A stretch of DNA of 64,000 nt from Cellulomonadaceae bacterium (GCA_038118225.1 JAYOHK010000004.1:4773-68772), one strand, 5' to 3'. Positions 1 through 64,000 are shown, counted from the stretch's first letter. Notes: generated by a model not told the origin, from the sequence alone. Numbers and translations: made by a program.

Positions 1-857
1 AACGAGTAGCGAAGCGGAGCTTCACGCTCAATTACCAAGCTCACGCGGCGGGTGGCCTCTATGAGTTCCTGAGTGTTAACCACTGCGTAGTTGTCGGTGA
101 CTTCAGGGAAGAGACGCTGTACCGGGGGGAATGATCCCTTAATCAACAACGACGTGACCGTTTTATCTCCTGCACTAAAGGCTACGAGCTCGCGATCGCC
201 ACCCGTTGCGATTGTCACTGTCACCGAATCAGCGTGAGCGAATGTTTTACCTACCTCCGAGAGTGTGCGGGAGGGGACCAGTGCACTGACATCGCTCATT
301 GATTCCGAGGAATTCCAGTTAATGGCACGCACCGCGACGCGGTATCGGTCAGTGGCCATCATGGACAGCTCCGAACCGTTGAGGTGAAGCAAGACACCGG
401 TAATTACTGGGGTGACATCATCACGTGATGCTGCAGGACTGACCTGTGCAATCGCATCGGAGAAATCAGACCCTGATACTTGTCCGACTTGACCTGATAC
501 TTCGGGAAGTTGTGGGTACTCCTCCAATGGCATGGTGAGCAAGCTGAACTTCGCAGTTCCACAGGTCACTCGAATCGATGACCCATCCAGTTCAAGAGTC
601 ACGTCTTGCTGGGGCAAACGCTGTGCAATGTCGGAGAGGAGACGACCAGAGACCAATGCTGATCCGGGGGTTGCGACATCTGCAGAAATAGTGGTGCGAG
701 CAGAGACCTCGTAGTCGAATGACGAAAGGGTCATTCCCGAACTATCAGCGGTGATGAGGACACCAGAAAGAATTGGCAAGGTGGTGCGCTGCGGTAGCAA
801 TTTCACAGTGAAGCTAACTGCTTCAGCGAAGACATCGCGGTGGACAGTGAGTTTCAC
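1..857 (-). CDS. dnaN: DNA polymerase III beta sliding clamp (5' part; runs off window start)
   Basis: Not in the ORF track. Manual reverse-strand translation from GTG at 857 gives MKLTVHRDVFAEAVSFTVKLLPQRTTLPILSG..., later ATDRYR; lies directly downstream of dnaA. Confidence 0.96.
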   Translation of the reverse strand, partial: MKLTVHRDVFAEAVSFTVKLLPQRTTLPILSGVLITADSSGMTLSSFDYEVSARTTISADVATPGSALVSGRLLSDIAQRLPQQDVTLELDGSSIRVTCGTAKFSLLTMPLEEYPQLPEVSGQVGQVSGSDFSDAIAQVSPAASRDDVTPVITGVLLHLNGSELSMMATDRYRVAVRAINWNSSESMSDVSALVPSRTLSEVGKTFAHADSVTVTIATGGDRELVAFSAGDKTVTSLLIKGSFPPVQRLFPEVTDNYAVVNTQELIEATRRVSLVIEREAPLRYS

Positions 858-1172
858 GACAACCGGCCCCTTTCAACGTAGGTCACACGATTCTGTCACA
901 GCCTTTGGCTATCTCCCCAACCGTTGGCGGAGGACCATTTCTATATACGTAAGAGATAACAGTAATAACCACTGTGGATACCGTGGATAAGTGGATTACT
1001 TTCCCGAAAACTCTCCTGAACTACATTCGTGGAAGATGTGTGATTTGCCGATAATTCAGTGTGAATAGCGCGGGTAGGGATAAGCCGCCTTGAACTGTTA
1101 TCCACAGGTAGACATAGTTATCCACATGTAAATAGGGTTCTCCACACTCACTTACACAAAGAGTGGGGAAAT
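858..1172. other. oriC: Replication origin oriC (dnaA-dnaN intergenic region)
   Basis: AT-rich; DnaA boxes TTATCCACA at 1098-1106 and 1118-1126, TTCTCCACA at 1138-1146, tandem TGTGGATAC/CGTGGATAA at 973-990 preceded by trio-like TAA-CAG-TAA-TAA at 957-968. Confidence 0.93.
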
Positions 1173-2573
1173 TTAGAAAACCTGCCGAGATTTGATCTTG
1201 GACGTCAATTCGGTGACTTGGTTATAGACACTGCGCCGTTCTTTCATGAGTTCGCCAATTTTCTTATTGGCGTACATCACGGTGGTGTGATCACGGTTTC
1301 CAAAGAGTTGGCCGATTTTAGGAAGTGACAAACTCGTCATTTCTCGACACAAATACATTGCGATCTGTCGCGCCTGGGCAATCAGTGCTGAACGGGAAGA
1401 CCCATAGAGGTCTTCAACAGTCAATTCAAAATATGACGCGGTTTCACTGATGATCTCAGTGGGTGACACAACGTTCGCCTCTTCACTCAAGACCAGGTCT
1501 TTCATGACCGTGTGTACCAATGCCATGGAGACCGGTGATTTGTTGAGGTTTGCAAAGGCGGTGACTCGAATAAGTGCACCTTCAAGTTCACGAATGTTCG
1601 TGGAGACCTTAGAGGCCATGTATTCCAAAACATCGTCACTAATGTTTAAACCGTCGCTCGCTGCTTTCTTCCGCAAGATGGCGATACGCGTTTCGAGGTC
1701 GGGTGCTTGAACGTCAGTGATCAAACCCCATTCGAAGCGGGTGCGCATGCGGTCTTCGAATCCGGTGAGCTGCTTAGGCGGGAGATCACTGGTGACAACA
1801 ACCTGTTTGTTGTGGTCATGCAGGGTGTTGAAGGTGTGGAAGAAGGCCTCTTGAGTCGAGTCTTTTCCTTGTAAGAACTGGATGTCATCGATTAGGAGGA
1901 CATCTACTTCGCGGTAGCGGTTTTGAAACTCGTGTGAACGGTTATTGGCAATGGCGTTAATGAAGTCGTTGGTGAATTCTTCACTACTGACGTAGCGCAC
2001 ACGAATGCCTTTGTAGAGATTTTGTGTGTAGTGGCCGATTGCGTGAAGAAGGTGGGTTTTACCTAACCCAGAGCCGCCATAAATAAAGAGAGGGTTATAC
2101 GCCTTGGCAGGAGCTTCCGCTACCGCAACTGCAGCGGCGTGAGAGAAACGGTTAGACGGTCCGATCACGAAGCTATCGAAGGTGTACTTGTCATTGAGAC
2201 GAGTCAGCTGCGGAGAGCTAATTGGTTGGGTGTCAGTGTTATCCCACACATTAATCATGGGGTCGGGCATCGGAGCAGATTCCAGTGAGCGCTCACGGGC
2301 TTCAATATTTGGGTTGACCGTCAGGACGAAATTTTGAATCTCGTTGCCTTCGATGCTCTCCATCGCCGAAATAAGGGGAATGCGTACACGTTGTTCCAAC
2401 ATGCCCCGGGTGAGTTCGTTGGGGACTTCGAGATATAACACTCCCTGGAGCACCCCGCGGGGCTCCACCAAGTCCAGAAACCCGCGCAACTGAGGGGTAA
2501 TCCGGTTATCGGTGGCGAGGTGGGTTAAGACAGCCGACCACAACTGGTCGACGTCGAAATCCGACTCTGCCAT
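1173..2573 (-). CDS. dnaA: Chromosomal replication initiator DnaA
   Basis: YNPLFIYGGSGLGKTHL Walker A, LLIDDIQF Walker B, RDHTTV domain IV; ATG at 2573 with SD-like GGAGGGG preferred over the track start at 2600. Confidence 0.99.
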   Translation of the reverse strand: MAESDFDVDQLWSAVLTHLATDNRITPQLRGFLDLVEPRGVLQGVLYLEVPNELTRGMLEQRVRIPLISAMESIEGNEIQNFVLTVNPNIEARERSLESAPMPDPMINVWDNTDTQPISSPQLTRLNDKYTFDSFVIGPSNRFSHAAAVAVAEAPAKAYNPLFIYGGSGLGKTHLLHAIGHYTQNLYKGIRVRYVSSEEFTNDFINAIANNRSHEFQNRYREVDVLLIDDIQFLQGKDSTQEAFFHTFNTLHDHNKQVVVTSDLPPKQLTGFEDRMRTRFEWGLITDVQAPDLETRIAILRKKAASDGLNISDDVLEYMASKVSTNIRELEGALIRVTAFANLNKSPVSMALVHTVMKDLVLSEEANVVSPTEIISETASYFELTVEDLYGSSRSALIAQARQIAMYLCREMTSLSLPKIGQLFGNRDHTTVMYANKKIGELMKERRSVYNQVTELTSKIKSRQVF

Positions 2574-2586
2574 GTCCCCTCCAACC

Positions 2587-2668
2587 TGTGGATAACGCAA
2601 GCTTTTACATTAGTGCCCGAAGATGCACCGACCACAATCATGTACCAAAAGCAGATTTCTGTGGATAA
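2587..2668. promoter_or_regulatory. DnaA boxes in the dnaA upstream region (autoregulation)
   Basis: Perfect TGTGGATAA at 2587-2595 and 2660-2668. Confidence 0.85.
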
Positions 2669-2776
2669 CTATTTTTTGGGGTTTGACCTGGCCATGGTTT
2701 GGCCCGTATCCTGATGTGTCGGTTTCGAACAGTCTTTCCTGGCAGATCAGTCAGGACACCGCCAGGAGTTATCTAG

Positions 2777-2914
2777 ATGTCAAAGCGTACTTTCCAGCCC
2801 AACAATCGCCGTCGCGCGAAGACCCACGGTTTCCGTGCCCGCATGCGTACCCGCGCCGGTCGTGCGATCCTCGCTGCCCGCCGTCGTAAGGGCCGCGAAG
2901 AACTCTCCGCCTAA
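2777..2914 (+). CDS. rpmH: 50S ribosomal protein L34
   Basis: Manual translation [45 protein letters not shown] (45 aa, below track cutoff); AGGAG SD. Confidence 0.98.
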
Positions 2915-2928
2915 GTCGGTGAGCCAAG

Positions 2929-3261
2929 GTGCTCCCCCTGCAGCACCGGATCAATCACAGCGATGATTTCCGTCGCGTATTTCGGCGCGGAAAAAAACAC
3001 CACTCAGATCTCGGGTTAATCGTGGTTACCCCAGCTGAGGGGCCAGCTCGATTGGGAGTAGTGGTCTCGAAAGCTGTCGGCGGGGCGGTGGTGCGAAACC
3101 GAGTCAAGCGTCTGGTGCGCGCAGCGTTCGCGCAGCTCCTGCCCGAGCTTGGGTCTGTCGATGTGGTGGTGAAGGCAGCAGCGAGTGCCAAAGAAATGAG
3201 TTTTAATCAGGTTGTTGATGTGGTGGCGGCGGCCACCCCCCATCCCAGGGACACCCAGTGA
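2929..3261 (+). CDS. rnpA: Ribonuclease P protein component
   Basis: RLGVVVSKAVGGAVVRNRVKR motif; synteny. Confidence 0.97.
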   Translation: MLPLQHRINHSDDFRRVFRRGKKHHSDLGLIVVTPAEGPARLGVVVSKAVGGAVVRNRVKRLVRAAFAQLLPELGSVDVVVKAAASAKEMSFNQVVDVVAAATPHPRDTQ

Positions 3262-3563
3262 GCGCCGTTGGCCGGTGGCTGGCCTTGGTCCCGCGTAATG
3301 CAGTAATTGGCTTTCTGGTCGCGTATCGAAAAGTAATTTCGCCACTTTATGGGCAGGTCTGTCGCTATTACCCGAGTTGTTCGCTCTACGCGCTCCAGGC
3401 AATTCAGTATCATGGGGCACTCCGGGGCATTGGTCTTGCTGCATGGCGAGTACTGCGGTGTAATCCGTTTTCTCGTGGAGGGATTGATGATCCGCCGGAA
3501 GGTTTACGTCCGTATCTTGAATTAACCAAGCACGGTTTTGTCCGCCCAAAGAAAGAGGTCTAA
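3258..3563 (+). CDS. yidD: Membrane protein insertion efficiency factor YidD
   Basis: CRYYPSCSLYA...RVLRCNPFSRGGID motif. Confidence 0.96.
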   Translation: MSAVGRWLALVPRNAVIGFLVAYRKVISPLYGQVCRYYPSCSLYALQAIQYHGALRGIGLAAWRVLRCNPFSRGGIDDPPEGLRPYLELTKHGFVRPKKEV

Positions 3564-3566
3564 CCG

Positions 3567-4610
3567 GTGGGAATTATCGACACGATTCTGTGGCCCATTA
3601 GATGGGTCATCGAAGCTATGTTGGTGGGCTTCCACCGCGCCTTTGAGTACTTAGGACTTGAGGGTGGTTCGGGGCTGAGCTGGGTCCTCGCAATTACCGT
3701 GCTGGTGCTCGTCGTTCGCTCCGCGCTTATTCCGGTGTTTGTGCGCCAGATCAAGAGCCAGCGCAAGATGATGGAGATTTCTCCAGAACTGAAAAAAATT
3801 CAGGATAAGTACAAGGGTAAGAAGGACCAGTTCTCCCGCGAGGCAATGAGCCGCGAGACCATGGCCTTGTATTCCAAGGCGGGCACCAACCCGTTCTCAT
3901 CGTGTCTGCCGCTGCTTCTCCAGATGCCAATTTTCTTTGCCTTGTTCCGTGTGCTCTCTGAAGCCGGCCAAGGTAACGCCGGTGTGTCCTTTATGACGAA
4001 AGACTTTGCGATTCAGTTTGGAACCGCAGAGCTTTTTGGTATGGCTCCACTGAGTGCAACCATGCAGACCGCGCTCAACGGGGAAGCGGGTTTGGAAAGT
4101 GCTAAGGCGATCGCTGTTGCCGTAATCGCTGGCGTGATGGTGGTTCTGATGTCTGGTTCGCAGTTTGTGACCCAGCTGCAGATCATGTCGAAGAACCAAT
4201 CGGACGCGATGAAGGAATCTCCGATGTATCGCCAGCAGCGCATCTTGTTGTACATGCTGCCTTTGGTGTTCTTGTTCTCTGGTGTGTTCTTCCCGCTTGG
4301 TGTGATGTTCTACTGGCTCGTTTCGAACTTCTGGACAATGGGTCAGCAGTTCCTGGTCATTCGCAACCTGCCCACGCCGGGCAGTGAGGCCGAGCGCGAG
4401 CGCAATGCTCGTATTGCAAAGCGCCGCGAGCGTCGGGGACTACCCCCTCTCGACGAAGTTGCAAACGACACCCCAGAACCTCCGAAGCCCGCCCAGCGCC
4501 AGCAGCCCGTGAGCAAGTCGCGCGCCAAAAAGAAGGGCAAGCCCGCTTCCAAGAAGCCAGGCGATGATCAAGCTCCCCCCGCTGGATCCCCAGCGAAACC
4601 GAAAGGATAG
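3567..4610 (+). CDS. yidC: Membrane protein insertase YidC
   Basis: NPFSSCLPLLLQMPIFFALF and YWLVSNFWTMGQQ; basic C-terminal tail. Confidence 0.97.
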   Translation: MGIIDTILWPIRWVIEAMLVGFHRAFEYLGLEGGSGLSWVLAITVLVLVVRSALIPVFVRQIKSQRKMMEISPELKKIQDKYKGKKDQFSREAMSRETMALYSKAGTNPFSSCLPLLLQMPIFFALFRVLSEAGQGNAGVSFMTKDFAIQFGTAELFGMAPLSATMQTALNGEAGLESAKAIAVAVIAGVMVVLMSGSQFVTQLQIMSKNQSDAMKESPMYRQQRILLYMLPLVFLFSGVFFPLGVMFYWLVSNFWTMGQQFLVIRNLPTPGSEAERERNARIAKRRERRGLPPLDEVANDTPEPPKPAQRQQPVSKSRAKKKGKPASKKPGDDQAPPAGSPAKPKG

Positions 4611-4615
4611 GTCTC

Positions 4616-5086
4616 GTGACCGACACCACCACTACGCCCGATGAGGGCGAGCTCGCTGCTGATTACCTAGAAGAGCTGCTCGACATTGCCGATCTCGATG
4701 GCGACATTGAAATCGAGATCAAGAACCAGCGCACCTACTTGAGCGTTGAGTCAGAAGACTCCGATGACTTGCGTGCGCTGTCCAAGCCAGATGTTGTGCA
4801 GGCCCTCCAGGAGCTCACCCGGCTCGCAGTGCAGCAAGAAACCGGAGAGTTCTCACGCCTCATCCTCGATATCGCAGGGTCACGCAAGAAGCGTGAAGAC
4901 GAGCTTGCTGAGATCGTTGACGCAGCTGTCGCCCAGATTGAGGGTGGAGCAAGCCAAGCAGCCCTCCCCCCGATGAGCAGTTACGAGCGCAAGCTCGTGC
5001 ACGACATCGTGTCTGAGCGTGGATTCCACTCGGAATCAAACGGTGAAGGCGCTGACCGCCACACTGTGATTACTGCTGCCAAGTAG
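4616..5086 (+). CDS. jag: Jag/KhpB (EloR) family KH + R3H RNA-binding protein
   Basis: PMSSYERKLVHD R3H motif; position after yidC. Confidence 0.92.
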   Translation: MTDTTTTPDEGELAADYLEELLDIADLDGDIEIEIKNQRTYLSVESEDSDDLRALSKPDVVQALQELTRLAVQQETGEFSRLILDIAGSRKKREDELAEIVDAAVAQIEGGASQAALPPMSSYERKLVHDIVSERGFHSESNGEGADRHTVITAAK

Positions 5087-5089
5087 GGA

Positions 5090-5746
5090 ATGTTTCACGT
5101 GAAACATGTCACGGGCGAGCCGGAGCCAGAAGCAGCAGAGCTGCTCTTTGGCCATACGCTCCCCATTGCCCGGCAGTTTTACGAAGACCTGCTCACCTAC
5201 GGCGAAGAACTAGGCCTCATTGGTCCCCGCGAAATTGAGCGACTGTGGACCAGGCACATCATCAACTCCGCAGTGCTCTCCCCCCTTGTTCCCGAAGGAA
5301 CACTGGCCGATGTGGGTTCGGGTGCGGGCTTCCCGGGACTAGTCATCGCAATTATGCGACCCGATATTCAGGTGACGCTGATTGAGCCCATGGAGCGCCG
5401 CGCGCTCTGGCTGGCGGATGAAGCAGAACGCTTGGGGCTGAAGAACGTGGAAGTGATGCGCGCTCGAGCTGAGGATGTGCCGAAGTCCAGGACGTTTGAT
5501 GTGGTGACAGCCCGTGCCGTGAGCGCGCTGAAAAAGCTTGTTCCCATGACGAGACCATTGGTGGCTCCGGGTGGTCAGATGGTGTTTTTGAAGGGCCAGC
5601 GTCTCGATCAGGAGATTACTGAAGCGGCAAAGCAGCTTGTTTCTGCGGGATTTGCCTCTGTTGAGGCCCTTACCGTCGGCGCGGAGTGGAAAACGGAAGA
5701 GACTCGCGTATTTCGGGCTACTCTTGAGGCTGTCCACGGTTCATAG
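5090..5746 (+). CDS. rsmG: 16S rRNA m7G527 methyltransferase RsmG (GidB)
   Basis: DVGSGAGFPG SAM motif, LWTRHIINS, VTARAV. Confidence 0.97.
   Translation: MFHVKHVTGEPEPEAAELLFGHTLPIARQFYEDLLTYGEELGLIGPREIERLWTRHIINSAVLSPLVPEGTLADVGSGAGFPGLVIAIMRPDIQVTLIEPMERRALWLADEAERLGLKNVEVMRARAEDVPKSRTFDVVTARAVSALKKLVPMTRPLVAPGGQMVFLKGQRLDQEITEAAKQLVSAGFASVEALTVGAEWKTEETRVFRATLEAVHGS
5091..5106. promoter_or_regulatory. parS: parS centromere site 1
   Basis: Perfect consensus TGTTTCACGTGAAACA. Confidence 0.96.
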
Positions 5747-5753
5747 CGTCAAA

Positions 5754-5769
5754 TGTTTCACGTGAAACA
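5754..5769. promoter_or_regulatory. parS: parS centromere site 2
   Basis: Perfect TGTTTCACGTGAAACA inside a 22-bp palindrome (5751-5772) just upstream of parA. Confidence 0.96.
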
Positions 5770-5784
5770 TTTCCTGGGAGAGTA

Positions 5785-6666
5785 ATGAGTCAATCCTTCG
5801 GCCACACCCCTTTGGCCGACGAGCTCGCCTCCAATAGGACCAGGCGCGAACGCCTGGACGCCGCGACGTGGCCGCTTCCCCCACGCACTCGCGTGGTCAC
5901 CATCGTGAACCAAAAAGGTGGGGTGGGAAAGACCACAACGGCCGTCAATTTGGCCGCCGCGCTTGCTCATAACGGGGCAAAGGTGCTCGTGGTGGACCTC
6001 GATCCTCAAGGAAACGCCTCTACGGCACTGGGAATCGAACATCACGCAGAGGTTCAAGGAACCTATGAAGCACTCGTGGGCGACGTGTCAATGCCACGCG
6101 TCGTGGCACAAAGCCCCAATTCGCCGTCGCTGTACTGTGTTCCCGCCACGATCAACCTCGCCGGCGCCGAAATCGAGCTGGTGTCGGTCGATCAGCGCGA
6201 ATATCGGCTCAAGAAGGGCATTGATTCGGTGTTGGCGGCACATTCCGCCGAGCCATTCCATTACGTCTTTATTGACACTCCACCATCGCTTGGTGTTCTG
6301 ACCATTAACGCCTTTGTCGCGGCGACTGAAGTCCTCATTCCTATCCAATGTGAGTATTACGCGCTGGAGGGCTTGAGCCAGTTGCTGGGCACGATCGACC
6401 GTATTCGCGAGCACCTCAACCCAGGGCTAGCACTGAGCAGCATTGCGTTGACGATGTTTGATGGCCGCACCAACTTGGCCCACCAGGTCGCAGAAGACGT
6501 GCGAAGCCATTTCCCCGACCAGGTGTTGGGTGCAATCATTCCCCGTTCGGTGCGCATTAGTGAAGCGCCCAGCTATGGACAGTCAGTAATTGAATATGAC
6601 CGCAACTCTCCCGGGGCTCTGGCGTACGCCGAAGCGGCCCTTGAGTTTGCGCAGAGAGGACAGTAG
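5785..6666 (+). CDS. parA: Chromosome partitioning ATPase ParA
   Basis: NQKGGVGKTTT deviant Walker A, DLDPQGN, PIQCEYYALEG. Confidence 0.98.
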   Translation: MSQSFGHTPLADELASNRTRRERLDAATWPLPPRTRVVTIVNQKGGVGKTTTAVNLAAALAHNGAKVLVVDLDPQGNASTALGIEHHAEVQGTYEALVGDVSMPRVVAQSPNSPSLYCVPATINLAGAEIELVSVDQREYRLKKGIDSVLAAHSAEPFHYVFIDTPPSLGVLTINAFVAATEVLIPIQCEYYALEGLSQLLGTIDRIREHLNPGLALSSIALTMFDGRTNLAHQVAEDVRSHFPDQVLGAIIPRSVRISEAPSYGQSVIEYDRNSPGALAYAEAALEFAQRGQ

Positions 6667-6671
6667 CGACA

Positions 6672-7619
6672 ATGGCAACCAAACGTGGTGGTCTCGGCAA
6701 GGGCATTGGCGCCCTCATTCCTACCCAAGCACCTGTTGTGGAAAGCGCGACTGATGTGTTCTTCGGAAGCGATCAAGAGCCCGATCTTGCCGCGATTCCA
6801 GGCGTGCAATTGCGCGAAATTCCCATCGACCAGATTGTCCCCAACCCCCAACAGCCCCGGCGTGAGTTCCGCGCAGAAGAATTGAGCGAACTGACCCACT
6901 CGATTAAGGAATTTGGCGTATTCCAGCCGATCGTGGTGCGCCCTCGCATCACTCACGGCGTGATCGATGCCTCGTATGAGCTGGTCATGGGTGAGCGCCG
7001 GCTCCGTGCGTCTACGGCTGCTGGTTTGACCATGATTCCCGCAATCGTTCGGGATACTGCAGATGATCAGATGTTGCGCGATGCGCTGCTGGAAAACCTC
7101 CACCGCGCCGACCTAAACCCCCTCGAAGAAGCGTCCGCCTACCAGCAGCTACTGGATGACTTCGGTAGTACGCAGCAGCAGCTTGCTGACCGATTGGGCC
7201 GCTCCCGACCTCAGGTGACCAACACGCTGCGTTTGCTGAAGCTCCCCGAGGACGTGCAGGCGATGGTGGCAAGTGGAGTGTTGACCTCCGGTCACGCCCG
7301 CGCGCTGTTAGCCCTTGATGACGCGGCTGCGCAGCGTCGTTTGGCCGACGACATTGTGAAGAAATCACTCACGGTGCGTCAGGCAGAAGAATTGGCCTCA
7401 ACAGGGGGCCCCAAGCGCAAAGCAGGCTCAAACACCCGCGCGGGTGGCCGCCACGGTCAGCTCGACGAGGTCGCTGAGCTCCTAGGAGACCGCCTCAACA
7501 CGCGTGTGGCGATCTCGCTGAACAAGACAAAGGGTCAAATCACTATCGATTTCGCCACTGTGGCAGATTTGAACCGAATTCTCGGTGAAATGGGCGTGGA
7601 AGGCTACGGCCAGCGCTAA
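6672..7619 (+). CDS. parB: Chromosome partitioning protein ParB
   Basis: GLGKGIGALI N-terminus, GERRLRA, ENLHRADLNPLEEA, HTH. Confidence 0.98.
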   Translation: MATKRGGLGKGIGALIPTQAPVVESATDVFFGSDQEPDLAAIPGVQLREIPIDQIVPNPQQPRREFRAEELSELTHSIKEFGVFQPIVVRPRITHGVIDASYELVMGERRLRASTAAGLTMIPAIVRDTADDQMLRDALLENLHRADLNPLEEASAYQQLLDDFGSTQQQLADRLGRSRPQVTNTLRLLKLPEDVQAMVASGVLTSGHARALLALDDAAAQRRLADDIVKKSLTVRQAEELASTGGPKRKAGSNTRAGGRHGQLDEVAELLGDRLNTRVAISLNKTKGQITIDFATVADLNRILGEMGVEGYGQR

Positions 7620-8564
7620 TTAGCGCCTCGCGGCTTGGTCTGCGAGGGCCTTGTAGACGCCACCGACGTCGAAGCCTGCTTGATCGAGCGCTAATGCGAC
7701 CGTTGAGGTCTCGGTGAGCCCCGGCATGACGCTTGCTTCGAGGAACCATGGCGTCCCTGCTTCGTCGATGATGAAGTCAATTCGGGAAAGGTCGCGAAGG
7801 CCCAGGGTGTTGTGCGCGAGCAATGCGTGTTCTGCTGCTGCGGCAAGTGTTTTCTCGTCTCGTCTGGCGGGAGAGAAGAAGCGGGTTTCGCCGGCGGTGT
7901 AGCGGGCTTCGAATGTGAAGTGTCCATTGACCGGGTCAATTTCCACACTTGGCAGCGCGGTAGGGCCATCTCCGGTGTCGATAATTCCCACACACACCTC
8001 AGTGCCGATGATTTGGCGCTCCACGAGCGCGTCGTCGGAATAGGTGAAAGCGTGAACCATCGCTCGACGAAGCTCATCCAGTGAATTCACCCAGCTCACG
8101 CCTTGAGCAGACCCGCCTCGTGATGGCTTTACCACCACCGGGAATCCAAGTGTGTCGGAGACCACTTCGAGGACGCTTTCTGCGCCGAGCTCGCGGAAGG
8201 CATCGCGGCTTAAGCTAATCGACTCTGGTGTGGCGACTCCCGCTCGCTCCACCATGGTCTTTGCCGAGGGCTTGTCCCAGGCCAAGCGGGTCGCAGCGCT
8301 GGGCGAGCCGACATAGGAAATGCCCATCATTTCGAGGAGTGAGCGAAGGGCGCCGTCTTCACCACTGGCACCGTGGAGGACGGGCCATACGACGTCTGGT
8401 TTATCGGCGAGGAGCTTTTCGACCAGGGTGGCGTCTGGGTCGGCGATGGTCACGCTGGCACCATTTGCCTCAAGACCGTCGGCGACCAATCGACCAGAGC
8501 GTAAGGAGATGTCGCGCTCGTGGGAGATTCCTCCGGCGAGTACTAACACAGACGGCTTCGACAC
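7620..8564 (-). CDS. D-alanine--D-alanine ligase family ATP-grasp protein (divergent)
   Basis: GGISHERDISLRSG, LHGASGEDG, VVKPSRGGSA, RIDF..LEASVMPG. Confidence 0.88.
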   Translation of the reverse strand: MSKPSVLVLAGGISHERDISLRSGRLVADGLEANGASVTIADPDATLVEKLLADKPDVVWPVLHGASGEDGALRSLLEMMGISYVGSPSAATRLAWDKPSAKTMVERAGVATPESISLSRDAFRELGAESVLEVVSDTLGFPVVVKPSRGGSAQGVSWVNSLDELRRAMVHAFTYSDDALVERQIIGTEVCVGIIDTGDGPTALPSVEIDPVNGHFTFEARYTAGETRFFSPARRDEKTLAAAAEHALLAHNTLGLRDLSRIDFIIDEAGTPWFLEASVMPGLTETSTVALALDQAGFDVGGVYKALADQAARR

Positions 8565-8576
8565 AGTGAGTCCTTC

Positions 8577-9884
8577 TTAGGCGAGGTTTGGGGGTGGTGA
8601 GGCCACGTGGGCGTCAGACGACTGAGAACTGGGCTTTGGGTCGAACGTTTCGATCAGCTCTACCTCTTCCCGAATTACCTTCGCGAGGCGTGAAATACCC
8701 TCGCGGATGTTTTCCGGGGTGGGGTAACAAAACGCCAGGCGCATGTGGCCCTCTCCCCGGCCATCGGCGAAGAAGGCAGTTCCTGGCGTGTAGGCAACGA
8801 GCTCGGTAACGGCTCGGGGAAGCATTTCTTTGGAGTTCAGCCCCTCTGGCAAATCAAGCCACAAGAAGAATCCTCCACCTGGCATGGTGTGGCGAATACC
8901 GGGCAGTTCGTGCGCGAGCGCGTCCACCATGGCGTCTCGACGTTCTTTATAGAGCGCCCGGAATTCATCGATTTGGCCCTGCCAATCGGTGTGGGCCAAG
9001 TAGTCGGCGACGACCAGCTGCGAGAAGGGGCTTGGTGACAACACGGCAGCCTCAGACGCTAAAATGAGTTTTTCTCGAATACCGTGGGGGGCGACCACCC
9101 ATCCCACGCGAAGTCCCGGAGCGAGGGTTTTAGAAAAAGACCCCAGGTAGATGATTCCCTTGTCGCCTGCAGCTCGCATCGCGGGAGGAGCCGGCTGGTC
9201 AAACCACAACAGGCCATAGGGATTGTCTTCGACAATCAAGATCTCGGCCTCGTGGGCAATGTCAATAATTTCTAAACGCCTCGCGGCGCTCAACGTCACG
9301 CCTGCGGGGTTTTGGAAGTTCGGGATCAAATAGATCATCTTGATCGGCTTGCCCTCAGAGCGTGCCTGATCAATTGCGTCCGTCAAGGCACTGGGAATGA
9401 TGCCGTCATCATCCATTGGCACGTGGCGCACGTCCGCCTGGTAGCTACGGAAGACTCCCAGAGCACCCACGTAGCTGGGTGATTCTGCCAACACCACGTC
9501 CCCGGGGTTAATGAAAAGCCTGGCGACCAAGTCGAGGCCGTGTTGGGACCCAGTAGTCACCACAACGTCGTCTGGTCTGGCTGAAATGCCCTCTTTGGCC
9601 ATGACCTGCACGATTTGTTCGCGAAGCAGCGGGTGGCCTTGTCCAGAGCCGTATTGGAGTGCTTCTGGACCGCGGTCGTCGATCACCCGGTTGAGGGTTT
9701 CTTTGATGCGATCTTCCGAAATTGCCCGCACATACGGCATTCCACCCGCCAAAGAGACCACTTCTGGTCTATTTGCCACGGCAAAAAGTGCGCGCACTTC
9801 AGAGGCGCTCAACCCGCTCGAGCGATCGGCATAGTGGTGCATCCAGGGGTCGAGGATGATTCCCTGGGTGTTTTTATCCACCAT
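8577..9884 (-). CDS. PLP-dependent class I/II aminotransferase (2-aminoadipate/LysN-like)
   Basis: SLAGGMP, PNFQNPAG, EDNPY, GSFSKTLAPGLRVGW. Confidence 0.92.
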   Translation of the reverse strand: MVDKNTQGIILDPWMHHYADRSSGLSASEVRALFAVANRPEVVSLAGGMPYVRAISEDRIKETLNRVIDDRGPEALQYGSGQGHPLLREQIVQVMAKEGISARPDDVVVTTGSQHGLDLVARLFINPGDVVLAESPSYVGALGVFRSYQADVRHVPMDDDGIIPSALTDAIDQARSEGKPIKMIYLIPNFQNPAGVTLSAARRLEIIDIAHEAEILIVEDNPYGLLWFDQPAPPAMRAAGDKGIIYLGSFSKTLAPGLRVGWVVAPHGIREKLILASEAAVLSPSPFSQLVVADYLAHTDWQGQIDEFRALYKERRDAMVDALAHELPGIRHTMPGGGFFLWLDLPEGLNSKEMLPRAVTELVAYTPGTAFFADGRGEGHMRLAFCYPTPENIREGISRLAKVIREEVELIETFDPKPSSQSSDAHVASPPPNLA

Positions 9885-9931
9885 GGTTGCTCCCTAAAGG
9901 GCGGGCACGTATCCCACCAGGGTAGGGCAGA

Positions 9932-10255
9932 TTAGGCGAGGAATTCAGCTAAGTCCTGCTCGAGTGCAGGCTTGGGCTTTGCGCCGATGACGGTTTTGAC
10001 CACTTCGCCGCCCTTGAACACCTTCATCGTGGGGATGGAAGTGATCTGATACTTCATTGCGGTTTCTGGGTTGTGGTCGACGTTGAGCTTCACGATTTCG
10101 ATCTTGTCGGCGTGCTCAGTGGCAATCTGGTCCAAAATCGGGGATACCGCGCGGCAGGGGCCACACCATTCGGCCCAAAAGTCCACCATGATCGGCTTTT
10201 CACTAGCCAGAACATCCTCGGCGAAGGTCTGGTCACTCACGTCTTTGGCGCTCAT
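9932..10255 (-). CDS. trxA: Thioredoxin
   Basis: WAEWCGPC active site. Confidence 0.98.
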   Translation of the reverse strand: MSAKDVSDQTFAEDVLASEKPIMVDFWAEWCGPCRAVSPILDQIATEHADKIEIVKLNVDHNPETAMKYQITSIPTMKVFKGGEVVKTVIGAKPKPALEQDLAEFLA

Positions 10256-10268
10256 TATTTCTCCTCGG

Positions 10269-11195
10269 TTATTTACTTAACGACTCTATGTAATGCTGCG
10301 CATCCAGCGCGGCGACGGTTCCCGAACCCGCTGCAGTGACGGCTTGTCGGTAGGTGGGGTCGATGACATCTCCCGCGGCAAACACGCCCTCGACCGACGT
10401 CTTAGAGCTTCGACCCTGAACCTGAACGGTTCCGTGCTCGGTGAGCTCCAGCTTTCCGTGCACCAAGTGGACTCTGGGGTCAGAACCAATGGCGACAAAC
10501 AGGCCATCTAGATCCAAGGTGGTCTCTTCACCGGTTTCAGTGTTTTTCAGTCCCACACCCGTGACCTGCTCGGTGCCATAAATGTGGGCAACCTGCTGGA
10601 AGTACTTAAATTCGATCTTGGGGTCTGCTTTGGCTCGGTCAATCATCGCGGCAGAGGCGCGAAGGGTGTCAGAGCGGTGGATGATGTAGACCTTGTCGGC
10701 AAAGCGGGTGAGGAAGGTGGCCTCTTCCATCGCCGAGTCGCCACCGCCGACGACGGCGACGGTCTTTTCGCGGAAGAATGCGCCGTCGCAGGTGGCACAC
10801 CAGCTCAGACCGTGGCCGCTGAGGGATTCTTCTTCCGCCAGTCCCAGCTTGCGGTAGGCAGAACCCGTGGCGAAGATCAAGGCTTTCGCTTCCAAAACGT
10901 CACCATTTCCCAGGGTGACTTTTTTGACGGGTCCATCGAGTACCAACTCGGTGGCATCGTCATAGATGATCTCTGCACCGTGCTTTTCTGCCTGTGCCTG
11001 CATCTTCATCATGAGCTCTGGGCCCATGACACCGTCAGGGAACCCGGGGAAGTTATCGACATCGGTGGTGAGCATCAAGTCGCCACCAAATTCAACAGAC
11101 GACGCGACAACAACGGGAGCCAAATTGGCGCGCGCAGCATAGATAGCGGCGGTGTAGCCGGCAGGGCCAGAGCCGATGATGATGAGTTCTCGCAT
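10269..11195 (-). CDS. trxB: Thioredoxin reductase
   Basis: GSGPAGYTAA, CATCDG, GGGDSAMEEA; ATG at 11195 preferred start. Confidence 0.98.
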   Translation of the reverse strand: MRELIIIGSGPAGYTAAIYAARANLAPVVVASSVEFGGDLMLTTDVDNFPGFPDGVMGPELMMKMQAQAEKHGAEIIYDDATELVLDGPVKKVTLGNGDVLEAKALIFATGSAYRKLGLAEEESLSGHGLSWCATCDGAFFREKTVAVVGGGDSAMEEATFLTRFADKVYIIHRSDTLRASAAMIDRAKADPKIEFKYFQQVAHIYGTEQVTGVGLKNTETGEETTLDLDGLFVAIGSDPRVHLVHGKLELTEHGTVQVQGRSSKTSVEGVFAAGDVIDPTYRQAVTAAGSGTVAALDAQHYIESLSK

Positions 11196-11251
11196 GACCA
11201 ACTATTCCTAGTAAAAAAGGCGTGAGCCTTCAGTGTAGATAGTGAAGATGG

Positions 11252-12907
11252 CTATCTGGTGAACACCTTGCGGAGAAGTCGAATTCCGCCGCCCAAAATT
11301 GCCGCAGCGTCATCATTTCGCACCAGTCGAAGCACACCGAGGTAGACCACGCTCATCGCCAGAGCGCCTGCGGCAAGCGCCACAAGGGGCCCCAACACAC
11401 TCGACATCACAAAACCATCGGGGTGTGATCCGCCTAGTGCGTTGAGCAGGGTCACTCCCACCGCACTAGCAAGAACGGCCGCAATGACAAACAACAACAG
11501 TCGCCCCACGAGTGTGTGCAGGCGAAGGCCACCGAGCTTGTTGCGCAGCAACACCAACGCCACAATCAGCTGAAGCCAGGAGGCAATCGATGCGGACAGC
11601 GCAAGAGATGACGCAATGTCGCTGGTGGAGAATCCTTGGACCACGAGGGCAAGCGCGATAAACACTGCGGTGTGAACAAGCTGAAACATAAACGGTGTTC
11701 TGGTGTCACCCAGCGAGTAGTAGACGCGCTGAATGACAAACACCAGGCTAAAAGCAACCAGTCCTACCGCGTAGGCGCTCATCACCAGCGCCATCGCGGA
11801 CACCGCGCTTGGCTCTCCGCCAAATAACCGGGCAAAAGGAATCGACAACGTGATCAGGCCCGCTGATGCGAGGACCATCATTAATCCAATGCGCCTGATT
11901 GAGGCAGTCACATCAGCACGAAGCAAGTCGGTGTCACCCGCGTTCGCGTGGGCAGACATTCGGGTGAAGTATGCGGTCGCGAGTGAGACGGTGATGACCG
12001 AGTGGGGGACCATAAACAACAGCCACGAGAAGCGAAGGATGGCAAGACCGGCTTCGCCGTCGCTGGTGGCCAAGGTGGCGACATTGGCTTGGACGACTCC
12101 TGCGACCTGGGCGATCAAGATCATTCCAAACAGCCAGCCGGCTGCTTTCCCTGTTGCCGCAAGGCCCACACCACGCCAGGCGAAGTCGGGACGGTAATCA
12201 ATTCCAGCTTTTCGCCAAAACACCAACAAGATAAGCGCTTGCAGTGCGATACCCGCCGTTGCTCCACCACCGAGCACAGCCGTCATAGCTGGGGTCCACT
12301 CGAGTGCGTTGGACGTATCAACACCGGAGAACAGTGCGCCAAAGATGAGTAGCCCAGCGATTACTACCAGGTTGTTCACTACGGGAGCCCAGGTGAAGGG
12401 CCCAAAAACGCTTCTGGCGTTTAATACTTCGCCAAAGAGGCTATAGAGCGCATAGAAGAGGACCTGTGGCAAACACCAGTAGGCAAGTGCCGTGGCAAGC
12501 GCAATATCAGCGTCACTAAATCCAGGTCCGCTGCCGCCTCCCTCTTGGGCGTAGAGCATGACAAGAAGCGGAGCAAGAAGGGTTGCCAGGGCAGCCAGCG
12601 ATATGAAGATGACAAATCCGAGCGTGACGATTTTGTTGATGTAGGCCGCGCCCCCATCACTGCCGCTGCTGGCTCGGACAATTTGTGGAACCAACACCGC
12701 CGTCATCACACCGCCGGCGATGAGAGCGTAAATATTGTTGGGCAGTTGGTTGGCAAGGGCAAAAGCATCCGCTCCCGACCCGACGGTGCCGAGTGTCCGA
12801 GCGAGCAAAATGGCGCTCAGGAACCCGAGCAGCCGAGAAATAATCGTGCCACTGGCCATGATTGCTCCGGCCCGACCAATTCCCCCGGTCGACGTCGACT
12901 TAGCCAC
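11252..12907 (-). CDS. murJ: Lipid II flippase MurJ (MviN)
   Basis: SRLLGF, ANQLPN, multi-TM protein; conserved position next to trxB. Confidence 0.93.
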   Translation of the reverse strand: MAKSTSTGGIGRAGAIMASGTIISRLLGFLSAILLARTLGTVGSGADAFALANQLPNNIYALIAGGVMTAVLVPQIVRASSGSDGGAAYINKIVTLGFVIFISLAALATLLAPLLVMLYAQEGGGSGPGFSDADIALATALAYWCLPQVLFYALYSLFGEVLNARSVFGPFTWAPVVNNLVVIAGLLIFGALFSGVDTSNALEWTPAMTAVLGGGATAGIALQALILLVFWRKAGIDYRPDFAWRGVGLAATGKAAGWLFGMILIAQVAGVVQANVATLATSDGEAGLAILRFSWLLFMVPHSVITVSLATAYFTRMSAHANAGDTDLLRADVTASIRRIGLMMVLASAGLITLSIPFARLFGGEPSAVSAMALVMSAYAVGLVAFSLVFVIQRVYYSLGDTRTPFMFQLVHTAVFIALALVVQGFSTSDIASSLALSASIASWLQLIVALVLLRNKLGGLRLHTLVGRLLLFVIAAVLASAVGVTLLNALGGSHPDGFVMSSVLGPLVALAAGALAMSVVYLGVLRLVRNDDAAAILGGGIRLLRKVFTR

Positions 12908-14861
12908 GATTCACCTCTGCTTCTTCATGGCGTTGCCGAATGCGGCGCTGAATTGCGCGGTAGAGACCGAAGGCAAACACCGCGATGATGACCACCGCGA
13001 GGCTAATGGTGATTACGCTCTCCCAGCCCGCCCGCACGGTGACTTGGATGCTGATGGTTTCACCCACTTGTTCACCGAGTGCGTTATTCAACGAGATTTC
13101 GACCGGAGCAACACCGTTAGCCAGCGAGCGCACGGGCACACCTACTCGTTGGAAGGAGTTGGCGGGAACTTGGACATCCACCCTGGTTTGTTCTACGCGC
13201 AACAACCCTCTGGTTGGTTTCACAACAAGTTCCACGTGAACCGGGGTAGGCAGGCTATTTCGAATAGTGACCGGAAGCTCAGTACGGTCAGCGAGCACCG
13301 TGATGGAGCTTCCCTGTTCAATCCAGACTGAGTTCTGGAATGCGGCAGAGTCGTCTAACGCCCGCTCCCATTCAGAGAGGCGCCCCTGCGTATTGTTTCG
13401 CCAGGCAGACGAAAACAGCGCCAAATACCTATTCCAGCGCTCCACGATGGCAAGTTCAGGGTTGCTCGCGATGATCGAGTAGCGAACATCTGAGTTCCAC
13501 AGCTCAAAGACTTGGTCAACAAAGGTCGACCAGGCCCGCTCAGGTGCGGATTCATTGATTCCCAGTGCCAATTCGTTCGGGTCAGCACCGAGAGGAACAC
13601 CGACGACGTCGACATAGGTGACGTTTTCCAGCCGGGTCAACACGTCTTCCAAACGAAGTGCCGTGGCGGTGGCGGGAAGTCGCCCGGTGTCCACGACCAA
13701 CACTTCACCGGTTTGGCTAAAGGCACGCTTGGCCACGAGTCCTTGCACTCTCTGGAGTGCTGCTTCTGCCTCTACTTCGCTCGAGGCCACCACGGCAGAG
13801 ACAAGCTCACTCGAGAGGTCTTCGTCGACGCGGATCATCGTGGTTTGTCCGTATTGGATGACCGTGCGGTCGCTGGTGACGACGGAACTGGGCACCAATA
13901 CGGCTTCTGCAGAGCGCTGCGCCAGAAGATCGAGTTGGTCGCTGGTGACCTCAGGGGAGTGAAGCCAAGGGTATTGACCAAGGCGGGCATAGAGCAGCGA
14001 GTCGATTTCTAATGCAGCGAGAGGATCGGCATCCGCCCAGGGCAGGGCAAATTGGGCAAAGCCCAAATCTTCCAAATCAGACACCCACGCTTCGGCACTG
14101 GGAGGCGCATCTTCGGCGAGCGCTTGAACGGACAAGATGATCCTGGAATCCACCGCGATCGTTGCCGGGTGTCGACGGAGAACTCCGGCGACCGCGTCGA
14201 GTGGACCACCGGCAGCGGTGTAGGCCTCGAGCTCTTCTTTGCTCAGCGGCTGACCCCCGGTGGGCGGAACGGTCAAGGTCACGATGGGCGCGACGGGGGT
14301 TGGCGGAACGAGTGAATCTGTAGGAACCACAATCAACACTTGGCGGTTACTCAGCAGTGGCTCACCGTCTGTGGCCTCGGGGGATTCAAATAAGTCGGCT
14401 TGAAGGCCGAAAATCTGCGGTTCTTGATCCACAGCTTCTGGGTCACCAGGCGCCACGACGGGGATGCGCACGTCACCGGTTTCTAACTCCAACACTTCCG
14501 GGCTAAACACGGTGTCGATTTCGGTGAGAACGGGGTCTGCTTCACGGTTTAAATAGCGACGAAGGGCCGTTTCGGTGACAAGCGGCTCCTCAGTGATTGA
14601 GAGGCGAACAGCCCGCTCGGGAATAGGCGAGGCTTCGAGGGCGCGAAGGGTGACTCGAACAGTTGCTTCTTGGCCAGGAGCGACGATGGAGCCTTCTTGA
14701 ACAAACAAGTCAATGGCACCATTCGAGGATTCCGATTCCGCCGCGAACGTATCTGACGAGGTCAGTGCGGGGAGAGCCAGTCCCGACGTGACGATCAAGG
14801 TCGCGGTGACAAGGCGTCCCATGACCGTCGTGAACCGGCCGCTAGGCCCCATTTTTGTCAT
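12900..14861 (-). CDS. Large secreted/membrane-anchored protein (DUF6049-like) overlapping murJ
   Basis: N-terminal signal peptide, C-terminal Ig-like region and TM helix; usual actinobacterial position between cca and murJ. Confidence 0.7.
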   Translation of the reverse strand: MTKMGPSGRFTTVMGRLVTATLIVTSGLALPALTSSDTFAAESESSNGAIDLFVQEGSIVAPGQEATVRVTLRALEASPIPERAVRLSITEEPLVTETALRRYLNREADPVLTEIDTVFSPEVLELETGDVRIPVVAPGDPEAVDQEPQIFGLQADLFESPEATDGEPLLSNRQVLIVVPTDSLVPPTPVAPIVTLTVPPTGGQPLSKEELEAYTAAGGPLDAVAGVLRRHPATIAVDSRIILSVQALAEDAPPSAEAWVSDLEDLGFAQFALPWADADPLAALEIDSLLYARLGQYPWLHSPEVTSDQLDLLAQRSAEAVLVPSSVVTSDRTVIQYGQTTMIRVDEDLSSELVSAVVASSEVEAEAALQRVQGLVAKRAFSQTGEVLVVDTGRLPATATALRLEDVLTRLENVTYVDVVGVPLGADPNELALGINESAPERAWSTFVDQVFELWNSDVRYSIIASNPELAIVERWNRYLALFSSAWRNNTQGRLSEWERALDDSAAFQNSVWIEQGSSITVLADRTELPVTIRNSLPTPVHVELVVKPTRGLLRVEQTRVDVQVPANSFQRVGVPVRSLANGVAPVEISLNNALGEQVGETISIQVTVRAGWESVITISLAVVIIAVFAFGLYRAIQRRIRQRHEEAEVNRG

Positions 14862-14912
14862 TCGAAGCCGAGCCTCATCCCGTTCGCTGGCACCCTAGAA
14901 GTCTAGACTTTG

Positions 14913-16346
14913 ATGACGATGACACGTGTTGCCCAGGCCATTGACACTTTAAAGTCCCTCGTTGACCAACCCCCGGTGTCGATTCTCGCGAACGCTTTTG
15001 AATCTGCCGGATATGAGTTGGCGCTGGTGGGGGGACCCGTTCGCGACGCCTTTTTAGGAAGGCCCGTAAACGATCTGGACTTCACCACCTCTGCTCGCCC
15101 CGATGAAATCGAAAAGGTCGTCGCGCCGATTGCCGATGCCACCTGGGATGTGGGCCGAGACTTTGGCACCATTGCCGCTCGCTTTGGCGACCACACGGTT
15201 GAAATCACCACCTACCGCGCGGACTCTTATGACGGGGTGACGAGAAAACCTACGGTCGAATTTGGCACCAGCCTCGACGACGATTTGATTCGGCGCGACT
15301 TCACGATGAACGCGATGGCCCTTCGTCTTCCCGGCGCCGTATTGGTCGACCCCTATGGCGGGCTCGATGACCTGTTGAACAAAACCCTTCGTACGCCAAG
15401 CGCGGCTGAGGTGTCGTTTTCGGACGACCCGCTTCGGATGATGCGCGCCTGCCGCTTTGTCGCTCAGCTGGGCGCGACATTGCACATCGACACCGCCGAA
15501 GCGCTCTCGAACATGGCGGGCAAGATCCAATCGATTTCAGCCGAGCGGGTTCGTGACGAGCTGAGCAAACTGCTGCTGACTGATACTCCTCGGGCAGGAA
15601 TTGAACACCTGGTCGATTCGGGCTTGGCCGAATACGTCGTGCCAGAGCTTGCCCTGTTACAGCAAGAAAAAGACGAGCACCGCCGCCACAAAGACGTCTA
15701 TCAACACAGTCTCACCGTGGTCGATCAAGCAATCGACTTGGAAAAGAGTCGACACCCGGGAGAGCCGGCCGACATTGTCGTGCGCCTCGCGGCCTTGCTC
15801 CACGACATTGGAAAGCCAGTCACGAAGAAGTTTGAATCGGGCGGCCAAGTCACCTTCCACCACCACGACGTCGTCGGAGCGAAGATGGCGAAGAAGCGTT
15901 TGAAGGCGCTTCGCTTTGATAACGCCACCGTGGACAAGGTTGCTCGGGTGGTGGAGCTTCACCTTCGGTTCTTTGGTTACGCCGATCAAGGCTGGAGTGA
16001 TTCTGCGGTGCGTCGGTATGTGCGAGACGCCGACGACGTGTTGGAACAACTCCACATCATCACCCGCGCCGATGTGACGACTAGAAACCAGCAAAAAGCG
16101 GACCGTTTGGCCTTTGCCTATGACGATTTGGAAGCGCGTATTGCCCAACTGGCCGAGCAAGAAGAGCTCGGCGCCATGCGCCCCGACCTCGACGGCGAAC
16201 AGATCATGGCCATTTTGGGCATTGGCCCCTCCCGGACCGTGGGTGAGGCTTATAGGTATTTGCTCGAGATGCGAATCGATGAAGGCCCACTCGGCGAGGA
16301 AGAAGCCACGAAGCGCCTCCACGAATGGTGGGCTGCGAAGAACTAG
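14913..16346 (+). CDS. cca: CCA-adding tRNA nucleotidyltransferase with HD domain
   Basis: LVGGPVRD..DLDF, RRDFTMNAM, DDPLRMMR, LLHDIGK; exact start uncertain (14910-14919). Confidence 0.96.
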   Translation: MTMTRVAQAIDTLKSLVDQPPVSILANAFESAGYELALVGGPVRDAFLGRPVNDLDFTTSARPDEIEKVVAPIADATWDVGRDFGTIAARFGDHTVEITTYRADSYDGVTRKPTVEFGTSLDDDLIRRDFTMNAMALRLPGAVLVDPYGGLDDLLNKTLRTPSAAEVSFSDDPLRMMRACRFVAQLGATLHIDTAEALSNMAGKIQSISAERVRDELSKLLLTDTPRAGIEHLVDSGLAEYVVPELALLQQEKDEHRRHKDVYQHSLTVVDQAIDLEKSRHPGEPADIVVRLAALLHDIGKPVTKKFESGGQVTFHHHDVVGAKMAKKRLKALRFDNATVDKVARVVELHLRFFGYADQGWSDSAVRRYVRDADDVLEQLHIITRADVTTRNQQKADRLAFAYDDLEARIAQLAEQEELGAMRPDLDGEQIMAILGIGPSRTVGEAYRYLLEMRIDEGPLGEEEATKRLHEWWAAKN

Positions 16347-16409
16347 CAGCTTGCCCGAGGGCCATTTAGCCCAGTAAGCTCGACTCTTGGCCCATTTGGG
16401 CCCGCAGTT

Positions 16410-16460
16410 ACCCTCCTGCTACAGAAATCCTGTGGCCGTTCTAGTCCGAAGGAGGTCGGG
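16410..16460 (+). promoter_or_regulatory. S6:S18 autoregulatory leader RNA of the rpsF operon
   Basis: CCCTCCT can pair with the AGGAGG SD; inner stem CTACAG/CTGTGG followed by CCG, as in the known rpsF leader; -10 TAAGCT at 16375-16380. Confidence 0.7.
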
Positions 16461-16465
16461 TATCC

Positions 16466-16798
16466 GTGCATAAATACGAACTCATGGTGATCTTGGATCC
16501 CGAGCTTGATGAGCGCACCGTTCAGCCAAGCTTGGATCAATTCCTCACCGTTATCACTAACGATGGTGGCACGATCGACAGTGTCGACATTTGGGGCAAG
16601 CGTCGTCTTGCCTACGAAATCCAGAAGAAGTCCGAGGGCATCTACGCCGTCGCGACCTTCAGCGCTACGCCTGCCGCTACCGCTGAGCTCGACCGTCAGC
16701 TTCGCCTCAACGAAGCCGTCATGCGCACCAAGGTGCTGCGTGCCGAAGACGTGTCGTTCCGCATCGGACAAGACGAGGCTGAAGCGAAGGCGAGCTAG
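16466..16798 (+). CDS. rpsF: 30S ribosomal protein S6
   Basis: [19 protein letters not shown]. Confidence 0.98.
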
Positions 16799-16800
16799 TC

Positions 16801-17286
16801 ATGGCTGGTGAAACCACAATCACGGTAGTCGGCAACCTTACGGCCGACCCAGAGCTCCGCTACACCCAAAACGGTGTGGCCGTGGCGAACTTCACCATTG
16901 CCTCCACCCCCCGCACCTACGACCGCGCAAGCGGTGAGTGGAAGGACGGCGAAGCGCTGTTCATGCGGGCAAGTGTGTGGCGCGAATTCGCCGAGCACGT
17001 CGCAAACTCATTGACCAAGGGCGCTCGCGTGGTGGCCTCTGGTCGTTTGCGTCAGCGCTCCTATGAGACCAAAGAGGGCGAAAAGCGCACCTCGATCGAG
17101 CTGGAAGTCGATGAAATCGGCCCCAGCCTGCGTTACGCCACCGCAGCAGTGACCAAGCAGTCGTCCTCTTCCCGTCAGGGTGGATCAGACGACCAGTGGT
17201 CATCTCCTGCAGCCGGCGGAGCAGTCCAGGACCCCTGGGCTACCCCCGGAGTGGCCGCAGCGCCGAGCGACGACATCCCCTTCTAA
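16801..17286 (+). CDS. ssb: Single-stranded DNA-binding protein
   Basis: [11 protein letters not shown]; acidic tail DDIPF. Confidence 0.99.
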
Positions 17287-17328
17287 ACCTCTCGGATCAC
17301 CGAGAACACTTTTTGTAAAGGAATAACT

Positions 17329-17592
17329 ATGGCTGGAAAAGCATCGGGTGCCCCACGTAAACCACGTGGCCCCAAGGGCGGCAAGCCGCTCGCGCCGGTG
17401 AAGGCAATCACTGTTGGCGTAATCGACTACAAAGATGTCGCGACCCTTAAGCGCTTCATCTCCGAGCGTGGAAAGATCCGCGCTCGCCGCATCACCGGAG
17501 TCTCGGTACAGGAGCAGCGCAAGCTCGCTAAGGCAATTAAGAACGCCCGCGAGATGGCTCTTCTTCCTTACGCCGGTGCAGGGAGGAACTAA
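17329..17592 (+). CDS. rpsR: 30S ribosomal protein S18 (Cys-free form)
   Basis: [21 protein letters not shown]. Confidence 0.98.
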
Positions 17593-17595
17593 CCC

Positions 17596-18051
17596 ATGAC
17601 CAAGGTGATTTTGACCAACGAGGTCGCTGGCCTCGGTCGCGCAGGTGACGTGGTTGACGTTCGTGGCGGATACGCCCGAAACTTCCTCGTCCCCCAGGGG
17701 TTCGCTGTTGAGTGGACCAAGGGTGGCCAGAAGCAGGTTGACCAGATTCGATCGGCCCGCGAGGCGAAGGCTCTTGCAAGCCACGAAGACGCTGTTGCTC
17801 TGAAGAACAAGCTCGAGTCCACCCCCGTGCAGATTGCTGCACGTGTGGGCAGCGAGGGCCGTCTCTTTGGCTCGGTCACTCGTGCCGACATTGAGAAGGC
17901 TGCAGCAGACCAGGGTGTGGGTTCAATTGACCACCGCACCATCGACATTCCTAAGGCCATCAAGGCCGTGGGTGAGCACCACGCAACTGTTGCTCTCCAC
18001 GATGGAGTTGTCGCTTCGATGACCATCAAGGTGGTTGCCGAGAAGAAGTAG
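17596..18051 (+). CDS. rplI: 50S ribosomal protein L9
   Basis: GYARNFLVPQG, GRLFGSVT. Confidence 0.98.
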   Translation: MTKVILTNEVAGLGRAGDVVDVRGGYARNFLVPQGFAVEWTKGGQKQVDQIRSAREAKALASHEDAVALKNKLESTPVQIAARVGSEGRLFGSVTRADIEKAAADQGVGSIDHRTIDIPKAIKAVGEHHATVALHDGVVASMTIKVVAEKK

Positions 18052-18067
18052 GCGCGAGACGCCTTCG

Positions 18068-18113
18068 GGGCGGGTTATCGGACCATTTTTGGACCCGGTT
18101 GCCCGCCCTTTTT
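18068..18113 (+). terminator. Intrinsic terminator of the rpsF-rplI operon
   Basis: GGGCGGG...CCCGCCC stem followed by TTTTT. Confidence 0.75.
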
Positions 18114-18133
18114 CGTCGGAGGATTTTTCATTT

Positions 18134-18343
18134 CTTTCCACATAACCCTCAATCATTAATAACCCTCAACCACATGTTTATACAGGTTTTGATGTTCGGC
18201 GTTGTGAATTTTTAAGCTCGGTTAAAAAGTATTTTTGAGCAGAAATTGGACGTTTGTGGGTGATTTTGTCCCCAGGTTATACACATATGGAACGGAGTTG
18301 CTCAAGAGCTATTCACAGGGTTATCCACAGGTGTGGTTGAGGG
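18134..18343. promoter_or_regulatory. AT-rich DnaA-box cluster upstream of dnaB
   Basis: TTATCCACA 18321-18329, TTATACACA 18277-18285, CTATTCACA 18309-18317, TTGTCCCCA 18266-18274; 12-bp inverted repeat at 18163-18174/18332-18343. Confidence 0.75.
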
Positions 18344-18424
18344 ATGTTTCGACTCTGTTTATGGTGAAGGGTCTGTCTTTACCAGCGGGTCGATTTCATA
18401 CTCTCTGACAGGGCAATGGGGCCG

Positions 18425-18446
18425 TGTCAGAGGTCACTGATAGAAC
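18425..18446 (+). promoter_or_regulatory. RecA-NDp/PafBC-type DNA-damage promoter of dnaB
   Basis: TGTCAG-N10-TAGAAC matches TGTC(G/A)G-N10-TA. Confidence 0.65.
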
Positions 18447-18488
18447 AACTACACACCACGTTGTGGTGCACGAAAGGGGGCTAGCCAC

Positions 18489-19871
18489 ATGTCAATTCCA
18501 CAGCTAGGACTTGTGCAAGACACCCCCGACGAATACTCCCGTCAAGGAGAGCGCACCCCGCCTCACGATCTTCTGGCCGAACAAAGCACCCTCGGGGGAA
18601 TGCTGCTGAGCAAAGACGCCGTTGCTGACGTCATCGAAGTGCTGAAGGGACGTGATTTCTACCACCCCAAGCACGAAATCATTTTCGACGCGATCTTGTC
18701 GCTGTATTCCCACGGTGAACCCACCGACGTCATCACAGTCTCTGATGAGCTGACCAAAACCGGAATGCTCCAGCGTGCTGGAGGCGTGGACTATCTCCAC
18801 ACCATTGTGTCGTTGGTTCCCACTGCAGCAAGTGCCGGCCACTACGCGAGCATCGTGAGCGAGAAGGCCGTGCTTCGTCGCCTCGTCGACGCAGGAACCC
18901 GCATCGCCAACATGGGTTACGCCAGCGAAGGTGAAGTCAACGAGCTGGTCAACATCGCCCAGACGGAGATTTACCAAGTCCACGGCGGGGCAGACTCCGA
19001 TGACTACGTCCCCGTCAACGAAGCGGTCACTGCGGCCGTGGATGAAATCGAAGCAGCAAAGGGCACCGGCGGAAAAATGCTCGGTGTTCCCTCGGGCTTC
19101 CGTGACCTCGACGAGCTCACCAACGGTTTTCACCGCGGTCAGCTGATTCTTGTTGCCGCCCGTCCTGCCTTGGGTAAGTCAACCTTGGCCTTGGACTTTG
19201 CGCGCTCCGCCTCAATCAAGCACTCGATGCCCACCATCTTCTTCTCCCTTGAAATGGGTCGCGCTGAAATTGCGATGCGACTGCTGTCGGCAGAAGCAGC
19301 AATTCCCCTGCAGAAAATGCGCAAGGGAACAATCGAACAGCGCGACTGGACCACCATCGCCCAGGTGCGTGGAGACATTGACGCAGCGCCGCTGTATATC
19401 GACGACAGCCCCAACATGACCCTGGTAGAAATTCGTGCCAAGTGCCGCAGGCTCAAGCAGCGCGTGGGTCTTCAAATGGTCGTCATCGACTATCTGCAGT
19501 TGATGACCTCCGGCAAGCGCGTTGAGTCTCGCCAACAAGAAGTGAGTGAGTTTTCTCGCTCGCTCAAGCTGTTGGCAAAAGAGCTTCAGGTACCAGTAAT
19601 CGCCCTGTCACAGCTCAACCGTGGTCCCGAGCAGCGCTCAGACCGCAAGCCACAGCTGAGCGACCTTCGTGAATCGGGTTCGTTGGAACAAGACGCCGAC
19701 GCAGTGATCTTGCTCCACCGCGAGTCCGCCTACGAAAAAGACAACCCCCGTGCCGGCGAAGCAGACTTCATTCTCGCCAAGCACCGTAACGGTCCCACCG
19801 GAACGGTCACCGTGGGATTCCAGGGCCACTATTCGCGCTTTGCGGATATGCCCCACGTCCCGCAGGTCTAG
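18489..19871 (+). CDS. dnaB: Replicative DNA helicase DnaB
   Basis: AARPALGKST, IDYLQLM, LRESGSLEQDAD, KHRNGPTG; no intein. Confidence 0.99.
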   Translation: MSIPQLGLVQDTPDEYSRQGERTPPHDLLAEQSTLGGMLLSKDAVADVIEVLKGRDFYHPKHEIIFDAILSLYSHGEPTDVITVSDELTKTGMLQRAGGVDYLHTIVSLVPTAASAGHYASIVSEKAVLRRLVDAGTRIANMGYASEGEVNELVNIAQTEIYQVHGGADSDDYVPVNEAVTAAVDEIEAAKGTGGKMLGVPSGFRDLDELTNGFHRGQLILVAARPALGKSTLALDFARSASIKHSMPTIFFSLEMGRAEIAMRLLSAEAAIPLQKMRKGTIEQRDWTTIAQVRGDIDAAPLYIDDSPNMTLVEIRAKCRRLKQRVGLQMVVIDYLQLMTSGKRVESRQQEVSEFSRSLKLLAKELQVPVIALSQLNRGPEQRSDRKPQLSDLRESGSLEQDADAVILLHRESAYEKDNPRAGEADFILAKHRNGPTGTVTVGFQGHYSRFADMPHVPQV

Positions 19872-21080
19872 TTAGACCCGGGGGATTCCGTAGAACTGGT
19901 CGATCTCGGCCATGTAGTCGGCGTAGGAAAGTGCGACTACTCGCGCACCGTCTTTATCGAAGCTCAGCACACCGGCATCGGCCAGGTTTGCCATGAGGTT
20001 GAGATGTCCGCCGATGTTGTGGTGAGAAAACGAGACACACCGCTCCAACACAATGCCAGTGCTGCCGGATTGATCGGTGCTTTGGTCTCGCTCGGCATCG
20101 AAGCGGACATCGTTTGCGGTGTAAGCAGTCTGGGATGCGAAGAACGTGGTTCCCGTGATCGATACCTGCACGTCTGGCACGTGGAGGAGATCCCAGGCAG
20201 CAAGAGGAACCATGTTGGTGCGATCCCAGGGCATGGGAAGAAGCCGCTTGTGGTGAAAAGAAACCCGTGAGTTCTTTACTCCCAACGCCATCCCGCTGTC
20301 GGTGCGGAAAGACAGATACGAGAACGGCTTGAGAAGCGATGCTTTGTGCTCGCGCACAAACCATTTGGTGGTCTTGCTGTTGGCATAGGCCAGGTCACAT
20401 CGACCAGACGCAATGTCAGAGCCTGGCCACGTCACAACTCCGGGCGCGATGACTCGAGCAACCACGGTCGTTGCCGGTACCTTTTTTGCTCGCGCGGGTG
20501 TGGGCGCTGGCCCCACAATCGATACCGAGCGTCCTTCGACAACACCTCTCCAGGACAAGTCCTCGCTCCACGCAGCAACACCGGCTTCGCCGTTGCTCCA
20601 CAGCCACAGGTAATGACCTGCGTCAGCCCAAAACTCATCCTCCGGTGTGACGCCTCGTTGGAAGGCACTTGTTGCCGCTTCGAGGTTTCTGGTGTGGACG
20701 GCTCCGACAAACGCTTGCTCGGGCTTCGGAGACTTAGCCAGTGTGGCCATTGCCTTTGCACCGAATGCGGAGGCAGCGGCAAAACAACCAGCTGCTTGGC
20801 CGATGCTTTCGACCAAGAACCATGCCTCGACCGACCGGGGCGAATAGCTCTGTGCGAGGGCACGCAGCGATGCGCTCGCATCTGCGTGGCTGAGCGAGTC
20901 ATCCATCCGACCGCAGATCACACCCTCCAGCACCGCAACAGCATCACGACCGATGTATCTGGCGTATGAAGAGAGGGCCGCGGTGACGGCCTTTTTGTCA
21001 CCGGCTTCAATTGACGCCTTGGCACGCTCGAGCAACTCTCGGCGTTTGACGCTCCGGTATCGCTCCAGCAGGTTCGCCAT
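19872..21080 (-). CDS. Hypothetical protein; helical N-domain plus divergent sialyltransferase-like (GT29/GT73-type fold) C-domain
   Basis: GRSVSIVGPAP..VVARV..RCDLAY..TNMVPLAAWDLL..ITGTTFF..HHN; clear paralog of 21080-22315. Confidence 0.55.
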   Translation of the reverse strand: MANLLERYRSVKRRELLERAKASIEAGDKKAVTAALSSYARYIGRDAVAVLEGVICGRMDDSLSHADASASLRALAQSYSPRSVEAWFLVESIGQAAGCFAAASAFGAKAMATLAKSPKPEQAFVGAVHTRNLEAATSAFQRGVTPEDEFWADAGHYLWLWSNGEAGVAAWSEDLSWRGVVEGRSVSIVGPAPTPARAKKVPATTVVARVIAPGVVTWPGSDIASGRCDLAYANSKTTKWFVREHKASLLKPFSYLSFRTDSGMALGVKNSRVSFHHKRLLPMPWDRTNMVPLAAWDLLHVPDVQVSITGTTFFASQTAYTANDVRFDAERDQSTDQSGSTGIVLERCVSFSHHNIGGHLNLMANLADAGVLSFDKDGARVVALSYADYMAEIDQFYGIPRV

Positions 21081-22315
21081 TAGAGGCGCTCTATTCCATA
21101 GAGCTCATCGAGCTCGGTCAAATAGTCCACGACGTTGAGGTCAATAACCCTTTTGCAGTCTTTATCGACCGTGATGGCGCCAGCTTGGGCGAGGTTTGCC
21201 ACCAGGGCCAGGTTTTCCGTCACGTTGTGGCGAGCAAAAGTGGGGCAGCGCTCGAAGAGTTCCCCGGTGCTTCCGGTTTCATCGGTGGGCTTTCCTAAGG
21301 TGTGTTTAAAACGACGGTTGGTGTCGGTGTAGGCCGTTTGCGAGGCAAAGAAGGTCGTTCCACCCAGCGTCAGCGAGGCACCTTCGACACTCAACACATC
21401 CCAGACCATCAGCGGAATCATGTTGGGCGAGGAACCACCAATCATCAACGAGGAGGGGTTGTGGCTGGCCCGGAAATTCTTGGAGCCAATCTCGCCCCAC
21501 TCTTGCGAGGAACGGTCCACCCTGAAACTCACAGTGTCAAAGCGGGAGAGTTGATCCCACGCGTTTGTTTCCTTGATCCACATCCTGGTTTCACGGCTTA
21601 CCCAGGCCAGCTCGCAGCGACCGCCGAGAGGGTCGCGTGTTTCATCCCAGGTCAAGACGTCTTGCATGGCCACGCGACCCACGAGTGACGACTTCTTCAG
21701 ATTCGAGGTGGTGAGCGAAGTGGGTGCAGGACCCATCACGACAACGTCGCGACCCGCAAGCTTTTCTGACCAGTCAGAGTCGCTGCTCCAGTGAGCTCGG
21801 CCCGCTGTTCCACGGCTCCACACCCACAGGTAGTGACCGGCGTCTTGGGCCTCCGCCGACTCATAGCCAGAAAGCTCATCCCACGCCTTAGTCGCTGCTG
21901 CCAGGTCGCGGCTGTGGAGGCCGCTGAGAAAGCGGTCTCGGGGGTCATCGCTTCGAGACAGCGCATCAAGGCCGTGGAGCGTGAATTCGTGTGACGCTCT
22001 AAAGCAACCAATCGTGCGAGAGAGGTTTTCGACGCTAAACCACGTCGTGGCCGGTTTCGATTGGTGAGCCATCGAGGCTGCGAGCGCAGTCAGCCTGGTT
22101 GAGGCTTCTTCGTGGCCCATCGAATTATCGACTCGACCGGCAATGATCAGGTAGAGCTCCTGGGCTTCAAACAGGCCCAAGCCGACTTGGGTGCGGGTAG
22201 TCAGAAGGACTTTTTGGATCTTTGAAGCGGAGCCTGCGCGCACGGCAGCCTTCACGCCGGTAATCAACACAGTGTGTGGATTTCTCCGACGAGGAAGTAA
22301 ACGCGACCAGCGCAT
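21080..22315 (-). CDS. Hypothetical protein; helical N-domain plus divergent sialyltransferase-like C-domain
   Basis: GRDVVVMGPAP..LVGRV..RCELAW..SPNMIPLMVWDVL..LGGTTFF..RHN; GGAGG SD; stop/start overlap with its paralog. Confidence 0.55.
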   Translation of the reverse strand: MRWSRLLPRRRNPHTVLITGVKAAVRAGSASKIQKVLLTTRTQVGLGLFEAQELYLIIAGRVDNSMGHEEASTRLTALAASMAHQSKPATTWFSVENLSRTIGCFRASHEFTLHGLDALSRSDDPRDRFLSGLHSRDLAAATKAWDELSGYESAEAQDAGHYLWVWSRGTAGRAHWSSDSDWSEKLAGRDVVVMGPAPTSLTTSNLKKSSLVGRVAMQDVLTWDETRDPLGGRCELAWVSRETRMWIKETNAWDQLSRFDTVSFRVDRSSQEWGEIGSKNFRASHNPSSLMIGGSSPNMIPLMVWDVLSVEGASLTLGGTTFFASQTAYTDTNRRFKHTLGKPTDETGSTGELFERCPTFARHNVTENLALVANLAQAGAITVDKDCKRVIDLNVVDYLTELDELYGIERL

Positions 22316-22351
22316 GTCGTCCTCCCCTAGGGCTCACGATAGATTGGACGT

Positions 22352-23080
22352 GTGCCGAATCCCCACGTCATTATTCCAGCACGCCTCGCATCAACGCGGT
22401 TCCCTCGCAAGGTTCTCGCCGATGTGGGGGGTAAGCCCATGGTCCAGCGCGTGTGGGAACAAGCCGTTGAGGCGGTAGGTGTTGACTACGCAATCGTCGC
22501 AACTGACTCTGACGAAATCGCCGATGTTGCCAAAGCCTTTGGCGCTCAGGTGCGAATGACGTCCGAAAAGGCCACCTGTGGAACAGAACGCGTCGCCGAG
22601 ATTGCCGCCGACTTGGACGCATCCTGTTTGGTAAATGTCCAAGCAGACGACCCGTTTGTCCCCGCGTCGCTCATCAACGATTCCATCGAAGCGTTTTTCG
22701 ACCGCGGCCTTGGAGTGTGTACCCCGATTTTCCGGTTGAGCATTGACGATGGACAAACCCCTCACATTGTCAAAGTGGCCCGCTCTTCCTCTGGCCGGGC
22801 TCTTTACTTCTCCCGGTCTGTCATTCCGTTCGACCGTGACGGTGTGACGGGTGAGCACCACCTGTGGGGCCACGTCGGTCTCTACGTCTACAGCCCAGAG
22901 GCAGTCGCCGCCTATCAGGGCTTTGGCGAGAGCGAATTGGAACAGCGAGAAAAACTCGAACAGCTTCGCTTCCTCGCAAACGACATCCCCGTCGCCACCT
23001 TCGTCACCGACTACACCCCTCACGCAGTGGATGTTCCAGAAGATCTCGAGCAGATGGTGAGGGCGATGAACCATGACTGA
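22352..23080 (+). CDS. kdsB: CMP-Kdo synthetase (3-deoxy-manno-octulosonate cytidylyltransferase)
   Basis: IPARLASTRFPRK, GTER, NVQADDP, LYFSRSVIP, HVGLY, LEQREKLEQLRFL. Confidence 0.95.
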   Translation: MPNPHVIIPARLASTRFPRKVLADVGGKPMVQRVWEQAVEAVGVDYAIVATDSDEIADVAKAFGAQVRMTSEKATCGTERVAEIAADLDASCLVNVQADDPFVPASLINDSIEAFFDRGLGVCTPIFRLSIDDGQTPHIVKVARSSSGRALYFSRSVIPFDRDGVTGEHHLWGHVGLYVYSPEAVAAYQGFGESELEQREKLEQLRFLANDIPVATFVTDYTPHAVDVPEDLEQMVRAMNHD

Positions 23081-24050
23081 TTCACTGGTCGAACGCGCTA
23101 AGGCGGTCCTCACCACTGAGCGAGACGGTCTTGACCAGGCCATTGAGCGCTCCGCCGAACAGGTGGCTCACGCGGCCAGGCTAATTCTGGATCGCGCCCC
23201 CAAAGACGTCATCATCACGGGTGTGGGAAAGTCAGGCCACGTCGCCCACAAACTTGCCGCCACCCTCACCAGCGTGGGAACGAGAACACACTTCTTGTGG
23301 ACCTCGGAGATGTTCCACGGCGACCTGGGGAGCGTCGATCACGCAGGAGTCGTGATCATCGTCTCCAAGAGCGGCTCGGGCCAAGACATCGCCCAGCTTG
23401 TCGACTTTGCCCGCGAGCGAGGAATTGCCCTGATTGGGCTCATTGGAGATCGACACTCGCCGATTGTCAACAAGCTCGACATGTTCATTGACGCGTCGGT
23501 TCACCAAGAAGCAGACCCGGAAGGCTTTGTTCCCACCACCTCCACCACGGTGGCGTTGGCATTGGGCGATGCGCTCGCAGTGTGTTTGATGGAGGCCAAA
23601 GGTTTCACGTCAATCGACTTTGCCGCCTTCCACCCCAACGGTGCCCTCGGCGCTCGTCTCAACCGCACTGTTCGCGACGTAATGGCCGGAACCAGCGAGG
23701 TTCCTGTGCTCGAGCCCACCCATTCAGTGCGCGACCTCGCGATTGCGATGAGCAAATACCCCACCGGTTTGGCGCTTGTATTGGGTACTGGAGGTCAACT
23801 ATCCGGAGTCGTCAGTGACGGTGACCTTCGTCGCGCACTCACTGAAGTAACTGACTTGTCCAACACTCAGGTCGCTCAAGTGATGACTACTGAGCCCACC
23901 ACCATTGGCCCCGACGTCCACCTGGCCCACGCCTTGTCGGTCATGGAAGGCCACACCCCTGGAGCCATTTCCGCCCTACCCGTTGTCGACAACAACGACG
24001 TGTTGGGTGTCATCACCATTCACCAACTACACCGAGAGATTCCCTCATGA
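23073..24050 (+). CDS. kdsD: Arabinose-5-phosphate isomerase KdsD/KpsF (SIS + 2 CBS)
   Basis: GVGKSG, HGDLG, PTTST, FHPNGALG, CBS pair with SDGDLRR. Confidence 0.94.
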   Translation: MTDSLVERAKAVLTTERDGLDQAIERSAEQVAHAARLILDRAPKDVIITGVGKSGHVAHKLAATLTSVGTRTHFLWTSEMFHGDLGSVDHAGVVIIVSKSGSGQDIAQLVDFARERGIALIGLIGDRHSPIVNKLDMFIDASVHQEADPEGFVPTTSTTVALALGDALAVCLMEAKGFTSIDFAAFHPNGALGARLNRTVRDVMAGTSEVPVLEPTHSVRDLAIAMSKYPTGLALVLGTGGQLSGVVSDGDLRRALTEVTDLSNTQVAQVMTTEPTTIGPDVHLAHALSVMEGHTPGAISALPVVDNNDVLGVITIHQLHREIPS

Positions 24051-24874
24051 TGCCCACTCGTGCACCGTCAATCCAGATCACCGATTCGATCACTCTCGGC
24101 GGCGACCGTCTGGTCATCTTTGCGGGACCCTGCTCGATCGAGACCGAAGACATCACCATGCAGGTAGCCGAGAGTGTGAAGAAGATGGGCGCCGACCTCG
24201 ATGTCGACGTTATTTTCAAAGCCTCGTACGACAAGGCAAACCGCACCTCAATTGGTTCCTACCGCTCCGCTGGAATGCAGGAGGGCCTTCGTATCCTCCA
24301 GCGCGTAAAAGACGAGCTGGGTATGCCGGTCATCACCGACGTGCACGAATCAACCCAGGTGCCCACGGTGGCCGAAGTGGCTGATGTGTTGCAGATTCCA
24401 GCATTCTTGTGCCGCCAGACTGACCTGCTGATTGCCGCAGGAGAATCTGGTCGAGCAGTGAACATCAAGAAGGGCCAGTTCATGGCTGCTCGCGACATGC
24501 GCTTTGCTGCCGAAAAGGTCCGCTCGGCAGGAGGCAAGAACGTCTTCCTCACTGAGCGTGGAACCACCTTCGGCTACCACGACCTTGTTGTCGACATGCG
24601 CTCGTTCCCGATCATGCGCGAGTTTGCTCCCGTGGTTCACGACGTCACTCACAGCATCCAGCAGCCAGGTGCTGCTGATGGTTCCTCCGGCGGCGCCCGC
24701 TGGCTCGCCGCTCCGCTGGCCAAGAGTGCTGTGGCCATTGGTGTGGATGGATTGTTCCTGGAGACCCACCCTGATCCCGACAACGCATTGTCGGATGGCC
24801 CGAACATGATTCCGACTGCCGAACTGCCAGCCGTGATCGCCAAGTTGAAGGCCATCTGGGAAGTAGCCAAGTGA
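24047..24874 (+). CDS. kdsA: Kdo-8-phosphate synthase (metal-dependent type)
   Basis: AGPCSIE, KASYDKANRTS, QIPAFLCRQTDL, NIKKGQF, DVTHS, FLETHP..SDG. Confidence 0.97.
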   Translation: MMPTRAPSIQITDSITLGGDRLVIFAGPCSIETEDITMQVAESVKKMGADLDVDVIFKASYDKANRTSIGSYRSAGMQEGLRILQRVKDELGMPVITDVHESTQVPTVAEVADVLQIPAFLCRQTDLLIAAGESGRAVNIKKGQFMAARDMRFAAEKVRSAGGKNVFLTERGTTFGYHDLVVDMRSFPIMREFAPVVHDVTHSIQQPGAADGSSGGARWLAAPLAKSAVAIGVDGLFLETHPDPDNALSDGPNMIPTAELPAVIAKLKAIWEVAK

Positions 24875-25374
24875 CCTCACTGAGCGCCGGCGAGGCACAG
24901 GCGGTCAAACTGATCGCGCTCGATATCGATGGCGTGCTCTCTGATGGCACGGTGTCGATGGATACCGAAGGTAAAGAGCGTCGTGTCTTTGACATCAAAG
25001 ACGGCCTCGGAGTGGTGCGCCTGGTGAAGTCAGGTCGCCAGGTTGTGGTGATTTCATCGTCTGCCTCGACCGCGGGTATTTCACGGCTTGAGCGTTTGGG
25101 CATTAATCCCGTTCACACCGGGGTGGGCAACAAATTAGATGTGTTGACCGAACTCGTCCACGCTGCCGGAATCGAGTGGTCGGAAGTGGCCTACATGGGC
25201 GATGATCTCCCTGACCTCGACTGCCTTGCGGCAGTAGGGGTGTCCTGCGCACCGGCCGACGCGGTGGCTGCGGTCAAGAAAGCAGCACGCTATGTCACCA
25301 ACGCTCTCGGGGGACGAGGAGCAGTGCGCGAGCTCTCCGATCTCATCGTCGATGGCGTGTGGCCCGAAGGATGA
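24871..25374 (+). CDS. kdsC: Kdo-8-phosphate phosphatase (C0 HAD)
   Basis: DIDGVLSDG, KDGLG, GDDLPD, GGRGAVRE. Confidence 0.93.
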   Translation: MTSLSAGEAQAVKLIALDIDGVLSDGTVSMDTEGKERRVFDIKDGLGVVRLVKSGRQVVVISSSASTAGISRLERLGINPVHTGVGNKLDVLTELVHAAGIEWSEVAYMGDDLPDLDCLAAVGVSCAPADAVAAVKKAARYVTNALGGRGAVRELSDLIVDGVWPEG

Positions 25375-25381
25375 ATACCCG

Positions 25382-25945
25382 GTGAGAGATTTTCCCTGGC
25401 GCGACAAAACCATTTCCCTGGTGGGAAATGCGTCGAGCCTGTGGGAAGGAAACTTCGGGCCTCAGATCGACGAGGCCGAATGTGTGATCCGGATCAACCA
25501 GGGGGCGTTCATCGAGCTTTATCCCCAATCAACTGGCGTGCGCACTGATGCGCTGTTGATGTCGCTCAATGGCAACTCGGTTGAGAAGGCATGGATGTAT
25601 TCCAGGGCGAGGCGTCGGGCGAAGACGGTTGTCGCCATGACGCCAAAGGATCGAAAATTCCTCGGCCTGGACCTCGCCTCACTCATCCCGGTCTACCCCG
25701 AGCAGTGGCATCGCGAACTCCACGAGCTCATGGGCGCTCGGCCATCGACGGGAGCAATGGCAGTGGACCTGCTTCGTCGCACGGTCAGTGACCCTGGACA
25801 AATCAGTATTTTCGGGTTTGATTTTTGGGGCTCACCCACGACCTATACCGGCAAGATCAAAGCGGCACCACACGATCCCGAGGCCGAAGAAAACTTCGTC
25901 CGAGGTGCGGTCAACACGGGCAAAGTGTTCCAGGTGGGCCGCTGA
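25382..25945 (+). CDS. GT29 (sialyltransferase-motif) family glycosyltransferase 1
   Basis: Sialylmotif-L-like LVGNASSL..IDEAECVIRIN..GVRTD; S-like PSTGAMAVD..IFGF; VS HDPEAE (HxxxxE); GTG at 25382 with GAAGGA SD preferred over track start 25292. Confidence 0.82.
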   Translation: MRDFPWRDKTISLVGNASSLWEGNFGPQIDEAECVIRINQGAFIELYPQSTGVRTDALLMSLNGNSVEKAWMYSRARRRAKTVVAMTPKDRKFLGLDLASLIPVYPEQWHRELHELMGARPSTGAMAVDLLRRTVSDPGQISIFGFDFWGSPTTYTGKIKAAPHDPEAEENFVRGAVNTGKVFQVGR

Positions 25946-26526
25946 TGGCGAGTGAGCAGAGATTTCCTTGGGCCGACGCACGCGTGGCGTTGGTGGGAAG
26001 CGCGCAGTCTCTTGAAAATTCCGACTTTGGCCCGGCCATCGATGCCCACGACTTAGTGATTCGCATCAACCAGGGGGCATTTGCGAACCTTCAGCCTCAC
26101 AACACTGGTGTGCGCACGGACTATTTGTTTATGACGTTGACCGGTGGAACAAATTCCGCCAAGTGGAGTTTCATTCGCCGGGGCCAGAAGGCAGCCAAAA
26201 AGGGCGTTGTCTTGATGTCATCGAAGGGCCGCACCCTCTTTCGCATCGACGTGACGCCGTTTTTTCTCCACTATCCAGCCGCCTGGCACGAAGAGCTCAT
26301 CAAAGAGCTTGGCCACCGACCCTCCACCGGCGCCATGGCCGTTGACTTGTTGACGAGGACGATGAGCACCCCAGACACCCTCGATGTGTATGGCTTTGAC
26401 TTTTTTAAGACTCCAGACATTGCCCATGGGCGCAACAACGTAGTCGCCCACGATCCAGGTGTGGAAGAGGATTACATTCGCAGAATCATCCCGGCACACC
26501 GTTTTCACGAGTCACCTCAGGCATAG
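25945..26526 (+). CDS. GT29 (sialyltransferase-motif) family glycosyltransferase 2
   Basis: LVGSAQSL..IDAHDLVIRIN..GVRTD; PSTGAMAVD..VYGF; HDPGVE; TGATG coupling to the upstream paralog. Confidence 0.82.
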   Translation: MASEQRFPWADARVALVGSAQSLENSDFGPAIDAHDLVIRINQGAFANLQPHNTGVRTDYLFMTLTGGTNSAKWSFIRRGQKAAKKGVVLMSSKGRTLFRIDVTPFFLHYPAAWHEELIKELGHRPSTGAMAVDLLTRTMSTPDTLDVYGFDFFKTPDIAHGRNNVVAHDPGVEEDYIRRIIPAHRFHESPQA

Positions 26527-26568
26527 GCCAACCCGGTAGCCTAAACCGTCGCTATTTAACAAAGGGGA

Positions 26569-27654
26569 ATGAGTTTCGTGGCAGGAAAGCTTGGCACCAT
26601 CGTCGTCTTGAACGACACGGCAGCGATCCCCCACTACGGCTGCAAGGTCGTGATGAAGCGCGTGGTCGACACGCTCGCAGGCTACGGCTTCGAGATCAAA
26701 ACAGTTTCTGTCTATTCCACTTGGCGGGTACACAAGAAACTCATCGACCAGTCAGTCGGTGTCGTCGTCAACGGTGAAGGAACTATTCACCACTCGGCAA
26801 AACGAGGTCGCTCCTTGGTAGCTGTTGCGCCGTATTGCGAGTCCAAGGGCATTCCTGTGTTCTTGATTAACTCGGTCTGGCAAGACAACAGCGACGAGAT
26901 GGCCGAAGAAGCCGGCAAGTTCCTGCTGCGCTACGTCCGAGAGTCTCGTTCCAAGAAACAATTTGCCGCGCAAGGCCTCTCCGCCACGATGGTTCCCGAC
27001 CTCACTCTCGGCTGGGACTACCAGCGCACCTCCCCCACCCGCTCCGGTCGGATCTATACCGACGCAGTGGGCATGCCGGCAACCGATCTTCTCTATCGCT
27101 TGCACCGCGAAGATCCAGGATCTCGGTACTTGACGATGACTCCACCGAGGGGCCACCGCGGTGACTACCCCGACGCCGAGTTCGAACGGCTCCGCCCCCC
27201 GCTTGATGAAACCATCGGCCACACCATCAAACTGAAGCTCAACCGCACCTACAAGCTGATCTTCTTGATCCGCGGCAAGCTCAAGAACCTGGTGCGCCAG
27301 ATGCGCGGTGACCTTGAAATGGTTCCCCTCACCGACTTCATGGGAAGCCTCGAAGGCGCCGAACTGGTGGTGACCGGCCGCTTCCACGGAGTGTGTTTGT
27401 GCATTTTGACGGGTACTCCGTTCCTCGCCATCACCTCCAACAGCCACAAAGTAGAAGGCATGCTCGAAGACGCAGGGCTCTCCCACCGAATCGTTCACCC
27501 CAGAGACATTCGCGCGGTGTTGGCCCACCCGCCAAAGTGGACCAAAGACGATGCGGAGAAGGCCGAAGCCTTCGTCCAAAAAGCACGTCGTGGGCAAAAG
27601 ACCATGTTCAACAAGGTTGTAAAGATGATTAAAGAGGCAAGTAGTGCACAGTAA
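26569..27654 (+). CDS. Polysaccharide pyruvyltransferase family protein
   Basis: HYGC, VNGEGTIHH, YVRESRS, VPDL, VTGRFHG, PFLAITSNSHK. Confidence 0.85.
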   Translation: MSFVAGKLGTIVVLNDTAAIPHYGCKVVMKRVVDTLAGYGFEIKTVSVYSTWRVHKKLIDQSVGVVVNGEGTIHHSAKRGRSLVAVAPYCESKGIPVFLINSVWQDNSDEMAEEAGKFLLRYVRESRSKKQFAAQGLSATMVPDLTLGWDYQRTSPTRSGRIYTDAVGMPATDLLYRLHREDPGSRYLTMTPPRGHRGDYPDAEFERLRPPLDETIGHTIKLKLNRTYKLIFLIRGKLKNLVRQMRGDLEMVPLTDFMGSLEGAELVVTGRFHGVCLCILTGTPFLAITSNSHKVEGMLEDAGLSHRIVHPRDIRAVLAHPPKWTKDDAEKAEAFVQKARRGQKTMFNKVVKMIKEASSAQ

Positions 27655-28192
27655 CCCGGCACTGGCAATCAAGCTCTACGCCTGGTTCGCCGTCGTGGCC
27701 GCAGTCTTTGCCGCCATCGAAACCTTCAACCGCGTCGAGACTGCAGAGTTTGCTCACTTAAGTTGGGGCGGCGCCCTTCTCGCCTTAGGCCTTGGCCACA
27801 CCGTCATCTTCCTGACTTCTGGTCGACCCCAGGGGTGGTGGACCTGGTGGGTGGGAACAAGCCTCACCGCGATTGTGGTGGGAGCACTCACACTTGGCCT
27901 TCTCCAGATCGCAGAGTCTGGTTTTGTTGTCTGGTCGATTGTGGTGTGGGCCCTGGTGGCAGGAGCATCGACACTGGTGACGGCGCTGCGCCTAGAAAAA
28001 GGAACCGAGCGTTCGGACTGGTTTGTGGTGGGCGGCGCAACGCTGCTGCTTGGAATTGTGACCCTGGTTGTTCCGGGGGAGCTGGTGTGGACCATGGGAA
28101 TGACCGGTGTCTGGGCGAGCGTCGTGGCAGTGTTCCTGGGAATTGGCGCGGTCAATTTGCGTCAGGTAGCTAAAGAGGCGAAAGATACATAA
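27644..28192 (+). CDS. Integral membrane protein (HdeD/DUF308-like)
   Basis: About six hydrophobic helices. Confidence 0.65.
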   Translation: MHSNPALAIKLYAWFAVVAAVFAAIETFNRVETAEFAHLSWGGALLALGLGHTVIFLTSGRPQGWWTWWVGTSLTAIVVGALTLGLLQIAESGFVVWSIVVWALVAGASTLVTALRLEKGTERSDWFVVGGATLLLGIVTLVVPGELVWTMGMTGVWASVVAVFLGIGAVNLRQVAKEAKDT

Positions 28193-28193
28193 C

Positions 28194-28433
28194 GTGGCTA
28201 AGAAAACAATCGCAAACCTTGCCCCCAGCGAGTACGTCGGCATCTCCGCAGTTCTCGGGGCCTTTGGGGCCCTGGTGGTCTTGCTGGTGAGCAGAGACAT
28301 CCTGTTTGCCGCAATGGTGTTTGGCATCGTGTTTGTGGTGTCCATTTTGGGCCTTGCCATGTTGATGCTGGCGATGACACCAAACGACACCCCTGAGGGT
28401 CAAAAGTCAGCCCCTGGAACGGGAAACGACTAG
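28194..28433 (+). CDS. Small two-TM membrane protein
   Basis: 79 aa, two hydrophobic segments, 1 bp after the upstream gene. Confidence 0.65.
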   Translation: MAKKTIANLAPSEYVGISAVLGAFGALVVLLVSRDILFAAMVFGIVFVVSILGLAMLMLAMTPNDTPEGQKSAPGTGND

Positions 28434-29806
28434 TCCAAGTAGTTCACTAAGTCACTCGCAACACCGGTATAGGTGGCGGGAGTCAGTATGCGAAGGCGCG
28501 CCTTCGCGTCGTCACTAATGTCGAGACCATCGACAAACTCAGCGAGTACGTCAGCGGTGACCTTCTTTCCACGGGTGAGCTTCTTCACCACGTCGTAAGG
28601 ATCAGTAATCGACGAGTTGCCGGCAACAATTTCCGCGCGAATAACTGTTTGGATTGCCTCCGCGAGGACTTCCACGTTGTCGTTCAAGTCTTCTGCCATT
28701 AGCTTCTCGTCGACGGCAACCTCTCCCAGTCCACGCTGAATGTTCTTCATCGCAACCATCTGGTGACCAATGGCCACACCAATGTTTCGCTGGGTCGTTG
28801 AGTCGGTCAGGTCGCGCTGCAAACGAGAGGTCACCAGGGTGGCCTGGAGAACGTCGAAGAGTCCGCCAGCAATTTCAAGGTTCGCTTCCGCGTTTTCAAA
28901 ACGAATCGGGTTGACTTTGTGGGGCATGGTCGACGACCCGGTGGCACCTTCCTGGGGGATCTGGCGCAGGTAGCCCAAAGAAATGTAGGTCCACACGTCG
29001 GTGCAGAGGTTGTGCAAGATGCGGCCGGTGTGGTTTAAGCGCTGGAACAGGCGGACCTGTCCATCGTGGGATTCAATCTGAGTGGTCAGTGGGTTCCAGT
29101 CCAAACCAAGCGACTCCACAAACGCCTTGGATACGGCAGGCCAGTCAGTTCCAGGCGATGCCGAGACGTGAGCGGAATAGGTTCCGGTAGCTCCGTTGAA
29201 CTTCCCGGGGAAGTCAACGCTTCGCACCTGGTCCAAAGCGATTGCCACGCGGTGGGCAAACACGGCAAATTCTTTACCGAACGTGGTCGGAGTTGCGGGC
29301 TGGCCGTGGGTGCGAGAGAGCATGGGGACGTCTCGCCATTCCTTAGCAAGCTCCACCAAAGTCGACTGAAGCTTTTCTGCAGTGGGAAGCCAGACGTTTT
29401 GAACGCTTCGCTTGATCATCAGCGCGTAGGAGAGGTTGTTGATGTCTTCGCTGGTTGCTGCGAAGTGGGCGAGCTCAGCGATGTGGTTGAGGTTGTTCTC
29501 GTCCAAAATTCGGCGCAGGAAGTATTCGACTGCTTTGACATCGTGTTGGGTGGTGGCTTCGATCTCGGCCATCGCGGCAACGTCGTCAGCGGAAAAGTCG
29601 CTGATGCGCTTACGCAGTGCTGCCTTCTGGTCAGCGCTAAGTGCTGCGGACCCGGCAACGCCATTGTCGGTCAGCGCAATGATCCACTCAATTTCGACTT
29701 CGAGACGCGTCTTGTTGAGTGTTGCTTCGGAAAAGTTTTCAGCAAGCTCAGCCACAAGAGGGGCGTAGCGCCCGTCGAGGGGAGACAGTGGAGAGTTAAG
29801 CGCCAT
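28430..29806 (-). CDS. purB: Adenylosuccinate lyase
   Basis: LSPLDGRY, TSEDINN, RTHGQPATPT, GSSTMPHKVNP; ATG at 29806 with GAGGGG SD. Confidence 0.98.
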   Translation of the reverse strand: MALNSPLSPLDGRYAPLVAELAENFSEATLNKTRLEVEIEWIIALTDNGVAGSAALSADQKAALRKRISDFSADDVAAMAEIEATTQHDVKAVEYFLRRILDENNLNHIAELAHFAATSEDINNLSYALMIKRSVQNVWLPTAEKLQSTLVELAKEWRDVPMLSRTHGQPATPTTFGKEFAVFAHRVAIALDQVRSVDFPGKFNGATGTYSAHVSASPGTDWPAVSKAFVESLGLDWNPLTTQIESHDGQVRLFQRLNHTGRILHNLCTDVWTYISLGYLRQIPQEGATGSSTMPHKVNPIRFENAEANLEIAGGLFDVLQATLVTSRLQRDLTDSTTQRNIGVAIGHQMVAMKNIQRGLGEVAVDEKLMAEDLNDNVEVLAEAIQTVIRAEIVAGNSSITDPYDVVKKLTRGKKVTADVLAEFVDGLDISDDAKARLRILTPATYTGVASDLVNYLD

Positions 29807-29958
29807 AGGAAGCCCCTCACGATTAGGCACGAACAACCCTTCTATTCTGGCCTATTTCGTGCTTGTCCACCGGGCCCACTCCGAATCAAGCAATCCACGA
29901 TCACACACTCGAGAGCGTGTTGGTCTGAATCCTTGGCCATCCTCCTCGGGGAGGTCCT

Positions 29959-30231
29959 ATGGACGAAGCTGATTACCGGGCTATTCGCGCTCAATTAGAC
30001 GCACAGGTCGATACGGTGATGCGCCTTCGCGCGCAATGGTCTCTTCTTCCAGAACCCACACGGTGGAGTGGGCCCGCTCACCTGGCAGCGCTGGGACAAA
30101 TCCGTCAGGGGCCTGACACGCTTGCCGGCATTGGCACTCAGTTAGACCTCGCTATCCACGAGTGTGATCAGCGCATTGAGCAGATTCGGCGTGACGAAGA
30201 GCTTGCGCAGCGCGCTCTTTCGTCCTGGTGA
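29959..30231 (+). CDS. Small helical protein with central WxG motif (WXG100-like)
   Basis: 90 aa, helix-WSG-helix pattern, GGAGG SD. Confidence 0.55.
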   Translation: MDEADYRAIRAQLDAQVDTVMRLRAQWSLLPEPTRWSGPAHLAALGQIRQGPDTLAGIGTQLDLAIHECDQRIEQIRRDEELAQRALSSW

Positions 30232-31319
30232 CCAGCGAGCTATGGGTTACCACGCCCGGAGGTTTGTCGGTCGCGACCGATCAGATTTTGGAGTTGATGG
30301 ATCAGCTTCGCCCGATAGTCACTGCGAGTTCTCACCTGGCAGATGATCTTCAGGCACTTCGGCATCGATTTGGTCATTCCACGATGTCACGCGCTCACGA
30401 TGACGCGGAGGATTTTCATTACTGGTGCCAATGGCTATCGACCTCGCTTGATACCTATTGCCACCAAGTGGCCCAGATGGAAAGAGTCAGGGTTGATTTG
30501 TGGGAGAGGCCCACGAATCTGGCACTCAGCAGCCTTGTTCGATACCTCACCGGACAGCCGGGCGTCGAAGGCTCAGAGCCAGGGTCGTCACTCGATGATG
30601 CTGCCGCAAGCCTGGTTGAGCCCACCCCGCCTCAGGTCGCGGTCGAAGTGGTCTCCCGGCAGGAGCGCCACGACATCTCGCTCAGCCTTGCCGAGCGTAT
30701 TGCCCGCATTCCAGACACTGACACTCCTATTCGCGTCGAGCGCTACCTCCTTGATGATGGAACCCACCACACAGAGGTGTTTATCGCGGGAACAAACGAC
30801 TGGTCGTTTCATTCCCCTGACTCGGCATTCGACATGTCCTCCAACCTGGCCCTCGTGGCAGGAGTTCCTGCTGCGTCGTTGCTCGCGACAGAACGGGCCA
30901 TGGCCCACGCCGGCGTGACCAAGAACGACACGGTCGTGTTCGTCGGTCACTCTCAAGGGGGCGCGGTCGCTGCCACATTGGCAGAGTCTGGCCGCTACAC
31001 CACCGCAGGTCTTGTCACCGTCGGGGCTCCGACAGGAACCCTTCCCGTGACTGGAAATTATCCCGCGCTCACCATCGAGCACTCCGATGACCTCGTGCCA
31101 CAGCTTGGTGGAACACGAACCCCGACTAATGCGTATGTGGTGAGGACAGACAGTGGGGCGCTGCCGGGAGACCTTGTGGGCGCCCACGAAAAATCTGGCT
31201 ACCTCCACACAGCCGAGGCGATTGACAAGTCAGTGTCTAAAAAGCTGGCCGATTTCGCCAGAAAATTTCCGCGCTTCGCGCGTGGGACGGTGACGGTGTT
31301 TGCCGCCGGGCCGGCTTAG
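30228..31319 (+). CDS. Alpha/beta hydrolase (lipase-like) with helical N-terminal domain
   Basis: FIAGT oxyanion region, VGHSQGG nucleophile elbow, DLVPQL, GAH; GTGA overlap with the upstream ORF. Confidence 0.8.
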   Translation: MTSELWVTTPGGLSVATDQILELMDQLRPIVTASSHLADDLQALRHRFGHSTMSRAHDDAEDFHYWCQWLSTSLDTYCHQVAQMERVRVDLWERPTNLALSSLVRYLTGQPGVEGSEPGSSLDDAAASLVEPTPPQVAVEVVSRQERHDISLSLAERIARIPDTDTPIRVERYLLDDGTHHTEVFIAGTNDWSFHSPDSAFDMSSNLALVAGVPAASLLATERAMAHAGVTKNDTVVFVGHSQGGAVAATLAESGRYTTAGLVTVGAPTGTLPVTGNYPALTIEHSDDLVPQLGGTRTPTNAYVVRTDSGALPGDLVGAHEKSGYLHTAEAIDKSVSKKLADFARKFPRFARGTVTVFAAGPA

Positions 31320-31732
31320 CGCTTTTTGAGTAGTGGCCTGAAGAACAAGCCAATAAACCAGCTCGTCAGGCTTAACACCAACGCTCCAATGACGCCCTGG
31401 CTGAAGCTTGCGACGTGAAGTCCAAAACCGAGCCAGTCGGAGATGTAGTTCACGACATAGAGCAGGCCGGCGTTGACGACCAGGGAGATCAGACCCAAGG
31501 TGAGGATGTAGATCGGGAAGGCCACAACGCGGATGACGTTGCCGATGATGGCGTTGACGATTCCAAACACCGCCGCGATCACCAAATACGACACCACGAC
31601 TTCCATGGTGGGTGCACCAATGAAGATTACGGTTTCGTCGGCGTAGGGAGTAAGAGTCAGGCCGGGAACAGCCCACACCGCAACTCCCAAACCAATGGCG
31701 GTCAGGATTGTTCGGGTTAGGAAGCGAAGCAC
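31316..31732 (-). CDS. Actinobacterial 'phage holin family' 4-TM membrane protein
   Basis: FGIVNAII..PIYILTLGLISLVVNA motif. Confidence 0.85.
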   Translation of the reverse strand: MLRFLTRTILTAIGLGVAVWAVPGLTLTPYADETVIFIGAPTMEVVVSYLVIAAVFGIVNAIIGNVIRVVAFPIYILTLGLISLVVNAGLLYVVNYISDWLGFGLHVASFSQGVIGALVLSLTSWFIGLFFRPLLKKR

Positions 31733-31797
31733 CCACCTACTATGCCCGCCGTTTCTTAACTTCCCCCGCGGACACGCTTTGCGCCTACGCTTGAGCC

Positions 31798-32898
31798 ATG
31801 TCTGTGGTTCCAGGAGGCGGCGTGTTGTTCCGCCCTGAGATTGTGTCTTTGCCGGTGTATCGGCAGGGCCGGCCCCCCGTTCCTGGCGGGCTAAAGCTGA
31901 GCTCTAACGAATTACCGTTTGGCCCACTGCCCGAAGTGATCGACGCGCTAGAAAAAGGTGCCTGGAACAGGTACCCAGACGCCACCGCTGCACAACTTCG
32001 CGAAAAGCTCTCTGCAATCTTGGGTGTGCCGAGCGACTGGTTACTGGTGGGTGCTGGTTCGGTGGCGCTTTTGCAGCAGTTCATTTCTGCTGCCGCGGGA
32101 CCTGGCGACGAAGTGATCTACCCCTGGCGAAGCTTTGAGGCCTATCCGGGACTTGTCACGGTGTCTGGTGCGACCTCGATCAAGGTGCCAAACCGCCTCG
32201 ACCACGGCCACGATCTTGAGGCAATGGCTGCTGCGGTCACTGATCGCACCCGAGTGATTATTGTCTGCACCCCCAATAACCCCACGTCCACGATCGTGAC
32301 AACGGCTGAATTTGAACAGCTGATGGCACAGATTCCCTCTGATCGCCTCGTGATTTTGGATGAGGCGTACCGTGAGTTTGTCGATAATCCAGACGCAGTT
32401 CGCGGTGAAGAACACTGGGATAAGTACCCAAACCTGGTGGTGACTAGAACATTTTCAAAGGCCTACGGCCTTGCCGGACTGCGAATTGGCTACGCCATTG
32501 CTCGTCCGGAACTTCTTGCCCCCGCCCAAGGGGCGGGCATACCTCTGGCCGTGTCGGCACCTGCCCAATTGGCCGCCGAAGTAAGTCTCGACCATGTCGA
32601 CCAGATCGAATCCCGTGTGGGCGAGGTTGCGCACCGCATTGCCCAGGTGCGGGACGCATTTGCCAAGCTGGGCGGCCTGCCCCTGCCCTATGGAAACTTC
32701 GTCTGGTTGCCCACGGGAGAACACACCGACCAGGTGGTTAGCTGGCTTGAGGACGAGAAAATTGTCGCCAGAGCGTTCCCCGGTGAGGGCATTCGAGTGT
32801 CCATTGCCGAGGCTGAAGGTGTTGACCCGCTACTGCGCATTGCCAAACGCGTTGTTGCTGACCTACCAAAATCGACCCAAAAAGCGCCGTTAGGGTAG
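31798..32898 (+). CDS. Histidinol-phosphate/aromatic aminotransferase (Pat/HisC family)
   Basis: KLSSNE, NRYPD, PNNPT, DEAY, RTFSKAYGLAGLRIG. Confidence 0.92.
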   Translation: MSVVPGGGVLFRPEIVSLPVYRQGRPPVPGGLKLSSNELPFGPLPEVIDALEKGAWNRYPDATAAQLREKLSAILGVPSDWLLVGAGSVALLQQFISAAAGPGDEVIYPWRSFEAYPGLVTVSGATSIKVPNRLDHGHDLEAMAAAVTDRTRVIIVCTPNNPTSTIVTTAEFEQLMAQIPSDRLVILDEAYREFVDNPDAVRGEEHWDKYPNLVVTRTFSKAYGLAGLRIGYAIARPELLAPAQGAGIPLAVSAPAQLAAEVSLDHVDQIESRVGEVAHRIAQVRDAFAKLGGLPLPYGNFVWLPTGEHTDQVVSWLEDEKIVARAFPGEGIRVSIAEAEGVDPLLRIAKRVVADLPKSTQKAPLG

Positions 32899-32902
32899 TC
32901 AT

Positions 32903-34024
32903 ATGCCTCTTTCTCCGGATGCACTCCAACTGCTCCAACCAGATGGCACCCTCGCAACTGGTGACCACCTCGAGCCGTATCACGCCGTCATTCAAGAATT
33001 GGGCGATGACCAGCTCGAGTTGATGTATCGCACGATGGTGATTACTCGTGCGCTGGACTTGGAGGCAGGAACCCTTCAGCGGCAGGGGCAAATGGCGTTG
33101 TGGGTTCCCAGTGTTGGCCAAGAAGCCTGCCAAGTCGGCTCTGGCTTGGCGGCGAGGCCACACGACACGATCTTCCCGGCATACCGAGAGCATTCGATTG
33201 CCCGCCTTCGCGGGGTCTCGATGCTTCAGATTGTTCGGATGTTGCGCGGAATCACCCACGGAGGCTGGGACCCTAAGGAATACAACAACTTCCGCCTCTA
33301 CACATTGGTCTTAGGCGCGCAGACGCTACACGCGGCCGGCTATGCGATGGGTATTGGCCTCGATGGCAAAGCAGGCACGGGCAACACAGATGCAGACGAA
33401 GCCACCATTGTGTATTTCGGCGACGGCGCGACCAGCGAAGGAGACACCCACGAGGCAATGGTGTTCGCCCAGAGCTACCAAGCTCCGATTGTCTTCTTCC
33501 TCCAAAACAACCATTGGGCAATTTCCACTCCCGTGCGCGTGCAGTCGCGCACGCCCTTGTATCAGCGCGCGGCGGGATATGGCATGCCCAGCGTTCAAAT
33601 CGACGGAAATGACGTCCTGATTAGCTATGCCCTGACGCGTCAGATGATGGACCAGGCTCGCTCCGGCGCGGGACCCCAATTCATTGAGGCGCTGACCTAC
33701 CGCATGGGCGCACACACCACCAGCGATGACCCCACCAAGTATCGCGACGAAGAAGAGTTGCACTTCTGGCAAGAGCGCGACCCCATTCAACGCTTCCGCG
33801 TGTACTTAGCGGGCCGCGGTTTCTCAGAAGACTTCTTCACCCAGGTCGACAGCGAGGCCCGTGACGAGGTAAGCGATTTCCGTAAGGGCGTGCTGGCGCT
33901 GGATAAAGCAGACTCCACTCAGATTTTTAAGAACGTTTACTCGTCGCCCAATAAGAACCTCGACGAAGAGGCTGCCTGGCTGGCGGAGTTTGAAGCTTCA
34001 TTTGTTCAAGGGGGTAACCACTAA
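32903..34024 (+). CDS. pdhA: 2-oxoacid dehydrogenase E1 alpha (pyruvate or branched-chain)
   Basis: GDGATSEG..NNHWAIS ThDP motif, YRMGAHTTSDD; substrate (Pdh vs Bkd) not resolvable from sequence. Confidence 0.9.
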   Translation: MPLSPDALQLLQPDGTLATGDHLEPYHAVIQELGDDQLELMYRTMVITRALDLEAGTLQRQGQMALWVPSVGQEACQVGSGLAARPHDTIFPAYREHSIARLRGVSMLQIVRMLRGITHGGWDPKEYNNFRLYTLVLGAQTLHAAGYAMGIGLDGKAGTGNTDADEATIVYFGDGATSEGDTHEAMVFAQSYQAPIVFFLQNNHWAISTPVRVQSRTPLYQRAAGYGMPSVQIDGNDVLISYALTRQMMDQARSGAGPQFIEALTYRMGAHTTSDDPTKYRDEEELHFWQERDPIQRFRVYLAGRGFSEDFFTQVDSEARDEVSDFRKGVLALDKADSTQIFKNVYSSPNKNLDEEAAWLAEFEASFVQGGNH

Positions 34025-34995
34025 TGGCAACTCCCATGGCGAAAGCCCTTAACGACGGACTGCGCGCGGCGATGGCGGCCGACGACAAGGTGTTGATCCT
34101 TGGTGAAGAAGTGGGACAGCTTGGTGGTGTGTTTCGCATCACCGAGGGCCTGCAAAAAGAATTTGGCCCCCAACGCGTATTCGACACCCCACTGGCCGAG
34201 TCGGGAATCGTCGGAACCGCAATTGGAATGGCGATGCGTGGCTACCGCCCGGTCTGTGAAATTCAGTTCGACGGTTTTGTCTACCCGGCTTTTGACCAGA
34301 TCACCACGCAGCTTGCGAAGTTGACCTACCGTCACGAAGGCTCTCTCGAGATGCCCGTGGTTATTCGTATTCCCTACGGTGGACACATCGGCGCGGTGGA
34401 GCACCACCAGGAAAGCCCGGAGGCGTATTTTGCCCACACGGCGGGCCTGCGCGTGGTGAGCCCGGCAACCTCACACGACGCCTACTGGATGATCCAGGAC
34501 GCCATCTCCTCACCCGACCCCGTCATCTTCTTTGAGCCCAAGAGCCGCTACTGGCAAAAAGGCGAGGTTGATGTGTCTGCCCGACAGGCGCCAATGAATA
34601 AGGCAGTGGTGGTCCGGCCGGGAACCGACGTCACCCTGATTGGCCACGGCGCCATCGTCAGCATGTTGATGCAGGTGGCAGAAATTGCCGAGGGTGAGGG
34701 AACCAGCGTGGAAGTCATTGACCTGCGTAGTCTCTCGCCGCTCGATTGGGACACCCTGGTCGCATCCGCCCAGTCCACAGGCCGCGTGGTCGTCGCCCAG
34801 GAAGCGCCAGGCAATGTCAGCGTGGGAAGTGAAATCGCCGCAACGCTGTCCGAGCGGACTTTCTACACATTGGAAGCGCCGGTCATTCGGGTGTCCGGAT
34901 TCGACACGCCATTCCCCCCCGCTCAGCTTGAGTCTTCCTATCTACCGAGTGTGGACCGTATTCTCGATGCCATCGACCGTGCGATGGCCTACTAG
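34024..34995 (+). CDS. pdhB: 2-oxoacid dehydrogenase E1 beta
   Basis: [24 protein letters not shown]. Confidence 0.9.
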
Positions 34996-35012
34996 GCAAC
35001 GAAGGAGTCAGC

Positions 35013-36329
35013 GTGGCACTGTTTCAGTTCCCCCTGCCGGATGTCGGTGAGGGTCTCACCGAAGCCGAAATCGTTGCATGGCGCGTGAAGCCGGGCGACC
35101 AGGTCAGTTTGAATCAGGTGGTAGTCGAGATCGAGACCGCCAAGTCTCTGGTCGAACTGCCCTCCCCGTTTGAAGGCACCGTTGAAGCCTTGTTGGTGAG
35201 CGAGGGCGACACCGTTGAGGTGGGCGCTCCGATCATCACCGTCAAGGACGACTCGCCTGAGGCCCCCGCCGTGCCCAACGCCCCCGCTGCGGAAGTAGTA
35301 GAAGCGGTCCAGGACGCCGAAGCGACAATCGCCCAGGACGAGGGCGACCAGCCCGCAAACTTGGTGGGCTATGGCGTTCAGTCGGATGAAAAACCCACTC
35401 GCCGCAAACGCTATGCCTCTGCCGAGAAAGCAGAAGAGTCGGGGGGCAAGCTCCCCATCCAGGATTCCGTGCCGATATTGGCAAAGCCCCCCATCCGCAA
35501 ACTTGCCAAAGAGATGGGTGTCACCCTCTCCGAGGTGAGCCCCAGTGGAATCGGCGGCGAGATTACCCGCAGCGACGTGATTAGTCACGCCGAGCAGGTG
35601 AAGGTGTTTAAGAACATCGACACTCCCGGCTGGCCCAAGGAGCGCGAAGAGGTTATCCCGGTCAAGGGTGTGCGAAAAGCAATCGCTTCGGCGATGGTCA
35701 AGTCGATGTTTGAGGCACCCCACGTGTCGGTCTTTGTCGATGTTGACGCCACCCGCACCATGGAGTTTGTGAAGCGCCTCAAGGCCTCACCTGAATTCGC
35801 AGGAATTCGCATTTCGCCGCTGTTGGTGATGGTGAAGGCGATGATCTGGGCGGTCCAGAGAAACCCCAGCGTCAACTCGACCTGGTCGGACAAAGAAATC
35901 ACCATTCACCACTACGTGAACATGGGTGTGGCAGCGGCCACTCCTCGAGGTCTCATTGTTCCCAACGTCAAAGACGCACACACGTTGAGCCTGCGTGAGC
36001 TCGCGGTTGCGCTTGAGCAGCTCACCGTCACCGCACGTGAAGGTAAGACCACTCCTGAAGAGATGTCTAATGGCACGATCACCATTACGAACCTCGGTTC
36101 GTTTGGCGTGGACACAGGTACCCCGATTTTGAACCCGGGTGAAGTGACGATTGTGGCGCTGGGAACGATTAAGCCCAAGCCATGGGTTGTTGATGGCGAG
36201 GTTCTCTCTCGTATGGTGACTACGGTGGCAGCAAGCTTCGATCACCGGGTGGTCGACGGTGATGTGGCAAGCCGCTTTGTCGCCGACGTGGCGAGCGTGA
36301 TGGAAGAGCCCGCGCTTCTCCTCGACTAG
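35013..36329 (+). CDS. pdhC: Dihydrolipoamide acyltransferase E2
   Basis: Lipoyl motif ETAKS, E3-binding domain, FDHRVVDG. Confidence 0.9.
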
Positions 36330-36332
36330 CGA

Positions 36333-36364
36333 TATTGACAATCATTATCAATAACGCCTAGTCT
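36333..36364 (+). promoter_or_regulatory. Zur box overlapping the -35 of the znu promoter
   Basis: Near-perfect palindrome TATTGACAATCATTATCAATA (36333-36353) contains TTGACA; -10 TAGTCT at 36359-36364. Confidence 0.85.
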
Positions 36365-36370
36365 GGGGCC

Positions 36371-37345
36371 ATGAACACAGGCCTCTCTGTTACTGGCGTA
36401 GCTGTGGCAGCACTTGTTGTGGCGGGCTGCCAGGGGCCAGTAAGCACCAGCGAGCCTGACGTCCCGACCATCGTGGCGACCACGACGGTTCTCGGAAGCG
36501 TGGTCGAAGACATCACCCAGTGCATTGGTGACGATGTGGTCCAGACAACCGTGTTGATGCCCATTGGCGCAGACCCCCACGATTTTGCCCCCTCCTCAGA
36601 ACAGATGGCCTTGATGAGCCGCTCTGGTCTGGTCGTGGCAAATGGTCTCGGCCTTGAGCAGGGACTGTTGGATCCTCTGGAGCAGATTGAAGCTGATGGC
36701 GGGCGGGTCTTTCATGTCGCCGAATGGGTCGATCCGTTGCTCTTTGCCGATGAAAGTCATGACGACGAGCACGATGATGACCATGCTGATGAGCCGGCGA
36801 TGGCCGACGAGCACGACCACGGAGACCTCGATCCCCACTTCTGGTTTGATATGTCCCGGATGGCAGACGTTGCCAGGCAGCTAGGGGTAGAGCTAGAAGC
36901 AGACTTTGGCGCTGATGCCCCCCGTTGTGGCGAAGTGGTCGCCGCACAGATCGAAGCCACTGATGCGGAAGTGGCCAACATTCTTCAGGCCATCCCCACT
37001 GAGCGAAGGCTCCTCGTTACTGACCACAAAGCCTTTAGCTACTTCGCAGAGCACTACGGCTTTGACATAGCTGGAGTTGTAATTCCCGGAGGATCGACCC
37101 TTGCAGAGCCCAGCTCACAAGAGCTTGCGGACCTCGTCTCCACGATTACTGCGCTTGAAGTGCCGGCAATGGTGAGTGATTACTTTGAACCCTCTGCCGT
37201 ATTGGAGTCGGTGGCCGAAGAAGCGGGAAACATCACGGTGATACCGCTCTATGTTGGATCCGTGGGGCAGCCCGACGGAGACGCCAGCGACTACGAGTCG
37301 ATGATGATCGCAAACGCCACCGTTTTGGCCATGGAACTCGGATAG
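36371..37345 (+). CDS. znuA: Zn/Mn ABC transporter substrate-binding lipoprotein
   Basis: Lipobox VVAGC, DPHDF, His/Asp-rich loop, DPHFW. Confidence 0.92.
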   Translation: MNTGLSVTGVAVAALVVAGCQGPVSTSEPDVPTIVATTTVLGSVVEDITQCIGDDVVQTTVLMPIGADPHDFAPSSEQMALMSRSGLVVANGLGLEQGLLDPLEQIEADGGRVFHVAEWVDPLLFADESHDDEHDDDHADEPAMADEHDHGDLDPHFWFDMSRMADVARQLGVELEADFGADAPRCGEVVAAQIEATDAEVANILQAIPTERRLLVTDHKAFSYFAEHYGFDIAGVVIPGGSTLAEPSSQELADLVSTITALEVPAMVSDYFEPSAVLESVAEEAGNITVIPLYVGSVGQPDGDASDYESMMIANATVLAMELG

Positions 37346-37354
37346 GGCGATGAC

Positions 37355-38194
37355 ATGGACTGGTTAATCGAGCCTTTTGCGCTTGGATTCCAGCAGCGCG
37401 CCCTGATCGGTGGAGCCCTCGCAGCGATCATGGCCTCCACCGTGGGAACCTGGCTGGTTCTTCGCGGAATGAGTTTCTTTGGCGACGCCTTCGTTCACGG
37501 AGTCGTCCCCGGTGTGGCCGCGGCCATCGTGCTCGGTCAGAGTCCGATGTTGGGTGCCGCGCTCGCGGCCGTGGTCATGGTCATCGCCATCGAGTGGGTG
37601 CAGCGTCGAACACCATTGGGTGTTGACACCTCTATTGGTTTGTTGTTTGTGGGCATGCTCGCTCTCGGTGTGGTGATTTTGTCGCGACTTGACTCGTATG
37701 CGGGTTCACTCACCAGCATTTTGTTCGGCGACGCCCTCGGAGTGTCCTGGAATGACATCACCAGCCAACTGGTTGTCCTGGCCATTGTGTTGGGGGCATC
37801 GCTGGTGTTGTACCGGCCATTGGTCGCGCTCAGTCTGAACAAGGACAAAGCCCAACTGCTTGGCATGAAGCCCTCGCGCACTCACATGGCACTTCTCGCC
37901 CTCATCGCACTGGCAATTATTGGCAGCTACCAATCCGTAGGAACCCTGTTGGTGTTGGGGCTGCTGATCGGCCCACCCGCAGTGGCCAGCTTGATGGTGC
38001 GCACCATTCCTAGGCTCATGATCACCGCGGCAATCATCGGCGTTCTCTCTGTCTGGGTAGGCCTCACCATTAGCTACTACCTCGGCACTGCGGGCTCGGC
38101 CACGATGGCGCTTGTCCCGGTGGTGTTGTTCTTTGTGGTGATGGCTGTTCGAGAAATCCCTAGCCTCGCCAAGAAGAGTGAGGTGGCCAAATGA
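37355..38194 (+). CDS. znuB: Zn ABC transporter permease
   Basis: GDAFVHGVVPG; multi-TM. Confidence 0.92.
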   Translation: MDWLIEPFALGFQQRALIGGALAAIMASTVGTWLVLRGMSFFGDAFVHGVVPGVAAAIVLGQSPMLGAALAAVVMVIAIEWVQRRTPLGVDTSIGLLFVGMLALGVVILSRLDSYAGSLTSILFGDALGVSWNDITSQLVVLAIVLGASLVLYRPLVALSLNKDKAQLLGMKPSRTHMALLALIALAIIGSYQSVGTLLVLGLLIGPPAVASLMVRTIPRLMITAAIIGVLSVWVGLTISYYLGTAGSATMALVPVVLFFVVMAVREIPSLAKKSEVAK

Positions 38195-39000
38195 CGGGAA
38201 TTAGCGCTCAAGGCCTTCGCGTATTCCGAGAGGGCCGCCAGGTTATCGCTGGCAGCGACTTCGATATCCCTGAAGGCTCCACTGCGGCAATCATTGGGCC
38301 AAATGGGAGTGGAAAGTCCAGCATTCTCCACGCCATCGCGGGAGTGTTGGAGATTGAAGGCCGCCTCGACGTGTGTGGGCAGGCTCCTGACAAGGCCTTA
38401 AAAAACATTGCCTACGTCTTGCAATACATGCCAATTACCCCCGGTGTTCCCCTCACCGTTCGAGAAGTTGTCCAAATGGGGCGGTACTCCACGCTGGGAC
38501 TTTTTGGACGCGCCACAGCAGCTGATCGGGAGCGAGTGTCCTGGGCGATGGACAAGCTCGCCATTTCAAACCTCGCCGATAAGAACATCGCCAATCTCTC
38601 TGGTGGTCAACGCCAGCGGGTCTTTGTCGCTCAAGCCCTCACCCAAGAACACACCATCTTGCTGTTGGATGAGCCGCTCACTGGGCTCGATGTGCCCTCC
38701 GCGAAGGTGATTGATCAGATCATCCACGATGAGCCAGATGATGGCTGCACGGTGGTGTTTACCACCCACGACCTAGATGAGGCACGCGCAGCGGATTACG
38801 TAATTTTGACGGCAGGACGAGTCGTGGCTGCGGGAAGCCCCGACGAAGTACTGACCCCAGAGCACCTCGCGGAAGCCTATGGATTAGGCGCGTTGCACCC
38901 GGCACACACGGGAGAGCACGGTGTCTTAGACGTGGCACACGAAGACCCCGAGATGAACGAGCCCATCTCGGTGCGCCAGATTCGAGGTGAACAGCTGTGA
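38191..39000 (+). CDS. znuC: Zn ABC transporter ATPase
   Basis: GPNGSGKS, LSGGQRQR, LLDEP. Confidence 0.92.
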   Translation: MTGISAQGLRVFREGRQVIAGSDFDIPEGSTAAIIGPNGSGKSSILHAIAGVLEIEGRLDVCGQAPDKALKNIAYVLQYMPITPGVPLTVREVVQMGRYSTLGLFGRATAADRERVSWAMDKLAISNLADKNIANLSGGQRQRVFVAQALTQEHTILLLDEPLTGLDVPSAKVIDQIIHDEPDDGCTVVFTTHDLDEARAADYVILTAGRVVAAGSPDEVLTPEHLAEAYGLGALHPAHTGEHGVLDVAHEDPEMNEPISVRQIRGEQL

Positions 39001-39389
39001 TTAGAAACACCAAACAGCGCGATGACGTGCGAGAGGCTCTCTCCCGCCAAGAGGGTTTCGTCAGCGCCCAAGAGCTTCACCAGCAACTCCACGCAGACGG
39101 GTCATCGGTGGGGCTTGCCACCGTCTACCGGGCTCTTTCGAGCCTGGTCGAAGCAGAAGAAGCAGATTCTCTTACTCGTGGAACCGAGACCGTCTATCGC
39201 GCCTGCCGACCTGGCCATCACCACCACTTGGTCTGTCGGGAATGTGGAATGGCGGTGGAGATCAGCGCCAAGCCGATCGAAGCATGGGCGAAAGACGTTG
39301 CCGAAGAGTATGGCTTTATCGAGCCAGAACACGTGGTGGACGTGTTTGGGGTGTGTGGACAGTGCCAGAAAACTCGAACTGGTAATTGA
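38997..39389 (+). CDS. zur: Zinc uptake regulator (Fur family)
   Basis: GLATVYR, HHHHLVCRECG, CGQC. Confidence 0.92.
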   Translation: MIRNTKQRDDVREALSRQEGFVSAQELHQQLHADGSSVGLATVYRALSSLVEAEEADSLTRGTETVYRACRPGHHHHLVCRECGMAVEISAKPIEAWAKDVAEEYGFIEPEHVVDVFGVCGQCQKTRTGN

Positions 39390-39545
39390 TCTGCCACTGC
39401 CCTACACTTGGGGACGTTGAGCGTTAATGCGCTTATCTTGTGCGTTCGTCCACAACCTCTCGATCTGAAGTCGTGAGCGCGCGTGCCGACAAGTGATCTT
39501 GGGTAGGCCCCGTTTCGGGTCTGCGGTAACTAGAAGGAGAAAACT

Positions 39546-39782
39546 ATGGCAGCAGTCTGCCAAGTGACCGGCGCCACCCCCGGCTTCGGACACAACATTT
39601 CGCACTCACACCGTCGCACCAAGCGCCGGTTTGATTTGAACATCCAGAAGAAGACCTATTTTGTGCCTTCGCTGAAGCGCAACGTCACGTTGACGGTTTC
39701 GGCTAAGGGAATCAAGGTTATTGACGCCCGTGGAATCGAATCAGTAGTTCGTGACCTGATGGCGAAGGGAGTGAAGCTCTAA
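39546..39782 (+). CDS. rpmB: 50S ribosomal protein L28 (zinc-free form)
   Basis: [20 protein letters not shown]; single Cys. Confidence 0.97.
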
Positions 39783-39949
39783 TGGCTAAGGCTCAAGATG
39801 TTCGACCCATCATCAAGATGAAGTCGACGGCAGGAACCGGGTACACCTACGTCACCCGCAAGAACCGTCGTAACGACCCTGACCGTCTCGTGCTCAAGAA
39901 GTACGACCCCGTAGTGCGTAAGCACGTTGAATTCCGCGAGGAGCGATAA
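39782..39949 (+). CDS. rpmG: 50S ribosomal protein L33 (zinc-free form)
   Basis: Manual translation [55 protein letters not shown] (55 aa). Confidence 0.97.
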
Positions 39950-40255
39950 ATGGCTAAGAAATCAAAGATTGCTCGCAACGAGCAGCGCCGGGTCATCGTC
40001 GAGCGTTACGCCGAAAAGCGTATTGAGCTCAAGAAGGCACTGGTTGACCCCAACGGAACCGATGAGTCGCGCGAAGCAGCTCGTAAGGCTCTGCAGAAAC
40101 TGCCACGTAACGCGAGCCCTATCCGCCTGCGTAGCCGTGACATGATCGACGGTCGTCCCCGTGGTGTGCTGAGCAAATTCGGCATTTCTCGCGTGCGTTT
40201 CCGCGATATGGCACACCGAGGCGAATTGCCCGGAATTACGAAGTCCAGCTGGTAA
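39950..40255 (+). CDS. rpsN: 30S ribosomal protein S14 (long zinc-free form)
   Basis: [33 protein letters not shown]; no Cys. Confidence 0.97.
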
Positions 40256-40320
40256 TTTCCTACGTAGCTCGATGACATCGGGCTTTGTTAGCAAAAACAT
40301 AGTCCGAGGAGGACCATCAG

Positions 40321-40593
40321 ATGAACCGCTCCGAGCTCGTAGCAGCTGTAGCAGCAAAGACCGGCCACAGCCAGGCCGCCGTTAACGGTGTCGTTGACGC
40401 CATCTTCGACGTTGTCTCTAGCGAGATCGCTAAGGGTGTCAAGGTCACCATCCCAGGTTGGGTAGCTTTCGAGCGCACCAACCGTTCGGCACGTACCGGC
40501 CGTAACCCACAGACCGGTGCCACCATTCAGATCCCTGCAAGCAAGGGTGTGAAGGTGTCGGCTGGCTCCAAGCTGAAGGCTTCTGTTAAGTAG
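40321..40593 (+). CDS. hup: HU family DNA-binding protein
   Basis: MNRSELV, RSARTGRNPQTG. Confidence 0.96.
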   Translation: MNRSELVAAVAAKTGHSQAAVNGVVDAIFDVVSSEIAKGVKVTIPGWVAFERTNRSARTGRNPQTGATIQIPASKGVKVSAGSKLKASVK

Positions 40594-40611
40594 TCCTTAG
40601 CTAAACACTTC

Positions 40612-40656
40612 CAGAGGGGGCGTGATCCGCAAGGATCCGCCCCCTCTGAGGTTTTC
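40612..40656 (+). terminator. Intrinsic terminator after hup
   Basis: CAGAGGGGGCG..GATCC-GCAA-GGATC..CGCCCCCTCTG hairpin followed by AGGTTTT. Confidence 0.75.
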
Positions 40657-40675
40657 TGGGCACTACGCTGGTCTG

Positions 40676-41614
40676 ATGTCAGCACGCGGCCTGTTCCTCT
40701 TTCTCTTTGTAGGAGTCGTCTGGGGAACTCCTTACTTCTTTATTGCCCTCGCTTTGGAGGGCTTCTCGACGCCGAGCATCGTCTGGATTCGTGTCCTTAT
40801 TGGCACGCTCGTGTTGTTGCCCATTGCCATCTTCCGTAAGGCGCTGAAGCCTGCGCTTAAGGCGTGGCGATGGGTGTTGGCCTTTGCCGTGGGCGAGATG
40901 GTAATCCCGTGGGCACTGATTACTGAAGCCGAGCAATCTATTTCATCGAGCCTCGCGGGCCTGCTGATTACGACAGTCCCCTTTATTGCCGCTTTTGTGA
41001 TTGGCCTGATGGGTGATCGCTCTGCCTGGCACCCGATGACCGTTCTGGGCCTGGTCCTTGGATTCTCCGGTGTGGTTGCTCTGGTGGGCATTGACGCCTT
41101 CGCCGGCCACATTGCGCTGTTGCCAGTGATCATGATGATTGGCGCAGCCATTGGTTATGCCGTTGCGCCGATTGTGGCTGATCGAAAACTCCACGAGGTG
41201 CCGACCTTGGGTGTGATCACGCTGTCAATGGCCATGGTGGTGATCGTCTACACAATCCCCGCCCTTCGTGTGCTGCCAGGAGAGCTCCAGGCGCTGACGA
41301 GTGCGACTCCGCTTATTGCCGTGGGCTATCTGGGTCTGATCACCTCAGCGTTGGCCTTTATTTTCTTCTTCGCGTTGATTAAAGAAGTGGGACCGGGTCG
41401 TGCGACCTTGATCACCTACGTCAACGTGGTGGTGGCTTTCATCTTGGGTGTGATCTTCCTCAACGAGCCACTCACGACAGGTTTCATGGTCGGATTCCCA
41501 CTCATTGTGATCGGCAGTTACCTGGCCTCACAAAGCCGTGGCGTCTATGTCTCGAAGAAGAAGCGTGTGGTCACCGAAGCAACCGGGGAAATTGGTATCC
41601 CCGAACAGCTTTAG
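40676..41614 (+). CDS. DMT/EamA family transporter
   Basis: Ten-TM duplicated EamA pattern (VWG..R, FLNEPLT); ATG at 40676 chosen because the track start lies inside the terminator. Confidence 0.9.
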   Translation: MSARGLFLFLFVGVVWGTPYFFIALALEGFSTPSIVWIRVLIGTLVLLPIAIFRKALKPALKAWRWVLAFAVGEMVIPWALITEAEQSISSSLAGLLITTVPFIAAFVIGLMGDRSAWHPMTVLGLVLGFSGVVALVGIDAFAGHIALLPVIMMIGAAIGYAVAPIVADRKLHEVPTLGVITLSMAMVVIVYTIPALRVLPGELQALTSATPLIAVGYLGLITSALAFIFFFALIKEVGPGRATLITYVNVVVAFILGVIFLNEPLTTGFMVGFPLIVIGSYLASQSRGVYVSKKKRVVTEATGEIGIPEQL

Positions 41615-41970
41615 AACTCGTCGTCGGCGTCGACCCACAAGTCATCATCCGAGCGCAGGGTGCTCCAAATGGCGTAGCCAATAATCGCCACTGCAGCAGC
41701 ACCGATTGCCATGAGCACGCTTGCGCCAAACCCGGCACTTTCCTTTTGCGGAGCCTTACCGAGGCGAGTGAGAACGGGGTCTAGGCGGGATTCGACCTGG
41801 CGGCGGGCCTTGGGGTAGAGGTCATCGCGGCCAATGTCGCCGGCCTGGCGGCCTGCATCGCGGAGGAGATCACCGGCGCGAGAGAGTACGTCGCGTTGGC
41901 GGTGCCACAGCGTGGATGCTTCTTCTCCGAGGCGGGCGAGTTCGCGTTCGCGTCGACGTGATAGTTCCAT
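41611..41970 (-). CDS. Conserved hypothetical protein with C-terminal TM
   Basis: Helical N-terminus, TM, W.TLRSDDDLWV tail; GGAGG SD; divergent from ppiA. Confidence 0.75.
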   Translation of the reverse strand: MELSRRRERELARLGEEASTLWHRQRDVLSRAGDLLRDAGRQAGDIGRDDLYPKARRQVESRLDPVLTRLGKAPQKESAGFGASVLMAIGAAAVAIIGYAIWSTLRSDDDLWVDADDEF

Positions 41971-42072
41971 CAGAGACCTCCTGCAAGTAGGCCCTTAGTC
42001 TCCCAGAAAAACTTGTGAGTCGCCTCGGTAGGGCGACCTGGCCCTCAGGGTGGAACTGGCAGGATAGAGCCC

Positions 42073-42612
42073 ATGACTTTGCACACGCACACCGCAACCA
42101 TCCACACCAACCACGGCGACATCACTGTAGGGCTGTTTGAAAACCACGCCCCGAAGACCGTCAAAAACTTCATCGGCCTCGCCACCGGCGACATTGCCTG
42201 GACCCACCCGGGAACAGGTGACGAGATGACCACCCCGCTCTATTCCGACGTGGTGTTCCACCGCGTGATTCCAGGGTTCATGATTCAAGGCGGTGACCCT
42301 ATCGGCACCGGCACCGGCGGTCCTGGCTACAACTTCGACGACGAAATTCACCCTGAGCTGAGCTTCAATGAGCCATTCCTCCTCGCGATGGCAAACGCTG
42401 GAAAGCGCGGAGGCCAGGGAACTAACGGATCGCAATTCTTCATCACCACCGCACCGACTCCATGGCTGCTGGGTAACCACACCATCTTTGGTGTGGTCCT
42501 CGATGATGAGTCCAAGAAGGTTGTCCAGGCAATCGAGGCGACTCCCACAGGTGCAATGGACCGTCCCGTCCAAGACGCCATCATCCACAAGGTCACTGTT
42601 ACCGAGCTCTAG
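42073..42612 (+). CDS. ppiA: Cyclophilin-type peptidyl-prolyl isomerase
   Basis: FHRVIPGFMIQGGDP, TNGSQFFIT. Confidence 0.97.
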   Translation: MTLHTHTATIHTNHGDITVGLFENHAPKTVKNFIGLATGDIAWTHPGTGDEMTTPLYSDVVFHRVIPGFMIQGGDPIGTGTGGPGYNFDDEIHPELSFNEPFLLAMANAGKRGGQGTNGSQFFITTAPTPWLLGNHTIFGVVLDDESKKVVQAIEATPTGAMDRPVQDAIIHKVTVTEL

Positions 42613-43418
42613 TGGCTGAGTCCCACAGCGCAGACGACTACTGCTATCGCCACCCGAAAAGGGTGAGCTATGTGCTGTGTCAGCGCTGTGGGAACACCAT
42701 TTGTGGTGATTGCCAAATACCGGCCGCAGTAGGGGTTCATTGCTCGGACTGTGCGAAGGAAGCACGCAAGAACCAGCCCAAGATTCGCCGAACACAGCGA
42801 GACTCCGCTCCGGTGACGTTTGGCCTGCTCGGCGTAATGGCAGTGGTGTATCTCGGCCAGTTGGTAACAAGTGGCGCTTTGACCAACGCGCTGCTGTATT
42901 GGCCGCCGCTGACCGTGGTTGAGCCGTGGCGGATGCTCACAAGCTTGTTTGTGCACTCGGAGAGCTCGTTTTTCCACATCCTCTTTAACGGCTACTCGCT
43001 GTTTGTGCTGGGCACATTGCTCGAGCGTTTGCTCGGCTCATCCAGGTTCTTCTGGCTGTTTATGGTCTCAGGCCTAGGCGGTTCCACCGCCGTGTTGTGG
43101 CTCGCACCTGGTTCGGCCGTAGTGGGAGCCTCCGGCGCCATTTTTGGCCTCTTTGGGGCCCTCTTGGTGATCCAGCGAAGCTTTGGGGTGACAAACCCTC
43201 AGCTGATGATCGTGCTCGGTATCAACTTGGTGATGGGCTTCGTGGTGCCAGGAATTTCTTGGCAAGCACACGTGGGAGGCCTGTTAACCGGCCTCATGAT
43301 TGCCTGGGGATTGGTCAAAGCTCGTGAATCGCACCAAAAAGCGGGAACGGTGGGCATTTTCGCCCTGGTAATCGGCGTGATTGTCGTCGCGACGATCGCC
43401 CGATTCGTCCTCGCTTAG
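42612..43418 (+). CDS. Rhomboid intramembrane serine protease with N-terminal Cys/His Zn finger
   Basis: CYRHP..CQRC..CGDC; WR motif, GASG, HVGG. Confidence 0.94.
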   Translation: MAESHSADDYCYRHPKRVSYVLCQRCGNTICGDCQIPAAVGVHCSDCAKEARKNQPKIRRTQRDSAPVTFGLLGVMAVVYLGQLVTSGALTNALLYWPPLTVVEPWRMLTSLFVHSESSFFHILFNGYSLFVLGTLLERLLGSSRFFWLFMVSGLGGSTAVLWLAPGSAVVGASGAIFGLFGALLVIQRSFGVTNPQLMIVLGINLVMGFVVPGISWQAHVGGLLTGLMIAWGLVKARESHQKAGTVGIFALVIGVIVVATIARFVLA

Positions 43419-43473
43419 CGGAGAAAGTTATCCACACCCCATAAAACGATGGGGATAAATGACAGCGGTGTAA

Positions 43474-43707
43474 TTACTTCCAGCGGGTGGTCATCAAGAA
43501 TCCGGCGAACATCACGCCAAATCCCACGGCGATGTTCCAGGGGCCAAGAGGGGGAACAGGCCAGCCGGTACCCGAGATGTAGTAGGTGAGGATCCAGACC
43601 AGGCCAAGGATCATCAAACCGAACATAATCGGCTTGAACCACACAGGGTTCTTGTCGTCGTTGTCGAAGTCGACGTTGGATTGTGCTCCGCGTCCGCTAT
43701 TTGCCAT
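43474..43707 (-). CDS. crgA: Cell division protein CrgA
   Basis: NPVWFKPIMFGLM..WN..GF.MTTRWK; ATG at 43707. Confidence 0.95.
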   Translation of the reverse strand: MANSGRGAQSNVDFDNDDKNPVWFKPIMFGLMILGLVWILTYYISGTGWPVPPLGPWNIAVGFGVMFAGFLMTTRWK

Positions 43708-43783
43708 GCGGACAAGTTTAGAGCACCCAGGCTGTGCCGATATCGTTAAGGGGTTCCTAGCCCTTTTCGCATAGAAGAGCCCG

Positions 43784-44419
43784 ATGACCCACATTCTTGT
43801 TGTCGATAACTACGACAGCTTCGTTTACACCCTCAACGGGTACCTTCATCAGTTGGGGGCGACCACCGATGTGGTGCGAAACGACGACGTGGACGAGGCA
43901 GAGCTTCCCGAGCTGCTCGCACGCTACGACGGAGTCCTCCTCTCGCCAGGTCCTGGCTCACCCGATGAGGCGGGTGTCTCCATCCCGGTGGTGCACGAAG
44001 CACTTCGCCAAAATAAGCCACTGCTTGGAGTGTGCTTGGGCCACCAAGCGATCGCCGAAGCTCTGGGCGCAACAGTGTCGCACGCCGAAGAGCTCATGCA
44101 CGGCAAAACCTCTCAGGTCACCCACGACGACTCCACCCTGTTTAAGGGTGTGCCAGGAAACTTCCGCGCCACCAGGTATCACAGCCTCGCAGTGGTGGAT
44201 GGAACAGTCCCTGATGACCTCACGGTGACCGCTCGTACCGACGGCGGAGTGATTATGGGGCTGTGTCACAAGGAAGCACCCATGTATGGCGTCCAATTCC
44301 ACCCCGAATCAGTTGTCACTGAGGGTGGCTACACCATGATCGCCAACTGGCTCGAGCTCACAGGTCTCAGTGGAGCCGCCGAGGTTGCACGAGGACTAAG
44401 CCCCCGCGTGTCTGCCTAA
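43784..44419 (+). CDS. trpG: Anthranilate/aminodeoxychorismate synthase component II
   Basis: VDNYDSF, SPGPG, GVCLGHQ, QFHPES. Confidence 0.94.
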   Translation: MTHILVVDNYDSFVYTLNGYLHQLGATTDVVRNDDVDEAELPELLARYDGVLLSPGPGSPDEAGVSIPVVHEALRQNKPLLGVCLGHQAIAEALGATVSHAEELMHGKTSQVTHDDSTLFKGVPGNFRATRYHSLAVVDGTVPDDLTVTARTDGGVIMGLCHKEAPMYGVQFHPESVVTEGGYTMIANWLELTGLSGAAEVARGLSPRVSA

Positions 44420-44420
44420 G

Positions 44421-46211
44421 CTACTCCGCAGGAGTTTCAATCGGCTGCGCCGGGTCAATCGCGGCGCAGTAGCGAAGCACAATCTCTGAGCGCTGCGGGT
44501 TCTCACCAGGCGCCAAGGACTGGGCTTGGACGGTTTGGCCCAAGCAGGTGAGGTCTGGGTCAAGCCTCACGGTCAACTGAACCAAAGGTCCACTCAGCAG
44601 AGGGTTTGCCTCACCGATGCTCAGACCCGTGACGTCTGGCACCAGCACCATTCCATTTGAAATGGTCAAGGTAATCACATCACCAGCACCGGCCTTCTCA
44701 CCAGGGGCCGGGCTCATCGCCATGACTGTGCCCTCGGGGAGGCTTGGTGAATAGTCTGTTTCGGCAGGGCCCACGGTCAAGCCCGTTTGTTCAAGCTTTG
44801 TGGTGGCATCTTCCAGGGTTTGGTTGATCACGTCTGGAATCACAATTTGGCTGGCACCCGCGGAGACATAAACGCGCACGCGCTCGCCGGGTGCCACGCG
44901 GACACCGGTTCCTGGTTCTGTGCGAATGACGAAACCTTCGTCAAACTCGCCGCTCACCTCTTCAATCACCATGGTTTCTAACCCCAAGGCGTCAATGGTG
45001 TTTCTGGCGACTTCCTCCGACTGGCCAACGAGGTCAGGCACCATGGGCGCACTCGCGGTCGACACGGTGGTTGGGTTCAGGGTAAACAGCCAAATGGTGA
45101 TCGCGACCAACATCGACACAGCCAACACCGATCCAAGCGCAATGGCGAGGCGAGGAACGCTGCGCTCCTGCACACCCGAGCCCACTAACGGGAGGGCGAA
45201 TTCGACAGCGGGCTCTTCGCTCGATTCCCACTTGGGCTGGGGGATGTTTGCGGTCACCACGGGGGGTTCTACCGGTGGGCGCTGAGTCAACAGCGTTGCC
45301 TTCGGTCGCTCTATCGGCTCGTCCTCAACCGTTCCAGGCTCGGGCAGAGCGAGGAGAGCGTCTCTCACCTCAGTTGCTGACTGGAAGCGCTGGGCGGGGT
45401 CTTTTTCCATCAAGCGGTGGACGATCCGGGCAGTACCCGACGAGATTTTTGCGTTCTGGAGTCGCACCGGTGGCACTTCATCGTTGATGTGCTGGTAGGC
45501 CACTGCCACGGCAGAGTCAGCGGTGAAAGGCGGACGTCCCGCGAGCATCTCGTAGAGCATGACGCCGAGCGAATACAGGTCCGAGCGGGCATCAGCGTCT
45601 TCGCCTTGGGCTTGTTCGGGAGAAATGTAGAGCGCGGTACCAAGAATGGATGTTGCCTCGGCCGCATTTTGGGTGGCATCGGCAATTGCGCGGGCAATAC
45701 CGAAGTCCATCACCTTCACACCACCGTTTTTGGTGAGCATCACGTTGGCGGGCTTAATGTCGCGGTGAATAATTCCGGCCTGGTGGGATACCTCGAGGGC
45801 GTTGAGAACACCATCGGCAATTCCCAAGGCCGCAGCTTCGTCCAAAATGCCGCGGTGAATGATGTCAGAGAGCAAGCGGCCATCCACGTGTTCCATCACG
45901 ATGTAGGGCGTGGTGGAACCGGTGGGGGTCTCAACGTCGTCGGCGTCTAACTCGTCGCCTGCGTCAAAGACCCGAACGATTGTGGGGTGGGCCATCTTGG
46001 ACGCAGCCATTGCTTCGTTGCGGAAGCGCGTGCGTGAAGAAGGGTCACTGGAGAGTGTGGACTTCAAGACTTTGATAGCCACATCACGGCCCAAACGACC
46101 GTCTAGTCCGCGATAGACATCAGCCATACCTCCACGGCCAATGAGTTCTTGAACTTCGTAGCGACCGTTGAGGAGGCGACCGGTCCACGGACCCCGTGTC
46201 GGGTTACTCAC
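44421..46211 (-). CDS. pknB: PASTA-domain Ser/Thr kinase PknB
   Basis: GRGGMA, HRDIKPAN, DFGIARA, TM, about three PASTA repeats. Confidence 0.95.
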   Translation of the reverse strand: MSNPTRGPWTGRLLNGRYEVQELIGRGGMADVYRGLDGRLGRDVAIKVLKSTLSSDPSSRTRFRNEAMAASKMAHPTIVRVFDAGDELDADDVETPTGSTTPYIVMEHVDGRLLSDIIHRGILDEAAALGIADGVLNALEVSHQAGIIHRDIKPANVMLTKNGGVKVMDFGIARAIADATQNAAEATSILGTALYISPEQAQGEDADARSDLYSLGVMLYEMLAGRPPFTADSAVAVAYQHINDEVPPVRLQNAKISSGTARIVHRLMEKDPAQRFQSATEVRDALLALPEPGTVEDEPIERPKATLLTQRPPVEPPVVTANIPQPKWESSEEPAVEFALPLVGSGVQERSVPRLAIALGSVLAVSMLVAITIWLFTLNPTTVSTASAPMVPDLVGQSEEVARNTIDALGLETMVIEEVSGEFDEGFVIRTEPGTGVRVAPGERVRVYVSAGASQIVIPDVINQTLEDATTKLEQTGLTVGPAETDYSPSLPEGTVMAMSPAPGEKAGAGDVITLTISNGMVLVPDVTGLSIGEANPLLSGPLVQLTVRLDPDLTCLGQTVQAQSLAPGENPQRSEIVLRYCAAIDPAQPIETPAE

Positions 46212-46272
46212 GTCGACTTTCTCCTCGCTTCGCCGGCCACCCAGAGATGACCAGGCGTGCTCGCCATTCTAC

Positions 46273-47970
46273 TTATTCAGCCGGGGCGGTTTCGTCGACC
46301 GGTTCTGTGATGGCGACGGTCATCACCGCTGACTTCGGGGTGTTGATTGACGTACACGTCACCACGTAGCTTGCCCGGAACTCTCCTGCTGCACCGAGTG
46401 TGATCGATGCTGAAGTGGAACCAGCGGGAAGTGCTGCGTCGTCTTCGTCGTTCAAGGTTCCCCCGACAATTTCCAGGAGGTAGTTCGTCACGGGGAAGCC
46501 GCTGGGGCACTGGGCGTAAGCAGGCCAACTAATCGTGATGTCATCACCGGGGGCGTAGGGCCCTTCGGCTGGAGTAATCGCTAATGCCGAGGGTGCGGGA
46601 GGGCTAGGAATAGGGGCGTAGAAGTACACCGCAATCAATGTGTTGTCCGCCACTGTTCCCGTCGGGTTGACCCGGTAGGCAACACCGACCTTGTCTTTGG
46701 AGGGAGCGATGTTACCGGTGATGGCATCAAGGCGAAGCCCCTTGGCCAAGAGCAGCTCAGTCACCTGTGCTTCGGTCTTTCCGACAATCTCCGACTCAGG
46801 CACCGTCACGGTGACAATTTCAGGTTCTGGCTCTGGTTCTGGTGCGGCAGGTTCTTCGACCACTGGCTCTTCTACGGGAGCAGGATCCTCCGATGTGGGC
46901 TCTTCCACCACGACAGGCTCTTCCACCACGGGTGTGGTGTCGGCGGGCTCTAGTTGGGCGTTGATTAGCGCAATGGAGCCGATGACCAAGGCAATCAGGG
47001 TCACCCCACCAGCGATGGCCATCACCCAAATTTTGCGCGGGATTCCCTGGTCCACGACGGGGATGGGTTGGGTGTTTTTCGGGCCCGAACCGGTGTCGGT
47101 GTCACTCATTTCAGCACCAGGCACCGGAAGGTAAGTCATCGCTTCGTCCTCGTGACCAAGCTCGAGGGCACGGGCTGCTTTGGCCAAGATTTCTGCATTT
47201 TGTGGACGACCGGCAGCCTTCTTCGCAATACAGCTCATGACGAGCTTGCGCACGGGCTCGGGGATCGTTCCGGGAAGCTCCGGGGGAGCTTCCTTGATGT
47301 GGGCCATGGCAATGGACACCTGGGATTCGCCGCGGAAGGGTCGCCGCCCAGAGAGGGCCTCGTAGGCGACGATTCCGAGCGAATAAATGTCGGTCGCGGG
47401 GGAAGCAGGTTTGCCGCTTGCCTGTTCGGGTGCCAAGTACTGCACCGTTCCCATTACCTGACCGGTGGCGGTGAGAGGCACCTGGTCGGTGACGCGCGAG
47501 ATACCAAAGTCGGTGATTTTCACCTGGCCTTCTGGAGTGATCAGAAGGTTTCCCGGCTTAATGTCGCGGTGGACCAGACCTGCTTGGTGTGCTTGGTGGA
47601 GCGCTTGGGCGGTCTGCCAAATGATTGAGAGCACGCGCTCGGGGGGTAACACCTTTTCGCGCTCCAAGATGGTGGAGAGTGCCTCACCGGGCACCATTTC
47701 CATCACCAAATAGGCTTTTCCTTCTTCTTCTCCGTAGTCAAAGACGTTGGCAATACCTTCATGGTTGACCAGGGCGGCGTGACGAGCCTCTGCGCGGAAG
47801 CGCTCGCGGAATCCAGGGTCGCCGAAATACTCTTCCTTCAAAATCTTGATCGCGACGGTGCGACCAATGACCTTGTCCGTGGCTTTCCACACTTCACCCA
47901 TGCCACCGATAGCGATACGGGATACCAATTCATATCGGTTTCCGTATTCCTGGCCTGTACTTGGTCTCAT
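46273..47970 (-). CDS. pknA: Ser/Thr kinase PknA with extended extracellular region
   Basis: IAIGGMGEVW, HRDIKPGN, DFGIS, GTVQY; synteny. Confidence 0.93.
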   Translation of the reverse strand: MRPSTGQEYGNRYELVSRIAIGGMGEVWKATDKVIGRTVAIKILKEEYFGDPGFRERFRAEARHAALVNHEGIANVFDYGEEEGKAYLVMEMVPGEALSTILEREKVLPPERVLSIIWQTAQALHQAHQAGLVHRDIKPGNLLITPEGQVKITDFGISRVTDQVPLTATGQVMGTVQYLAPEQASGKPASPATDIYSLGIVAYEALSGRRPFRGESQVSIAMAHIKEAPPELPGTIPEPVRKLVMSCIAKKAAGRPQNAEILAKAARALELGHEDEAMTYLPVPGAEMSDTDTGSGPKNTQPIPVVDQGIPRKIWVMAIAGGVTLIALVIGSIALINAQLEPADTTPVVEEPVVVEEPTSEDPAPVEEPVVEEPAAPEPEPEPEIVTVTVPESEIVGKTEAQVTELLLAKGLRLDAITGNIAPSKDKVGVAYRVNPTGTVADNTLIAVYFYAPIPSPPAPSALAITPAEGPYAPGDDITISWPAYAQCPSGFPVTNYLLEIVGGTLNDEDDAALPAGSTSASITLGAAGEFRASYVVTCTSINTPKSAVMTVAITEPVDETAPAE

Positions 47971-49412
47971 CGGGTCACCACCTGCTCTAATACTGCCCGG
48001 GCAATCGGCCCAGCCACGCTATTTCCAGTTCCATCGGCCGCGTCGCCTTCGACAACGACAGCGACTGCAATCTTGGGGTCGTTCGCCGGAGCAAAGCCGG
48101 TGAACCAAAACGACCTACCGTCATCGATACCGGTTTCTGCCGTTCCGGTCTTACCCGCGACGGGTATCCCGGTGACTTGGCCCTGACTGGCTACACCGTT
48201 TTGGACACCTTCGACCATGATGCGGCGAAGTTCGTTGGCGGTGCGCTTCGACATCGGCGTCGAATACACCGACGGCTCGAACTCGTCGAGCACGCGCAAG
48301 TCATTGGCGAGAACTTCATCGACAAGCTGGGGCGTCATCAGCTGGCCATCGTTGGCGATTGCAGCGCTAATCATCGCCACCTGCAAGGGAGTGACTCGAA
48401 CGTCGTATTGACCAAAGGACGAGAGCATCAGCTGGGCTTGGTCCATTCCCCGGGGGTAGCGAGACGGGGTCACTGCAAGGGGAATTTCCAGCGTGGCTTC
48501 AAAGCCGAAACGATCTGCCATGTCGCCAATGGCACCCTCACCAAGGGCTAGGCCCAGCTCGGCGAAGGGAACGTTGCAGCTGAGCACCAAGGCAGTCTCG
48601 ATCGTCACGGTCTCGCCTAAACCACAGAGCCTGCCGCCGGAGTTGGTGACAATGGCCGTGGAGAGGGGAAGTTGAATCTCGGGGAGGTTCTCAAATTCAC
48701 TCTCGGCGCTGAACTTTCTCGACTCCAGCGCCGCCGCGGTGACGAGGAGTTTGAACACGGAGCCTGGGAAGTATTGATCGCCAGCGATTGCCCGGTTGCT
48801 CAGAGGCTTGGTGGAATCTGCCTCGACCGATTGGTAGTAGCTCAACACTTCGCTACTGGAGTGGGTCGCTAAACGGTTCGGGTCAAACGACGGAGTGGAC
48901 ACCATCGCCAATACGCGACCCGTAGAGGGCTCGATGGCAACGACTGACCCGGCTCGCTCACCCAGAGCGTCAGCGGCAATTTGTTGGAGTTCGTGGTCAA
49001 TGCTCAACACCACTGTGGCCCCGCGGGGGGTACTGCCGGTCACGAGAGCGTTGACTTGCTCCATGAATTGGGAGCTTGATTGTCCCGTCAGCAGAGCGTT
49101 GAGGGCACTCTCGATGCCCGCGTTGCCCTGGTTCAGGGTGTAGTAGCCCACCACTGGTGCGTAGAGCTCTGCTTGGGGGTAAGTGCGCAGGAATTTGAAT
49201 TGGTTATCAACGGGGACACTCAGCGCAACCGGCTCATTGCCTGCATAGATTTGCCCACGCTCAGCAGAGAACGACTCGTAGAGGTTTCGGACATTGCGGT
49301 CATCGTCAGCAATGGTGCGGGAGGCCAACACCTGCACGACGCTGGTGGAGAGAAACAAGCTGATGAAGAGCACCAACACGAATGCACCGGTGATCCGGAG
49401 TGAATTGATCAT
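47967..49412 (-). CDS. pbpA: Class B penicillin-binding protein PbpA
   Basis: PGSVFK, SCN, KTGTA. Confidence 0.95.
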   Translation of the reverse strand: MINSLRITGAFVLVLFISLFLSTSVVQVLASRTIADDDRNVRNLYESFSAERGQIYAGNEPVALSVPVDNQFKFLRTYPQAELYAPVVGYYTLNQGNAGIESALNALLTGQSSSQFMEQVNALVTGSTPRGATVVLSIDHELQQIAADALGERAGSVVAIEPSTGRVLAMVSTPSFDPNRLATHSSSEVLSYYQSVEADSTKPLSNRAIAGDQYFPGSVFKLLVTAAALESRKFSAESEFENLPEIQLPLSTAIVTNSGGRLCGLGETVTIETALVLSCNVPFAELGLALGEGAIGDMADRFGFEATLEIPLAVTPSRYPRGMDQAQLMLSSFGQYDVRVTPLQVAMISAAIANDGQLMTPQLVDEVLANDLRVLDEFEPSVYSTPMSKRTANELRRIMVEGVQNGVASQGQVTGIPVAGKTGTAETGIDDGRSFWFTGFAPANDPKIAVAVVVEGDAADGTGNSVAGPIARAVLEQVVTR

Positions 49413-50806
49413 CCCTCCACCCCCAATGCTCGCTCGCGCTTGGTGGCGTCATCGCTTAAGCGAACAATGAGCGCAACAATCATCCAGTTCGCCACCAGCG
49501 ACGACCCACCAGCCGCAAGGAACGGGGTGGTCAATCCGGTGACGGGGATAAGTCTGGTGAGTCCACCAATCACGATGAAGACTTGGATGGCAAGAACAAA
49601 GGCTAATCCGCTTGCGAGGAGTCGACCAAAGTCTTCCGTTCCGACATAGCCGACCCGGAACCCCCTGGTGACGAGGAGCAAATAGAGCGCCAGGATGCCA
49701 AAGACACCGATGAGTCCCAGCTCTTCACCCAGCGAGGCAAAGATGTAGTCACTTGCTGCCAGCGGCACCAAGTCCGGCCGTCCCTGACCGAGGCCGGTTC
49801 CTAAGAACCCGCCTTCTGCGAAACCAAAAAGTCCCTGGACGAGTTGGTAGCTTCCACCGACTGCGGAATAGACATCCGGGTTAAACGAATCCAACCAGCC
49901 GTTGATTCGACCCTGGACGTAACCCAGCTGCGATCCTGCGAGTAGTCCACCCACTAAGAAGAGCCCACCGCCGACCACAATCCAAATGAAGCGCTCGGTG
50001 GCAATAAACATCATTCCGAGGAACAACCCGAAATACAGAAGTGATGTTCCCAGGTCCCTCTGGAACACCAGCACCGCCATGGCCAGCGCCCACACCACGA
50101 GGATGGGGCCTAAGTCTCGAAGCCTCGGCCAGCGCACGCCTAAGAACTGCTTGCCCACGACCTGAAGGCTGTCTTTGGCGGTGAGAAGGTAGCCGGCAAA
50201 GAAAATCGCGAGCGCGATTTTCGCAACTTCACCGGGCTGGAAGTTGATCGGCCCGAGTGAAATCCACAGCGTTGCGCCGTTTACGGTCCTTCCAATTCCG
50301 GGAAGCATGGGCAAGACCAGCAAGGCGACGCCTGCCAACATAAACAAGTAGCGGTAGCGAAGAAGCACCCGGTGGTTCCTCACGACCGCGAGAACTCCCA
50401 CAAACCCCAGTAAGGCAACTGCGGTCCAGACCATCTGCCGAATTCCAAAGGCGTCCCAGCCCTCTAAGCCTTCTGCGATGTCGAGGCGATGAATCATCGC
50501 GATGCCAAGGCCGTTGATTACTGTGGCAGCGGGGAGGACAAAGGGGTCGCCATCGGGGGCGAGGAATCGAAGGGCGAGGTGCACCAGAAGTACAAGGGCG
50601 GCCAGTCCCCCGGTGTAGCTCAAGACGCGAAGGTCAAGGGAGCCCTGCGCGCCAAACTGCACAAGCGCCAGCGCGATTGCACTCACGCCGAGGGCAAAAA
50701 ACAACAATCCCAGCTCGAGGTTTCGAAGCCGCTTGGGCACCCGCACCTTCAACACCACTCGCCCAGTAAGCGGAGTGGTGGGAGGAAGTGGTTCGGCCTC
50801 AGTCAC
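49409..50806 (-). CDS. rodA: SEDS protein RodA
   Basis: FQPGEVAK, QRDLGT, PVTGLTTPFLAAGGSS; GTG at 50806 preferred over track start 50941. Confidence 0.95.
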   Translation of the reverse strand: MTEAEPLPPTTPLTGRVVLKVRVPKRLRNLELGLLFFALGVSAIALALVQFGAQGSLDLRVLSYTGGLAALVLLVHLALRFLAPDGDPFVLPAATVINGLGIAMIHRLDIAEGLEGWDAFGIRQMVWTAVALLGFVGVLAVVRNHRVLLRYRYLFMLAGVALLVLPMLPGIGRTVNGATLWISLGPINFQPGEVAKIALAIFFAGYLLTAKDSLQVVGKQFLGVRWPRLRDLGPILVVWALAMAVLVFQRDLGTSLLYFGLFLGMMFIATERFIWIVVGGGLFLVGGLLAGSQLGYVQGRINGWLDSFNPDVYSAVGGSYQLVQGLFGFAEGGFLGTGLGQGRPDLVPLAASDYIFASLGEELGLIGVFGILALYLLLVTRGFRVGYVGTEDFGRLLASGLAFVLAIQVFIVIGGLTRLIPVTGLTTPFLAAGGSSLVANWMIVALIVRLSDDATKRERALGVEG

Positions 50807-52034
50807 GAGAAAGCCTGTCCACAATTGCTCTGGCCTCATCAATCGAGTCGGCCGGAAGAGTGTCTTCCACGCTTTGTCGAATAAACAACGGAAGCTCGTC
50901 CAGTGAGATCCCGGTCTCTTCAAACGGGGTGGATAGAGCAAAGGGTCCGACGTTTTGTTGAACGCCTTGGTAGATCATCACCATGCCGTCAGATTCACCG
51001 ACGAAGTATTTGGTTTGTGTCCATTCGTAGCTCGCCACTGCGCCACCACTGAGTCCACCCAATACGACGAGGAGACCGGCTAGCCAGGTCCACTGGCGCC
51101 GGATTCGACGCCTGCGGTCTTCTTCAATGAGCTCGTCGAGGTAGCTCTCTTCCGGCTCAAAGTGTTCGTCAAAGACGGGCTGTGCACGAAGCGGGTGCAA
51201 CAACAAGGTGGGAAGCTTCGCCACTCTCGTGACCGGACCGGATTCGTAGGTCAGTGGGTTTGCGGCAGAGCCGACCAGTAACTTTTCCCGAGGCGGCGAC
51301 GTCGTCACTCCTTCGAGGGCGCGGAGCACTACGCAGGTGACGTTGTCGGGGGCGCCTTCGGCGAGGCTTGCCAAAATCAGCTTTTCGCAGGCGTCTTCGG
51401 TGTTGTCGACGCTGATGAGAATTTCGGCGATCTCGCGCTCGCTGACATACCCACTCAGGCCATCCGAGCAGACCAGCCATCGGTCTTCCGGCTCGATGTC
51501 GACGACGTGGGTGTCGATTTCTGGGTCCACGTCGACGTCGCCGAGCACCCGCATCAAGACGCTTCGACGGGGGTGGACCGCCGCCTCTTCGGGGGTGATT
51601 CGGCCGCTATCGACAAGCCGCTGGACAAAGGTGTGATCGGCTGTGATCTGTTCGAGCACACCGTTTCGCAGGCGATAAATCCTGGAGTCACCAATGTGGG
51701 CGATCACCATTTGCGTGCCCACCCGGATCATGGCACTGACGGTGGTGCCCATGCCGGTGAGTTCGGGGTGTTCCGATACTGCTTCGGTGAGAGCTCGACC
51801 CGCATCCAAAATCGAGTGATACAGCTCATCTCGGGCTGCTTCGACGGTGGAATAGGAGTGGTCTTGTTCTTGGAGATGCCGAACGGCAATCGCACTGGCC
51901 ACGTCACCACCGGCGTGACCGCCCATACCGTCAGCGACCACGAACAGGTGGTTGCCGACGTAACCAGAGTCCTGGTTACTGGCGCGCACCTTGCCAACGT
52001 GGCTGGCGGCGGCGCTCAGAACAGGTGTAACCAC
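50799..52034 (-). CDS. pstP: PP2C-family Ser/Thr phosphatase PstP
   Basis: VADGMGGH, HIGDSRIY, CSDGL, DNVT, TM. Confidence 0.96.
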   Translation of the reverse strand: MVTPVLSAAASHVGKVRASNQDSGYVGNHLFVVADGMGGHAGGDVASAIAVRHLQEQDHSYSTVEAARDELYHSILDAGRALTEAVSEHPELTGMGTTVSAMIRVGTQMVIAHIGDSRIYRLRNGVLEQITADHTFVQRLVDSGRITPEEAAVHPRRSVLMRVLGDVDVDPEIDTHVVDIEPEDRWLVCSDGLSGYVSEREIAEILISVDNTEDACEKLILASLAEGAPDNVTCVVLRALEGVTTSPPREKLLVGSAANPLTYESGPVTRVAKLPTLLLHPLRAQPVFDEHFEPEESYLDELIEEDRRRRIRRQWTWLAGLLVVLGGLSGGAVASYEWTQTKYFVGESDGMVMIYQGVQQNVGPFALSTPFEETGISLDELPLFIRQSVEDTLPADSIDEARAIVDRLSRD

Positions 52035-52038
52035 GCCG

Positions 52039-52539
52039 CTACCGCCTCAGTTCAAACGTCGTTTCACCGATGGTGATGGGGGTGTCCAGCGGAACGGGGG
52101 TGGGGATGCCTACCCGCTTTCCGGCGAGCAGGGTTCCATTGGTCGAGTCGAGGTCTTGAACCATCCACTGGTCGTTCCACAGCATCAATCGCGCGTGGTG
52201 CGTGGAGGTGTAGTCGTCTCTGACCACCAGGCTGGATTCGGCAGAGCGGCCAATCGTGAATTGTTCTTCACCCTTTAACGACACTTCGAGGCCTTCTTTT
52301 GGCCCCGACGTCACTACAAGAGTGGTGGCCACACCGCTTGGTTCACGCACATCCGCGGGGGCTGCACCGGTTGCAACGGCAGCGGACTCAGAATTTTTCG
52401 GCCGCTGCGCGGCTTGTTCAACCCGGCGCATGGTGGGCCCGAACAAATCAGTTCGTAGTGCGTAGACGATGGCAAAAATGAATGCCCACAGCACAGCGAG
52501 GAATCCAAGCTGCAACACAAACAGCGTTAACGGGCTCAC
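52039..52539 (-). CDS. fhaB: FHA domain protein FhaB (FipA)
   Basis: N-terminal TM; IGR, STHHA, DLDSTNGT. Confidence 0.93.
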   Translation of the reverse strand: MSPLTLFVLQLGFLAVLWAFIFAIVYALRTDLFGPTMRRVEQAAQRPKNSESAAVATGAAPADVREPSGVATTLVVTSGPKEGLEVSLKGEEQFTIGRSAESSLVVRDDYTSTHHARLMLWNDQWMVQDLDSTNGTLLAGKRVGIPTPVPLDTPITIGETTFELRR

Positions 52540-53261
52540 GGTGTCTCCTGGGGCCTTCTCGATCGTCCCGATTCCACGAGCGCCTGGTAGTGCGCTTGCT
52601 GCTGGGGAATTACCCCCATCAGGATACGCGCCTCACCGGCGGTGATGGTGCAGCGGTCGGGCAAGGCGGCCCGCTCCACCCGCTGACCATTGAGCTCCGT
52701 GCCATTGGTGGAGTTGAGGTCGACTAGTTCTGCCCGTTTGCCATCCCAGACAATCTCGAAATGGCGCCTCGAGAGGCCTCGTCCTTCAATGACAACATCG
52801 GCGTCAGAGCCACGGCCGACAACTGTTCGTCGCTGCACCAAGGGGTATCTCGCCCCCTCCACATCCAAGACCGGAATCCAGACCACGCCGTCTTTAGGCA
52901 AAATCGCGTGGACGCTGACCATTCCCTCACTGAGTGACTCATCAACATCCATGGCGATTCGCAGCGACTCGGAGGATTGGTAGCCCTGACGAGCGCGGTG
53001 AGCATTGAGCTCTGAGGCGATCTCTGACGTGAGATCGTGGCCGATTTCTCCCAGGCGCTCAAAGTCCACGGCGCTGAGTGCAACAACGTATTCGCTGGGA
53101 ACCAGGGTGCGCTCGCGGGAGACGATCGTGGCCCTGGAGTCCATTTCGCGCTTGAGTGCAGACACGATTTCTAAGGGGTGGACACCGCTTTTGAAGGTTT
53201 TTGCGAAGGCGCCACCAACTGCGCGCTCCAGTGAACGCTCAAAGTTGTCGAGAAAGCCCAC
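52536..53261 (-). CDS. fhaA: FHA domain protein FhaA (DUF3662 + FHA)
   Basis: MGFLDNFERSLERAVGGAFAK; VGRG..SRRH..NSTNG. Confidence 0.93.
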   Translation of the reverse strand: MGFLDNFERSLERAVGGAFAKTFKSGVHPLEIVSALKREMDSRATIVSRERTLVPSEYVVALSAVDFERLGEIGHDLTSEIASELNAHRARQGYQSSESLRIAMDVDESLSEGMVSVHAILPKDGVVWIPVLDVEGARYPLVQRRTVVGRGSDADVVIEGRGLSRRHFEIVWDGKRAELVDLNSTNGTELNGQRVERAALPDRCTITAGEARILMGVIPQQQAHYQALVESGRSRRPQETP

Positions 53262-53383
53262 ACCACTCCCTTAATTGGCCTGCCTCGATGGTAGTCGGGC
53301 GGGCTGTGCTGTGGTTTTTGGCCCAGTGAGACGGGCCCTCGCTGTGCTAACCTCAGTCGTTGCACGCGAGTCGTGCACTCACT

Positions 53384-53470
53384 GCGCGAGTGGCGGAATT
53401 GGCAGACGCGCTGGCTTCAGGTGCCAGTGCCCGCAAGGGCGTGGGGGTTCAAGTCCCCCCTCGCGCACCA
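53384..53470 (+). tRNA. tRNA-Leu(CAG)
   Basis: GCGCGAG acceptor stem, anticodon arm CTGGC-TTCAGGT-GCCAG, long variable arm, GTTCAAGTCC T loop, encoded CCA. Confidence 0.97.
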
Positions 53471-53474
53471 GTGA

Positions 53475-55016
53475 TTAACGGCGAAATATCCCCAACATTC
53501 GCAAACCGAGGGTCATTGCCCTGGTGAATTTTTCGTCGTTCCACCCACGAGGCGCGTCAATATTGGTGAGCCGTTGACGAGCAACGGTTTGAGACTCGGC
53601 GTACTTTCTAATTCCTTCTGGCCCGTGCCGTCTCCCAATGCCGGATTTCTTCATTCCACCCATAGGTGCATCGGTTGACGCCCACGTCGCGGTGAAGCCT
53701 TCGTTGACGTTGACACTTCCGGCTTGTATCCGCGTGGCGACTTTACTCGCGCGAGCAGCAGATCCCCACACACTGGCATTGAGGCCATAGTCACTGTCGT
53801 TTGCCCGTGAAATCGCCTCCTCGTCTGAATCAAATGGGGTGATGGCGATGACAGGACCAAAGGTTTCTCCTCGGCAGATCATCATTTCTTCGCTGATGTC
53901 CTCCAGCAAAGTGGGCTCATAGACCAGGGGGCCGATGTCTGGGCGAGCCTTGCCTCCGGTGAGAACACGCGCTCCATGGCGAACCGCGTCGTCTACGTGT
54001 GCAGATACTTTGACGAGTTGATCACGGGAAATGAGTGAGCCGATGTCGTAGCTGTAGTCAAAGCTGGTTCCTAATCGAAGCGACCCGACTCGGTCAGTTA
54101 GTGCAGACACGAACTCCTTGTATATGGATCGGTCGACGTAAAGGCGCTCGATGCTCATGCACAACTGGCCCGCGTTTGAAAAGGCTGCTGTGATTACCCC
54201 ATCGATGGCGCGTTGTTGATTGGCGTCTGCCAACACCACCATTGCGTTTTTTCCGCCGAGTTCTGCCGAAAAGTCCGTGAGTCTCGCAGCGGCTTGTTGT
54301 GCAACGAGTGCCCCTGTTTGTGTGGAGCCGGTGAACATAACGAAGTCACCAATGTCAATAAGCGCGGGTCCCACGAGCGATGCCTCACCGGTAATGGCGA
54401 GGATGAGGTCGCGGGGCAGACCCGCTTCCACCATCAAAGAAATCCCGAGCAAAGCCGAAAGCGTCGTCTTCGGGTCTGGCTTGAGCACGACTCCGTTTCC
54501 CGCAATTAGCGCGGGAATAGCATCGCTCACCGGAAGGGTGAACGGGTAATTCCACGGGCTAATCATCGACACCAACCCGCGTGGTTGGTAGTGAACCCGG
54601 GTTGTCGTCAACAGCGGCAGTGCTCCCTGACGGCGCTCCGGAGCCAACTGCCGCGGACCGTGTGATGCGTAGTACAACGCGGTCATTGATACGTCGGCTA
54701 CTTCATCAAAGGCGCTGCGACGAGACTTGCCAGTCTCCCATTGGATGACGTCGAGGATGTCATCTTGTCGCTCGAGTACGAGCGAGTGAAGCTTCCGCGC
54801 GAACTGAGCTCTCTCCGACAGGGGTTTTTGAGCCCAGTCGCGTTGGGCCAGACGCACTCGCTTGGCAGCAGCCGTGACATCGCCAGCAGTGGCTTGCGGG
54901 ATATCCACTGATTCTCCTGGGCGAACGGGTGATGTGACGGAGATCTTTCGCCGCGAGGGCGGGGTGGCGAGATAGTGCTGAAGCCCAGCCAAGAGGTGGG
55001 CGGGGTTCATAGCCAT
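53475..55016 (-). CDS. NAD(P)-dependent aldehyde dehydrogenase (succinate-semialdehyde dehydrogenase-like)
   Basis: SPWNYP, FTGST, ELGGKN, NAGQLC, ETFGP; start at 55016 or 55010. Confidence 0.92.
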   Translation of the reverse strand: MAMNPAHLLAGLQHYLATPPSRRKISVTSPVRPGESVDIPQATAGDVTAAAKRVRLAQRDWAQKPLSERAQFARKLHSLVLERQDDILDVIQWETGKSRRSAFDEVADVSMTALYYASHGPRQLAPERRQGALPLLTTTRVHYQPRGLVSMISPWNYPFTLPVSDAIPALIAGNGVVLKPDPKTTLSALLGISLMVEAGLPRDLILAITGEASLVGPALIDIGDFVMFTGSTQTGALVAQQAAARLTDFSAELGGKNAMVVLADANQQRAIDGVITAAFSNAGQLCMSIERLYVDRSIYKEFVSALTDRVGSLRLGTSFDYSYDIGSLISRDQLVKVSAHVDDAVRHGARVLTGGKARPDIGPLVYEPTLLEDISEEMMICRGETFGPVIAITPFDSDEEAISRANDSDYGLNASVWGSAARASKVATRIQAGSVNVNEGFTATWASTDAPMGGMKKSGIGRRHGPEGIRKYAESQTVARQRLTNIDAPRGWNDEKFTRAMTLGLRMLGIFRR

Positions 55017-55088
55017 AGTGCCTATGCTGGTGCCATCAGCTGGCAAAATCCAGCATGCTCTGGAACTGGGTATGCCGAAGGAGGGCTC

Positions 55089-55313
55089 ATGAAGACCGTC
55101 GTTGAAGTCTCGGGGATGACGTGTAACCATTGCGTTGAGTCAGTCACCGCAAAGACCAAAGAAATTCCTGGCGTGAGCGAGGTCTCCATCAACTTGGTAA
55201 AGGGCGGAAACTCAGCCGTCACCGTCACCCACGAAGGGGATGTTCTCGGGCCCCTCGCCGGGGCTATCGCTGATGCGGGCTACACCCTCGAGGCGGTTAC
55301 CGAACAATCGTGA
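55089..55313 (+). CDS. copZ: Copper chaperone (HMA domain)
   Basis: GMTCNHC; GGAGG SD before ATG 55089. Confidence 0.92.
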   Translation: MKTVVEVSGMTCNHCVESVTAKTKEIPGVSEVSINLVKGGNSAVTVTHEGDVLGPLAGAIADAGYTLEAVTEQS

Positions 55314-57562
55314 GTGAGAGCGAGTCTGCTCACTCCCTCCAACTAGACATTGAGGGGATGACCTGTGCTGCCTGTGCGCAGCGGGTCGAAAAAGGACTCA
55401 ACGAACTTCCTGGCGTGACGGCATCGGTCAACTACGCGACTGACCGCGCCACCGTGTGGGGTGAGGCTCCAAATCTTGAGCAGCTTCTCGCCCAGGTAAA
55501 AAAGACCGGATACTCGGCACAGGTGCATGGGAAAAACAGTGCGCCCCCGCCCGACAAGCTAGCCGCGTTGAAAAAGAGAGTGCTGGTATCAGCACTTTTT
55601 ACCGTCCCTGTTGTGGTGTTGAGCATGGTTCCGCTCACCCAGTTCCCGGGGTGGCAGTGGGTGGTGTTTGCGCTCTCACTTCCGGTCGCTATCTGGGGTG
55701 CGTGGCCGTTTCACCGTGCCGCCTGGGTCAACCTCCTTCATCGCGCCGCAACGATGGACACTCTGGTGTCAATTGGTGTGATTGCCGCAAGTCTCTGGTC
55801 GATTTACGCCTTGCTTTTTGGTGGGGCCGGCGACATCGGCATGACCATGTCGATGCACTTGTTTGCTCCTCCCGACCAGGTGGGAAACGAAATCTATTTC
55901 GAAACGGCCTGTGCGGTGACCACGTTCATTTTGTTGGGCCGCTACTTGGAGACCCGGGCGAAGAAGCAAGCCGGTAAAGCCCTCCAAGACCTTCTCGCCG
56001 CGGGTGTCAATGAGGTCCGGGTAATGCGCACCATCCCTGGCCCGAACGGCGAAATCGAAGTAGAAGCATTGATCCCCATAGACCAACTCACGGTCGGGAT
56101 GACATTTATCGCGAGGCCAGGAGATCGGATTGCCACCGACGGTGTGGTGGTGGAGGGCGAGTCGGCAATTGATCGCTCCCTCGTCACCGGAGAGCCCGTT
56201 CCTGTGGATGTATCAGCGGGGAGTGATGTGGTCGGCGGCACGATCAATACTCACGGCCGGTTGCTCATGCAGGCGACCAGAGTTGGAGCAGACACCGATC
56301 TTGCTCGAATGGCTGCGATTGTGGAGCGGGCCCAAAACGGCAAAGCCAAAGCACAGCGCCTCGCCGATTCGATCTCGTCGGTATTTGTGCCCATTGTCCT
56401 GATCTTGGCGGTGCTTACCCTTGTGGGGTGGGCGGTCTTTGGCCCCACTCTCGAATGGGCGTTTCGTGCTGCGGTGGCCACGCTCATCATCGCCTGCCCG
56501 TGTGCTCTGGGACTTGCGACCCCCACCGCATTGTTGGCGGGAACGGGTCGCGGAGCAGAGCTTGGGATATTGCTCTCTGGGGCAGAAGCCCTCGAAGACT
56601 CCAAGCACGTCGACACCGTCGTGATGGATAAGACCGGAACACTCACCACCGGCAACATGTCCGTCGTAGACACCGTGGTGGCCCCCGGGGTTGATGCCGA
56701 TGAATTGTGGCGAGTACTCGTCGCACTCGAATCAGGCTCCAGTCATCCGATCGCCAAAGCCCTCGTGGCCCACCGTGGTGACGTGTCCAACCTTCCCGAA
56801 CTGACCGACGAAAAGGCCTACTCGGGTGCCGGAGTAAGCGCCGTAATGGGCACGGCGCGAGTTCTGGCCGGGAGGGCGTCGTGGCTTACCCAGCTAGCGG
56901 TTGCTGTGCCTGAAGAGCTGTCTGATTCTTTCAACGAGTCAGGCGAGCACACCGCCGTATGGGTCGCAGTTGATGGGCAACTCTGGGGCGGAGCGTTTCT
57001 GGCTGATCGACCTAAGCCCCAGTCCAAGGCAACCGTTGATGCGCTTCACCACAGGAAACTCGACGTCGTATTGCTCACTGGTGATGCGGAAGGCCCCGCA
57101 CGCGTCGTGGGCAAGGAGCTGGGAATTGACACCGTCATTGCCGGGGTCAGCCCAGAGGGGAAAGTCGCTGCGATTGAAAAACTCCACGCCGAAGGCCACC
57201 GGGTGGCCATGGTCGGCGATGGCATCAACGATGCACCGGCTCTCGCCAGTGCAGATGTGGGTATTGCACTGGGCAGTGGAACCGACCAGGCGATGAGCGC
57301 AGGCGACATCACGATTACTCGTGGCGACATTGAACAGATTCCCATCGCCCTGGATCTGGCCAAGAAGACTCTTGGCACGATCCGCGGAAACCTCTTCTGG
57401 GCGTTTGCGTACAACGTCGTAGCGCTGCCACTTGCGATGGGGGGAGTGTTGAATCCACTTATCGCCGGTGCCGCGATGGCGTTCTCATCGGTCTTCGTGG
57501 TGACTAATTCGCTTCGCCTGCGGGCTTTTCGCTCCACCAATGCTGTTCCATCGACGCCATAA
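55310..57562 (+). CDS. copA: Cu(I)-translocating P1B-type ATPase
   Basis: GMTCAAC, TGE, CPC, DKTGT, HP, GDGINDAP, YN..MAFSS. Confidence 0.95.
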   Translation: MSESESAHSLQLDIEGMTCAACAQRVEKGLNELPGVTASVNYATDRATVWGEAPNLEQLLAQVKKTGYSAQVHGKNSAPPPDKLAALKKRVLVSALFTVPVVVLSMVPLTQFPGWQWVVFALSLPVAIWGAWPFHRAAWVNLLHRAATMDTLVSIGVIAASLWSIYALLFGGAGDIGMTMSMHLFAPPDQVGNEIYFETACAVTTFILLGRYLETRAKKQAGKALQDLLAAGVNEVRVMRTIPGPNGEIEVEALIPIDQLTVGMTFIARPGDRIATDGVVVEGESAIDRSLVTGEPVPVDVSAGSDVVGGTINTHGRLLMQATRVGADTDLARMAAIVERAQNGKAKAQRLADSISSVFVPIVLILAVLTLVGWAVFGPTLEWAFRAAVATLIIACPCALGLATPTALLAGTGRGAELGILLSGAEALEDSKHVDTVVMDKTGTLTTGNMSVVDTVVAPGVDADELWRVLVALESGSSHPIAKALVAHRGDVSNLPELTDEKAYSGAGVSAVMGTARVLAGRASWLTQLAVAVPEELSDSFNESGEHTAVWVAVDGQLWGGAFLADRPKPQSKATVDALHHRKLDVVLLTGDAEGPARVVGKELGIDTVIAGVSPEGKVAAIEKLHAEGHRVAMVGDGINDAPALASADVGIALGSGTDQAMSAGDITITRGDIEQIPIALDLAKKTLGTIRGNLFWAFAYNVVALPLAMGGVLNPLIAGAAMAFSSVFVVTNSLRLRAFRSTNAVPSTP

Positions 57563-58082
57563 ATTCTTCGAAGCTCGGCTCTCCCGCAGAGCGCAGGCGA
57601 TGCCGTTGATAAGCACGCTGTAGTTCTTGTTGTCTTCTGGCCTCAGCCCAGACCCTCACCCGGTCCATCGGGTCGCCATGGAGCCAATCGGATTGGCGGC
57701 GAAGCGTGCGCACTACACCCCAGACGCCAACAACCAAGAACACCAGAGCGATTGCCCCCGGCACAAAGGCTTCCGGGAATCCAAACGCAAAGGGAGACAC
57801 GGCAACGGTGAACAGACCGGCCGCGCCGATGGCAAACCAGCCACCAAGCGCTCTGGTGGGAGGAGGAGCGTGGAAGCGGAAGAAGGTGTACCAGGAGGAG
57901 CCGTTTTCTTCCCAAAATGGCCAGTTCACAGGCGCCACAGGGCACCCCGGATAGGGCTGCCAGCCGGGACCGGGTTCAAAACCTTGATACAGCGATATCC
58001 ATTGGTCATCGGGCACCCTCCAACCATCGGGAGGGTTGAATCGCACTGGCAGTTGGGCCAGGTCGTTCCAATTGGGCTGCAT
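57504..58082 (-). CDS. Hypothetical two-TM protein with Trp/Pro-rich N-terminus
   Basis: FNPPDGW..WQPYPGCPVAPVNWPFW; leaderless-type promoter; 3' overlap with copA. Confidence 0.65.
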   Translation of the reverse strand: MQPNWNDLAQLPVRFNPPDGWRVPDDQWISLYQGFEPGPGWQPYPGCPVAPVNWPFWEENGSSWYTFFRFHAPPPTRALGGWFAIGAAGLFTVAVSPFAFGFPEAFVPGAIALVFLVVGVWGVVRTLRRQSDWLHGDPMDRVRVWAEARRQQELQRAYQRHRLRSAGEPSFEEFMASMEQHWWSEKPAGEAN

Positions 58083-58108
58083 GCAGGAAGCGTACTCGGC
58101 AGAGTGGT

Positions 58109-58777
58109 TTAGGTGCGAGGAGCGTGAAGACCCAACACCGAGCGCAGTTGGCGTGGAGTATCAATTTGGTAGGTCGCCGACGCCCACTCTTCCGGGGTGC
58201 CATAGCCCCAGTGCACGACGGCCGAGGGAATGTCATGTGTTGCCGCACCCTCGATGTCGTGGATGCGATCACCCACCATCACCATCTGTGACGTATCACG
58301 CCCCAAGTCTCTTAGCCCATTGACCGCGTCGTCGATGATCAGGTGCTTGGCCCCCCGCGATTCATCATCGGCGGCTGCGGCGATGACATCGAAATAGGGC
58401 GCCAACGTGAAGTGCTCGATCATCAGCGTCGCGGGAGTGGTTGGCTTCGATGTGGCGATGGCGAGGTGGCGGCCATCGTCTCGCAGGTCCCGCAAGAGCT
58501 CACCTACCCCGTCAAACAACTTCGCGTCATAGGCGCCCACATTGAGGTAGTGCTCGCGATAAACCTCAATCGCTTCAGGAACTTCTGACTCATCTAGGCC
58601 AGCGCGCACTTTGAACGACTCAGGAAGGGGTGGTCCCACCCAGTGCAGAAGCTCCGTCATCGGAGGAGCGTCTTTGCCAAGTTTTTTGAGGGTGTGCGCG
58701 ATGGTTTGGGTGATACCGGGAGCACTGTCTATCAGGGTGCCGTCGAGGTCAAAGAGGATGGTCTCGAATCGGGTCAC
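58109..58777 (-). CDS. HAD hydrolase (phosphoglycolate phosphatase/5'-nucleotidase-like)
   Basis: FDLDGTL, ATSK, VGDRIHD. Confidence 0.92.
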   Translation of the reverse strand: MTRFETILFDLDGTLIDSAPGITQTIAHTLKKLGKDAPPMTELLHWVGPPLPESFKVRAGLDESEVPEAIEVYREHYLNVGAYDAKLFDGVGELLRDLRDDGRHLAIATSKPTTPATLMIEHFTLAPYFDVIAAAADDESRGAKHLIIDDAVNGLRDLGRDTSQMVMVGDRIHDIEGAATHDIPSAVVHWGYGTPEEWASATYQIDTPRQLRSVLGLHAPRT

Positions 58778-58812
58778 TGGCTAAGCCTAGGTTGTCTGGG
58801 GTGTTGGTCTGG

Positions 58813-59508
58813 TTAGAACAGGCGGTTGTGGTCGCCTGCGCCATCACGCAGTTCTTCGTAGTCCAACACGACGCAGTCAATGCCCCGGTCAGTCGCGAGC
58901 GTTCGCGCTTGTGGGCTAATTTCTTGGGCGGCAAACACTGCGCGGACGGGGCGCAGGTGAGGGTCTCGTTGGAGAAGTTCGCGGTAACGGGTCAATTGCT
59001 CCACTCCGTCAATTTCACCCCGACGCTTAATTTCGATGGCGACTGTTCCACCGGCTTCGCTGGTGGCCAACACATCGACTGGTCCAATAGCCGTCATGTA
59101 CTCGCGGCGAACCAACGTGAGCCCCTCGTCGATGCAGCTGAGGTCGTCTGCGACAAGTCGCTGAAGCTCTGCCTCAACACCTTCTTTAATGAGTCCTGGG
59201 TCGTCGCCAAGCTCATGGCTTAAGTCTTCGTGGACCTCATGAATGCTCACTACCAACAAGTCCGCGGTCTTTTGATGGGTGACCTGCCACACCGCGTTGA
59301 CTCCGGCGGAGCGCTGGTCGTCGTCTGGTTCCATCTCTCGCAGTGAACACGGGGGCGACATCCAGTTCAGGGGTTTGTAAGAGCCGCCATCGGAGTGGAT
59401 GAGAAGACTGCCGTCTTGTTTGGCAATGAGCAGACGCTTCGCCAGCGGCAGGTGGGCGTTGAGCCGACCGGAATAGTCGACGCTGCAGGTTGCAATGAGT
59501 ACTCGCAT
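58813..59508 (-). CDS. nucS: Mismatch-repair endonuclease NucS/EndoMS
   Basis: [44 protein letters not shown]; ATG at 59508. Confidence 0.97.
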
Positions 59509-59518
59509 AGCGGGTGAG

Positions 59519-60709
59519 TTAAGCCTTTTGTTCTTTGGTGGCAGGAACGGCGAACATGCCCAGCGCAACGAGTGCCGCAACGGACCACAGCGCGTTGAGG
59601 ACGCCGACGTATTCGGCAATCCAACCAATGAGCGGAGGGCCGATGAGGAAAGCGCCGTAGGCGACGGTGGCCACAGCACTGACTCGCGCGGTACTTCCCG
59701 GGCCACCATCTGCCGCAGCAGACATAGCGACGGGGAAGCCAAGAGCAGTGCCGAGTCCCCACAACACGATGGCGATTGCTGCGACTATCGGGTCGTCGCT
59801 CAGAATCACGGCGACTAGTCCAATGAATGCGGAGAGTGAGCTAGCCAGTAGAACGGGCACACGTCCGTAGCGATCAAGAAGCGGAACCCCGACCACGCGA
59901 CCAACCGTCATCGCAGCGACAAACAACACGTACCACAGCGCACCGTGGGCGTTGGTGTATCCGCGGTCGTCGACCATGCCGATGGCAAGCCAGTCACCAG
60001 CTGATCCTTCGGCAAAAGCCATGCTCAGTCCCACGAGACCAATCAGGATCGTTCGTGGGTCCCTCCATACGGAGAGGCGCTCCTGGAGAGTACTTCTCGG
60101 TTCTGCTTCTGCAACTTGGGCTTCACTTGGCTGGTGGTTTAGCAGTGCAATCACGACAAAGACGAAGGCGCCTAAGACGACCGCGGTGACAAGCAAGTGC
60201 CAGCGCACCCCAATGCCGAGCCAACTTGCCAGAGCCGCTGTTCCGCCGCCGGCGACAGTGCCGAGGGAAAACATTGCGTGGTACCAGGGCATGATCGTCC
60301 GGCCGAGACCTCGCTCCACCTCGGCGCCTTCAACGTTCATCGCGACGTCGGTGACGCTCATTCCAGCGCCAAAGAGAATCATGAAGCTCGCGGTGAGAAC
60401 CAACGACCCAGTTGTTTCTCCGACGAAGCCGATGGTGCCAATGGCGACAAAGATGAGTAGGCCAAAGATTCCAATCGATCGTTTAACGCCGAGATAGGCG
60501 ATGACGTGAGAGGCAATCAAGAGACCAGTAATTGCTCCTGCAGCACCGGCAAAAAGAAAGAAGCCAAGTTCTTGGGCGCCCACCTCGAGGAGGTCGCGAA
60601 TGGCGGGGAGTCTGGCGATGAGGTTGGCAAGGCCGAGGCCGGTGAGACCAAAGATTAAGAAGATGCCGTTTCTGCGACGCACGAGTTGGTTACGCACTTC
60701 GTTCAACAC
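59519..60709 (-). CDS. MFS transporter
   Basis: Twelve-TM pattern, DVAMN, LDRYGR; start about 60709 (track 60805 overlaps MATE). Confidence 0.88.
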
Positions 60710-62030
60710 CCACCACCATCCATTTATCTGTTCGTGCTCGAAGTCCCAGCGTGATGGCCCTAGCTCCGAGGTAGCCAAAGCCCACGCTTGCTTGAAGGGC
60801 CACAATTCCCGCTACTTCCAGGCTAACTGCCTGAGACAGCCACAGTGTCACCCAGAACAGGGGTAACAACACCGCGACGTTGACCACTCCCGTAATAGCG
60901 AGGTAGCGACCATCGCCTGCGCCCATCAAGACTCCGTCAAGGACGAATACGAATCCGCCCAATGGCATGGCAAGACCCAACACGATCACGGTGGGAATCA
61001 AGTACGCGCGGATTGTGGGATCAGACGTCACCAGAAGCGGCAGCACAGGAGAGGAAGCAATGAGAACCACACCCAATACAGCTCCTGACCACCATCCCCA
61101 GCGGATCAGTTGGGTGACTACCGACCTGGTTTCTTGAGTGTCGCCAGCGCCTAATCGGTGGCCGACCAGGCTTTGGCCGGCAATTGCGAGGGAATCCAGA
61201 GCGAGAGCAATCAGGCTAAACAGCGTGAATGCGACGTGCCAGGTCCCAAGCTCCGTGGTTCCCAGTTGCGTCGCCACGACCGTCGCCCCGACAAATGCCA
61301 CCCGCAGGCTGATGGTTCGAATAAAGAGCCATCCACCAAGCTTCAACGCTCCCAATACGCCCGCTCCACCTGGTCGGAGAGTGACTGATTGGGCGGTGGC
61401 CTGGGTCACCACTACCCCAACCAGCCAGATGGCCATTACCCACTGCGCAATCACGGTTCCAATCGCTGAGCCGACCAGGCCATAGCCGAGACCATAGATA
61501 AAGAGAGCGTTGAGGCCGATGTTGGCGCTAAAACCCACCACCGCGACGATGAACGGAGTTACGGTGTCTTGGAGCCCACGGAGCACACCTGTGGCAGCCA
61601 AGACCAGAAGCATTGCCGGTAGCCCCCACCAGGAAATCGTGAGGTAATCAGTCGCTCCGCCGGAAACGGCAGCGTCGGCACCAAACAGCCCCACAACCAT
61701 GGGCCCTAAGAAGACTCCAAGAGCGGCCATCAGGATGCCGAGGGCGCTCGCGAGGTAGAGGCCATCAACTCCAGCAGCCAATGCTCCAGGGCGATCGCCT
61801 GCACCTAACCGTCTGGCCACGAACGGTGTCGTCGCGTAGGCCAGGAAAATCAGCAGCCCGACCAGTGTTTGCAGGATTGTTCCAGCTAGGCCCAACGAGG
61901 CGAGGGGATGTGCTCCGAGGTGGCCCACCATCGCAGTGTCCGTCAGGAGAAAAAGGGGCTCGGCAATCAGGGCGCCGAGTGCGGGGAGGGCAAGGCGAAG
62001 AATGTCTTTATTGAGGGAAGCTGCCTGCAC
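60690..62030 (-). CDS. MATE (DinF-like) efflux transporter
   Basis: LALPALGALIAEPL..DTAMVGHLG, RGLQDT. Confidence 0.93.
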   Translation of the reverse strand: MQAASLNKDILRLALPALGALIAEPLFLLTDTAMVGHLGAHPLASLGLAGTILQTLVGLLIFLAYATTPFVARRLGAGDRPGALAAGVDGLYLASALGILMAALGVFLGPMVVGLFGADAAVSGGATDYLTISWWGLPAMLLVLAATGVLRGLQDTVTPFIVAVVGFSANIGLNALFIYGLGYGLVGSAIGTVIAQWVMAIWLVGVVVTQATAQSVTLRPGGAGVLGALKLGGWLFIRTISLRVAFVGATVVATQLGTTELGTWHVAFTLFSLIALALDSLAIAGQSLVGHRLGAGDTQETRSVVTQLIRWGWWSGAVLGVVLIASSPVLPLLVTSDPTIRAYLIPTVIVLGLAMPLGGFVFVLDGVLMGAGDGRYLAITGVVNVAVLLPLFWVTLWLSQAVSLEVAGIVALQASVGFGYLGARAITLGLRARTDKWMVVGVERSA

Positions 62031-62081
62031 GGATACACGCTATCTGGAAGTGCCCTCAGGACTCGGCCATAGGCTTGAGGC

Positions 62082-64000
62082 ATGGCGAGCGAGACAATTT
62101 CAGAGGCGAGTGGGTTAGAAATTTCCGGTTTGGATCAGGGGATTTCTCCTGCAGATGACCTCTATCTCCACGTCAACAAGACGTGGCTCGATCACAATTC
62201 CATTCCCGACGACAAGTCGATGTATGGAGCATTTAGCCTCCTCGCTGAAGACGCCGAAAAGCACGTTCACGCCATTGTCGAAGAAGCCATGGATGCGCCT
62301 GAGGGCTCTGAGGGCAAGAAAGTGGGCGACCTCTTTCGCTCTTTCATGGACGAGGATGCCATCGAACAACGCGGCTTAAGCCCGCTTCGTGAACGCCTGG
62401 ACAAGGTTCAGGCTGTTACGTCGGCCGAAGAGCTCATTGAAGTAATGGCTCACTTTGAAGCGTCTGGGGTATCGGGGTTAATGGAGTTGTTTGTCGACAA
62501 CGACCCAGGCCAACCAGACCGGTATGTGGTGTTTGTTGAACAGGGGGGACTCTCGCTCCCGGACGAGTCGTATTACCGAGACGAACAATTCGCGGAGCTA
62601 AAAGACGCGTTTCATACTCATCTTCATAGAGTCGCTGTTCTTGTGGGGATTGATGACTCTGAAGGATTTGCCAGTCGTGTGGTGGACCACGAAACAAAGA
62701 TTGCGGCTACTCATTGGGACCAGGTGAGCTGCCGCGACGCCCAAAAGACTTACAACTTGGTCTCTTTTGAACAGCTAGAAGACTGGGCTCAGGGGTTTCC
62801 TCTTGCTCAGTGGGCCGACACGATTGGTTTCCCGGAGCACGCGCTCGCTGACATCGTCGTACGCCAACCAAGCTTTGTTCAAGCCTGGGGCGAGATGTGG
62901 TCTGGTGACCTGGAATCTTGGAAGTCCTGGTTCCAATGGCACATCATCAAGAGTCTCTCTCCGTATCTCACCGCTGAGATGGTTGATGCGCACTTTGACT
63001 TTTATGGCCGGACCCTCTCTGGCACACCGTCGCTTCGGGCCAGATGGAAGCGAGGAGTTTCCTTTGTCGAGGGCGCAATGGGTGAAGCAGTCGGAAAGCT
63101 TTATGTGGAGCGGCACTTCCCGCCTGAGTCCAAGGTTCAAATGGATGAGCTCGTGGCCAACCTGCTTGAGGCCTACCGCCACAGCATCACCGACCTGTCG
63201 TGGATGTCGGAAGAGACCAAGAAGCGCGCCCTAGAAAAGCTCGACAAGTTCACTCCCAAGATTGGGTACCCCGAGAAGTGGCGCGACTACTCCCTGCTAC
63301 AGGTGAGCCCCGACGATCTCCTTGCCAATGTGGAAGCGTCTGCCCGTTTTGAGCTTCACCGAGAAATGGGAAAGCTTGGCAAGCCAATCGATCGCTACGA
63401 GTGGTTCATGACCCCACAAACGGTCAATGCTTATTACAACCCTGGGTTTAACGAAATTGTTTTCCCGGCAGCCATCTTGCAATACCCGTTCTTCGATCCG
63501 AATCGCGACGCCGCCTCAAACTATGGAGCAATCGGCGCCGTGATCGGCCATGAGATTGGACACGGGTTTGACGATCAGGGTTCACGTTTTGACGGCGATG
63601 GTGCACTGGTTGATTGGTGGAGCGAAGAAGACCGAGCCCGCTTTGAACAACTCACCGGGGAACTGGTGGGCCAGTACGCAGCACTGGAGCCAAAGAACCT
63701 GCCGGGGCTCACAGTGAATGGCGAGCTCACCTTGGGAGAAAACATTGGCGACTTGGGAGGCCTGGCTATCGCCTGGAAGGCCTACTTGATTTCCCTTGAT
63801 GGCGAGCAGCCACCTGTCGTTGATGGATTGAGTGCCGCGCAGCGTTTTTTCGTCTCCTGGGCCCAGTCGTGGCGGCTTGCCATTCGAGACGAGGAGGCGA
63901 AGCGACTCCTTCAAATCGATCCGCACTCGCCCGCGGAGTTCCGCTGCAATCAAATCGTGCGAAACCTCGACTTGTTCTATGACGCATTTGAGGTTGCTGA
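62082..64000 (+). CDS. pepO: M13 (neprilysin/PepO/Zmp1) zinc metallopeptidase, 3'-truncated by window end
   Basis: Not in track (no stop in window). Manual translation gives DDLYLHVN, VNAYYNP, HEIGHGFD, GENIGD, DPHSP. Confidence 0.94.
   Translation, partial: MASETISEASGLEISGLDQGISPADDLYLHVNKTWLDHNSIPDDKSMYGAFSLLAEDAEKHVHAIVEEAMDAPEGSEGKKVGDLFRSFMDEDAIEQRGLSPLRERLDKVQAVTSAEELIEVMAHFEASGVSGLMELFVDNDPGQPDRYVVFVEQGGLSLPDESYYRDEQFAELKDAFHTHLHRVAVLVGIDDSEGFASRVVDHETKIAATHWDQVSCRDAQKTYNLVSFEQLEDWAQGFPLAQWADTIGFPEHALADIVVRQPSFVQAWGEMWSGDLESWKSWFQWHIIKSLSPYLTAEMVDAHFDFYGRTLSGTPSLRARWKRGVSFVEGAMGEAVGKLYVERHFPPESKVQMDELVANLLEAYRHSITDLSWMSEETKKRALEKLDKFTPKIGYPEKWRDYSLLQVSPDDLLANVEASARFELHREMGKLGKPIDRYEWFMTPQTVNAYYNPGFNEIVFPAAILQYPFFDPNRDAASNYGAIGAVIGHEIGHGFDDQGSRFDGDGALVDWWSEEDRARFEQLTGELVGQYAALEPKNLPGLTVNGELTLGENIGDLGGLAIAWKAYLISLDGEQPPVVDGLSAAQRFFVSWAQSWRLAIRDEEAKRLLQIDPHSPAEFRCNQIVRNLDLFYDAFEVA

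Follow-up and report, generated by a model that had tools for sequence, protein, structure and literature searches.

The 64,000-nucleotide window analyzed here comes from a small marine actinobacterium of a Pontimonas-like genus (Cellulomonadaceae bacterium GCA_038118225.1) and contains a nine-gene cassette between dnaB and a gene for a DUF308/HdeD-like membrane protein (Table 1). All nine ORFs are present between positions 19872 and 27654, and HMM matches, predicted folds and coordinates bear out the gene set of the original prediction: kdsB, kdsD, kdsA and kdsC, overlapping successively by 8, 4 and 4 bases, then two sialylmotif proteins and a pyruvyltransferase, with a further pair transcribed divergently. 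The predicted origin-region setting agrees with the dnaA-, yidC-, parA/B-, ssb-, rplI- and dnaB-like genes in the window (recognized by eye from translations, and dnaB by HMM). The stop codon of dnaB abuts that of orfA.

Table 1. Features of the cassette and its flanks, with positions counted from the first base of the window.
Feature	Position	Strand	Assignment	Basis
dnaB	18489..19871	+	left flank, outside cassette	HMM
orfA	19872..21080	-	N-terminal helical (TPR-like) and C-terminal GT29/GT42-fold domain, 402 aa; predicted CMP-ulosonate transferase	family profile A3 member
orfB	21080..22315	-	TPR-like and GT29/GT42-fold, 411 aa; predicted CMP-ulosonate transferase	AlphaFold model, structure match
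control region	22316..22351	.	divergent, 36 bases	sequence
kdsB	22352..23080	+	CMP-Kdo synthetase	TIGR00466 184 bits, cut-off 155
kdsD/kpsF	23073..24050	+	arabinose-5-phosphate isomerase, SIS and two CBS domains	TIGR00393 250 bits, cut-off 204; PF01380, PF00571
kdsA	24047..24874	+	Kdo-8-phosphate synthase	TIGR01362 375 bits, cut-off 314
kdsC	24871..25374	+	Kdo-8-phosphate phosphatase family	TIGR01670 131 bits, cut-off 107
gt29a	25382..25945	+	short soluble GT29 protein, ~187 aa, start GTG inferred	PF00777 40 bits, gathering score 23
gt29b	25945..26526	+	short soluble GT29 protein, 193 aa	PF00777 51 bits, gathering score 23
pvt	26569..27654	+	polysaccharide pyruvyltransferase family (WcaK/CsaB-like), 361 aa	PF04230 56 bits, cut-off 25
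DUF308/HdeD-like	27644..28192	+	membrane protein; right flank, outside cassette	weak PF03729 match, E 0.01

The nine-gene order between dnaB and DUF308/purB is identical in six of eight relatives, the remaining two ending at contig ends; contigs from public runs span both junctions; and the GC and GC3 of the cassette are those of its flanks. The contig is therefore chimeric neither at dnaB nor at position 27644, an artifact that the original prediction had named as refuting it. The nine genes are one inherited cassette, ameliorated and clade-fixed, present in one clade of the genus (11 of 38 genomes) and evolving under purifying selection (dN/dS of 0.035 for gt29a, 0.074 for orfB and, versus the relative G009, 0.097 for orfA). 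The DUF308 gene directly follows dnaB in all 20 cassette-free genomes (20/20); it is the ancestral neighbor of dnaB, and the cassette was inserted between them. Across the 38 genomes, kdsA and PF00777 are present in the identical 11, and the TPR-GT29 family to which orfA and orfB belong is present in the same 11 and in one 10%-contaminated bin; the 19 genomes that match the NeuB family and lack kdsA gave no PF00777 match. Cassette-bearing genomes form a single branch of the DnaB tree (10 of the 11 tested, support 100/100), so that the co-occurrence of kdsA and GT29 represents one event rather than 11.

Judged by homology, a complete CMP-Kdo gene set is encoded, as originally predicted, with the KdsD, KdsA, KdsC and KdsB homologs all above curated TIGRFAM thresholds. 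Together these enzymes convert ribulose 5-phosphate and PEP to CMP-β-Kdo. Against the PDB, kdsB matches KdsB structures at 117-152 bits versus 30-36 for NeuA, and the top matches of kdsA are KDO8P synthases (301 bits, versus 113 for DAHP synthases). The KANR(T/S) and PAFLCR stretches of kdsA, which we take to be motifs with a functional role in KDO8P synthase, agree with the solved KDO8P synthase 1fwn, and a separate class II DAHP synthase is encoded in 5/5 genomes. The kdsC product scores 138 bits with the KdsC model versus 112 with a Kdn-9-P phosphatase model, each under its own equivalog cut-off.

Translation of the short GT29 genes is coupled to that of kdsC; their products are 43-47% identical. 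PF00777, sialylmotifs L, S and VS (under definitions that we assumed) and a GT-A variant fold place both in CAZy family GT29. The gt29a protein has no hydrophobic helix; the gt29b model (pLDDT 87.9) has ST6GalNAc2 as top Foldseek match (E 5.7e-6, TMq 0.60). Motifs L, S and VS are invariant among 51 homologs, including the VS His and Glu, and motif III is atypical in gt29b. Bacterial sialyltransferase-like GT29 proteins sharing motifs L, S, III and VS have been reported (PMC5811610); that set is mostly alphaproteobacterial (19 of 23 sequences), and the words 'actinobacteria', 'operon' and 'synteny' are absent from the main text of the report.

The divergent proteins orfA and orfB are 38% identical and have no Pfam match at E up to 1, so that the PF00777 gathering score is not reached; some homologs do match PF00777, and in one (P0242) it falls within the matched stretch. 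A profile-profile comparison links their family to gt29a/b (probability 96.4, E 1.3e-9), and the orfB AlphaFold model (pLDDT 95.4) gave ST3Gal-I as its top VIA-align match (2wnf, Z 10.1, rmsd 3.8, 181 aligned), with Cst-I close behind (2p56, Z 9.3, rmsd 4.1, 179 aligned), which leaves GT29 and GT42 structurally tied. A VS-like His is present in orfA and is retained in 95% of distant family members, the Glu being replaced by Asn/Gln. The pair and kdsB share the conserved control region, which holds, on the minus strand, a GGAGG ribosome site serving orfB and, 6 bases upstream of the kdsB GTG, a TAGATT; both elements are kept in 7/7 genomes compared. A sigma-70 scan found no two-hexamer promoter in this region, and TAGATT is likely the -10 element of a leaderless transcript. 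By sequence, pvt is a PF04230 family member with predicted pyruvyltransferase activity, scoring far under the CsaB and WcaK equivalog cut-offs. Membrane helices are absent from all nine cassette proteins, and the cassette contains no flippase, polymerase or transporter gene.

The predicted lack of lpx and waaA extends beyond the window: LpxC and WaaA, the pair expected for Kdo2-lipid A/LPS, were found in none of five genomes searched, one of them closed and 99% complete. For kps, no PF05159 Kdo-linker transferase was found in four of the five genomes, including the source, and the fifth (G014) gave one weak, partial 22.7-bit hit far from the cassette. Besides the cassette, and outside the window, the genome encodes a NeuA-phosphatase fusion and NeuB. 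This NeuB is 82-91% identical in 6/6 cassette-bearing relatives tested and 36-45% identical in 4/4 others. A DUF6716 transferase, which Neu loci of other actinobacteria contain, was found in 0/5 genomes; with the NeuA/NeuB pair kept, the nonulosonate pathway needs a transferase. A Maf/MptE-like protein occurs in 7/11 cassette-bearing genomes and 0/27 others, and its gene lies in a wall-glycan cluster of G014, ~25 kb from neuA/neuB. This protein could be a Kdo transferase; its gene was not found in four cassette genomes including the source, all drafts that are 56-91% complete. Flagellin (PF00669), the acceptor that glycosylation by Maf/FlmG would require, was found in 0/5 genomes, and a Wzm-type permease was not found in the source assembly (87% complete).

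Elsewhere, the previously unnamed TPR-GT29 subfamily usually adjoins a donor pathway. Among the best 33 metagenome loci, 19 have an ulosonate gene nearby (nonulosonate 13, kdsA 1, only kdsB- or kdsD-like 5), and 13 of the 14 without one are shorter than 6 kb; strong matches in other actinobacterial genomes or bins adjoin a donor pathway in 6/6 cases. All five well-assembled actinobacterial genomes place the gene next to nonulosonate genes and carry no KdsA; two of these have a neighboring NeuB with 64-67% identity to that of the source. The family, on this sequence evidence, is not Kdo-specific. An unrelated 39%-GC contig (L154) has TPR-GT29, GT4, pyruvyltransferase, kdsC-B, kdsA and kdsD in one run, its pyruvyltransferase being the closest kind to pvt (32%, E 5e-56); orfA and orfB nest among nonulosonate-linked sequences, not with the L154 enzyme. 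Other homologs form part of 1300-2250-aa proteins together with GT2, GT4 and CST-I domains; in genome G183 one comes immediately after the gene for an ABC ATPase, with Stealth and NeuA/NeuB genes nearby; and at some loci a KdsB-like enzyme is accompanied by an aldolase. Relatives of the short GT29 proteins occur in 13 genomes, eight of them without a NeuB match; six of the eight are, by record title, Alphaproteobacteria, which would be expected to make CMP-Kdo. No kds genes were found at 14 short-GT29 loci outside the genus (0/14, DNA up to 10 kb each side). Viral kdsA loci gave one match in 80 to the GT29 profiles built here.

We consider it rather probable that the GT29-fold enzymes of the cassette transfer Kdo in α linkage onto a surface glycan. 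KdsD, KdsA, KdsC and KdsB would supply CMP-β-Kdo, the four GT29-fold proteins likely transfer Kdo, in predicted α linkage since GT29 enzymes invert, and pvt would pyruvylate the glycan; with nine proteins lacking membrane helices, transfer would be cytoplasmic or at the inner face of the membrane. The coupling of gt29a/b to kdsC, the conserved control region that the TPR-GT29 pair shares with kdsB, the habit of this family of adjoining its donor pathway (here kds), the L154 run, the shared distribution of kdsA and PF00777, and the short-GT29 genomes without NeuB all point to Kdo as donor, and the plant RCKT1, E. coli K6 and Cobetia cases described below are precedents. Against it count the single-branch origin of that distribution, the NeuA/NeuB pathway in need of a transferase, the Maf-like protein, the mostly nonulosonate neighbors of TPR-GT29 and the short-GT29 loci without kds genes, as well as the missing export genes and the acceptance of both donors by related Maf enzymes. 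The originally proposed Kdo-containing, possibly pyruvylated anionic glycan remains the best reading of gene set and fold, with its exclusive tie to Kdo loosened by the NeuA/NeuB and Maf-like genes and by the mixed family. A fuller picture is tentative, and as a whole perhaps the less probable outcome: the acceptor would be a polyprenyl-linked rhamnose-type wall glycan made elsewhere, on which the short GT29s set single Kdo residues and the TPR-bearing pair extends or caps the chain, with export by a Wzm/Wzt-type ABC transporter and attachment to peptidoglycan.

Donors may instead be split, the short GT29s using Kdo and the divergent pair the nine-carbon sugar (probably Kdn-like) of the NeuA-phosphatase/NeuB pathway, to give a mixed eight-/nine-carbon ulosonate glycan. 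The nonulosonate neighbors and kin of TPR-GT29 in actinobacteria without KdsA, the similar NeuB in two of them and the separate transcript of the pair would fit; we nevertheless think this unlikely, as the family gene usually adjoins its apparent donor pathway, the pair and kds share one insertion site, and the Maf-like gene near neuA/neuB could serve that pathway. Less likely again is that these enzymes move Kdo not to a wall polysaccharide but to a protein or membrane glycolipid, a protein acceptor being recognized by the TPR-like region. Besides that region, the fold, which is shared with Maf (5mu5, Z 6.0, rmsd 4.8, 167 aligned), would fit, as Maf enzymes can place Kdo on Ser/Thr, and export and polymerase genes are missing from the cassette; however, no flagellin was found in the five genomes searched, the fused homologs and the G183 neighborhood resemble polymer loci, and the cassette includes a polysaccharide pyruvyltransferase.

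Supplement file 5 of the Pontimonas salivibrio genome paper (PMC6106888) implies a further assignment, in which all GT29s are sialyl-/Kdn-transferases using the NeuA/NeuB product and the Maf-like protein, in a rhamnose/ABC-exporter cluster, transfers Kdo. The restriction of the Maf-like gene to the cassette clade and the Maf/CstII-like protein of E. coli K15, a predicted α-Kdo transferase (PMC7387560), speak for it; but two gene sets must then each adjoin the other's donor pathway, the Maf-like gene was not found in four cassette drafts and no NeuB match exists in eight of the 13 genomes that have short-GT29 relatives, and we regard it as improbable. That the KdsA-like enzyme makes another ulosonate, from erythrose 4-phosphate or another sugar phosphate, is very improbable: the sub-equivalog KdsC score and the KdsB-aldolase loci would allow it, whereas the KdsA score and motifs, the adjacent arabinose-5-phosphate isomerase and the separate DAHP synthase argue for Kdo.

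The locus itself is not new, contrary to its original presentation as a candidate novel system. For an orthologous locus (C3B54_11156-11164), with the same order from dnaB through the HdeD-like gene, the 2018 genome paper on P. salivibrio already has seven of the nine genes, with kdsB, D, A and C as 'KDO-CMP synthesis', two PF00777 genes and a pyruvyl transferase, and notes that Kdo is rare outside Gram-negatives and is a supposed decoration of a polyrhamnose wall glycan (PMC6106888). It differs in filing the GT29s under sialic acid, naming another gene 'possible KDO transferase' and entering both divergent genes, for which it gives no BLAST matches, as 'Conserved protein'; its treatment of the locus contains no chemistry and offers neither a fold for the two, nor the distribution by clade, nor Kdo as the GT29 donor. 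Horizontally acquired kdsA, B, C and D of predicted function are also known from another monoderm, Bacillus coahuilensis m2-6 (PMC4744853), in a strain-specific, low-GC, IS-flanked island with a kpsC-annotated gene, unlike the ameliorated cassette here.

The canonical CMP-Kdo pathway, feeding WaaA (GT30), KpsS/KpsC (GT107) or GT99, uses the same four supply enzymes, whereas the cassette-linked transferases are GT29-fold and LpxC and WaaA were not found in the five genomes. The plant GT29 protein RCKT1/MGP2, a putative inverting CMP-β-Kdo transferase for RG-II on genetic evidence, whose mutant lacks α-Kdo (PMC11288761), shares family, sialylmotifs, proposed donor and α product; it is a Golgi enzyme, whereas the present proteins are soluble, bacterial, 187-411 aa long and encoded beside the donor pathway, and could serve as small enzymes for testing GT29 Kdo transfer. 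E. coli K6, with a GT29-GT107 protein for a putative poly-Kdo capsule (PMC13171606), and K15 share a GT-A variant fold predicted to put Kdo into a surface polymer; theirs are group 2/3 capsules of diderms, built on a lipid anchor of the KpsS/KpsC type, as against four stand-alone GT29-fold genes in a monoderm. Anionic, pyruvylated ulosonate surface polymers, as predicted here from genes, are described for Cobetia marina (ribose/7,8-pyruvyl-α-Kdo EPS), which is a diderm, and for Promicromonospora citrea, whose teichulosonic acid is a 7,9-pyruvylated polymer of nine-carbon Kdn (PMC6801904).

All nine cassette genes were found in the window where the original prediction had placed them, and its claim of a complete CMP-Kdo gene set was borne out, with kdsB, kdsD, kdsA and kdsC each scoring above the curated NCBIfam cut-off. 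The four genes overlap on the plus strand by 8, 4 and 4 bases, and the run is closed, after gt29a and gt29b, by pvt, a pyruvyltransferase-family gene. KdsB resembles CMP-Kdo synthetases far more than NeuA. Assignment of kdsA as a DAHP synthase was rejected because comparison with solved structures gave 301 bits for KDO8P synthases and 113 bits for DAHP synthases, the curated cut-off was passed, and a class II DAHP synthase is encoded elsewhere in five of five genomes. No membrane-like hydrophobic stretch was detected in any of the nine proteins, promoter and terminator scans of the region gave matches at chance level only, and no RNA dataset was present among the listed public holders of cassette DNA.

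The two proteins encoded after kdsC, predicted earlier to carry sialylmotifs, both exceed the Pfam threshold for GT29, and the predicted model of gt29b resembles animal sialyltransferases (ST6GalNAc2, E 5.7e-6). The closest gt29b matches among named records are from Pontimonas and uncultured Microbacteriaceae or 'Cellulomonadaceae' MAGs. Examination of the DNA around 14 short-GT29 loci outside the genus revealed kds neighbors at none and a pyruvyltransferase near four; a NeuB match is absent from 8 of 13 genomes with short-GT29 relatives (completeness unknown; in two the relative is a phage-linked GT8 fusion). In one bin, G011, the gt29a-gt29b-pvt-DUF308-purB stretch is present twice in nearly identical form (loci L017 and L027), probably from two strains.

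For the divergent pair, orfA and orfB, the sialylmotif-like character proposed earlier held at the level of fold, through profile alignment and the orfB model, but not at the level of Pfam, where neither protein has a match. A profile search with the orfA/orfB family gave 489 clusters at 50% identity, and an alignment of 130 sequences, mostly from the best 150 of these clusters, matched the gt29a/gt29b profile with a probability of 96.4. In the orfB model (pLDDT 95.4), an N-terminal part made up entirely of helices precedes a C-terminal domain that resembles ST3Gal-I (Z 10.1, rmsd 3.8, 181 residues) and, at a tied score, Cst-I (Z 9.3). Foldseek returned nothing for this model at E 0.001 or better, and ESM Atlas matches to the domain (0.88-0.90, with 24-31% of members bearing GT29) serve only as leads. 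Homologs show TPR matches, PF00777 in some cases, and in some cases fusion to GT2, GT4 or CST-I domains. The VS-motif His is retained in 95% of distant members. TPR-GT29 is a putative assignment for orfA and orfB, with GT29 and GT42 fold matches tied and PF00777 absent from both. Four giant multi-domain proteins of 934-2256 aa (P0242, P0252, P0308 and P0309; named sources Desulfurispira and Rhabdochromatium) combine TPR-GT29 with GT2, GT4 or CST-I and look like capsule polymerases.

Of 38 genomes in the Pontimonas-like genus, the 11 that contain kdsA are also the 11 that contain PF00777; TPR-GT29 is found in these and in one contaminated bin. The whole nine-gene order is kept in six of eight relatives examined, the other two being interrupted by contig ends. 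On a DnaB tree without an outgroup (30 genomes of the 35 with dnaB), the ten cassette-bearing genomes are set apart from the rest by a branch with 100/100 support, and all 20 cassette-free genomes have the DUF308 gene and purB immediately downstream of dnaB. As searches detected kdsA in none of 296 genomes from other genera of the family and in 5 of 400 genomes of the phylum, the cassette was probably gained rather than lost; the DNA examined around those five other kdsA loci contains no GT29-like neighbor. All nine genes gave dN/dS values of 0.015-0.097 against genome G009 (two on partial sequence), consistent with purifying selection, and base composition is like that of the flanks (GC3 0.65-0.71). 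The original prediction had allowed for a contig chimeric at dnaB or at 27644; contigs of public runs span both junctions (one of these runs may be the source), and together with the order kept in relatives, the DnaB branch and the flank-like composition this led us to reject chimerism and contamination. A recent island was rejected on GC3 and on the absence of mobility genes between the flanks. The fixed order, single clade, purifying selection, composition and bridged junctions therefore indicate a cassette that is old, intact and real. Its DNA is present in metagenomes from estuaries and the sea.

On the basis of gene context, Kdo is most likely the donor of the GT29-fold enzymes. In favor are the coupling of genes within the operon, the conservation of the 36-base divergent region, the shared occurrence of kdsA and PF00777 in 11 genomes, the finding of 0 PF00777 matches in the 19 NeuB-positive, kdsA-negative genomes of the genus, the lack of a NeuB match in the 8 of 13 genomes mentioned above, and the placement of TPR-GT29 beside a donor pathway at 19 of 33 metagenome loci (the best ones), the remainder being nearly all short contigs. 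A further point in favor is contig L154, which carries an independent version of the module: a related pyruvyltransferase and the complete set of kds functions accompany TPR-GT29 there. Against a Kdo donor, the 11 cassette-bearing genomes represent one evolutionary event, orfA and orfB separate from the L154 enzyme in grouping, none of the 14 short-GT29 loci outside the genus has a kds neighbor, and at other loci TPR-GT29 lies mostly next to nonulosonate genes (13 of those 33), with five actinobacteria having TPR-GT29 beside such genes and no KdsA.

A nonulosonate donor is also consistent with the NeuA-phosphatase/NeuB pair that the cassette clade retains, apparently as orthologs, and which represents a second, probably Kdn-type, ulosonate pathway. 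On the same side stands a Maf-like protein in a rhamnose/ABC-exporter cluster, whose gene is present in 7 of 11 cassette-bearing genomes versus 0 of the 27 others of the genus; it was not found in the source assembly, and the protein gave no alignment with the GT29 profile. From gene order it is taken to be the ortholog of a 'possible KDO transferase' that the 2018 Pontimonas salivibrio genome paper (PMC6106888) places elsewhere in that genome, and donor promiscuity of Maf enzymes has precedent in the literature. Weighing both sides, we lean toward transfer of Kdo onto a surface glycan by the cassette's own enzymes.

Loci bearing on the cassette and its relatives
Locus	Positions	Content
L154	216-6522	39%-GC metagenome contig, lineage unassigned; TPR-GT29, GT4, pyruvyltransferase, kdsC-kdsB fusion, kdsA, kdsD
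L056 (G000:C12)	3216-5240	NeuA-type cytidylyltransferase fused to KdsC-like phosphatase; short 290-aa NeuB
L233 (G014)	10414-11385	Maf/MptE-like, 324 aa, after fucose genes of wall-glycan cluster
L251	9518-10843	Other Microbacteriaceae; TPR-GT29 beside nonulosonate set that looks legionaminic-type by eye; KdsA absent
L252	9176-10489	As L251, another Microbacteriaceae
L150	8788-10713	Longer TPR-GT29, another actinobacterial genus (three genomes, L150-L152); neighbors neuA/neuB plus DUF6716, Stealth, ABC or polysialyltransferase-like genes
L151	8272-10245	As L150
L152	8422-10266	As L150
L253	154-3867	TPR-GT29 adjoining HMGL-type aldolase-like gene and KdsB- or NeuA-like synthetase; no KdsA or NeuB nearby; possibly an undescribed ulosonate route
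L177, L182, L184		Similar to L253
L048	7124-11725	Actinobacterial kdsA with kdsB and kdsD; partners across L048-L052 include GT8-like gene, or Wzx/Wzy-type cluster with sulfotransferase on 33%-GC contig
L049	9512-16556	As L048
L050-L052		As L048
L035	9305-10474	GT8-GT29 fusion directly upstream of phage terminase and portal genes; prophage-like region
L037	9302-10474	As L035
L329	4851-5453	201-aa family near phage kdsA

The cassette is not LPS-related. A scan for lpx and waaA genes, envisaged in the original prediction, found LpxC and WaaA in none of five genomes, one of them closed, and flagellin was likewise found in none of the five. The KpsS/KpsC family gave one weak, distant match, in genome G014, which does not establish a KpsS/KpsC capsule. 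The cassette itself contains no polymerase, flippase or transporter. In G014, an rml, GT2/GT4 and Wzm/Wzt-type cluster adjoins neuA/neuB; Wzt_C was not found in the five genomes. The source assembly (1.23 Mb, 87% complete) holds only fragments of such a wall-glycan cluster, and its permease was not found, which may reflect missing sequence.

The cassette acts like a stand-alone module by which an ulosonic acid, most likely Kdo, is made, activated and transferred. Tentatively, the simplest route would be cytoplasmic addition of Kdo to the lipid-linked glycan of the rml/GT/Wzm-Wzt-type cluster, followed by pyruvylation, export and attachment to the wall. We regard it as rather unlikely that an entire clade of streamlined marine/saline actinobacteria is coated with a pyruvylated wall polymer of alpha-linked Kdo, oligomeric or polymeric, for which the four GT29-fold enzymes alone are responsible, the two from the unnamed TPR-GT29 subfamily having switched donor from nonulosonates to Kdo; such a polymer would be the eight-carbon counterpart of teichulosonic acid.

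Kdo is usually taken to indicate a Gram-negative envelope or, in plants, RG-II. A selectively maintained Kdo cassette in an abundant coastal actinobacterial clade would clearly depart from this, and the clade has a cultured member. Since four small soluble proteins are encoded with their own donor pathway, the Kdo-donor reading is directly testable; if true, GT29 Kdo transferases would for the first time become amenable to in vitro study, and a monoderm would have a Kdo wall polymer, for which our literature search found no report. Members of the TPR-GT29 subfamily lie next to a variety of ulosonate pathways and offer a means to investigate how donor use changes.

The supply pathway is of a known type and had been noticed before. 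In PMC6106888, the orthologous P. salivibrio locus is catalogued as 'KDO-CMP synthesis' with a pyruvyl transferase, its two GT29 'sialyltransferases' are filed under sialic acid, and the divergent pair is labelled 'Conserved protein'. The novelty originally claimed is therefore narrower, seven of the nine genes having been annotated in 2018; the new elements are TPR-GT29 as a subfamily, the nine-gene unit fixed in one clade, and the proposal that Kdo is the donor. The literature covered, mainly non-subscription, linked Pontimonas with Kdo in that paper only, and yielded no experimental test of the locus and no actinobacterial Kdo wall polymer established by chemistry. Precedents are a Kdo island in the monoderm Bacillus coahuilensis (PMC4744853), bacterial GT29s (PMC5811610), plant RCKT1 (PMC11288761), E. 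coli K6 (PMC13171606) and K15 (PMC7387560), and pyruvylated alpha-Kdo and Kdn polymers (PMC6801904).

In a check for a close phage origin, searches with gt29b as a single query found no viral relatives and GenBank gave no phage match; family alignment A2 recovered seven distant viral relatives (25-32%), among which kds genes were absent and neuB and a pyruvyltransferase occurred once each. Two plasmid matches were obtained, and the one inspected lacks kds genes. GT29 profiles match 1 of 80 viral kdsA loci. In 17 of these 80 (L329 and 16 others), kdsA lies near a 201-aa family that has no Pfam match, is GT-like by eye and has a Gly-Asn-Gly start recalling the GT29 fold.
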